Assembly: GCA_009914755.4 (NCBI GenBank)
Contig: CP068257.2
Span: 9,888,001 to 9,952,000 of the forward strand
Direction of reading: 5' to 3'
DNA: 64,000 nt
Origin: the human T2T-CHM13v2.0 reference genome, Homo sapiens
Shown here: positions 1-64,000 of the stretch, in pieces
Numbering within the stretch: the stretch's first letter is position 1
How the letters are laid out: the number at the start of each line of letters is the position of its first letter
Made by a program: the position numbers and the translations under genes
Notes under the pieces: model-generated
What the model was told of the DNA's origin: nothing
Database searches by the model: none
Seen by the model: only the letters and a program-made list of their open reading frames with translations

Positions 1-292
<292 letters not shown>

Positions 293-621
293 CTAATTGT
301 ATTTTTTTTTAATAAGCTGGAGCTTTTGAACAAGATGACCTTTGTGACCTCTCAAGAGGATGGCCACTCATTGACTGGGTAGCACAAGGCCCCACTTCTA
401 TTAGGGCATGCTGGCTGGAGTCCCCTGTGTCCTGGCCATAGCACAGCCTTTGACTGGCATCACGCCCATTCTATGAATGAATAGAGAGATTGACTAACCC
501 GAGTGACTAGCTTTGGGAGCTGGTAGGATGATTAGGAAAACAGAACCCTCAAGAAAAGAATTTAGCTCAGTGCTCTTTCCTAGAGGCTACATTGTGTTGC
601 CTCTTCTTGTCCATCAGTTTT

Positions 622-775
622 CATTTTTTCAGACAGGATCTTCCTCCGTCACCCAGGCTGGAATGCAGTGGTGATCAGAGCTCACTGCAGCCTTGAACTC
701 CTGGGCTCAAACAATCCTCCTGTCTCAGCCTCCCGAGTAGCTGGGCCTACATGCATGCACCACCATCCCAAGCTA
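622..775 (-). mobile_element. Alu-like monomer fragment (~150 bp, antisense)
   Basis: ttttttcagacaggatcttcctccgtcacccaggctggaatgcagtggtgatc…gcctcccgagtagctgggcctacatgc is the reverse complement of an Alu arm. No second arm is present. Confidence 0.75.
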
Positions 776-2714
776 ATTAGATAATTTATTTTGAAAGCAC
801 TTTGAGAAGCACTTCACTGTCAAATCTGTAGGTCTAAAAGGAGAAGCATACATACACATAATTGATTTCATGTTGTTTTACATTTCCTTTGTCCTCTTCT
901 GGAATGTCATCTTTTTTCTTGGCTTCTCTTTCAGCACAGGATCTAATCTAGATAATGGAAAAGAGAATCCAATGGGTTATATGTTTATCTTCCACCTTCC
1001 CCACTTTACATATCACATAAGAATATTCGAGATGATTTCTTATGCAGAAGAAAAAAATTAACTGAGCAACTATATTCAGAAAAAGACAGGATCTTGCTAT
1101 GCATTTTTACTTCATATATATATAATCTATATGAGTAAGGGCTATCACATGCTTCTTCCACAGTCCTTGTGTCAGAAACACTACAGATAAAATTATTTCA
1201 GAAATATTTTACACATCAGATCCTGCTAGACAATAAAGCAATCATTCATTTAATTTTGTCCTCCAAGTGAATACACCAGGATCAAATTATCCCTATAGAC
1301 AAGTGTTCATTTGATCAGACTGAAAGCTTAATAGCTATTTTACATTGCACAGACTATTATCAAAGTATTAAAACTTTTAACATTACACAACTTGTTTTTA
1401 ATTAATTGGAACCCACCTCTTTTACTGGCTTCTTATATTCTCCTAAGTTTGGATAGATGTTTACTATCACATGTCATAAGTTAATTGATCTGCATTCAAC
1501 AATTAGGATCGCCCACAGAACAGGCAATTGGCAATGGTAAGGACTCATGTCTCCTAAGGGATCTCTGTGGCCAGAGTCCAGTTCCAGGGCTGGTTAGAAA
1601 GTGATGACAAATAACGTCTTTGTGCCAATGACATCTTTGTGACAGTTTTGATTAGAGGGGTCCCAGACCTGAAAACATTCCCTGCTAGGGCCTGTAGCAC
1701 AATGCTACCTTTAGTAAGAGGGATCTGTGTTCTGGTAGATAAGGCAAGGTCATAAAGGTGAAGGGCTGACAGAGATTAGGAAAGCCTGCAATTAAATGGT
1801 ACAAAAAGAGTCTTAAATAACCACTGTTCAGAGCTTCCAAGTACTTGACTAACCTAAGAGACCCAGAAAACTTTGTATTTCATCTGAAAATTGCTTTAAA
1901 TAGTGAAAAACGCAATCTTTGTGTATCTTTGTATCTTTGCATAAGTGCAAAGCACTGCACATATATTTGCCATTGTTGCCTTCAATAACACTTTTGTGAT
2001 GATATCCAGATGAAAAATAATTTAAACATGATACAATAAAATATAAATAAATAAAATTAAATGTAAGTCACAAACCCATCTGCATTTCCTCAATGACCTG
2101 TTTCCTGAGAAGCAATGTGCTATGAAATACTGAGAGTGGCCTCTGGAGTCAGGTGGGCCTGGGTACACATCCTGTCTTACCACACCTTGAAATCACTGTG
2201 ATTACCATGAACTGACTGACAAAAACCACGAGGATGTAAGGAGGGTCAGAGGCTGTCTTCTTGTCTGTAAGGCTCAGCTCACATCCACCTCACAGGAGCA
2301 TTATGGAAATTCAAGACTACAACGCATGTGCTGGATGCATGCAACAAAAAAATATAACATTTCACTTCTCTAACTGTAAGAAAAACCTACATTTTAGATT
2401 GAAATTGTTTGGGCTTTAGATTTGAAATTATCTGAAATGAAGACCATTCTAAAAAGAAAATCAAACATATGACTGGAAATCTAACATGAAGCACGTACAG
2501 AGAATTGATAGATGCTTTTAAATTACACTGGAAGTAGAGAAAAATGTAACATTAATTTTTATGCTCTAATTATAAGAACGAAGGGCATTTTAGAAAAGGC
2601 ATTTGCCCCCTCTCTTAGAGCCTTCCACTCTGGCCCCCATCATGCCTTACAGAGCAAATCTGGGTCAGACTGGATGCAACCTGTGATTCCCAACAGAGAC
2701 AAACAAAGCAAGGT

Positions 2715-2917
2715 TCAGGATGCTCAGTACTGCGATGGAATGCCAAGACACAGAAAAACCATGTGTCAAGAAGGGGGGAGTTATTCTTTAGACACATCCT
2801 GGTATATGTTTATCATTAAAGATCGGTGCATTTGCTCAGTACTGCGATGGAATGCCAAGACACAGAAAAGCCATGTGTCAAGAAGCGGGGAGTTATTCTT
2901 TAGACATATCCTGGTAA
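2715..2917. repeat. Local tandem duplication, ~84 bp unit x2 with a ~25 bp spacer
   Basis: tgctcagtactgcgatggaatgccaagacacagaaaa(a/g)ccatgtgtcaagaag(g/c)ggggagttattctttagaca(c/t)atcctggta occurs twice in direct orientation, about 96% identical. Confidence 0.85.
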
Positions 2918-3329
2918 GATCAGTGGCTTTTGTGAGTCTAAAAAATTAAGCCTTAAATGTTTTCATCAAATTCCACTTAACTACCTGATTTATCTATGTT
3001 ATATTAACAGTATTATTTAGAATTTCACCTTGACATGAAGATGTCTGTGTAACTTTTACAATGATGTAAAACAAAGAGTAGGATTAGGGAGGGCACAGGC
3101 CACTGGTGCAATGGATAACGCGTCTGACTACGGATGAGGGAATTTAGCCTGGAATAAGGAACTTTTATTTCCAGCTTAGTGATGCACACAAATTTTAAAA
3201 ATAAAATAAAAATCATGTTTTATGTGACTCATGTTTCTCCTAATGCAAAGAAGACAGGTACTATTAATAAAAATATTTTTAAAATGTAAGGGCTAAGGCC
3301 CCAGAAGTTCTGCTATAATTTTTTATGTT

Positions 3330-3580
3330 TCATAGAGTGATTATCATCACAGAAGCTCAAGCATTATGTAAATACAAACGCGTATACCCCCACCTGGTAA
3401 TTCTGCTTCTGGAAATTTATCTTCAGGTCCACCCGCACATCTACAAATTGATGCATATTCAATATTATGTACTGCAGCACTGTTTATAAGAGCAAAAGAC
3501 TGGAAACAGCCTAAATTTCCATCTACAAAAGACTAAATAAATTAAGGTACATCCCTAAAATGGAATATTATGTGGCTGTT
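3330..3580 (+). mobile_element. L1 3'-end fragment (ancient L1M-type)
   Basis: …ctggaaacagcctaaatttccatctacaaaagactaaataaattaaggtacatccctaaaatggaatattatgtggctgttaaaaag matches the conserved ORF2 C-terminus/3'UTR region of L1 (…KxPKCPSxxEWIxKMWYIYTMEYYxAIKK…). Confidence 0.55.
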
Positions 3581-3582
3581 AA

Positions 3583-3630
3583 AAAGAGAGAGAGAGAGAA
3601 AGAGAGAAAAGCAAGAAAAAGAGAAAACTT
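3583..3630. repeat. (GA)n / GA-rich simple repeat
   Basis: aaaaagagagagagagagaaagagagaaaagcaagaaaaagagaaaac. Confidence 0.85.
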
Positions 3631-6600
3631 TCTACATTCAAACTAATAGTAGAAAACTCTCCAAGATACAATTTTAAGGAAAAAAAAAATCAAAGTCGAG
3701 AAGACTATAGAGGAGGTTGCCTTTAGTGTAAAACAGTTGAAAATTATAAATATATTCATATGTTTATAAAGAAATTTTAGGAGGCTATAAAAAAACAAAG
3801 GGAAAGAGGAACAGGAGCTGGGACACAGGTGAGTAAGATGTATGGTAGGCATATGTCTTCATCTTCATATGCTTTTATTTAAAAATGTTGGACCACGTGT
3901 ACATGTTATCTATTTAAAAAATTAGATTTTAAAATACAAGCAAGAAAACAAGAAAATGAAAGCTTAAAAAGAGCATGTGGAACTACCAGAAAAAGATACT
4001 AATCCATGGAGATAATGGCAAGGTAGCTCCTAGATGCACTGATTTCTCTACCACATTGTATAAACAAGCCAGCAACTATGGGATTTATAATTTAAAATGA
4101 GTCTATTTGAAACACCACATTATAAAAAGCTATTAACTAAATCTTTAAAGTGACAGTAAATGATGACTTAACATTTTAAAGAGATACAGTCACATCGCAT
4201 GTGTGAATGCAGTCATCTGTATAAAATGTCATCAATACCTTGATCATTTCTTCTTCTCCTGCTGTTTTACTTTTTGCTTCTATGTCCCCTGCTTCATTAC
4301 ATCTAATAAAGCAGCTATTTGAGGCCAACAAAGCCATTTTCCCCTAAGTGAAACAAAATAACAAAATAGCCATGAGGATACTTCTTGTGGAAGAAACATT
4401 AAGTGTTTAGATTGAATTAATTTTTCCTCCCTGCTTTAAAAATTGCAGAAAAGAACTTAGAGAAAAACCTGAAAAATATAATACAAGAACATATAGAAAG
4501 GGAAACCAAAATCACCTTTCATTTTACTATTCAAAGATTACCACAATAAACATTTGTAGTGTATCTTCCTAGTAGGACTAAAGTAGGATTGCTTCCTTTC
4601 TAAAAGATCTACTGAAGATAAAACTCATTTAGTTCTGCTTGGAAAATTAACTTTAAAGACAAGAACATAATTATGAATGCATACTTTATTCAAATATTAA
4701 CATTTTAAGTAAAATTTATTTTCTTCACAATTAGAAAACATGAAAAGGTATATACAATGCCTTTGGTGTTTTGAATTTAAGAATCAATGTCTGAGGGACT
4801 TTTTTGTGTGAAAGTAAATATTCATATACATTTTTAATTGTTTAATATTTGATGTATTACACTGGTTTCTATTAAACAAAACTTTAAAAACTGATTTTCT
4901 TGTGTATCTAAATCTGGGTTATAAATTTGGTTAGCTTAATTCCCGTAACAAATATAACATTTATTTATAACTGTATTTGGTTGATTCTTTTGGAAAACTT
5001 GTTATACCATAACATTTAGACAAAATATTTATAAATACAATGATTACAAAATATGTTAACCTTATATCACATCCAGTTAAAAACGTGCTGATAACATGGA
5101 TTTAATTTCTCAGTCAAGTCACAAGGGCTGGGTGGTCTCTCATCTGGATGGCTCCTGGTGAGCTCTGGAACACGGTGGTGTGGCCCAAGGCGATTTAAAC
5201 CTGTGTCACAGATTATTCAGCTGAGTCCTTTTTGCAATAGAGTTTTAAGACCTTCTTTCATTTAAATTTAAATTTTTGAAACTTAGCGTCCTTCCTAAAA
5301 ATAAAATAAAATGAACTTTCCTAAAGTGTTGTATTATTAGTACTATCTAAGTCATCATCCTGGCCTTATGAAATATTGGCATTTTCTACTGGTGTAACTT
5401 TTATTAGAAGCATCTCATCATAATAAGTAGGATCATCTCAAAGGGGTTGCAACACATTAGCAGGTAATGAAATCAATGTAGTGTTTCCTGAACGGTATTG
5501 GGTGGGTGGGGGGGAAAAGGAATACACACAGACACACAGAGAAAGGGGTAAAAGAGAATAAGAAATATCAAGGTGCATAACACATGGATAAGTAAGTATT
5601 GTTAAGTACAACTCTTGCTTCAGTTATACATATGTGTGTGCTGGGTTGCAATGTGAAAATGCATTTCTCAATGGATTGGGTCAAAATAGTTTTCAAGTCA
5701 CCGACTTAAGACTTTATTCTAGGGGATGAGGAAATTAGTCTAAGTGATTACCACTTTCTGGTGGGAAGTTTGTTTAATCTGTCATCTTAGAAAACACTGC
5801 TGAGTACCTATTTTCAGTTCATTATTGTATACTACCAAAGCTGCTACTCAAAGGCTGAACTTATCTTCTATTTGCTTGTTCTGCGTGGTGCCCACTGGTC
5901 CTTACTCTTTTTGATATAGTTATCTACTTTTTAAAGACAGTTTAGCACTCACATATTTTTGTTCAATCTTTCCTTCTCACACAAACAGAAAAAGGAAATT
6001 ATGTATTCTGTATCAACAAAGATTTAACCAAACATCCATATACTACAACTGTTTACTTACTAAAATTAAGAATTAGTATATTATCTTTTTTCTTCTAATA
6101 TTAAAACTATCTTTTCATACACTATTTTAAGCTTATGAACTGAAAGTCTTTTAGAGATAATTTACTTCAATGAACCATTATTATTTATATTTTATATGCA
6201 AATTGTCACAACTTGGTCTTAGCTAGCTCCACTGTTTGCTTACAGTCTGTAATGTTTCTGAAATCATCCATGATTTCTGCTACAAAGAAGATACTTAGGA
6301 ACTATTCTGTTTTCCTACTCTGTGACCTAAAATTGACTGGTTCTTCAATGGAAATGAGATCCATATCTAGGCACTAAGGGTATAGAGAAATAATTGTGGG
6401 CAAAAGTACTAATGCTATTTTTGTTGCACTACATTTTGAGATCTCTTTAAGGCTCTATGTTCTTAGTGGTTTATTCCAATTTAATGTATTATACTATTGC
6501 ATCCTACTTTTTCTTTTTAAATATATTATGATTGACTGTTACAGACTTTCTATTAAACTGACAGGAAGTTTTTATAAACAAAAACAGCACTTACATTTTG

Positions 6601-6849
6601 AAAGACTGGTTCCCATTGTTCTCTTGGTCCAATTGCATCTGAACGCCCAACAACAAGTTCATCTGAATTTATACCAAGATATTTTCCATAGCCAGATTTC
6701 AGGGCAATGCTGTACATTAATAAGATAGATAAAAGTTAAAAACTGAGAGAAAATTAATTATAGGACATCAAAACAGGACATGTGTATGTGTGTAGGTGTG
6801 TACATATCTAAAGTTTCAGACTGGACATATTCCAAGAGTTCAAAAGATG

Positions 6850-7152
6850 CATGTGGCTGAGAGGTAACTCACTCCTGTAATCTCTGTGCTTTGGAAAGGC
6901 AATGGGAGAATTGCTTGAGGCAAGAAGTTCAAGATCAGCCTGGACAACATAGTGAGACCCCATCTTTACAAAAAATTTAAAAAGTTAGCTGGGCATGGTG
7001 GTGTGCACATGTAATACCAGCTACTTGGGAGACTGATGCAGGAGGAGTGCTTGAGCCCAGAAATTTGAGGTTATAATGAGCTATGATCACACCACTGCCC
7101 TCCAGCCTGGGTGACAGATTGAGACTCTGTGCCTCAAAAAAAAAAAAAAAAA
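6850..7152 (+). mobile_element. Alu SINE, full length, with poly(A)
   Basis: gcatgtggctgag…cactcctgtaatc…gagaccccatctttacaaaaaatttaaaaagttagctgggcatggtggtg…ccagcctgggtgacag…(A)17. Confidence 0.9.
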
Positions 7153-9792
7153 TCTACATGTGACTAGTTGTTGCCATATTGGACTGTACAGTTTTAAATT
7201 TAGTTTTATATTTTGCTTTTTTAATAAAAACATTGTACCTTTATTACATAACAAATATTTTCAAAATTCATCATTCTTCAATTATACCTCTTTAGTTATA
7301 AATTTCAATATTAAATTACTAAAACTTTATGTCATCAAACTGTTTTCCAGAAAATGTTGCTTCCATTTACATTCTTACCTCAAATTAACAGAGTATGTTT
7401 TGTATCATGGATTTTTTTTTAAACATTATGACTCTAAAAAAATACTTGAAAACCTGATATGGAAAAAAACAGTATCCTATTAATTTGCATTTTAGTAGTT
7501 AACTAGAATAACAATTGTTTTTCTTTTCCTTTCCTTTTTAGTTTTTAGATTATCTGATAATGTCCCTTGTCCATTTTTCTATTCAGATCTGATTGTTCGC
7601 AATTTTTCTACTGGGGTCTTCAGTGCTATGAATTTTATACAAGATACATATGAAGAGTAAGAACTCACTGCCTATTAAGATTGTTGCAAATATTTTCCTC
7701 ATTTGTCAGTTAATTTTCTTTATAATCCTTTTTTGTTTATAATTGTAAAGCAGTTTAAAACTATTGAATTTTTCTTCCTCTGCTTTTATTCTGTCTTTCA
7801 CCCTACTTATCAGACTTTCAAGGAAAGTATAGAAATAATCACCTTAATGTGATTTTTTTAAAATTATGATTTCTTTTACCTTACCAAGAATCTCCTCGGA
7901 TGCCAGAATTGACTTTTACTCCTTTATACATTAATGATTATATAACAGAAATCATTATCATGTTGATGTAACCAATTACTAAAATATGTAAATTCACTTT
8001 CATTATCTTTTACCCAAAGAATCATTCTATACTTCTGCACAAGGTGAGAATAAAAAAGGCTACTTTATAAAATGACTGTAAAAATAGTGAGTAAAAATAT
8101 TCTTTTGGTCGTTATGATGCTGTAACATTCTCTGCTGGTTTCAACAATATTAATTTTTTTTTAGTCTTCCTTTTTGTCTTTAGACTTCCAAACAGTGAGT
8201 TTAAATATCATAGCAACAGTGAACCAGGTTTTGTACAAATTGATTTATTTTTTAATCTATCTTATTTGGTGTGTGAAATTATTTATCTTCATTTTTTAAC
8301 TTACATATCTTTTTTCCAGCCTAGCATTATACATTGATAGGAAATCCACTAAAAGTAGATCACAAAATCTACTTTTCAAAAAAGCTATTTCATTTTTTAT
8401 ATCAAAATTACCATAGGCTTAAGATAGATACTAAAGTTTTTAATGAATACAATTAAATTTTTAAAATAACTGGTTACTAATTATATTACAATATAAGTTC
8501 ACCTGGAATCAGATAATTTGACAGCCATAAACTGCTCTGGAGGACTAGGGCCCTCATCAACTATTGGAGAAAAAACATTTGAAAATAAATTTGACATTTG
8601 CTATAAATATAAAGATATTATTTTGCTTTAAAAAATGTGGCTATTTTCTTCTTCAATTAAATGTAAGAATATTCAGATATACTGATGTCACTGCAATACT
8701 GTATCTTTGGAATCAAGATCTATTTTACCTTCTTTTAGCTACAGTGTTAATTTTATACACTGAGTAAGACAGGGTGATATAATGCTTATTTAATAACTTT
8801 CAAGATAGCTTCTCTTTATGTTTTAAAATACAGTCATAAATAAGCACTTATTTAAAAAAGCTAAATGCTTTCATTTATTCAATGGATGGCCTTGCTGATG
8901 AAATGATACTGCTTTTTATCTTCTAATTACTTCGTATCTCATTAGTGTTTCCTCTAATGGGCTAAAGAAAATGAGGAAACTTCAAATTGTTAAATTCACC
9001 CAGGTTAGTTTTGGTAATAGGTCTGAATAAAAAAGAAATTCAAATATGTTTGACTCAAATAGGTTTTCTTTTTTCTTTTCACTTACTATTTTAATTATTC
9101 ATATTGTTTTGATTTCCAAAGATACTCTTCTGGAACTATATGGAATGTTTTCAAATGCTTATATTAGAAAGAGGGACTTGCCAATGGCTGGTAAATATTA
9201 AGGAATTAAAAAAATGGAAGAGTCTAATGCAATGGTTCCATTCCTTTGGAAAATGTTTGAGACTAGTTAGAGTTTGGCCTAAGTGAATGAATGTCCTAAA
9301 ATCTACACTTGTGGCAGGATCTTCCCTTCCAGACACAAACCTTTGTGTGGAGCTCCCAGGGTAAAAAGACCATTGTTGAGTGCATGTATATAGGTTCCCT
9401 CATCCATTTCAATGGCAATGGTTCCTGAAATTTCACCAAAGTTTGTTACTGTTCACCAGATTCCTAAAAAATAAAAATGATATTTCAATTTTATATTTTA
9501 GTTTTGACACAGAGTTCTTTGTTATTATAACTTAGTTTTAAAAACCTTTTATTTTGCAGTCATAAGAAATACTACGAAGATCTCACATATCTTTTACTCA
9601 CTTTGTCTCAATGATAACATCTTGCATAAGTATCATACATTGTTAGAATAAGGAAACTGACATTGATATAATCCATGAAGCTTATTCAGATTTCACCAGT
9701 TTTACATGTACTTGTTTGCATGTATGTGCACAGATTCCTGCGACTACCAGCACAGTCAGGATTAGGTTTTTAAAATACACAATAGCAACATA

Positions 9793-9947
9793 CAGCCAGG
9801 CATGGGGGTGCATGCCTGTAATCCCAGCTACTCAGGGAGCTGTGAAAGAGGATCACTTGAGCCCAGGAGTTCAAGGTTATAGTGAGCTATGATCACGCCA
9901 CTGTACTCTAGCCTGAGTGACAGAACAAGGTCCTGTCTCAAAAAAAG
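9793..9947 (+). mobile_element. Partial Alu (single arm, FRAM-like or 3'-truncated)
   Basis: cagccaggcatgggggtgcatgcctgtaatcccagctactcagggagc…cactgtactctagcctgagtgacagaacaaggtcctgtctcaaaaaaa. Confidence 0.75.
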
Positions 9948-10113
9948 ACCAAAACAAAACAAAAGGCAACATGTGAGGGTACAAAGTGATATATGGAGAA
10001 CTGTCTCTCTTCTGATAGACCCCAGCCATCTATTCATGCCTGCTTTCCAGAGGCAATGCCTATCATAATGCTTCTTAAAAATGCCTCTACAGGAAGACTT
10101 TCTAGCATAGTAA

Positions 10114-10407
10114 TTTTTTTTTTTTTTGAGATGGAGTCTCGCTCTGTCGCCCAGGCTGGAGTGCAGTGATGTGATCTTGGCTCACTGCAACCTCCACTTC
10201 CTGGGTTCAAACAATTCTCTGCCTAGCTTCCCGAGTAGCTGGGGTTACAAGAGCCTGCCACCATGCCCGAATAATTTTTTTTGTATTTTTAGTAGAGATG
10301 GGGTTTCACCACATTGGCCAGGCTGGTCTTGAACTCCTGACCTCGTGGTCCACCCGCCTCTGCCTCCCAAAGTGCTGGGATTACAGGTTTGAGCCACCGC
10401 TCCCAGC
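10114..10407 (-). mobile_element. Alu SINE, full length, antisense
   Basis: (T)14gagatggagtctcgctctgtcgcccaggctggagtgcagtg…cctcccaaagtgctgggattacaggtttgagccaccgctcccagcc. Confidence 0.92.
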
Positions 10408-11084
10408 CAGTAATCTTAACTATGATTTTAGATTCAAAGCAAAATGAGCAGAATCTATGTCTATGTATACTAATGTCCAATTTGCCAATAGAAATGTTAG
10501 AGTCTAGAAACCATTATTTTAGCAGTTGTTATAAAAGTTTATATCTTAATGTTAAAAAATATCCTCAAAACTCTTCCTAAATTGTACTTTAACTAGAGTA
10601 GAAATGAGTCAATCATTAAATGGATATTACATATTAAGGAATTCTTGTTAATTTTACAAGGTCTGATAATGACATAGTATAATATATAAAAGTAAAGAAC
10701 AAAACAGGTGATGAGAGAAAGACATACCACGTTAAGAAATGTACATTTATGTACTTATGGGTAAAATGATGTAATATCTGTGATTTTACTTAAAATTTTC
10801 TAGGAAAAAAGTGTGTGGGGGTGTGTATGTAAATGAAACGAGATTGGCAAAATATTGATAATTAATACTGGGGCCTGGGCACATGGGGGACTCATTATAT
10901 TCTTCTATGTATGGATTGGTTTGCATATTTCCATAATAAAAAGGTTTTAAAGATTCAGTTTATTCCACTGCACAAAACTTTCTATTCAACTAAACATTTC
11001 ATGCTTTTCATAGTCAATTTTAAAATACATAAAATTTTAGCTAAAATGAAGTTGGACCCTTATCTAACACAAAATACAAAAAGT

Positions 11085-11960
11085 AACTTAAAATAGACAA
11101 AAGACCTAAATGTAAGAGCTAAAGTTAGAAAACTTTTAGAAGAAAATGGGAAAAGCTTCACGACAATGAATTTGGCAATGATTTCTTATATAGAACATCA
11201 AAGGCACAGGCAACAAAAGAAAACGTAGACAAACTGGACTTCATCAGAATTAAAAATTTTGTGCATTAAGAACCACTGTCAACAGAGTAAAAGGCAACCC
11301 AGGGAATGCAGAAAATATTTGTAAACTACAAACATTATAAGGAATTAATATCCAGACTATATAGAGAACTCCAGAAAGACAAATACCACAATTCAAAACT
11401 GGGCAAAGGATATATACGGACATTGCTCCAAAGATGATATTCAAATGGCCAATAAGCACTGGAAAAGACGCTCAACATCACTAGTCAGTAGGGAAATATA
11501 AATCAAAACCATAATGCAATACCACTTCACACCCATTAGAATGCTATTATCAAAACAAACAAAAAACAGAAACCAAGAAAACCAGAAAAACAAATGTTGG
11601 GCAGAATGTGGTAAACTGAAACCCTGTGCAATGCTGGTGGGAAGGTAAAATGGTGCATGTATTTAAATGCCACTGAAGTGTACACGTAAAAATAGAAAAA
11701 CTGGCAAATTCAATATTCTGTATATTTTACCTCCACACACACACGAAACCAATGGAGAAAAAGAAAATTAATCAAAATTAAAATTTCAGCTCAAGACGAT
11801 TAGAAAGCAAGAAAACTAATGACAATTTAGATGATTGAGTTATAGCTACAATTGTTTTCAGTAAAAGAAATAATGCTTTATTCAGAATCATTATGAACAG
11901 TGTTATGATTAGCAAGTCTTTCCTATAAATGTAATAGTTAATAATTTTAAATTAGTTTTA
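11085..11960 (+). mobile_element. L1 fragment: ORF2 C-terminal region and 3'UTR (ancient L1M/L1P type)
   Basis: Translates to L1 ORF2-like peptide (…KAQATKEKIDKLDFIKIKNFCA…MANKHWKRRSTSLVSREI*IKTIMQYHFTPIRMLLSKQ…). Canonical L1 motif …gaaatgcaaatcaaaaccacaatgagatacca…-like sequence is present. Confidence 0.75.
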
Positions 11961-12635
11961 TTTTGTATGTTCTATGCCACGTTCACCAAGTACACTTAAT
12001 ATTAAATAAAATCATTTAAATATAATATCTCATTAATGTTTTTCAAATGAAGAAGAAATTTCTGGCAGACAAGCTCCTCAAAATTTTCACCCTCTGTCCA
12101 AGTAGGGAAATGATACAATAACATTACTTATAATATTGTTAACTGAAAAAGAAATTACTTTGAGCAGATGCCAGTATTTTTTCTCAATGGGATTTCAAAG
12201 AATAAGAAACCTAAACACAGTATCATCAAGAATTACATGTGAGCATTCTGCCTACTTTCTGCAAGTGGCCTACATTCAACCTTTGGAGGTATGCTTATAC
12301 GATTAACGACTAAAGTAACATAACATGATACTTAACGATGCCACTTGGGGATTTTAGCTGTGAAAAAGCAGTGGATCCTAAGAACAGTGGGCACTGAAGT
12401 TGCCTGTCTCTATGTCAGGTGACAGCTCCAGCTGTGTATATGCTGCAGACACGCAAGCTGAATTTAAGAGAATCCGCTCTAAAACATTACTTGCTATTTA
12501 GACATATGCTTAAAGTTATTTCCTTTTAAACCTTAGGCAGATGGTGAAATATTCCCACTGGGTTGTCTCACAATGCATAACAAAGCTTTTCACATATTTT
12601 CACATAGTTGAGAATGTTTCCATATGTCTGGCATG

Positions 12636-12914
12636 TTTGTAATCCAGCACTTTGAGAGGTGGAAGCAGGAGAATCACTTAAGCCCAGGAGTTCAAAATCA
12701 GCCTAGGCAACAAAAGGAGACCCCCATCTCTACAAAAATATTAAGAAATTAGCTGGGTATGGTGGTACAAGCCTGTGGTCCCAGCTACTCGGGAGTCTGA
12801 GGTGAGAGGATTGCTTGAGCCTATGAGGTCGAGGGTGAACTGAACCACGATCATGTCACTGAACTCCAGCCTGAGCAACAAAGCAAGAGCCTGTCTCAAA
12901 AAAAAAAAAAAAAA
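12636..12914 (+). mobile_element. Alu SINE (slightly 5'-truncated) with poly(A)
   Basis: tgtaatccagcactttgagaggtggaagcaggagaatcacttaagcccaggagttcaaaatcagcctaggcaac…ccagcctgagcaacaaagcaagagcctgtctc(A)17. Confidence 0.9.
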
Positions 12915-14458
12915 GTCCCGATGCACCAGTGTCATGGCTGATAAGATACTCCCAGGGCACCCTCATTCTAGCATCAAGGCTGTGTGACAGCTCACCTTAC
13001 CTTCTGACTAACCCAGTGCTTCTGTGCTAAGGGCCCCCTTAAAACTTTACCTTCATTATGTTCTTGGCACAAAGGAATGATATATCTTAGATTTGGAAAT
13101 GGAATTTTCTTCCCAATCTTACTGTAGTCTAAGTACCCTTCACAGACCTCCTATTAACCCATAGCTTACTTAGCTTTAGTTCCTGGGTAAATCAAATCTG
13201 TGTTTTGCAAACTGTGATGTTGTAAGTTCAATTGCTTCTGAATCTAGCAGAGCTCAGTGAAACTCTTTGCTTACAGACATGCTCATTTTTATTAATGTCA
13301 CACATGGTATTCTCCATGTTAGAGACAGAATTTCTTTCATCCTATTTACCAATCCCTTCAGATCCTTGTGAAGAACCAACAGAACAGCTTTAAAAAATTA
13401 AAAGGTTTTTTTCTTTCCCTTCACAAATAGGCACATGCTTACTTATACAGCAAGTTTAGAAAATCCACAATGCAAAAGAAGGTGGAAGGACAAAGAGAAA
13501 AAGGTGCAGAAGGACTTCCTCTTCCAGCCAAGATGGACTTGCCCTCCCACAATGACCAATGAGAAAACTGAAACTGGATAGAATATTAGAGAGAACTGTT
13601 TCCAGGGATTGGAACACAGGCAGAACAGGACTGTGATATTTGAGAACAGGAAAACACAGGAGGCAAATCTCACACATACTTCTGTTTTCTGCCCAATGGC
13701 AGTTTCTTGACCATGCAGAGAGAGGTAGAGACGTCCAAAAATGAGGCAATGCCACTTTCTCTAAGCTGAGAGTCTTGCAGTGCTAAGGTGTTTGGAGTTT
13801 ATAGAATAAGGTACTGGAGAAGAGGGAACTACATACAGGTGAGGTCTCAAAAGAGTATGCAAAAGTTCTCGGCAGGTCTGGGGCCAAGGGCTGGGGGGAG
13901 TGCATAGAGCAGGCAGGCTCCACAAGGCCTCTGCAGAGTGGCTGGCACTTCTGAGGGCTGACTGGAGATGCCAGAGATCACACAAATTTGGGACATAGCA
14001 GAGTGGAGAGAACTCACAAAGTATACCTAGAACATGTGGCTGAGGGCCATGAGGATGAATCTTTCCTAGAGTAAGAGTCACTGTCTAAGTCTACAGGCAA
14101 AAATCTAATAAATAAGCACAAACTAACAAAGGCCCAGGTTTGACAGGAGAAAAAGGGTGGTCAAATAATTTAACTAGGCATCAAGACATTTAACAGAAAT
14201 AAAGGTTAAAATGTTATGAAAATGAAAGACTGAATTTATAAGGAAGACTTAACAATCCTAAATGTGTACACATGACAGCTTCAAAATACTTTAAGCAAAA
14301 ACTGCTCAAGTAGACAGATCTAGAATTACAGCTGGAGATTTTAACATAACTCTCAATACATTGTATGATGAGTAAAAAATCAGTAAGGACACAGAAGATG
14401 TGCATAGTCACAAGCTCCACCAGTTGATCTAATTGACATCTGAAGAACACTGAACCAC

Positions 14459-14817
<359 letters not shown>

Positions 14818-15176
14818 TCACTAAGAAAGTATGTTCCCCAACTATACTATAAATGAATTAAAAATCAGCAACAATAACATACCTATAATATCTCTATGTA
14901 GTAGAAGTTAAAAACAATACACTTTTAAATAACTCAAATGTCCATGAAAAGAAAAATCACAAGGAAAACTAGATGATATTTTGAATGGAATGAAAATGAA
15001 AGCAAAATGTGTTGACTATAACTAAAACTAACATGGAATGAAGATATCTAACTGCTTTCTTAAGAAGCAATAAAACAAGAGCAAAGTAAACTGAAAATAA
15101 GTTAAAGGGAGGAAAAAAAAGACTGAAAATAAATGAAATAAAAAATGAAAAAAAGACAAAATAAGTAATACTGAAA

Positions 15177-15386
15177 CAGGCTTGTCCAACCTGAGGACTG
15201 CATGTGGCCCAGGCCAGCTTTGAATGCAGCCCAACACTAATTCATAAACTTTCTTGAAACATTATGAGATTTTTTTTCCTTTTTTTTGGCTCATCAGCTT
15301 ATCATTAGTGTATTCTATGTGTGGCCCAAGACAATTCTTCTCCTTCCATTGTGGCCCAGGGAAGCTAAAAGATTGAATACCCCTGT
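15177..15386 (-). mobile_element. MER20 (hAT-Charlie nonautonomous DNA transposon), copy 1
   Basis: gcttgtccaacctgaggactgcatgtggcccaggccagctttgaatgcagcccaacactaattcataaactttcttgaaacattatgagattttttt…gtgtggcccaagacaattcttctccttccattgtggcccagggaagctaaaagattgaatacccctg matches the MER20 consensus as I recall it. A second copy at 57573-57790 is about 80% identical. Confidence 0.75.
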
Positions 15387-15940
15387 ATTAAAAGATCATT
15401 AATGATCTAAAATAAGTGATCTTATAAAGAATTGATAAACCTCCAGCTAGACTGACTGATCCAGGAAAAAATAGAAAAAACACAAATTACCAATATGAAG
15501 AGACTGCAATACAGATTAGATTATAAGACATTAAAAGGATATTAAAGGAATATTCTGAACAATTTTATGCCAATAAATCCAACAACTTGGATGAAATGAA
15601 ATTTTCCTAAAAGACACAAATTACCAAAACTGACAACAGAAAAATCTGAAAATATCTCTTAAAAAAATCTTAATTCTCCCACAAAAAACTAAAACCAAAC
15701 CAAATAAAACCCTCTAGGTTCAGATGACTTCACTGGTAAATCCTATCAAACATGTAAAGAAGAAATCATACCGATCTTACACAGCTATTTCCAAAAACAG
15801 GGAAGGAGACAGCACTTCCCATCTAATTTTATGACACCAAATATCACCTTGACACCAAAATCAAATAAAGTCATTACAAGAAAAGGATACAAAAGTCCAA
15901 TATCTCCCATCAACACCAATATAGAAATCTTAAAAACAAA

Positions 15941-15962
15941 CAAACAAACAAACAAACAAACA
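15941..15962. repeat. (CAAA)n microsatellite
   Basis: aaacaaacaaacaaacaaacaaacaaaca. Confidence 0.85.
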
Positions 15963-17204
15963 CCTAGAAATCAACTCTAGCAATATCCCTAAGGACAACG
16001 CACCACAACCAAGTGGGGTTTATCTCAGGGATGTAAAGTTAGTTTAAAAGTTGAAAATGAAACCAGTGTAATTCATTGGTAGAATGAAGAAAGTTGTATA
16101 ATCATCTCAACAGATACAGAAAGAGGCATTTGACAGCATTAAACATCGTTATGATAAAAATTCCCAAGAAACAAAGTTTAAAAGGAATGTCCTCATTTTG
16201 ATAAAGGTTTTCTCTGCAGATCCTACAGACATCATACCATACGGTGGACTACTGAAAGCTTTCTGCCTAAGCTTGGGAACCATGCAATTATGCCCATTCT
16301 CGTGACTTCTGTTCAACACTATGGAAGTCCTGGACAGTATAATAAACCAATAAAAAGCAAGACAAGACATAAGGATTAGAAAGTAAGAAGTAAAAGGATA
16401 GTCAGAGGAAACGTAATTGCAAATTTCTTAGTTTTCTATATAAACAAACCACTAGAAGTAATAAGTGAAACAGACTTATCAGACTACAAAGTCACTATAC
16501 AAAAATCAATTGTGTATCTACATACTGAGAGCAAACAACTGGAAAATCAAATTCAAAAGTTCTACTGACAGTAGTGTAAAATTATAAAATACTTAAGAAT
16601 AAATTTTTAAACAGGCATGCAAGACTGCTACATTGAAAATTATTAAATATTGAGGCCGAATATTAAGATGTTGATTCTCCCCCAAAATAATCTGGACTCA
16701 ATACAATTCTCCGAGAAAATCCAGCAGGCTTCACTGTAGAAATTAATAAACTAATAGTAAGTACAAAGTTGGAGGACACACACTATCTGATCTCAAGACT
16801 TCATGAAATTATAGCAATCAAGATACATATACCAATAGAAAAACAGACAATCGATAGAACAGAGTCCAGAAATAGACCAATACATAGAAATTTAATTGAT
16901 TTTTTATGAAGATACGAAAATGGATTAATGCAAAAAGGGAACACCAGTGGTGCTGGCACAAATGGCTATCAAGATGTTAAAAAAAAAAAAAAGTAAATCT
17001 TGAAACCAAACTCACACCATGCGAAAAATTAATTTGAGATTAATGACAGATTTAATGTAAAAACTAAAACTATGAGGCCTCTAAAAGACAATGTAGAATA
17101 TTTTCCTGACTTTGAGGTAAGCAAAGATGTCTTAGATCAAAGAGATAAGGTAGTAACCATAAAATAAAAAAAATAAACTAAGCTTTATAAAAATTAAAAG
17201 CTTC

Positions 17205-17468
<264 letters not shown>

Positions 17469-18819
17469 TTAAGAAACGGAAAAGGTAAAACTCAGACTGG
17501 CAGAAAAGACTGATAACTCCATCGACTCTTGGCAAAGATGTAACTGGAGAACTAATTCATTGTTGGTGGGAGGGTAAAATGGCACAACCACTTTAGAAAA
17601 CTTTTGGCAGTTTCTTATATAGTTAAACATTCACCTATCCTTTGATACAGCAATTCCACATCTACATATCTACCCTAGATATTTATGCTAATTTTAGAAT
17701 TATTGATTTGCCATTTCAAAAGTAATGATTCTTCCAGAATATTAGCTTTATACCATTCCATATTTTATATATTTTTTAAGCTACTATAAATTATGAAGAT
17801 TCAAAATGCAATTTGCCAAGTTTTAAAAGAGAAAAAAAAGTACGGAAATAACTAAGTGGAAAACAGGCTGGTTAAGTGTGTTTGGGTCAGTTTATTTCTA
17901 GTATCATTTACAGGCTACCCTGATATTGTATTTAAAATTTTCATTCATTTCAGAGTTCACAAAATAATGATTTTTCCTGTGAAGATACTTCGTTTAAGAG
18001 ACAACTGACTTCTACAACTAAAATGTATACATGTTCAAAGAAAATAACTTGTAAAATATATTTGGTTGAATAACATTTTCATTAAGCCTTTAAAATTATG
18101 TATCAGAATATCTGGCTATTAAGCAGTCTAATGGTGCCTACTAAGTCAGAGAGTTGTAACTCTTCTCTCCTGTGCTCTGTTCTGATAATGAAGTAAAGGC
18201 ATCAGTAGCATCTACTGTGCTAAAGAATAAATGGAATTTACACCTGTAGGTAATATTTAAGCACTTTAAGACAAATATGAATACATCATAAATTTCTAAC
18301 TAGGAAAATATTTTCAATGAGATCTCAAGAAATGTTAACTTTTTTCAGAATAAAGCACTGAAAACTGACTCACCAACATATCAAACTGGGTTTCTTCATC
18401 TTCTTCTCTTTTTCTCTTCTTATCTTTCCTCTTTTTCTTCTTACTACAGGACATTATTTATACAGATGAGTTTAGGTATATTGATTTGTGTGATAAATAA
18501 ATATCGTAAGATTGAAACTTGGAAGTCTTTTAAGCTGTTTCATTTATAAATTATTGATTTAGGAAGACTTACATTGCTATGCCCTCTTAAATACAATACT
18601 GAGAAGTTGCTTCAGGCTTTGTACATATTATGTTAAAGTTCAAAGCAGATTGTAGAGCCACACTGCCACATTTTAAATCTTGATTCTGTCACTTCTTAGC
18701 TCTGTGATTTTTGGAAAAGGTACTGAACCTCTCTGGCAGTCAGTTTCCCCACTTAAAAAATTAGGATAATAACTTAACTCTTAAGGCTATTGTGAGGATT
18801 AAGAGGTAATATGTATCTT

Positions 18820-19440
18820 CACGCATTGCTGGTGGAAATGTAAAATGGTGCAGCATCTACAGGAAACAGTTTGTGGTTCCTCAAAAAGTTAAAGAGTTAC
18901 CATATGACCCAGCTATTTTACTCCTAAGTATGTATACCCAAGGGAAATGAAAACATAACCCCACAAAAATACTTACATAAGAATATTCACACTAGCATTA
19001 GTCACAATAGTCAAAAAGGGGAAACAACCTAAATGTTCATCAACTGATGAATGGATGAACAAAATGTCACATCCATACAATGGAATACTATGCAGCCATA
19101 AAAAGGAACAAGTGCTACAACAATGATGGACCTCAAGAATGTTATAAGTGAAAGAAGCCAGATACAAAAGGCCACATGTTGCATGATTTCTTAGGAAATA
19201 TTCAGAATAGGCAATTTCACATAGATAGCAGACTAGTGGTTGCCAAGGACTAGGAGAGAGGGAGGATGGGATGTGACTGCTTTAATGGGTAGGAAGAGAT
19301 TTCCTTCTGAGATGATGAAAATGCTGAGCAACTAGACAGTGGTGAACCTCTTGAATATGTACTAAAAACCACTGACTGTACAAAAGGGTGAATTTTATAA
19401 TTATGAATTACATCGTAATAAAAAAATAAAAACCCAAGAG
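18820..19440 (+). mobile_element. L1 3' end (L1M-type 3'UTR), independent of the upstream L1
   Basis: cattgctggtggaaatgtaaaatggtgcagc…accatatgacccagctattttactcctaagtatgtatacccaagggaaatgaaaacat…caactgatgaatggatgaacaaaatgtcacatccatacaatggaatactatgcagccataaaaagg…gtggttgccaaggactaggagagagggaggatggg…ataaaaaaataaaaa matches a classic L1MA/L1MB 3' end. Confidence 0.85.
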
Positions 19441-20299
19441 CGATTTGAAAAAAGTTAATGTGCAAAGTGCCTACAACAATTTCTTGGCGCATTGAAAGTG
19501 CTATATAAGCATTAATTATGATTACTACGATAATCTTAAGACACTCTTGTCTGCATTTTCATCATAAAGTTTTCAGAGGATAACTCACCACTCCTCACAG
19601 GAAATTCACAGAGTAAAAATCTCACATTCATTCAGGATATACCTGCCATTTATTCTGGCATCTTCATGAGGCCAGACTCCTTGAGAGGGTTCTCAAAGGC
19701 AGTGGTTTCAGCTCACTCTTTGATACTTTCCATCTCGCCTAACAATATCAAAACCTCTGTTTATCATGGAGACCAGGAGGAAATGCTCAATATTTGTATG
19801 TACAGTCAACCTCAGGCAAATCTGCCAGTTAAAAAAGAAGCGAGGATATGAATGCACAGGTATTTTTCTCCTAAAGAGCTAAAAAATTACCACTACGAAC
19901 TCCTCCTCACATTTGGCTCAATTTATTTACTGCATATACGTTCTCTAATTTAATCCTCAGAGTCTTCTAAATGTATAAAAAATGGTCTGAAAGTATAAAT
20001 GTGTAAACGAAGGTTTAAAGATACTTGATCTCTTAATGAGTAAATGGAAGTTCAGACATATTAACCAATTTGCCACAAATTACAAAATTAGTAAATGACA
20101 GAGTGCAGGTTCCATCCCATATCCCTATCAAAGCCTATGTACACCTCAACCACTGTGTGATTCATCCTGGTTTCACTCTACATACTAGCTTAGAAAAAAA
20201 TAATCAATAATTTTTCCAGGAAGAGACAATGGAGAAAAGAATAATCCCTAGTAAACGAAGTTATTATCATGAACTACAAGATCAGACTAAAGCAGACCC

Positions 20300-21500
20300 A
20301 CCAGGCAGAGGCCTGGAGAGATGCCTCAGCGGACCCAAACTCGTGGGTACGGGGCCACAGGTCACCCGCCCATCTATCCTGTTTCCAGGGTCGTCAGCGC
20401 GGGAGGCTGCCCCTCTCTGCACAGGCGCCACGAACCGCGGTCCGGCCTCCGTCCATCCCAGACAGGGTCAGGGCGAAACCTGGGAGGCCACGAAGCCAGC
20501 TCTTCGCACCACGGCTTCCACCGGATCCGCGGGGGTGGAGTGCATCCGAAAAGAACCGAGGAGGCTCCCACCGGAGCTGCAGGACCCAGCTCTTCGCCTT
20601 GGTTCCCTTGAGCACAAGCTTGGTAGACTTCACAAAAGAGTACTCGGCCATGGCTCCGGAAGACTTCTGCGCGGAGAGGCTGAAGCCGGCTCAGGACAAG
20701 TATGTGACCTGGAGCAGCACCAGGGCGGGGAGGAACAGAAGTGGAGGCGAAGTAAACACTTCCTGACAGCGTACGTCTGTCCAGAACCCGCCTTCATCTT
20801 CACCCAAACGCTGAATGGCTGAGATTTCCACTTCCGGGTTTCTGCCACGGAGCTACAGCGGCCTCAGAGGGCCGAAAGGTGTCCGCACGCATCTGCTCCC
20901 TGGCTCCCTCTCGAGGAGCCCCTGAGGATTTGTGCCTCCCAGAGGTGGGGAAAGCCCGCCCGAGGCGCCGGTGCTGACGGTGGCGGGACTGCCGGGCTCG
21001 CTGTGGAACCGCCTCCCGCTAGAGCTGCGGGCTGGCGACGGTCCCCGCGGGGGCGGGAAGCGGCTTAGGCTGCCCTCGTTGGCCTGCGGCGGCGAGTCTG
21101 GAAGCGGGGGCCACTCGTGCACGGGTCACTCGGGGCTGTGCCTCGCGCAACTGTGTGTGCAGGAAACAAGCAGAAAATACCCTAAAATAGAATGAAGCGC
21201 CATGTTGAGGGCCGCGGACTTCGCGAGTGCTGTGGCAATGTGGGCTAAGGTGGAGAGTTATGGTGGCGCATGTTACAGGCTCAGGGGTCAGGAAGAAGCC
21301 TAATCGTGGAGGCGGCATCTGAGGAGGGTCTTGAACGCTGGGCAGGCTTTTGCCCGATAGAGATGGAGGAAGCTAGTCCTGTCTGCTGGAGGAAACAGGG
21401 CAGAGGCGAGGAGGGAGCCTTGCAGCGCTGGTGTGAGGAGCCGCGAGCAGGCCAGGCCTGTAAAGCAGAGTGAAGGGAACCAGGATAGAGAAGGCAAATC
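20300..21500. promoter_or_regulatory. CpG island (~1.2 kb, GC-rich, CpG not depleted); candidate possibly bidirectional promoter with first exon(s)
   Basis: Dense CpGs (…gcgggaggctg…ccgcggtccggcctccg…ggatccgcgggggtg…gcgcggagagg…cggtccccgcgggggcgggaagcggc…tggcctgcggcggcgagtc…) against a CpG-poor, AT-rich surrounding. GC boxes GGGGCGGG (~21047) and GGGCGGGC on the minus strand (~20953). Palindromic gccATGGc at ~20648-20655 gives a Kozak-context ATG on each strand. Plus-strand donor CAG|GTGAGA at ~21545. Confidence 0.75.
20394..20651 (-). other. Candidate first coding exon or ORF start on the minus strand (MAEYSFVKSTKLVLKGTKAKS…), unverified
   Basis: 85-aa ORF in the six-frame track starting at a perfect Kozak ATG inside the CpG island. 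The ORF is inflated by GC-rich no-stop sequence. Possible donor G|GTGGGA about 85 nt downstream of the ATG. Confidence 0.15.
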
Positions 21501-21611
21501 GGGGTCCTGTGGTCACTGAAGAATTTGAATGAAATCAGTAAACAGGTGAGAGGGATCCATCGCAAGAGCATGGGATGAAAGGAGGAGTAGTCCACGGTGA
21601 TTCCTCCGCAG

Positions 21612-21680
21612 CGGTGGGTATTATTAATCGCGTATGTGACACCAAAACGGTGGGTATTATTGATAGCGTATGTGACACCA
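21612..21680. repeat. 33-34 bp tandem duplication
   Basis: ggtgggtattattaatcgcgtatgtgacaccaaaac / ggtgggtattattgatagcgtatgtgacaccaaaac. Confidence 0.85.
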
Positions 21681-23879
21681 AAACCACCCCACTCAAGTTG
21701 TGGCTCTTTCCCTAAAGTAGAAAACAGAAACCAGTTGGGTTCCAAGCATCCACGAAGATCTTACTAAATTCGTGATCCCTGGTGGCACCATGGAGTCAGG
21801 ATTGGCTCATCTCAAACCTGACTCAGAAACAAAACCATCTCAATGTGCAGAGATGAACGTCCTTACCTGCTATCATATTTTCTGGTGTTTTCACAGTGCT
21901 GCGCTTCCTAATCCCCATTCCACCGCAATCCACATGCCATGATGCCTAGAGGCATTAACAAAGGAGACACACAGGGGCTCCTCACGTTGGCTTTCCATGG
22001 TTTTGATGAAAATCTCAGTTTCCTCATCTCATACAATGTGGTTAGTAATAGTATCATTTAGGGTTGAAGAATTAAATGGTACGAATTATATAGGGTGCTT
22101 ATAATAACCTACATGGAAAATGCCTAGGATATGTTAGCTATGCTCATCACCAACATCATTATATGATGGTAATAATCAGATAGTTAGGAAGGGCGATGCC
22201 AAGAAAATGGATACATGCTCTTGGGAATGAATGTGGAGAGATCAGAAGGTCAAGAACAAAGCTGTACAACATGTCTGCAGTAAAGGGATAGAGAAAAGAA
22301 AGGCTATAAAAGAAGGAATGAAACAAAGTTAGAGTAAAATTATAAAATCAAAGCTAAGGACAATTTCCAGAAAGGGTAATATCATTTAATATCATAGAGG
22401 TTTAGGAACACAAGATGGAAAAATGGCCTGTGGGTAACTGACATTGAGGTAGTCTTTAGGGAAGCTCCATTTCCGATAGAGAAGTAGACAGAAAGTCAGC
22501 TTGAAGCAGGGACTAGGTGAAGAAGCTGTTGGCTGGTCGCATGGGGATATAAATAAGGGATCGCATATGCCATATTTCTGGGTTTCTTTCTTTCTTGCCC
22601 AGCCTCTATATATGCCTAGAGTTTGGCGAAAACTTACAAAAAATACAAATGAAACCAATTTCGTTTGTAGACTCAAATACAATGCTTTGTGTTAGAATCA
22701 AGATAAATTCATGACTCTCCCTTCTATTGTCACCGTCAGTTTTGAAATTAAACATCAGCTTTTCTTCTTCATTAAAATCATTTTCAACTCCTTCCAGGTG
22801 TTGATGGTTTGGGGGAGTTACATAAGCAGTCAGGTCTTGATGAGTAGAGGAGGAGGGAACAAACAATTTCAGCAAAGGAAAAATTCTGAAATTCTGCTCA
22901 TATTTTTCTCTAGTAACTTTCCTATGTTTGTGAGGATATTCAGTCATAAAGATCCTAGTGAAATTTTTTTCAAGCTTGACTAATCGTAATCACTGTGGAC
23001 TTTTGTTTAAAATGTGTATTCCCAGGCCTCTCACGTGCTGATTCTGATTCAGGAGATCACGGATGGGACTCAGAATACATGTGTTTGAGAAGTACCACAA
23101 GTGGTTCTTATGGTCAGGCAAATTTGGGAATCTAACCAGGAATTTATGTTTTTATGACTGGCAGCTAGAAAAGATTCCTAGAGTCTTTGCTTTTTGAAAA
23201 TAAAATATTTCTTTTTTAAAAGGAAAATTGTATGACTAGATACAACATTTATACATGTGGCACATGTACTATACTGTGTGCTTTTGTCATATTTACAGTT
23301 AAAGATGTGTAAGAACACTCTGAGAAAAATTATCTATTAAATGCAAAGAGGGGTAAGTCAGGGTGGGGGAGAAATGGGACTGGTGTGCTTATTGTTGCTA
23401 AAAGGTAGAAAAGCCAGAATGATAGCCATCTAAGGTTGCAAATAGCACACTGTAAGTTGAGGGAGCTTCACAATCATGTCTGAAACCTTCTTTGATATAC
23501 TGAGTTGTAAACAGTGGCTTTGGACAAGATTTGAGGGAGAAACCAACTATGCTTTAAAGTGTTCATTTAAAAGACTTTAATTAAAGGAAAGTCTTTGTAT
23601 TTACTTAAGCTAATTTAACTTCAGGACTTTAACAAATTACTAGCCCTTAACCTCTTAAAAATTGTCTTTCATTTCAAATGAAAGTTTAAGATGGCCTTTA
23701 CGTTGGATTGGTATACTTGTGCGAAGACTTAACAGCAAGGTAATGTACATTTCTAAATGTTTACTTCTTAATTTTGCTGGAAGAAATATACTATTCAATT
23801 GATTATTTTTAAAGCAAAGTAAAACCATTTATTTTGACAAGTGACACTGTATTTTCCCAGTTTTCAGGTGGCAGAGATT

Positions 23880-25450
23880 AGGCTTAACATCACTAATCAT
23901 GAGAGAAATGCAAATCAAAACCAAAACGAGATACTATCCTATACCAGTCAGAATAGCTACTATTAAAAAATCAAAAAACAACAGATCTTGGGAGGCTGTG
24001 GAGAAAAGGGAACATTTACACATAATTGGTGCGAATGTAAATTAGTTCAGCCACTGTTTAAAGCAGTTTGGAAATTTCTCAAAGAATTTAAAATAAAATT
24101 ACCTCTCAAGCCAACAATTCCATTACTGGTATATGACTCAAAGAAAGTCAGTTATTCTACGAAAAAGACATATGCACTTGCATGTTCATCGCAGCACTAT
24201 TACAATAGCAAAGACATGGAGTCAGCCTAGGTGCCCATCAACAGTGGATTTGATCAATAAAATGTGGTACATCCACACAGTATTAGGCCATTCTTGCATT
24301 GCTATGAAGAAATACCTGAGACTGGGTAACTTATAAGGAAAAGAGATTTAATTGGCTCATAGCTCTGCAGGCTGTACAGGAAGCATGGTGACGGCATCTG
24401 ATGGCACCTGTGGTGTCTCCAGGGAGCTTTTACTCATGATGGAAGGTGAAGAGGGAGTAGGCTCATCACATGGCCAGAGCAGGAGCAAGAGAGAATGGGA
24501 GTGGGGGTAAGTACCACACACCCTTACACAACCAGATCTCGAAAGAATTCGCTATCACAAGGACAGTATCAGGTCATGAGAGATCCACCCCCATGACCCA
24601 AACACCTCCTACCAGGCCCCACCTCCAACCCTGAGGATTACATTTCACCATGAGATTTATAGGGGCCACCTTCCAAACGATTTCACACACCATGGAATAC
24701 TATGCACCCATAAAAATAACAAAATCATGTCCTTTGAAGCAACATGGATGCAGCTGAAGGCCATTATCCTAAGTAAATTAATGCAGGAATACAAAACGAA
24801 ATACCACATGATCTCAATTATAAGTGGGAGCTAAACACTGGGTACTTATGGACATAAAGATGGAAAGAATAAACACTGGGACTACTAGAGGGGAGAAGGA
24901 GGAAGGCAAGGTTTGACAAACTAACTATTGGGTACTATGCTCATGTATTAATCTGTTCTCACACTGCTATATAGAACTACCCGAGACTGGGTAATTTATA
25001 AAGAAAAGAGGTTTAATTGACTCACAGTTCCACAGGCTGTACAGGAAGCATGGCTGGGAGGCTTCAGGAAACTTATAATCATGGCAGAAGGTGAAGGGGG
25101 AAGCAAGGCACTTTCTACCATGGCAGCAGGAGAGCAAGTGAGCCGGGGGGATGTACCATATGTTTAAACCATCAGATCTCATGAGAACTCACTTACCATG
25201 TAAGAACAGCAAGGGGGAAGTCTGCTCTCATGAGCTAATCACCTCCCACCAGGTCATTCCCCCTACATTGGGAATTATAATTCAACATGAGATTTGGGTG
25301 GGGACACAGAGACAAACCATACCAAATGAGCATCTGGATGACGGGATCATTCATACCCCAAAACTCAGCATTATGAGATATACCCATGTAACAAACTGAC
25401 ACATGTACCCCTGAATGTAAAATACAAGTTAAAATTATTTTCAAAATAAA
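23880..25450 (+). mobile_element. L1 3' end (older primate L1PA/L1PB type) containing two diverged copies of an internal ~400 bp 3'UTR segment
   Basis: …catcactaatcatgagagaaatgcaaatcaaaaccaaaacgagatactatcc (ORF2: LIIREMQIKTTMRYH). …atatacccatgtaacaaactgacacatgtacccctgaatgtaaaatacaag is the canonical L1 terminus. Segments …cctgagactgggtaa(c/t)ttataa(g/a)gaaaagag… occur at ~24300 and ~24965. Confidence 0.85.
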
Positions 25451-26145
25451 TAAATTAATGAATAAATAAATATGATTAAATGAAATTAAAATTTTGAATT
25501 AAAATATTTGAGAATGATTTCAGCTTGACAGTTATGTAAGTTATGTAAATGGAAACAGTGAGTTCTGTAGGGTTCGGATCAATTGCACTATCTGTACTAA
25601 GTTGATGTCCAGTTGTTTGGATGAAAAGAAAAGAGGAGAAACATATAGATCAAACAGAAAAAAAAATGGACAAGTTTTTATGATAGCAAAAAGAAGAATG
25701 GAGGAAATAGGACTGAGGTTATAGTGATTGATAGATATTAATAGATGACTAAGTCAAAAGCCACTGGTTGCAGAAAATATTGACTAATTTTGTTTTATTC
25801 CAGTCAGACAACAAAATCTTATAACCTGCCTCTAGAGAAAACCCTTTTAGCCCTGTAATTATGTTTATTCCAAGCACCATTCCATTCATTAAGTAGTGTA
25901 TAGGGTGATTAATAAGTGAATTATTCACAGAATTAGGACAGAATTTTTGAGTATTTCAGGATATTAATACTATAGTCAATGAATTAAAATAAAATTTGAC
26001 TAGAGGTGTGATCACCATGAATGCCATGTTGGTATCTTGTTAGATTTGGCAACCAAAAGTTGACAAATTTATTAATAAAATAAACGTTCGTTGATGATTA
26101 ATTTACATTTAGTAAACATGCTCTTTCTTCTTCCTTCCCTTTCTT

Positions 26146-26166
26146 ATTCATTCATTCATTCATTCC
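26146..26166. repeat. (CATT)n microsatellite
   Basis: attcattcattcattcattcc. Confidence 0.85.
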
Positions 26167-26616
26167 AACAGAGCAGTGACTTTCATTCTAAGATTCCCAG
26201 AATCCTAAGAATTCTTGAATGTCATCATAGGGAGCCAGGTGTGAGGAGTCACAAATGTTGTATTTAATACTTGAAAAATCTCAAAAAGTTATATATTTAC
26301 ACCAGAAAAAGCTATACAGGTTTTAAGTTATATATATATAGTTGAATACTTTTTATTTCTATCCAGAAATAAGTCATTAGAGTTAATAATGTTGATTATT
26401 TCATACTGACCTAGTAGGTAGCCTTTATATATCATTCATTACTTATTAGTAAAATAAGAACCCCCCCAAAATTACAAAATAAATATATTTTGTGGGGTTT
26501 TCTTAAGTCTGTTGAAACATAAAATCAGAAGAGAGGATTAAAAGTAATCCTTGATTGTTAAAAAGGCAGGGAACTACTAACTTAGAAAATTGTATGAAAA
26601 CAGCAAGATATATACA

Positions 26617-26800
26617 TGGTCCTCAGACCAGCTGCCTGTTTTAATAAAGTTTTATTGGAGCACATCCATGGATCTATTGTGCTTTCCTGCTACAATGGTA
26701 GAGTTGAGTGGTTGCTATAGAGACCGTATGGTTCGTAAAGCCTAAAATATTTATCATCTGGTCCTTTATAGCAAAAGTGAACCCAGTTTTAGAACATTCA
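26617..26800 (-). mobile_element. hAT-type MITE fragment (MER30-like)
   Basis: cagctgcctgttttaataaagttttattggagcacatccatg…ctacaatggtagagttgagtggttgctatagagaccgtatggttcgtaaagcctaaaatatttatcatctggtcctttatagcaaaagt resembles the MER30-family consensus (…gtaaagggccagatagtaaatattttaggctttgcgggccatacggtctctgtcgcaactactcaactctgccgttgtagc…). The family name is from memory. Confidence 0.5.
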
Positions 26801-27070
26801 CTTTTCAAATTAGGATACAGTGGATGCTGCCTTAACTGACCTCCACTTAACTGATTTGCAATCAGCACTTTCTGGTACCCCTGTACAACTTATTGACTGA
26901 TGTCCACTGTAAACTGAAAGCCTTTGAGCTACTTTTAATGCCTGTACATTTCTCCTTCCATTACAGAAATTGTATAGTTTCTAAGAGGAAGCTGTGTTGA
27001 TTCCTAAATATGTTTACACCATTTGTTCTTGTTCTTGTAACTATGCGATTTAATTAAATATTATGTTGAG

Positions 27071-27416
<346 letters not shown>

Positions 27417-28914
27417 CTAAATGTGTTGGAAAAATGAGAAACTCAAACAGTTGCTGTCAGCTTAACTGTTGGCAAGACAACTAGAAACAAATGGGAAAAA
27501 TTGTGTAATCTAGGATTTCAGATTGCTTTACCCCAGTTGTCTTCACAGAAAATGAACAAGAAATCCATGACAACGTATCATTGGCATAGTTTCCACAAGA
27601 AACTCCACTCTGAATCCGTGCAAGGCTTTGACCTTGTCATCAAAATTCTGGCAAATTTATTTACACATGTCTTTTAAATTAAAGTTGTTTTAAGGACTTA
27701 CATCTAATACTTCTTATGATTCCTCCATCTAACTTAAATTTGTGATTAATCTGTTTATTACTGGTCCCAATCTGATTGAATAAGGGGGTTTCTACCGTAT
27801 TTGCTAACCAAAAGTTTAATTTGACGAAGATGGAATTATAAATACAATAATTCCAGTTTAAAGAATTAGAATGGTAAAGGTTAATACAATTTAGTATGCC
27901 TAAAAATCACTAGAAAAGCTTACTAACAATGTAAATTCTTGTGCCTTCAGCCTGAGATTTTGATTCAATAGGTCTAGCATGAGACATAGGAATCTGGATT
28001 TTTAGGAATGATAAAGGAAAATTGCTTAAAATAGGGTAAATTATGACTTACAAATATAAAATGAACACTTGTCTAAGATTTTTAACTCATTTATTTAATG
28101 AGGGAGCCAGTAAGATGTTATACTAAGTTTTATGGAAAGAGCCACACATATCTAGGCACTAAGGAACACTGAAATAAATTTGCTTGATAGGTTCAAAACT
28201 GACTTCTTGATGGAAGGTGGAAAAAGGAAAATTAATTATACTTCCACCAAAATCAATCATTTGCCTGTCTATAGACAAGAATATTTGCATTACTATCAGT
28301 AATCTACAACTAACAGAATTGCAAATAACAAAGAAAACAAAAGGCACAGAGACCCTATAGAAACAGATAACCCAGGTTATTCTAGACAAGGATGAGATTT
28401 CCATTAAAGACACTCAGTGGTAATTTCGTTGGTCCATCTTAAAATCTTTCCATTTTCTCCTGAAACAAATTGCTCAAGCAATTCAAATACAATGAATGGG
28501 GTCAGTGGGTCACACCTGGAGAAATCATTTTCTAACCTATAACCAAGACTGTTGAATTACTCCCTTCACTGGAAATAATAAAATATTACCACATAAATTC
28601 GTATTATGATAATGGCCCACTATGAATGATTTGGTGTTCTTAATTTTCTTAAGATTTATTAATATTTCTGAAGTAATTACTAAATGCCAAGCAATATATT
28701 TTCTAATTTAATCTTTCATTGACTTTTACTTTCACTTCAATTGAGCTACTCACTTTCATGGCTATAAACTTAACTTTTCAATAACTTAAAAATTGATTTC
28801 TAATGTTATAAACTTAAATGTTCCACTCTGTGACATGCTCTTTCAGACTCTCTCTTCCTTACTGCCAACTCACCTTCTCTTCTATCTCTTCCAGTGCCCC
28901 AGTATCTTAACTCT

Positions 28915-31900
28915 TCCATTTTCTTTTTTCTTTTATTAAGTGGATACATGATAATTTCACATGTTGATGGGGTACAATGTGGTATTTTGATACATGACAC
29001 ATTGTTAAAACCTCTCCTCCCTATCTTTCCCAGTCTGGTAACCACTCTTCTACTCTCTATTAGATCAGTGTTTTTGGATTTCACATAAGAATGAGATCAT
29101 GTGATATTTGTCTTACCGTGGTTAGCTTATTTCACTTACCACAATGTCGTCTATGCTCATTCATGTTGTCACAAGTGACACGATTTTACCCTTTATTATA
29201 GCCAAATGTGCATGTGATATAGTTTGGATATTTGTCCTGACCCATATCTCATGTTATATTGTAATCCCCACTGTTAGAGATTGGGCCTGGTAGGGGCTGT
29301 TTGGGTCATGGAGGTGGATCCCTCATGGCTTGGTGCTATCCTCATGATAGTGAATGAGTTCCCAAACTTCCTGACTAGTCAAGCAGATGTTGGCAGTATG
29401 CTCCCTGTACAGCCCATGGAACCAGGAGCCAATTATGTCTCTTTTCTTATAAATTATCCAATCTCAGGTATTTCTTTATAGCTATGCAAGAATGACCAAA
29501 TACAGCATATATGCCACATTTTCTTTCTCCATTCATTCATTGATGGACACTTAGGTTGATTCTAGGCTATTGTGAATAGTGCTGTAATTAACCTGAGAGT
29601 CCAGAAATCTCTTTGACATACTGATTTAATAATCTTTGAATATATACCCAGTAGTGGGATTGTTGGATTATGTGATAAGTCTATTTTTAATGTTTTTGGA
29701 AGTTATATTGTTTTCCATAACAGTTGCTCTAATTTACATTTCCACCAACAGTGTATGAAAATTCCCCTTTCTTCACATCCTTGCCAGCATTTGTTATTTT
29801 TTGACTTTTTCATAAAAAGCATTCTAAGCAGGGTGAGAAGATATCTCACTGTGGATTTGACTTGCATTTCTCTGATTATTAGTGATGGTGAGCATCTTTT
29901 CGTATACCTGTTGGTGACTTTTTTTGTCTTATTTGGAGAAATGTCTATTCAGCTGTCTTGACTATTTTCTAATCCAATTATTTGTATTTTTGCTATTGAG
30001 TTGTTTGGGTTTTCTATAAATTTGGGATATTAACCCCTTATGAAGTGAATAGTTTGCAGATATTTTCTCCCATTTTGTAGGTTGTGTCTTCACTCTTGTG
30101 ATTGTTTCCTATGCAGTGCAGAAGTTTTTATTTGGTGTAATCACATTTGTTTATTTTTGCTTTTGTTGTTCATGACTTTCAATGTCTTTTCTAAAAAGTC
30201 CTTGCCCAGACCAATGACATATAACATTTCACCTAAGTTTTCTTCTACTAGTTTCATAGTTTGGGGTCTTACATTTAAATATTTAATTTATTTTGAGTTG
30301 ATTTTTGTATACGATGAGAGATAGGGGTCTACTTTCATTCTTTTGTATGTGGATATGCACTTTCCCAGCACCATTTGTTGAAAAGACTGTCTTTTCCCAA
30401 TTGAATGTTTGCACCTTTGTCAAAAATAAGTTGCATGTAAATATGTGGTTTTATGCCTGGGCTCTCTATTTTTGTTCCACTGGTCTACATGCCTGTTTTT
30501 ATGCCAATACCATGCTGTTTTAGTTAAGATAGCTTTGTGATATATTTTGAAATTAGATAGTGTAATACCTCTAGCATTGCTCTTTTTGCTTAAGATTTAT
30601 TTGGCTATTTGGGGTGTTTTGTAGTTTCACATGAATTTTAAGATATTTTTTAATATTTGTGAAGAATGAAATTGGAAATTTGATAGAGATTATATTGGAT
30701 TTATAGATTGATTTGCATAGTATGGTCATTTCAACAATGTTAATTCTTCTAGTCCATGAACATGGGATATCTTTCTATTTATTTTAATTTTTTAATTGTT
30801 TTTATCAATGTTTAATAATTTTCATCTTTCCGTGGCTTAATTTACTTGTAAGTATTTTGTTTTTTTAATAGCTATTTTAAATGGGATTACTTTCTTGATT
30901 CCTTTTTCAGATAGTCTGCTATTGGTGTATAGAAATGTTACTGATTTTTTATGTTGCTTTTGTATCCTGAAACCTTATTGTATTCATTTACTATTTCTGA
31001 TTCTCAGTGGCATATTTAGGGTTTTTTACATATATGATCATGTCATCTTCAAAGAGGGACAATTTGACTTTTTTTTTCCAATTTGGATGCCTTTTATTTC
31101 TTTCTCTTACCTAATTGTTCTGACTAGGACTTCCAGTACTATGTTGAAAAAAGTGATTAAAGTGAACATTCTTGTCTTGTTCCAGATCCGAGAGGCAAAC
31201 CTTTCAAGTTTTCACAATTCAGTACAATGTTGCCTGTGGATTATCACATATGGTCTTTATTTTATTATGTTCTTTTATAACTAATTTGTTAAAAGGTTTG
31301 ATCATAAAAAGATGTTTAATTTTGTCAAATGCTTTTTCTGCATCTATTGAAATGATTATATGTTTTTTATCCTTCATTGTTTAATATGATGTATCACATT
31401 TTATTGATTTACAGGTATTAGACTATCCTTACCTCCCCGGGTAAATACCATTTGATTATGGTGGATAATCTTTTTAATGTGCTTTTGAAATATCATTGCT
31501 AGAACTGCTGGTTTTGAATGTTTGCATCTATGTTTATCAATGATATTGGCCTGGAGTTTTCTTTTATTTGCTGTTCTTGTCTCATTTTGGAATCAGGAAA
31601 TGCTGTCTTCATAGAATGAGTTTGGAAGAGTTCCCTCCTTTTCATTTTTTTAAAATAATTTGTATAAATTTTTTAAATGTTTTGTAGAATTTGTCAGTGA
31701 AAACCACCAAGTCGTGAACTTTTCTTTCTTCCTCTATTTTTTTAGAGACAGGGTCTCACTCTATCACTGAGGCTGGCATACAGTGGTGGAGTCATAGCTG
31801 ACTGCAGCCTCAAACACCTGGTCTTAAGTGATCCTCCTGCCTCAGCCTCCTGAGTACAAATGCACACCACTATACCTGGATAATTTTTATTTTTATATTT

Positions 31901-34900
31901 AGAGATGGAGTCTCATTGTGTTGCCCAGGCAAATCTTGAACTCCTGGCCTCTAGTGATTCTCCTGCCTTGGGCTCCTAAACTGTGAGATTACAGGTGTGA
32001 GCTACTGTGTGAAGTCTTTTGGATTTTCCTTGACTGAGAGCCTAAATCGCTCCTTCAATCTCATTATTTGTCATTGGTGTGTTCACATTTTCTATTTCTT
32101 CTTTCTTCAATTTTGATAGGTTATATGTGTCCAGAGCATACGTATTTCTTCTAAGTTTTTCGATTTATTGGTGTATAATTGTTTGTAGTACTTACTCATG
32201 ATTTCTTATATTTCTCTAGAGTCTATCATAGTATATCCTTTTTCATCTCTGATTATATGTGAATTTTCTCTTTTTTTCTTAGTCTGACAAAGCATTTGTC
32301 AATTTTACGTTTTCAAAAAAGATTCCTTCATTTAATTAGTCGTTTGTATTTTTTGTCTTCATTTTGTATATTTGTGCTCTGATATTTATATTCTTTTGCT
32401 AATTTGGGTCTTAGTTTGTTCTTGATTTTATAGTTCCTTGAAATACCTTGTTAGATGGTTTATTTATTATCTTTCTTGTTTATTGATGTAGAAATGTATT
32501 GCTATAAACTTCCTTCTAAGGACTGTTTTGCTGTATTTCATAAGTTTTCATATGTTCTGATTTCATTTTTATTTGTCTTCAGATATTTTTAAAATTAAAT
32601 TTTTTTCATTGACCCATTGGTTGTTTAAGGATATGTTGTTTAATTTGTATGTATTTGCACAATTTCTGAAGTTCCTCCTGTTGTTTATTTCTAGCTTTAT
32701 TCCATATGGTTAAAAAAACACGTGATATGATTTGTTGTTTTGATTAGCTAAGACTTGTTTTGTGGTCTAACATATCTATCATGGACAATATTCCATATGC
32801 AGGTGAGAAGACTGTGAATTATGCAATTGTTGGATGAAATGTTATGTAAATAGCTGTTAAATTCTTTTGATCTAGAGTGCAGTTCAAATGTTTCTTTGTT
32901 GAGATTCTCTCTCAATGATCTGTTCATTGCTGAAAATCGGATGTCGAGGTTTCTTACTATTATTGTACAGCTTTTTGTCTCTCCTTTTAGATCTATTAAT
33001 GTTTGCTTTATATATTTAGGTTCTCCAATGTTGAGTGCATTATATAATTACAATTATTGTATTCTCTTGTTGTACTGACCCCTTTATTATTACATAATGG
33101 CCTTGTTTGTCTGTGTTTACTTTTTTTTTACTTGAAGTCTATTTTATTTGATATAAATATAACTACTTCTGCATTCTTTGGTTTCCATTATCATAAAATA
33201 TATTTTTTCATCTGGTCACTTCCAATTTTTGTGTGTATTTACAGGTGATGGGAGTCTCTTGTAGAAAGAATATAGTTAGGTCTTGTTTTTAATCCATTTA
33301 CCCATTCTCTGTCTTCTTACTGGATAGTTTAATCTATTTCAATTCAAGGTAATTATTGATAGATAAGGACTTGTACTGCCATATACTGTTTTCTTGTTGT
33401 CTTTTAGAATTTTTGTACCTTTTTGTCCCTTTGTTGTCTTCCTTTGTAGTTAAGTGATTTTCTCTGTGTGTTTTTGTTTCTTGTTCTTTTATTTTTAGTG
33501 TATCTAATAAAAGTGTTTGCCTTTTGGTTACTATGAGGCATGTGAAGAATATTTTATAGTTTCAATAGGTAATTTTGAATGGATAACAACTTAATTTTGA
33601 TAATAAGAAATGGGGAAAAGCAAACACTCTGCTCTTTAACTCAGTCACTCCCCCACATTTTGCATTTTTGATGTCTTAATTTACATCTTTTATATCACTT
33701 ATCCCTTAACAAATTATTGTAGTTTTTATTGTTTTTGTTTTGTATTTTAACCTTCTTACTAAAAACATGTAAGTGGATTACATTCAATTATTACTATATT
33801 AGAGCATCCTGAATTTGTCTGAATATTTATTTTTACCTGCAGATTTATACCTTCCAATTTTTTGTATTACATATTAGTGACCTTTTTTTTCAGTTTGAAG
33901 ACTGTTCTTTAACATTTCTTTTAAGGCAGGTATGGTTACAATGAATTCCTTTAACTTTGTTTGTCTTAGAATGTTTTAACCTCTCCTTCATTTCTAAATG
34001 AGAGCTGTGCTGGATACTGTATTCACGGTTGACAGTTTTTTTTCTTCAGCACTTGATTCTATTATCCTACTCTCTCCTGGCCCATATTGTTTCTGCTGAG
34101 AAGTCTGCTGCCAGGCACATTGGAATTCTCTTATGTGTTATATGCTTCCTTTTTCTTAATGCTTTCAGGACCTACTGTTTGTTTTTGACGTTTGAAAGTT
34201 TAATTATAATGTGTCTTGTGGTTGTCTTATTCAGATTAAATCAGATTAGTGAGCTTTGGCCATCCTAAACATCTTAATCCTTCTCCAAGTTTAAAAAGTT
34301 GTCTGTTATTTCTCTGAATAAGCTTCTAACTCTTTTTCATTCTTAGTTCCACTTTAACAATGTAGATTAGTTTTTTTGATGGTGTCCCATGGATCTCATA
34401 AGTTTTCTTTGTTTCTTCTCATTTTTTTCTCTTTTCTACTCTGACAGTGTATTTTCAAAGAGCCTGTCTTTGAGCTCACTGTTTTTTTTCCTTCTACTTG
34501 ATCAGTTCTGCTCTTGATGCCCTCTAGTGCATTTTTCAGTTTGTTTACTGAACTTTCTACCTCCAGGATTTCCGTTTGATTTTTTCCCATTATTTTAAAT
34601 TCTTTGTTGAGTTTCTCATAAATTTCCATATTGTTTCTCTGTACTTTGTTGAAGTTCAGAGATTTTTTTTTCTTAAAAAAAAAAACAGCTATTTGAATTT
34701 TTTTGTCTGCCACATCATTCATTTGCATGTCTTTAGGTTCAGTTGCTGACACCTTGTTTTCTCCATTTGGTGAGGCAGTTTTTCCTAGGCTATTCTTATT
34801 TTTTTAGATGTGCATCTCTGTCTACACATTGATGAATTAAATATTTATTTCAATCTTCTCAGTCTGGGTTTGTTTTTGACTGTTTCTCAGTGGGCTTGTT

Positions 34901-35690
34901 TAGAAATTCTGTCTGGATTTTCATTATATTCCATTTTAACATTAGGAGGTGTCCAAAGCAAAGGTTAGACATAAGTCTTGCAATGGAGCTTCACCACTGA
35001 TGCAGTGTAACTGGATGGGCCCATGGGTGATCCACAGAAAGGCTGCTGTCTGTGGGGGGAGAACAAGTCAGGCCATCAAATCTGGACAGTCTGTGTATCA
35101 TGTTTCCCACAGTGTGGTGCCCATAAACAACCTGTCTGGTATAATATTTCCTCTGGTAGGAATGGCTAGCCACTGCTAAGTTTCATATAGTAAGTATTGC
35201 TAACGCAATCCCTTCTGTATGTCCCTAGCATGCCTCTGGTGGTTCAGCTCTGTTGACACTCATGGGGCTGCTTGTGGGCTGATGCAGGAGTGAGTCTACT
35301 GTGAAGGCACTCAGTATGGTGGAAAAAATATTCAACTTCTGCTCACTTTATTCAGTGTAAGAACTGTGAGTTCAGGAGGACTTTCTGCATATAATACCAT
35401 TATGGCCTGGGGGAGGAGTATCACAGTCACAGAGTACTGTTTCCCTTACTGCCCAAGCATGGTTTTACTCCTCTTTGCAGTCCAAAGGGGTTTCATTGAC
35501 TCACTCATGTATTCAGGGTTCATTAGCTCTTGTACAGTTAATTTCATATGTGGATAGTTGTTCATATAGATGTGTCCATAGGGGTATGATTACTGGAGAG
35601 ATCTACTCCATTACCTTGCTGTGCCCAAATCCTTCCCCTTTCCAACACGAGTTTGCCACCTTCTAGTATTCTTTTTTCTTAACCAAACTA
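28915..35690 (-). mobile_element. Near-full-length L1 (older primate L1PA/L1PB-like, ~6.5 kb without the Alu), antisense, ORFs decayed
   Basis: Antisense L1 3'UTR at the left end (…tggatacatgataatttcacatgttgatggggtacaatgtggtattttgatacatgacacattgttaaaacc…). Antisense ORF2 follows (e.g. …caacagtgtatgaaaattcccc…; …gtgagaagatatctcactgtggatttgacttgcatttctctgattattagtgatggtgagcatcttttc…). An ORF1-like coiled-coil remnant lies in the 118-aa minus ORF 34396-34752. A 5'UTR-like GC-richer stretch spans 34900-35690. Confidence 0.85.
31736..32009 (-). mobile_element. Alu SINE inserted into the L1 above
   Basis: tttttttagagacagggtctcactctatcactgaggctggcatacagtggtggagtcatagctgactgcagcctc…ctcctaaactgtgagattacaggtgtgagctactgtg. 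Confidence 0.9.
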
Positions 35691-37159
35691 AGTTTAGCCT
35701 TTTAATCCTTCACCCTCCTCCACTTCAAATGCCATCGCTTCTTTGTATGCTTATTGTATTTTCCATGCTATATGACTTTCAGCTGGTTATTTACAGTATG
35801 TAAGTTTTAATATCCTGTAAAAGGGGGATAATAATGGCATCCATTTGATAGGGATGTTAAAGATACTAAATGACACTGTCCATGTTAAATAACTTTTTGA
35901 GATATATTGAGATGTTTCTGTACTTCCTTGTTCTGCCCTTCTTGTTGAACCAGAGGAATCTATTGCCATGAAAAGTAATAAAACTGTCATAGTAGAAATT
36001 AAAAGTGAGTAGGAACTTATTTAAAAATCATCATTCTCTTTTTCAATGCAAAAATAAGAACTAGAAAATTTTAATAAGGCAATAGTCTGAAGAAATAACT
36101 TATGGAAGATAATATGGGTTTTTTAATATTAAAGGGTTCTTTTATATATTCAAACTTCGAGATTGGCTGCCTTGAATCCTACTAAAATTTCAATGTAAGT
36201 TTTAGAGAGGGAGGAAAGAGTCAAAGAAAAAATTGCACTGGAAAAAGTTAAATAAGTAAGGAAGATATTATTCAAGCTATTGCAATACTGGAGAGAGTCC
36301 AGACCTAGTCTGAACTCAGCTCCCCTGATACAAAGGGCCATGGAGTTTTTGAAAGTGAGGGTAAGGGGGTGATCATAGGCCACCTGTCTTTGCTAACTGT
36401 CTTTTTTCAAAGGAAAAATAAACTTTCTTTTATCTTTGTGATATAAGGTAATTTTTACAACTTGGAGCAAGATTAGGCTCTTACTCTCTCATGGAGACTG
36501 GGAAATATGGTATTATCTTTCTGGAGGATTACGTTTGAAAGAGATGGCTCCCAGATCCTTGAAAAAGGAAATTTTCTGCTTACAAGTTACACATGCCACT
36601 TCTACCTGCATTTCACTGGCCAAACAGGTCACATGTCTAAATCTGACCCTTCCTTCAATAGGACAGAAATGTATAATCTTCTAGGAGATAGGGCCACTAC
36701 AGCAGGAAGACCAGATAATGGGAGAATGGTAATATAATCTACCACAATGACCACAGTGAAAACATTAGTAATCCTTTGGGTTAAACCAAGTCTTCTTGGA
36801 CACTTAGGTTGATTCTAGGCTATTGTCAATAATGGAATAACAAGAAATATAGAGAATAGCCCATTTATTTTTTTGCAGAGAAGCTAGACAATTCACAGTA
36901 ACTTATGGCCTAGACAATTTTATTTCTTGATCAACACAACTCTTTATAGATGCCTGTGGTCCAAAAATGCAGATTCCTAATCGTCCCCAAAAAGAAGGGA
37001 TCCTCTGCAAGGCAACCTGGGAGGGAGTTTAGGATTGTTCTGAAGCAGTGAAAGCCATTGAGATTAACATGTAAGAGGGTAGAGAAAGGGAATCCACATG
37101 TTTTGATCCCTCCATGTGCTGGATATAACTTGGTCTTCATTACATTGCACCACCTTTGG

Positions 37160-37320
37160 TGTCAGAGAGAACTGGATTTGAATCCCAGTTCCTTCACTCA
37201 TTATGATTTGATGGTGAATATGTTTTTAACTCGTCTGAACCTCAGTTTGCTCATCTACAAATGATGGGATTGTTATGAGACTTGCATAAGGTAAGTGTTT
37301 AAAAATCTGGGAGTAATCCT
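37160..37320 (+). mobile_element. MIR SINE fragment (core region)
   Basis: gagaactggatttgaatcccagttccttcactc…ctgaacctcagtttgctcatctacaaatgatgggattgttatgagacttgcataaggtaagtg matches the MIR core (…ctgagcctcagtttcctcatctgtaaaatggggataataatacctacctc…gttgtgaggattaaatgagataatgcatgtaaag…). Confidence 0.6.
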
Positions 37321-37780
37321 GTAATTTAAAACACGGGGTTGTGATGAGGCTTCAATAAGGTACGTGTGTAAAAATCTGGTCACAATGTTACTAATTTTGT
37401 AGGTTTTCAATATATAGAGAAGGAGGATTATTTTTCTCTCATTTAATTTTTAGAACAAGTTTATAAAATTGGTATTATTCATATTTTTGGGATAATCAAA
37501 GTATCAGTAGGTTTAAATAAATCACCATAGTCACAAAGCAGTTCACAGTATATTAACTGGATAATTGCTAGTGAAAAGTAACAATGATGGTCACATTGAA
37601 AATCTTGTGTTGGGTGGTGGTTTTCTCTTGCATAAGCCTCTTCATTTGTTGAAACCATAGATTCTAAGTTTGCTCTATCAAAGTGATCATTAGAAAAATA
37701 TAAGGTACTTAGTGTATAAATTTTAGAAAATGTCCTTTTCAATCCTGTTAATTTGATTGAATATGTGCATTTTGAATTAT
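37262..37780. repeat. Local segmental duplication, copy 1. The homolog is at 38985-39300 + 39735-39870 (~85% identity). Its first ~65 bp are also tandemly duplicated (37262-37327 / 37328-37393).
   Basis: …ggtaagt(g/a)t(t/g)taaaaa(t/c)ctgg…ttcaatatat(a/g)gagaaggaggattatttttct(c/t)tcatttaatttttaga…aaataaatcaccatagtcacaaagcagttcaca…ggtcacattgaaaatcttgt… is shared by both copies. Confidence 0.85.
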
Positions 37781-38039
37781 GAATATAAATATGAATATGT
37801 ATGACATATGAAATATGACTTGACATCACAGAGTAACCTTAGATCGTGGCAACGTTTTTTTCTGAAAGCACCTGCAGAAATGTATCTTCTTTCTAGTTTC
37901 CAAAAAACTCAGAGGTCATGGGGGAAGAGGGGACTTTGGCTGTCAGATAGTGCATGAGGTACATTAGGATACAGTAATTTCGTCATAATTCATATTCATA
38001 ATTCACAGTGAGGAAACCTGAAAGTTGCTATCAGTTAGC

Positions 38040-38980
38040 AATAAATGAAAGGTGGGGCGGGGTCACTGGGGGCGCGGCTTTGTGAGCCAGTGCCTGGACT
38101 CCCACGTCACAAATGGAAGGGCAGCGCGTGGAAGGAACTCAAGGCCTGATTGGTTCTTCCTAAGCAGGACACATCAGGTTGTCAGGGCAACCGGCCTTCA
38201 GTTGGTGGCCTTCAGTGTGTGCTTTAAGTTGGTGGCATTTGGTTGTCTTTCCTGGGGAGAGGGGGCAGGTGCTCAGCTCTGCAGACGTGGGGGCAAGCGA
38301 AGGCCCAAGCTGCCTCGAGAAGAGCAGAGGTGCCCCATAGGGACCACGATGACCAGTCGCATGTGCACCAAAGCCAGCCCCCTGCAGGGCCAGCGGAGGG
38401 GTTCTGCGGGGCCGTCCTGTGGCTTTGATATCTATGAGTGGGAGGCCAGCACAGGCACAGGCACCAGCAGAAAGGAGCAGAGACTCCCAGAACATGCTGT
38501 CCCCCAATACCAGCCCCAAGCGAGGCCAGCTTAGGGTGCGGTGGGCAGAGCCATCCTGCAGCTCTGAGATCCACGAGGTGTAGGTGGGAGTAGGGCCAGG
38601 CTCCACTGCGTCGGAGCTCACGCAATTTGAGCCCAATTTGATTCCGGAGCCATGACCTGCAGCACATTGGCGACCAGAAGACGCCCAAAGGTAGGGAGGC
38701 GACAGATACCGCTTGGCCTCAGGAGCTTCTCTGGCCGTTGCTGAACCAAGGTTCCCCCAGAGACATTCACAGCCTGGGGCTCCTCCCTTCTTCACCTAGT
38801 TCCTTTCCTAGACCCAGGCCCCAAGCCTGAGGACTGGCTCTGCCTGGGGTCTCCATCCCTTCGTCTTTCCCTGTTGCATCCAGCCGGTTTCTTTTCCCAT
38901 CCCTACCCATATGCCCAGTTCTGGACCCTCTTCTTCTTCCTAGAGGCTGGCCAAAAACTAAGTTTTCAAAGTACAAAATG
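38040..38980. other. ~0.95 kb GC-rich unique block between the duplicated segments; possible regulatory element or solo-LTR-like sequence of unknown family
   Basis: ggtggggcggggtcactgggggcgcggc… GC-box-like. cctgattggtt is an inverted CCAAT box. Internal imperfect repeat cagttggtggcctt / aagttggtggcattt. Long ORFs on both strands, consistent with GC-rich no-stop sequence rather than coding. Confidence 0.4.
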
Positions 38981-38984
38981 GATG

Positions 38985-39870
38985 CTACATATTTCGTTGC
39001 TGAGACTTCTCTCAGGTAAGTATGTAAAAACCTGGACACAATGCCTATAATTTTGTAAGTGTTCAATATATGGAGAAGGAGGATTATTTTTCTTTCATTT
39101 AATTTTTAGAGCAACTTTATAAAATTGGTGACACTCATATATTTGAGATAATCAAACCAAGGATCAGAAAGACTAAATAAATCACCATAGTCACAAAGCA
39201 GTTCACAATACATTTACTGGATAATTTCTAGTTAAAAGTAGCAATGATGATCACATTGAAAATCTTGTATTATCTGGTGGTTTTCTCTTACTTAAGCTTC
39301 TTGGAATTTAGTAAAATAAGTTGCAGCTCAAAAAGCAGATCCGTAGAATATTTTGTTCCAGAGATTGTAGTGGGGGCCCAAGTATTGCATGAGTTTTGTT
39401 GGGAACAAGGTGTAGGCTGAGAATCTAAGCAAACTTCATTTGGTGGTTTTCAATTGGTGGGCAGTGGCAGAAGGAGGAGGAGCTCCGTCTGTGCTCTCTC
39501 TTCCCCCAGTCACAGCCCTCAGGCTTGTTGCATCCAGTCCCTTCTTAGTTAAACCAGACAGGTTGACAGGTTTATTTAGCATTTAGCAGACAAGTCAGCT
39601 CAGGGTAGGCGGGTGAGGTGGGGTGTGGGCTGCTAGTACAGTGCCGCCCTTTGACCCAGGGCTGCCCGTGCCCAGGGGGCTATTCCATATATTATATATT
39701 ATATATATATATATAATATTTTTATATTTATGTATATAAGCCTGTTGGTTTGTTAAAACCATGGATTCTAAGTTGCTCTATCTACGTGATCATTAGAAAA
39801 ATGTGATGTACTTAGTGTATAAATTTTAGAACATTTCTTCTGTTAGTCTTGTTAATACTCAATTATTTTC
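38985..39870. repeat. Local segmental duplication, copy 2 (interrupted by the 39303-39735 insertion)
   Basis: See copy 1. Homology resumes after the insertion: aagcctgttggtttgttaaaaccatggattctaagttgctctatctacgtgatcattagaaaaatgtgatgtacttagtgtataaattttagaa. Confidence 0.85.
39303..39735. mobile_element. ~430 bp insertion in duplication copy 2, flanked by an 11-bp direct repeat (aagcttcttgg / aagcctgttgg) and ending in an AT/(TA)n-rich tail; retroposed sequence of unknown origin
   Basis: Copy 1 has an uninterrupted cataagcctcttcatttgttgaaacc. Copy 2 has taagcttcttgg|aatttagtaaaat…ggctattccatatattatatattatatatatatatataatatttttatatttatgtatata|agcctgttggtttgttaaaacc. Confidence 0.55.
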
Positions 39871-39962
39871 TAAAACACCTAGTGCAAATCTCCATAGGTT
39901 TTAATCGAATTATATTATAATTTGGATTTTCTGGTCTGCCTATCTTCCAAATAATAAAGTTC

Positions 39963-40450
39963 TTAAAATTAATTTTCTATTGCTGCCATAACAAATTACC
40001 ACAATTTTGTGGCTTAAATCAAAGACTTACGACCCTATAGTTCTGTAGGGCAAACCTCTGACCGTGGTCTTACTGGACTTAAGTGAAGGTGTTGTCAGGG
40101 CTGTATTGCTTTCTGGAGGCTCTAGAGAGAATCCATTTCCTTTTCCAACTTTTAGATGCTGTCCCTATTCCTTGGATCATGGGACAATCCCTCCATCTTC
40201 AAAGCCAGTAATGTGGGATGTCTGTGACCATTGTTCTGTAGTCATATAACCTTCTGACTGTAGCTAGGAAAGATTCTCTTATTTTATAGACACATGCAAT
40301 TAGATTGGCCCCCAAGATAATCAAGGATAATCCCCCTAACTCAAGGGTTAATCACATCTCCAAAGTCCCTTTTGCCTCATGTAAAGTAATATGGTCAAAG
40401 ATTCCAGGGACTAGAACATATTTATGGGGTCATTATTTTGACTGTCACAA
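39963..40450 (+). mobile_element. Ancient mammalian LTR-like repeat (probably MaLR/MLT1 family), TG…CA termini
   Basis: tgctgccataacaaattaccacaattttgtggcttaaa…ttctggaggctctagagagaatccatttccttttccaacttttagatgctg…catcttcaaagccag…gattggcccccaagataatcaaggataatccccctaactcaagggttaatcacatctccaaagtcccttttgcc…ggggtcattattttgactgtcaca. The family assignment is from memory and uncertain. Confidence 0.45.
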
Positions 40451-40776
40451 AGGCAAAGTCTTGGACTTATGCATATCTAGATTTTCTTTGCTTAATTTCA
40501 GAGCCTAGAACACATTAGACTCTAAATAAATGTGAATGACTGATAAATATTATATTTACAGATTGCTGCCACATTACAATTCTGTCCTCCCACTGGTGGT
40601 GGAATCCTATGTACTTTTTACCATCTCCATTTTGCATTCAGACTGAACATGGCTATGTTATTCCTTTCACCTGGGTGATTTGAAACCATCTCTCTATTTC
40701 TATTTGTAGAGATCTTATCTATCAAGCCCTTCTCAAATGCCACTTCAAAAAACTTTTTCTAATCTCCAATTGTCTT

Positions 40777-41160
40777 AGTCAATTTATGCTCTTATAACAA
40801 AATAACACAGACTAGGCAATTTATGAAAACCAGACGTTTATGTGTCACAATTCTGGAGACAAGGAAGTCCAAGATCAAGGCGTTGGCAGGTCTGATGTCT
40901 GGTAAGGGCTGTTCTCTCCGTTCAAGATGGTGTCTTGATGCTGCATCTTCCAGAGACAAGGAACACTGTTTCCTCACATGGTGGAAGGCGGGAGAGCAAG
41001 AGGGATGAACTCCCTCCATGGAGCTCTTTCATGAGGGCTCCTAAACCCATTCCTGATGTAGGAGTCCTGATGGCCTCATCACTTCCTGCAGGCTCCACCT
41101 CAACACTCTCACATTGTCAACGCTGAATCTCGGAGGAGTCACAGTGAAACCACAGCACCA
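40777..41160 (+). mobile_element. Second MaLR-type LTR fragment
   Basis: …cacaattctggagacaaggaagtccaagatcaaggcgttggcaggtctg…tgctgcatcttccagagacaaggaacactgtttcctcacatggtggaaggcgggagagcaag…ctctttcatgagggctcctaaacccattcctgatg…cctcatcacttcc. Confidence 0.45.
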
Positions 41161-44100
41161 ATCAAGTATGATCTTTCTCTCCTCAAAAACCCCCTCATAT
41201 GTTTAGACCTCCCATGCACTTTTATACGTTTTGTCTCATGGTTTCTTCCTGTACAAATAAGGTGCTATAAATGGATAGCTATAGTTTTGGGTTTCATTTC
41301 AACAAAACACCCTTCCTAGTTTTTTGAACCCCAAGCAAAATATGAGGACAGGCCCCACCTTCCATTACAAAAGCTGAAAGGGAGTGCATGATCCTTTTTC
41401 CAGTTTCTTGGCCACTCACGTGTGGGCACATATCTAGGCCCAGCCAACTGATGGCTCTTTATTAGAACTTGGAACCCGATGAAATGATGCAAAAGACCTG
41501 AAAGAATCAGAGATGATTCTGAGAAATTGAGCAGAGATGCAGGTCCAGGAATATGGCAGCAAATGCCTAGGTTCAGCAGAGCCCAGCTACATGGTGACAA
41601 GTGTCAAATGACAACATCCTAGTGGTGGCATCCCAAGATCTGCTTTCGTCGAATGAACTTGGCTGTGCTGACTTTCCCTCAGTTTTTACTTTGCTTCTCC
41701 AGCATCTTCAATGATTTTGTGAACTATTCAATATCCTTTCATTGAATTCCTGTTTTGCTTAAGTTGTCTAGAATTTGTTATTTTCAGTGAAAAATATAAA
41801 CCAATTATGTCCTCACATTAAAACACACTCCACTTAGGCATCTCCTCTGATCTCACTGGAGAAAAGTGTGGGCGTTATTTGTAATTTGACTCAGAATCAT
41901 AGGATTAGTTTGGTACTAGTAACAATGGAGATAAGTAACTAACTTTTTGTGAAACTTCTTCCTGGGGTGAAACAAAATCTATTGTGGAAACTCTTTCCAA
42001 TTATCTCTGGAAATTTATTAAGTGACTTAGTATATAATGATAATTTACCATGATATTTGATAAAATAGTTTTGTGTGTTCAGAATAATTTCTTTTTTCTT
42101 TACCTTTAAAGTAATGCATTGATAGTTAATTTTCTCCTAAATTGTCTGTTTTTATTTCCATAAAAGGTATTTATTGAATGTCTCCTTACTTTTAATATAA
42201 CTAGGCATTGTGTGATCAAAGTAAAATAAATATGTTCTTGTTTCTGGAATTACTAAAGCTTTGAAAATTGACTTATCGACCTCAAACCAATGGGACATAT
42301 TCCTATGTGGTCTACTCCTCTGTTAGGGTTCCCAGGGTAAGTGGTGATTCCTTTTCTGTCTTTTTAAAGATTTTAGAAATGCAGTTTCTGATGTGGCCCA
42401 CTAGGCGGAGTACTTCAGAGCAGTGTTTGTGGGAGTACAAAGCTAACTTCTGCTGCTTTTGCTTGATGCTTCTGCAGCTTCCTTGACTACTGTGGATGAT
42501 AAGTAATCATTTTCTTCCTCTTCTTTATTTTTCCCCCTCCCTCTTTGGAGTGAACGTGAAACATTTAGGAAGTTTGTTGATCAACATGTACAGTGTTTAT
42601 GAAAATCCGGCTAAGATAATATGGTAGTACTCCTTTGGTTATAAATAATAGAATTCAAACTCAAACTGGTCTAAGCCAAAAAAAATATTAATTTGTGGAC
42701 TCGTATAATGGAAAAATCCAGGGTATAGCTTCAGAATGGCTGAACGTAGGGACTCAGGGCTTGGCTCTTCTCCTCTTCCTTGCTTTTTTCTTCCCCATTG
42801 ATTTTATTCTCAGACAAGTTTTCCCTTTGTGCTGCAATGTGGCCATCATCACTCCTGCAGTGTACATTTCCTTAGTTCCACTGCCCCAGAATAAAGCAAA
42901 AACAGAAACACTTCTAATAGTTTCAATAAGAGACTAGAGATTGACTTTGGGTGTGAGGCTTGGATTTCATGTCCATCTCTAGTTTCATCTGTGCCAGGAT
43001 TAGAAGTATATTCATTGGCCAGGCCTGTGTCACGAGCTCATGCAGGGTTTCCACTGCCCACACAGTGCCTTTGCAAGTATTAGAAAATGGCTCCCCTTTC
43101 TCCAGTTAGATGCAGCCCTGTATCGGGGCATGTGGCTTGGAGAAGAGCATGTAGGCTGGATTTCAACCCCCCTTTCTCCCTTAGCTGGGTTTCTTCCTTG
43201 AGTGAACAACATACTTGTTAGTAGCTGTCCTGTGCTTATTCCTGAAACTGGGGGTGAAATCAGCCCCCACGCCAAAACTGAAGGACAGAAGGTGGCTTCA
43301 TCTAGGGTATCAGATAATGGCTAATAACAAAGGGAGGGGACAGTGGGTGCTGTGTGGGCAAAAGGAGCAAAAAATAATCCTAACCTGTCTAGACTTCATC
43401 TCAGAAGCCATATGCAACCTTCTTCAATGGAAATATTTGACACTTCAGGATTGCCAAGAAGGCTATAAGGAGCATATCTCTTAAGAACATAAGTTAGGGC
43501 ATTCTAGAATGTATGCTTTATGGATTTACCTTGTAAATATATAGCATTGACTAATACACACAGAAAATATATTGTAGAGTAACATAGATGACAGAAGTTG
43601 AAATACATGACATTCTACTGCAGTCTATCATTATTTTCTAACTTATCAAAATACTCAGAGGATCTTTTTTTTTCATATTGATAAATTTCTAACCAGAGCC
43701 CTATTTACTCGTGTCTTGAAAAACAGAGTATTTGCGTATATGTCTGAAGAGGGAAGAAAAAGAAAATGATTCCAAAAAAGCTGATAACATTAATACAGCT
43801 TTCTATAGAAGATGTACATTTGCAACCACAAATTCAAAACTTATAGGAGATGCACAAAATGTGAAGAAAAATAAATGAAACCAAACCACTACAAGAAATA
43901 ACCAAACTAAGAAGACAGCAAGAGAGGAAAAAAAAAAAAAGAACTGCAAAACATATGAAAAACAATTAACAAAATGCAAGTTACTCCTTACCTATCAACA
44001 ATGACTTTAAATGTGAAAGGATTAAACTATCTAATTAAAAGACATAGAGTGGCACAATGCATAAAAGATATTCATCAGTACATATTTATAAGGGAGTCAC

Positions 44101-46059
44101 TTTAGATATAAAGATACATAGAGGCTCAAAGTGAAGGGATGGGAAAAGATACTCTACGCAAATGGTAACCAAAAAAGAGCAAGGGTATCTATACTTAGAT
44201 CAGAAAAAATAGACTTGAAATAAAAAACTGTCATTAGAGACTAAGAAGGTCACTATATAATGATAAAAGTTCAGTTCAAAGGGAAGATTGTAAATATATA
44301 TCCAGTCAACATTAGAACACCTAAATATATAAAGTTAATATCAGCAAAGCTAAGGGGAGAAATCAGTAACACTAAAATAATAGTAGCCAACTTCAGTACC
44401 CCAAATTCAATAATAGATAGAACATCTAGGCAGGAATAAAAAAAGAGGAAACAGCTGACTTGAACAACACTGTAGATTCAACACTGACATATACAGAACT
44501 TTCCATCCAACAGCAGCAGAATATACATTCTTCTCAAGTGCACTCAGAATATTCTCTGAGATAGATCAAATCTTAGGTCACAAGGCATCCTACAAATTTA
44601 AGAAGTTTAATATAATGCCAAGTATCTTCTCAGACCACAATGGAATAAAATTAGAAGTCAATAACAAAGACAACAGAAACATTTACAAAAATGCAGAAAC
44701 TAAACAACACACTCTTGAACCACCATTGGGTAAAAGAAGAAATCAAAAGGGAATTTTAAAAATATCTTGAGACAAACAAAAATGAACATACAACTCCACA
44801 AAACTACAGGATGCAGCAAAAGAAGTGTTAAGGGGGAAATGTTACAGTGATAAATACCTACATTAAAAAATAAGAAAGATCTCACTCGAACAACCTAACT
44901 TTACAAATAAACAATTAGAAAAAGAAAAACTAACTAAACCCAAAGTTGGCATAATGAAGTAAATAATAAAGATTAGAATGTAAATAAAATAACTATAAAA
45001 TAAAAAACAATAGAAAAATCAACAAAGCTAGAGTTGAATTTTTGGTAATACAAACAAAAATAACAAACCCTTAGCTACACTAAGAAAAAAAGAGAAACTC
45101 AAGTAAATATAATCAGAAATGAAAATGGAGACATTATATCAAATGTACAGGAATACAAATGATTATAAAGGACAATTAAGCAATTATATGCCAATAAATT
45201 GGATAACCTAGAAGAAATGGATAAATTCTTAGAAATATGTAATCTACCAAGGTGGAACAAAAAATAAATAGAGCAGACCAAAAGCAAGCAAAGAGATTTA
45301 ACCAGTAATCAAAAATTCCCAGCAAAGAAAAGCCCAGGTGCAGATGTTTTCATGGGCAACTTCTACCAATATTCAAAGAAGAACTAATACAAAAATTTCT
45401 AAAACTTTTCAGAAAAAATAGAAGAGAGAATACTCTCAAACTCATTTCATGAGGCCGATGTTACCATGACTTAAAAGCTAGACGAAGAGAACACAAGAAA
45501 AAATAATTACAGACCAGTATCCTTAATGAATATAGATGCAAGAATTCTCAATAAAATACAAACTAGCAAACTGAATTCAAAAGCACATTGAAAAGGTCAT
45601 ACACCATGACCAATTGGAATTTATCTATGGGATACAAGGATGCTTCAATGTGTAAAAATTAATAATGTGATATACCACATTAACAGAATGAAAGACAAAA
45701 ATAACATTCCAATAGATGCAGAAAACACATTTGACAAAATTCAATATACTTTCATGATAAAACTCTCAGCAAAATAAGTATACAAGAAACTTACTTCAAC
45801 ACTATAAAGCCTGTATATGAAAAACCTATATCTAATATTATAATCAATGGGGAAAAGCTGAAAGCTTTTTATTTAATATCTGGAACAAGACAAGGATGTC
45901 TATTCTCATCACTCCTATTCACCATAGTACTGGAAGTCCTAGCCAGAGCAATCAGGCAAGAGAAATAAAAGGCATCAAAATTGAAAGGAAAGATGTAGTT
46001 ACCTCTGTTAACAGAAGACATGATTATTATACATTGAAAACTCTAAAGACTCCACAGAA

Positions 46060-46290
46060 AATGGTTAGAAATAATAGTCAGTCTTTCATATCTGCTGGGG
46101 ATTTGTTTCAGGAACCCCTCAGATAACAAAATCTGTGATGATCAATTCCCTCACATAAAATCGTGTACAGCTGGCCCTATGTATCCATGGGTCAACATCT
46201 GTGGATTCAAACCACCACAGATGGAAAATATGTACAAGTTAGGTTCATGGTTGATTGAGTTCATGGTTGCAGAACCCATTGATATGAAGG
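46060..46290. mobile_element. MER2/Tigger2-like DNA-transposon fragment (terminal-inverted-repeat regions) nested in the L1 ORF2
   Basis: cagtctttcatatctgctggggatttgtttcaggaacccctcagataacaaaatctgtgatgatcaattccctcacataaaatcgtgta… resembles the MER2 terminus (cagtcgtccctcggtatccgtgggggattggttccaggacccccgcggataccaaaatccgcggatgctcaagtccc…). …tatccatgggtcaacatctgtggattcaaaccaccacagatggaaaatatg resembles the other terminus. It interrupts an otherwise continuous L1 ORF2 reading frame. Confidence 0.5.
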
Positions 46291-47587
46291 ACTGACTATA
46301 TAATAAATTTACTAAAGTTGTAGGATACACAATTGACATACAAAAATCACTGCTATTTCTAAACACTAACAATGAATTGTCTGAAAGGGAAATTTAAAAA
46401 ACAGTATCAAATAAACTACTTTGGAACTAACTAACCAAAGAAGTGGAAGACTTAAACACTACAAATTATAAAAGATTGATGACAGAAATTGAAACCAAAG
46501 TAAATTGAAAGACAACCCATGGATTGAAAGAGTTAGTACTGTATTATTAAAGTGTCCATATTACTCAAAACAATCTACACATTTAATGTAATCCATATCA
46601 AAATCCCAATGGTATCTCCAACAGAAATAGAAAAAAAATCCCAAAATTCATATAGAATCACAAAAATCCCTGAGTGGCTGAAGCTATTTTGAGCAAGAAC
46701 AAAGCTACAGGTATCACACTTCCTGACTTCAGATTAAATTACAAAGCTGTAGAAAGAAAAACACTGTGGTATTGGCATAAAAACAGACACATAAACCAGT
46801 GAAACAAAATAGAGAACCTAGGCATAACCCACACATTTGCAGCAATTGATCACCCTGGAAGGTGACAAGGAGACACTATATGCAGAAGATATGCTCTTGA
46901 CCAAATGGTGTTAGGAAAGCTGGATGTCTACATGTAAAAGAATGAAATCGGATCCCTAGCTCACGCCTTATGTAAAAATTAACTCAAAATGGATTAAACG
47001 TTTAAATGTAATCACTGAAACAAAACTCCTGGAAGAAGACAGGAGAAAACATTCTTGACATTGGTCTTGGCAATAATTTGTTTAGATATGATGCCAAAAG
47101 CACAGACAAGAAAGGCAAAATAGACAAATGAAATACATCGAATTAAAATGCTTTTGCACAGCAAAGAAAACTAATGAAATGATAAGGCAACCTATGAAAT
47201 GGGGAAAATGTTTGTAAACCATATCTCTTATAAGGAGTTCAAAAAATAAGAAGGATACATACACATCAATTCCAAAATTATGAATAACCTAATTTTATTT
47301 TAAGGCAAAGAACCTAAATAAATACATCTCCAGAGAAGAAATTCAAATGGCTAACAGGTGTAAGAAAATGTGCTCAACATCTCTAAACTTCAGAGTAATG
47401 CAAATCAAAACCAAAATGAGATATCATGTCACACCTGTTAAAATGGCTATTATCAAAAAGAGAAAAGATAAGTGTTGGTAAGAATGTGAAGAAAAGGAAA
47501 CCATTATACACTATTGATGGGAATGCAAATTAGTAAAACACAGAAAACAGTATTGAGGTTCCTCCAAAAAAAATTGAAAATAGCACT

Positions 47588-47868
47588 GGCCTGGTGTGAT
47601 GGCTCACACCTGTAATCCCAGGATTTGGGGAAGCCAAGGCAGGAGGCGAGGAGCTCCAGACCAGCCTGGGTAACATAGCAAGACGCCATCTCAGAAATAA
47701 AATTAGCCAGACATGGTGTTGTACACCTGTAGTCCCAGCTACTCAGGAGGCTGAGGTAGGAGGATCGCTTGAGCCCAGGAGATCAAGGCTGCAGTGAGCT
47801 ATGATCTTGCCACTGGACTTTACCCTGGATAGCAGAGTGAGACCCAGTTTCAAAAATGGAAAAAAGAA
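47588..47868 (+). mobile_element. Alu SINE nested in the L1
   Basis: ggcctggtgtgatggctcacacctgtaatcccaggatttggggaagccaaggcaggaggcgaggagctccagaccagcctgggtaacatagcaagacgccatctc…. Confidence 0.9.
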
Positions 47869-48714
47869 CTACCACATAATCCAACAATTTCACTTCTGGA
47901 TATATGTCCAGTGAAATTGACATAAGAGTCTTAGAGAGGTGTCTGTCATCCTCTGTTCATTGCGGCATGACACACAATGACCAAAATGGGAAAATAACCT
48001 AAAGGTCCTTTGGCAGAGGAACAGATGAATGGGTAAAGAAAATGTGACGTGTATACATAAAATGAAACATTATACACCCTTAAAAAAGAAGGAAATCCTT
48101 CTATTTGTGAAAACATTGATGGAGATGGAAGATATTGCTCCAAGCAAAAATGCAAGACACAGAGACAAATACTTCATGATCTCACTTACATGTGGAATCT
48201 ACGACTGTCAAATTCATAAAAACAGAGAATAAGACAGTGGTTGCCAGGGGCTCAGGGAGGGGAAATGGGGTGATGTTAATTAAATTGTGCAATGTTCAAG
48301 TTATTATAATTTCTGGAGATATAATGTACAAAGTGGAACAACACTGTATCATATTGTGTTCTGCTAAAGGACTAGATCATAAATTAATTACTGTCAACAG
48401 ACACACAATGGTAAATATGTAGAGATAATATGATAATTTGCTTGATTGTGGTGATCGTTTCAAAAAGTATAGAAATATCAAAACATTAAGTTACCTTAAA
48501 TTTACACAATTTGTATATGTCATGTTATCATGATAAAGCTGTTAAGAAAGATTTAGTAAATCATGTCTACAACCTGGGAACTTTCTCATGACAGGGAAGG
48601 CTGGAGTAGGAAAATGGAATTTTGCAACAAGGATAGGGTGAGGGACATGGGGAAATTATTGATCAAGTATTTAAGAAATGACCTGGGTGGAAGCTACAAC
48701 AAAGGGTATGAGAT

Positions 48715-49100
48715 TTAGCTCATCAGTCCTCAAATTTTTGGTTTCAGGAACACTTCACATTTTTAAAAGTTATTGAGGACCCCAAAGAGCTTTTATTTAT
48801 TTGGATTATGTCTATCTATATTTATCATAGTAGACATTAAAGCTGAGAAATTAAAAAAATATATACTTATATGTTTACATAAATCACATTTTTATTTAAA
48901 ATTATCATTTTTAAGCATTAAAGTTTGTGAGAACAGTGACATTGTTTTATATTTTTAGGTGTGTCTTTAATGTCTGGTTTAATAGAAGAAAACTTGTTCT
49001 CCTTTCTACTTCTACATTTAATTTCTTTTGACATCACATGTCAGGTAGCCTCTGGGAAACTCCAATTATACTTGAGAGACAAGGAAAGTGGAAAAGGTAA
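48715..49100 (+). mobile_element. hAT-Charlie element (MER5/Charlie1-like 5' portion)
   Basis: …cagtcctcaaatttttggtttcaggaacacttcacatttttaaaagttattgaggaccccaaagagcttttatttat…attaaagctgagaaatt… matches MER5's hallmark cagtggttctcaaacttt…ttattgaggaccccaaagagctttt. Downstream gtgagaacagtgacattgttttatatttttaggtgtgtctttaatgtctggtttaatagaag matches Charlie internal sequence. Confidence 0.6.
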
Positions 49101-49597
49101 ACAAAACCTGTGTATTTTTATGAAAAGACTTTTGATCTTGCAGAGACCCTGGAAGGGACTCAGGGACTTCTCAGGGTTCTCTGGATCATGTGTTCACAGA
49201 GTAGAGGGTAAGTCTGCAAGAGAAAGCAGTGATTGGGTGTGGGAGGTCTTGCTGAGAGGTGGTAGAGAAGAGGTTGGATGTGGAGAAAGTATGGTCCTTG
49301 TTTTCATTTCTTTTCCCTTTCCTTTGGCCTCTTGTTGCTGGGATTTTCTCTTTAGATGATCGTATCATAAATTAGAAATAGCATTAATGAACATTCTTGA
49401 TACTGCCTAATGAAAGTTTTTGTTTTGTCTTTCTGAGTCTTGATACATTTCAAGAAGTCTTCTATCTCATTTATTGTTCCCACCCAAATTTGGAATTTAG
49501 GAAGAGTCGATATAGCTATATTTAGATTATTTATCTCTCTGAAGACATTTTGGGATCATTTATAAATCTCTATAAACAATGCTCTGATGTCCCTTTA

Positions 49598-49900
49598 TTT
49601 TGTTTAGAGACTGGGTCTTGCCGTGTTGTCTGGAGTGGAGTGGCTAGATCGTACCTCACAATACACAATACAATCAAACTCCTGAGCTCAATGTTATCCT
49701 TCCACTCAGCCTCCACAGCAGCTAAGTCTGCAGGTGTGTGCCAGCACGCCTAGCTTTGGATTACTATTATTATTTTTGTAAAAATGGGGGTTTCATTATG
49801 CTGCCCAGGCTGGTCTTCCAACTCCTGGCCTCAAGCAATCCTCCTGCCTTCCACCGTCTGAGGAGCTGAGATTACATGTGTAAGCCACCATGCTGGTCCT
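49598..49900 (-). mobile_element. Alu SINE (antisense, diverged)
   Basis: tttgtttagagactgggtcttgccgtgttgtctggagtggagtggctagatcgtacctcac…gctgcccaggctggtcttccaactcctggcctcaagcaatcctcctgccttccacc…. Confidence 0.85.
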
Positions 49901-49963
49901 GATGTCATTTAAGTACAAACATGATACTATATTCCTTGTAGAAAGTGCCACATAAATATACTC

Positions 49964-50250
49964 TTTTTGAAATAGGGTCTTGCTGTGTCACCCGGGCTGG
50001 AATGCAGTGGTATGATCACAGTCACTGCAGCCTTGACCTCCTGGGCTTAAGCGATCCTCCCACCTCAGCCTTACAAGAAGCTGGGACCTGAGGTATGAGC
50101 CACCAAGCCCAGCAAATTTTTCAATTTTTGGTAAAGATCGGCGTGTCACTGTGTTGCCTAGGCTGGTCTTGAACTCTTGGGCTCAAGTTACCCTCCGCCC
50201 AAGTCTCCCAAAGTGCTGGGATTACAGGCCTGAACCACCGCACCGGGTCC
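49964..50250 (-). mobile_element. Alu SINE (antisense), in tandem with the previous Alu
   Basis: tttttgaaatagggtcttgctgtgtcacccgggctggaatgcagtggtatgatcacagtcactgcagcc…ctcccaaagtgctgggattacaggcctgaaccaccgcaccgggtcc. Confidence 0.9.
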
Positions 50251-53200
50251 TAAAAATTCATTCACTTTCTTTGTTTGTCCACAGGATGCTGCTGTTTCCT
50301 TTCTAATAACATGAGACAGCTCACTCAAGAACATCAAGAACATGACATTCTCTAAAAAAAAATCACAGTAGTTCCTTTTCCATAACTATGAAGTTTTCAA
50401 GGTGTTATCAGGTTTATTTCATAGAAAGAATGTGTAAAATTTTTCATGTAGAAACATAATCTTTTAGCAATGAGTTAGTTAAAAAATTTGGCATTGTCAG
50501 AATGAAGATTTCCTTTTCCCTATAATTTTATTTATTATAATTATATTTTTAATAATATCAATTGCTTTATAAAAACTCATTACATTATATACCCAATGTC
50601 TGTGAAATCGTCTGCTTTGAAGCACAGTGAAATAATCAATCAGCATACTGGGTCTAACACGGTTCCTTCCATTTTAAGAAAGCTATTTACACTCCAATTT
50701 GCAAGTTGGACTTTACAAAAATTAAAGCATTTATAAAATATACTAACTATGATTGTTTTAAAAAGTAATGTTTTTTTTATGGTAAGGAAATAAATTGAAG
50801 CTCTGTGTTGGAAAATGCAGAAAACAAATCAGCATTCTTTATAAATAGATTTTGCTGCTGGTTTAGAAATTACCTAATGTGCTTTATAGATGTTGGAAAA
50901 TGAAATCAGCTGCAGTTAGCAGTGTGCATACATCGTATTTGCTGTGTCACTTTCAGAAAGGTTATGGAATATTGGCAGGTCAGGATTCTCAAAATGAGAA
51001 GTTCTAAGAAGAGGCTAAATGAAAAAGAATTTTGAAAGCAAACCTAGTTGTTTAATATAAACATGGACGAGTTATGGGGAAATCCTGGACTGGGAGCTAG
51101 CAGATCTATGTTCTGACTTTTACTAAGTCATTGGCTGCTACAGCAGGCCAAGCAGACATAACTGCCAAAGCTGCCTGGGAGTTGGGTTGATTGGCAATTG
51201 GCACAGGGAGAGAGGACAATTGCCAGAGTAATGGCCAAATATTCAGGGTTTCATGTTCAGTGAAGCAGAACGTGCATTTGTATCCCAAGGGCAAAACTGA
51301 CGCTAGAATCTGGGCCTCCTGGCTGAATCTGAGTCCACAGTTTGATGAGTAGGATGAAGTAGTCTCAGAAATCCAAGCCAGCCAGAACCCATGAGGTGTG
51401 CTTTGCAGATATTGGCTGGCGAGCTGCATTAAGATGTTTCATTCCATTGAGCAAACATTCCTTGATTGGTTAGGTTAGCATCCCACAAGAGCAGAGACAA
51501 ATTCTTCAGAATTTGTCCATGAGGCTATAGTCCCAGAGCTTATATTTCAAGGGAGGAAACTGCATCTCAGGATGGTAGGTGATTACAGCTAAACCGAATT
51601 CTGAAAATAAAAGGAACCCTATGTCTTTGTCTGCTCAGGCTGCTTCTACAAACAACTGTAGACTGAGTGGCTTAAACAGCATATACTTGTTTCTCACAGT
51701 TGTGGGAATTCAAAGATTAAAATCTGGGCCAGCAGAGCCAGTGTCTGGTGAAGGCCCTCTTACTGGTTTGCAGGTGTTCTTGTTGTATCTTCACATGGCT
51801 GAGAGAAGAGGGCTCTAGTCTCCTACTCTTCTTATTAGGATGCTAACCCCACTGTGGGAACTCCATCCTCATCAACACCAAATTACTTCCCAAAGGTCCT
51901 CCTTCTAATGCCATTCTATTGTTAGAGTTTCAACTTGTGCATTTGTTGAAGGAAACATGCAGTGCACAACATCTAATCTAATCAAATCAGTTGTCCCTTG
52001 AATAAAATTCTAGCTCCTATAACAAGACTTAAAATTATGACTTGGTTGTTGCCAAAACTGTCTATCTGGATTTGCTAGAAATCAAACATACTTGAATATT
52101 TCCTCTAAAGATTTTCTCATTCCTACCCTATTGTGTATATTTACAGAATTCTTAAATAATTACATATACAAGGCTTCTATTAGCTCTGACGAGAGCTTCT
52201 ATTAACTTTGACTATTGCAAGCAGTTTTATAGCACTGTAGGTAAAAGCATGTGCTTTGAAATCATATGATAAATTTATTAAATGCTAAGGACTTTATATT
52301 CACTGTTTAATTTTATCATCTTAATAACCTTCATTATTACCTCCATTAAACACTATTTGTTGGCTACTTACATTATTCTGATTTTGCAAATCTAAATTTG
52401 AGAGGCTTTCCCAATGTCACATAAGTTAATAAGTGGCATAGCTAGGGTTTGAATTAAAGTCTACCGGATTCCAAGATCTGTTTACCGTTGTTCTACAATA
52501 TGTACTTTTTAGGTCCCTGAGAATGCTAACAACATTTCTTTTGAAATCTGGATAGCAGCTTTATTAATATGTGATTAGGGCACCATATTTCAGGCAACAA
52601 ATTCTTTGAAATCTTTCATTTCCATAGTGAGATAAGGATCAGTTCTGTGGCATTGTCAGCCAGAAAACATCATTTAGAGACTATCTTGTACAATAAGTAG
52701 AAGACACAGCTGGCGGCCTGCGGAGGACAGAAAGCTCACAGCTTCTGTCCATACCCCTTTCACTTCCTCCTCAAGGAGATGGACCTCTGTGGTTGGTCAA
52801 GCTTAAGGATCTTTTATGTGCCACAGCTAATGGTGAAATCTTCCTAATTCTAGGTGAAGATTAATGGGCAAGTTGGAGAGTTAAGGTAGCTTGTGGCTGC
52901 TCCTTTTAGAAGAAAGTCTGATCATTGCTCTCTTATTTGTGGAACCCCTCTGTTCCCCCAAATGCTTGGTAAGACATGCCTGAAGACCAATCCTGTGTCA
53001 GTAGACTTCATATCTACTCTCTTCTACCAATCACACAACTACAGACAAATAAGAAAAATAAAACAAAGCTCAGACACACTGCCCTGGCACGGAGGCCACT
53101 CTCCAGCTGGCTGCTTTTCTCTACCCTGGCGCCTCCTGGGCATTTGGCTCTTTCTTAGATCAAAGCGAGACATAAGTTTGGGATTAAAGAGAAGTAGGTG

Positions 53201-53779
53201 AAAGGGGTCTCTGGCCTGTTTTGGCATTAGACCAAGTAAATAACAGAGTTCTGGCTTAAGCTCAGCTCTGTAGAGCTTTCTCTGTGTTTGGGGAAAATCT
53301 CCGATAGTAATGAAGTGATATTTTACTGTGCTTCGTTTTCTGTACATATATCTCTTTCTTAGGTATGTTGTGAGGGAGGAGATTCGTTCCCTGGACAAAT
53401 ACCATCTTAATCACCTTCATTACCAACTTTATTTTATTTGCAGAGTTAAAATTTAAATAGACATTCAGGAAACAAGTCTGGTGAGAGAATTATGTTACGA
53501 GGTTAATCTTTCAGCATCTGCCTTAGGGACATTGATTATTTTCCCCCTTGTTTTTCACCAAGCTCCAGGCTTGCAAAAGAATTGTGATGTGGTCTGAGGC
53601 AAACTTACTGATTGGCTAGTGGTAAGTTAAACCATAACCTGTAGGACCGCTGGGAACCACTACTTGTCATCGGCCAGAAATCCATTGTTTGGAGGTGTGC
53701 GCTGGGAAGGCTGTTCATACTTATTGATACATGTTTTGTTCTTGGCATTATGTTAAGTACTGGACACATGCAACAATTT

Positions 53780-53930
53780 GGAATATCGTTACATTCAACC
53801 CTCACAATAGTTTGATGTATATGTTATTAGTCCGGTATTAGAGACGAGTAAACAAGATTAGAGGAAGGGAAGCACACAGCTGAACCACATAGGCGGCACT
53901 GGGATTGGAAGCAGTTCCGTCTCACCCTGG
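53780..53930 (-). mobile_element. Possible MIR fragment
   Basis: …gtattagagacgagtaaacaagattagaggaagggaagcacacagctgaaccacataggcggcactgggattggaagcag vs MIR …acagatgaggaaactgaggctcagagaggttaagtaacttgcccaaggtcacacagctagtaagtggcagagctgggattcgaacccag. Confidence 0.35.

Positions 53931-64000: not shown

What the first reader, a model, noticed from the sequence alone, without database searches (positions are those of the whole stretch)
20300..21550. Orphan CpG island in an L1-rich desert, with a palindromic GCCATGGC start on both strands and a strong plus-strand splice donor: candidate bidirectional promoter and first exon of an unidentified gene or lncRNA
This ~1.2 kb segment is the only CpG-undepleted, GC-rich sequence in 64 kb of AT-rich repeats. 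It contains Sp1-type GC boxes in both orientations (~20953, ~21047). At ~20648-20655 a palindrome GCCATGGC gives a Kozak-optimal ATG on each strand. The plus-strand ORF starts MAPEDFCAERLKPAQDK and is followed by …caa|gtatgtgac, a donor-like site. The minus-strand ORF starts MAEYSFVKSTKLVLKGTKAKS…. Further downstream on the plus strand, …atcagtaaacag|gtgagagggatcc at ~21545 is a near-consensus 5' splice site. CpG islands that persist amid decaying repeats are normally functional promoters under selection. The minus-strand N-terminus loosely recalls the M-x-x-Y-x-x-V-x-K-x-x-L-K-L-K-G start of FAM32A/DUF1754-type proteins. That recollection is from memory and weak.
Basis: partly seen in the sequence, partly recalled or inferred. 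Interest (0 to 1): 0.55.

Follow-up and report, generated by a model that had tools for sequence, protein, structure and literature searches.

The report
Promoter island of an FRG1 pseudogene copy
The CpG island is the inherited promoter and first exon of a duplicated, disabled copy of the muscle-disease-region gene FRG1, a kind of copy already described in the complete human genome, so it is real but ordinary.

Summary
Window 20300-21400 is the only stretch of the 64 kb that meets CpG-island criteria (GC 0.62-0.64, CpG o/e 0.70-0.75, against 0.22 for the whole window).

It is not an orphan island. The minus-strand ATG at 20651 starts exon 1 of an intron-containing genomic copy of FRG1 (FSHD region gene 1). 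Exons 1-7 lie on the minus strand between 20651 and 856. The window is colinear with monkey FRG1 loci from position 2 to at least 30946.

The copy is a pseudogene:
- the exon-1 splice donor is GT>CT;
- exon 2 has a 1-nt deletion, also present in a gorilla paralog;
- exon 3 has TGG>TGA and has lost one codon.

The island keeps 62% of the ancestral CpGs, against 22% in the gene body. Its non-CpG sites change at the intron rate. So it has been protected from methylation rather than held by selection.

The plus-strand 'ORF' is the antisense of the FRG1 5' UTR. The plus-strand donor motif occurs no more often than chance. A divergent transcript is plausible, because FRG1-DT exists at the parent locus, but I could not test it. 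The FAM32A recollection is wrong.

Published work already reports 23 human FRG1 paralogs, nearly all with upstream CpG islands and some expression. Verdict: already known, low interest.

The parts
20300..21400 (.). CpG island: the inherited FRG1 promoter, 5' UTR, exon 1 and start of intron 1
   Evidence: It is the only stretch passing GC>=0.5 and o/e>=0.6. It aligns base for base with the region around the FRG1 start codon in Rhinopithecus and Aotus. Five sister copies keep it with o/e 0.70-0.80.
20590..20651 (-). FRG1 exon 1 coding part (MAEYSFVKSTKLVLKGTKAKS; Y6F relative to FRG1)
   Evidence: Found by tblastn and alignments. The 5' UTR extends upstream towards about 20830; that extent is inferred and the TSS was not mapped.
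20588..20589 (-). Destroyed exon-1 splice donor: AAGAG|CTGGGT, where both monkeys have AAGAG|GTGGGT or GTGAGT
   Evidence: The same C is present in all five sister copies.
20570..20571 (-). Candidate substitute donor CCG|GTGGGA, 18 nt downstream and in frame. It arose by C>T at an ancestral CpG and is absent in copy L008.
   Evidence: Sequence reading, monkey alignment and the L008 difference at 20570. Its use is inferred and not shown.
18374..18443 (-). FRG1 exon 2 with a 1-nt deletion (GATATTGTTG > GATA-TGTTG) that shifts the frame; splice sites intact
   Evidence: The deletion is shared with the gorilla paralog L003.
9341..9463 (-). FRG1 exon 3 with TGG>TGA (stop at 9455-9453 in the FRG1 frame) and a 3-nt deletion removing codon E86
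   Evidence: Both lesions are absent from gorilla L003.
8503..8560 (-). FRG1 exon 4 (T97M), splice sites intact
6595..6709 (-). FRG1 exon 5 (R105S, G122E), splice sites intact
4239..4343 (-). FRG1 exon 6, splice sites intact
856..947 (-). FRG1 exon 7 (T187A, C204H); the last coding exon lies beyond the window start
2..30946 (-). Minimum extent of the duplicated FRG1 genomic segment: gene body plus at least 10 kb upstream
   Evidence: Colinear blastn match at 88-90% to Rhinopithecus FRG1 locus L001, up to the end of the fetched flank. Window 1-19686 is 94-96% identical to gorilla paralog L003.
20829..20837 (-). ETS-type motif CCGGAAGTG about 180 nt upstream of the ATG, kept in Rhinopithecus and one mismatch in Aotus
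   Evidence: Its role as a core promoter element is inferred.
20955..20961 (.). GC box (CCCGCCC / GGGCGGG)
   Evidence: The block GCCTCGGGCGGGCTTTCC is conserved in Rhinopithecus and has one mismatch in Aotus.
21050..21057 (.). GC box GGGGCGGG
   Evidence: It is present in Rhinopithecus with one change and lies in a gap in Aotus.
21543..21551 (+). Plus-strand donor-like site CAG|GTGAGA, a possible end of a divergent first exon
   Evidence: The motif frequency is at chance level, the three-species conservation is not above neutral, and its use is untested.

Best explanation
The island is the promoter CpG island of a duplicated, intron-containing copy of FRG1, that is, an unprocessed pseudogene of the ape FRG1 paralog family.

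A genomic segment holding the FRG1 gene and at least 10 kb upstream was copied from the ancestral 4q35-type locus. The promoter, with its ETS site and GC boxes, 5' UTR and start codon came with it.

The coding capacity was then lost in steps:
- first a 1-nt deletion in exon 2, shared with a gorilla paralog;
- later loss of the exon-1 donor, shared by the closest sister copies;
- in this copy, a TGA and a codon deletion in exon 3.

The island persists because it has stayed largely unmethylated in the germ line, presumably because transcription factors still bind the inherited promoter. It has not persisted through selection on its sequence.

The most likely present activity is transcription of a non-coding pseudogene RNA on the minus strand. 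That RNA would be spliced from a cryptic donor or retain intron 1. Some divergent plus-strand transcription is also likely, as at the parent locus.

Shown: identity, gene structure, lesions, CpG retention and neutral substitution rate. Inferred: hypomethylation, promoter activity, which donor is used, and divergent transcription.
For: Identity and family:
- tblastn finds FRG1 exons on the minus strand.
- 779 database hits are all named FRG1, best 93% identity.
- The conceptual translation hits PF06229 at 195 bits (cut-off 27) and PF06268.
- The window is colinear with the Rhinopithecus FRG1 locus over 2-30946 at 88-90%, and with Aotus at 82-87%.
- The island aligns to the sequence around the FRG1 ATG in both monkeys.

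Pseudogene status:
- All four lesions are verified against Rhinopithecus and Aotus FRG1, and exons 2-7 also against the gorilla paralog.
- Window-specific change is 2.6% in exons against 3.55% in introns. The functional Aotus gene shows 1.9% against 7.3%. Constraint is therefore largely relaxed.

Island state:
- The island retains 53 of 86 monkey CpGs (62%), against 39 of 178 (22%) in the gene body. It has lost 19 CpGs by TG/CA, against 3 in the monkey.
- Non-CpG window-specific change is 3.0% in the island against 3.2% in introns.

Species and sister copies:
- A contig 100% identical to the window, and five sister copies at 98.2-99.2%, were retrieved. Three of the sister copies come from human gut metagenome assemblies. 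All have the same donor mutation and keep the island at o/e 0.70-0.80.

Literature:
- The first duplication dates to 24.8-27.4 Ma, and all human and chimpanzee copies other than HSA4 are pseudogenised (bioRxiv 10.64898/2025.12.22.696095).
Against: - No transcript, TSS or methylation data could be consulted, so promoter activity of this particular copy is inferred.
- The canonical exon-1 donor is gone, so normal splicing cannot occur.
- The island is eroding (19 against 3 CpG transitions), and differences among sister copies in the core fall mostly at CpGs. This shows at least intermittent germ-line methylation.
- I could not name the paralog or its chromosome.
- Human origin rests on contigs from human gut metagenome assemblies and on one Logan contig whose organism I could not look up.
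Confidence: 0.9

Rival explanations
1. The island is a bidirectional promoter whose meaningful product is a plus-strand lncRNA, a copy of FRG1-DT, with a first exon ending at the donor at 21545.
For: - A gene named FRG1-DT (divergent transcript) exists next to FRG1 at 4q35.2.
- The homologous upstream sequence is present in the window.
- CAG|GTGAGA is identical in the window, Rhinopithecus and Aotus.
- A 50-nt block at 21287-21336 is 96% identical in all three species.
Against: - The donor motif occurs at chance frequency, 11 against 9.7 expected.
- With three-way identity of about 0.8 around it, nine conserved bases are not surprising.
- No transcript evidence was available.
- Divergent transcription at CpG-island promoters is usually a by-product.
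Confidence: 0.25
2. The copy still encodes a protein: an N-terminally truncated FRG1-like protein starting at M64 in exon 3, as predicted for many gorilla paralogs.
For: - From the ATG of 'IEMDEG' onward, exons 3-7 are open, in frame and have intact splice sites.
- The FRG1-like domain match covers residues 68-209.
- Gorilla paralogs are reported to use a downstream start and to be under positive selection.
- Exon change (2.6%) is slightly below intron change (3.55%).
Against: - My hand count of changes from M64 to V209, read from the alignments, is about 8 non-synonymous to 2-3 synonymous. That gives dN/dS near 1.
- The exon/intron difference is 16 changes against about 22 expected, which is not significant.
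- A start 190 nt into a transcript that has a strong upstream ATG and an early stop would be poorly translated and exposed to nonsense-mediated decay.
- The literature states that all human and chimpanzee copies other than HSA4 are pseudogenised.
- No database protein is more than 94% identical to this ORF.
- The last exon is outside the window.
Confidence: 0.04
3. The island is a silent relic: methylated, transcriptionally dead and simply not yet decayed.
For: - The window lost 19 island CpGs by TG/CA transitions against 3 in the functional monkey gene.
- Most differences among sister copies in the island core are at CpGs.
- The T2T paper reports 'varying degrees of methylation'.
Against: - Over the same time the gene body kept only 22% of shared CpGs and the island 62%.
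- The lineage is about as old as the ape/Old World monkey split: 3.2% window-specific against 3.4% Rhinopithecus-specific change.
- A constitutively methylated island would have decayed to bulk levels in that time.
- All six copies still pass the island criteria.
Confidence: 0.12
4. The GC-rich segment is an unannotated repeat fragment (SVA, LTR) and not a gene promoter.
For: None beyond its GC richness in a repeat-rich region.
Against: - It aligns colinearly with the FRG1 promoter and exon 1 region at the FRG1 gene in two monkeys, within a 31-kb colinear block.
- It has no internal tandem structure except a 36-bp duplication at its edge.
- Rfam finds nothing.
Confidence: 0.01

Closest known systems
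Human FRG1 paralog pseudogenes (FRG1BP, FRG1CP, FRG1DP, FRG1EP... FRG1KP series) on acrocentric short arms and pericentromeres of chromosomes 9 and 20
   Same: - It is an intron-containing genomic copy of FRG1 with an upstream CpG island, disabled by nonsense and frameshift lesions.
- Near-identical sister copies exist at 98-99%.
- This matches the published description.
   Different: Nothing qualitative. I could not say which named paralog it is. No satellite array lies within the 64 kb. The only tandem arrays are a (CTTTC)n tract and a 31-bp minisatellite.
FRG1 (FSHD region gene 1, 4q35.2), the functional parent
   Same: - The exon-intron structure of exons 1-7 is the same.
- So are the promoter sequence, ETS and GC-box motifs, and the Kozak ATG context GCCATGG.
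- The FRG1-like/fascin-type domain is encoded.
   Different: - The exon-1 donor is GT>CT.
- Exon 2 has a 1-nt deletion.
- W48 is a stop and E86 is deleted.
- Seven further amino-acid changes are present.
- 22% fewer CpGs lie in the island than in the Rhinopithecus FRG1 island, 84 against 107.
Gorilla and orangutan amplified FRG1-like genes (predicted coding, downstream start)
   Same: The exon-2 1-nt deletion is shared with gorilla locus L003. The ORF is open from M64 through exon 7. DNA identity is 94-96%.
   Different: The window copy has an extra in-frame TGA upstream of M64, the codon deletion and the lost donor. Each lineage has about 2% private change, so the two are paralogous, not orthologous.
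FAM32A / DUF1754
   Same: Only a superficial lysine-rich N-terminal pattern (x-Y-x-x-V-K-...-L-K-G).
   Different: Pfam gave no hit for the exon-1 peptide at E<=10. The full conceptual protein matches FRG1 (PF06229), not FAM32A.

Membership tests
CpG island (Gardiner-Garden and Frommer criteria) | Length >200 bp, GC >= 0.5, CpG observed/expected >= 0.6 | tested here: met
   20301-21400 passes in every 200-nt window. Over 20300-21550 GC is 0.62 and o/e 0.70.
FRG1 gene family | Encodes the FRG1-like domain (Pfam PF06229) above the curated threshold | tested here: met
   The conceptual translation of exons 1-7 scores 195.1 bits against a cut-off of 27, and PF06268 scores 26.6 against 23.1. All 779 homologues are named FRG1.
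FRG1 gene family | Exon-intron structure and flanks colinear with FRG1 loci of other species | tested here: met
   Window 2-30946 is colinear with Rhinopithecus FRG1, and also with Aotus. Exon boundaries coincide.
Functional protein-coding FRG1 | Uninterrupted 258-codon ORF with canonical splice sites | tested here: not met
   The exon-1 donor is CT, exon 2 has a 1-nt deletion and exon 3 has TGA.
Unprocessed (duplicated) pseudogene | Retains introns and promoter of the parent, and carries disabling lesions | tested here: met
   Introns and at least 10 kb of upstream sequence are retained. The lesions are as listed above. Exon constraint is relaxed: 2.6% against 3.55% in introns, compared with 1.9% against 7.3% in Aotus.
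Unprocessed (duplicated) pseudogene | A separate functional parent locus exists in the same genome | not testable with these tools
   No hominid reference genome could be searched. The literature states that the HSA4 copy is the only intact one in human and chimpanzee.
Orphan CpG island | Not at the 5' end of any recognisable gene | tested here: not met
   The island contains the start codon and exon 1 of the FRG1 copy, whose other exons follow on the same strand.
Bidirectional promoter | Two divergent transcription start sites within about 1 kb | not testable with these tools
   There is no TSS or transcript data. The only indirect support is that a gene named FRG1-DT exists at the parent locus.
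FAM32A / DUF1754 | Match to the family profile | tested here: not met
   No Pfam family hits the exon-1 peptide or its read-through ORF at E<=10. FAM32A is not among the hits of the full translation.
Known structured RNA gene (Rfam) | Match at the gathering score | tested here: not met
   There are 0 matches in the whole window.

The most novel reading that the evidence does not exclude
This FRG1 paralog, through its preserved and largely unmethylated promoter, has a present function. One form would be an N-terminally truncated FRG1-like protein translated from M64. The other would be a pseudogene or divergent RNA that influences FRG1 or the chromatin around it. The open frame and intact splice sites of exons 3-7 would then reflect residual constraint rather than chance.
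Probability: 0.05. Interest if true: 0.5.

Novelty: already known. Interest (0 to 1): 0.12.

Why it matters
There is little new biology here. FRG1 paralogs with upstream CpG islands and some expression are already described for the complete human genome and the ape T2T genomes.

The practical value is annotation hygiene. An 'orphan' island in repeat-rich sequence turned out to be the 5' end of a segmentally duplicated pseudogene. Reads, variants, methylation calls or transcripts assigned here must be separated from the 98-99% identical sister copies and from FRG1 itself.

A minor point of interest is that the island has stayed CpG-rich for roughly 25 million years while its non-CpG sites drifted at the neutral rate. 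This is a clean example of island persistence without detectable sequence selection.

Tried and rejected
- Pfam on the two exon-1 peptides and the 85-aa read-through ORF gave nothing, which disposed of the FAM32A idea.
- Rfam over the whole window gave nothing.
- Fetching a hominid FRG1 locus failed. Monkey loci and one gorilla paralog, which stops short of the island, had to serve instead.
- A second protein search restricted to the M64-V209 ORF looked for a called protein or transcript of this paralog. Nothing exceeded 94% identity. This is inconclusive, because clusters are shown only by their 90% representatives.
- An exact look-up of the 85-aa minus-strand ORF found nothing on record. The 197-aa plus-strand ORF did retrieve contigs. 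That ORF is only an accident of GC-rich sequence, has no Pfam hit on record, and served purely as a handle.
- Conservation of the plus-strand donor was rejected as evidence, because the surrounding three-way identity is about 0.8 and the motif count is at chance level.
- The first Pfam scan of raw six-frame stretches failed on stop codons. Short X-masked pieces then showed only reverse-transcriptase remnants.

Full report
**Observation**

The segment is a true CpG island.
- In 200-nt windows, only 20301-21400 passes GC>=0.5 and CpG o/e>=0.6.
- Over 20300-21550 GC is 0.622, with 84 CpGs and o/e 0.70. The whole window has GC 0.372 and o/e 0.224.
- The other GC-rich kilobase (38-39 kb) is CpG-depleted, with o/e 0.36.

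- the palindrome GCCATGGC at 20647-20654;
- GC boxes at 20955-20961 and 21050-21057;
- the plus-strand CAG|GTGAGA at 21543-21551;
- both quoted peptides.

Two of these are not informative alone. GCCATGGC occurs once against 0.62 expected. MAGGTRAG occurs 11 times against 9.7 expected.

**What it is**

The minus-strand peptide MAEYSFVKSTKLVLKGTKAKS recalled the N-terminus of FRG1. That was a lead from memory, which I then tested.
- tblastn with the recalled FRG1 protein found further exons on the minus strand near 9.4, 8.5, 6.7, 4.3 and 0.9 kb. A motif search found the lysine-rich exon 2 at 18.4 kb.
- Reading each exon gave exact boundaries with AG acceptors and GT donors for exons 2-7.
- A database search with the conceptual translation returned 779 proteins, all named FRG1, with 93% best identity.
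- Pfam gives PF06229 (FRG1-like domain) at 195 bits against a cut-off of 27, plus the fascin domain.
- The exon-1 peptide alone has no Pfam hit, and in particular none to FAM32A/DUF1754.

**Genomic copy, not a retrocopy**

I fetched the FRG1 loci of Rhinopithecus bieti (L001) and Aotus nancymaae (L002).
- The window is colinear on its minus strand with L001 from position 2 to 30946. That is the whole gene body present plus all 10 kb of upstream flank fetched, at 88-90% identity. Identity to L002 is 82-87%.
- The island aligns base for base with the sequence around the FRG1 start codon in both monkeys.
- It is therefore the FRG1 promoter island, not an orphan and not a repeat fragment.

**Pseudogene**

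Four lesions stand out against both monkey genes:
1. The exon-1 donor is AAGAG|CTGGGT, where the monkeys have AAGAG|GTGGGT or GTGAGT (position 20589).
2. Exon 2 has lost one T (GATATTGTTG > GATA-TGTTG), which shifts the frame.
3. Exon 3 has TGG>TGA (9455-9453).
4. Exon 3 has lost the three bases of codon E86.

All other splice sites are intact.

The exon-2 deletion is also present in a gorilla FRG1-like paralog, L003 from T2T gorilla chromosome CM068943.1. It is therefore old. The TGA and the codon deletion are absent from that gorilla copy.

The chimpanzee UniProt model A0A2I3SRT9 carries the same unusual MAEYSF...AKSWVLQ, QFDML and QFMAV strings. It evidently derives from a closely related chimpanzee copy that forced the gene model past the dead donor.

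**Rates**

I polarised changes using the two monkeys as references.
- Window-specific change at non-CpG intron sites is 3.2%, and Rhinopithecus-specific change is 3.4%. The two lineages are thus equally long, as expected for a duplication near the ape/Old World monkey split.
- Exons show 2.6% window-specific change against 3.55% in introns, counting all sites. That is 16 changes against about 22 expected and is not significant. The functional Aotus gene shows 1.9% against 7.3%.
- From M64 to V209 I count about 8 non-synonymous and 2-3 synonymous changes, by hand. That gives dN/dS near 1.
- The window and the gorilla paralog each have about 2% private change, so they are paralogous.

These figures agree with the published dating. 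The first duplication onto acrocentric short arms is placed at 24.8-27.4 Ma, African-ape copies coalesce at 16.8-20.9 Ma, and all human and chimpanzee copies except HSA4 are pseudogenised (bioRxiv 10.64898/2025.12.22.696095).

**State of the island**

- Of the Rhinopithecus CpGs, 53 of 86 (62%) are still CpG in the window within 20300-21150. In the gene body the figure is 39 of 178 (22%).
- The island has therefore been shielded from methylation-driven decay for most of its history.
- It is nevertheless eroding. The window lost 19 CpGs by TG/CA transitions where the monkey lost 3. Among CpGs shared by both monkeys it keeps 38 of 56, with 12 lost by TG/CA transitions.
- Non-CpG sites in the island change at 3.0%, the same as introns. 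There is thus no sign of purifying selection on the promoter sequence.
- The simplest mechanism is that the inherited promoter still recruits factors that keep it hypomethylated. This step is inferred from established knowledge of CpG-island maintenance.
- Candidate elements are the ETS motif CCGGAAGTG at 20829-20837 and the two GC boxes, which are partly conserved in the monkeys.

**Sister copies and species**

An exact look-up of the accidental 197-aa plus-strand ORF (20229-20822) retrieved contigs.
- One Logan contig (SRR29407522) is 100% identical to window 19083-22650.
- Five others are 98.2-99.2% identical. Three come from human gut metagenome assemblies and so are presumably host DNA.
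- All carry the C at 20589.
- All keep the island, with 63-74 CpGs and o/e 0.70-0.80.
- Most of their differences inside the island core fall at CpGs.

With the Alu sequence at the window start, the window is hominid and most probably human.

This fits the T2T-CHM13 description. It reports 23 FRG1 paralogs on the acrocentrics and on chromosomes 9 and 20, all but FRG1KP2 and FRG1KP3 with upstream CpG islands and some expression evidence (PMC9186530).

**The plus strand**

- MAPEDFCAERLKPAQDK is the reverse complement of the FRG1 start codon and 5' UTR. It has no family hit, and the 'donor' after it is not conserved. I regard it as spurious.
- The donor-like site at 21545 is identical in the three primates. 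However, three-way identity in that stretch is about 0.8 and the motif count is at chance level, so this is not evidence.
- A gene named FRG1-DT exists beside FRG1 at 4q35.2. Divergent transcription from the copied promoter is therefore plausible but untested.
- One 50-nt block (21287-21336) is 96% identical in all three species and may be a constrained element.

**The minus strand without its donor**

- Eighteen nucleotides beyond the dead donor, a C>T change at an ancestral CpG created CCG|GTGGGA (GT at 20571-20570). The monkeys have GGGCGGG there.
- Using it would keep the frame, giving 80 nt instead of 62 nt of coding exon 1.
- One sister copy (L008) lacks it.
- Whether it is used is unknown. 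The later frameshift and stop make the transcript non-coding in any case.

**Verdict**

This is a real CpG island that is correctly read as a promoter plus first exon. It belongs to a known class, the FRG1 paralog pseudogenes. Novelty: already known. Interest: low.

Noticed in passing
window 38050-38150 and 39013-39020: A promoter-like cluster on the plus strand (GGGGCGGGG, CCCACGTCAC, CCTGATTGG/CCAAT) sits at the start of a GC-rich but CpG-depleted kilobase (GC 0.57, o/e 0.36). About 900 nt downstream lies a perfect donor, CAG|GTAAGT. It could be an eroded island with an exon of a lncRNA, or repeat-derived. ORFs there have no Pfam hit.
   Followed up: partly
window 21612-21684: A 36-bp tandem duplication (CGGTGGGTATTATTAAT(A/C)GCGTATGTGACACCAAAA x2) lies at the distal edge of the island. 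The sister copies that span it (L004-L008) show no gap there. Rhinopithecus has a single copy.
   Followed up: partly
window 21287-21336: A 50-nt block about 650 nt upstream of the FRG1 ATG is 96% identical in the window, Rhinopithecus and Aotus, well above the roughly 80% around it. It may be a constrained regulatory element or part of the divergent transcript.
   Followed up: no
window 20570-20571 (minus strand): A new in-frame GT donor candidate was created by CpG>TpG 18 nt downstream of the destroyed FRG1 exon-1 donor. It is absent in sister copy L008 and in both monkeys.
   Followed up: partly
L003 1238-1307 (gorilla FRG1-like) and window 18374-18443: The 1-nt deletion in exon 2 is shared by the window and a gorilla paralog annotated as protein-coding. 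This would explain why gorilla copies are modelled with a downstream start codon.
   Followed up: partly
L007 and L005 against window 20823-21150: Differences among sister copies are mosaic. L007 has 12 differences in the 328-bp island core, and these also occur in L005. Yet L007 has 0-1 differences in the adjacent several hundred bases. This suggests gene conversion between paralogs or chimeric short-read assembly.
   Followed up: no
window 56731-57283 and 60915-61196: There is a long (CTTTC)n / (TCTT)n tract of about 550 bp with strong strand skew, and a GC-rich 31-bp minisatellite of 9 copies. No satellite array is in the window, although FRG1 paralogs are reported to lie near satellites.
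   Followed up: no
L002 25913-26938 (Aotus FRG1 intron): An intronless 341-residue gene call with a BBL5 (BBS5-like, PF07289) domain lies inside the Aotus FRG1 gene. It is probably a retrocopy and has no counterpart noticed in the window.
   Followed up: no
window about 31-32 kb (-) and 45-46 kb (+): Degenerate reverse-transcriptase remnants (PF00078, just below the gathering score) sit in stretches of strong AT skew. This is consistent with old LINE copies in both orientations.
   Followed up: partly
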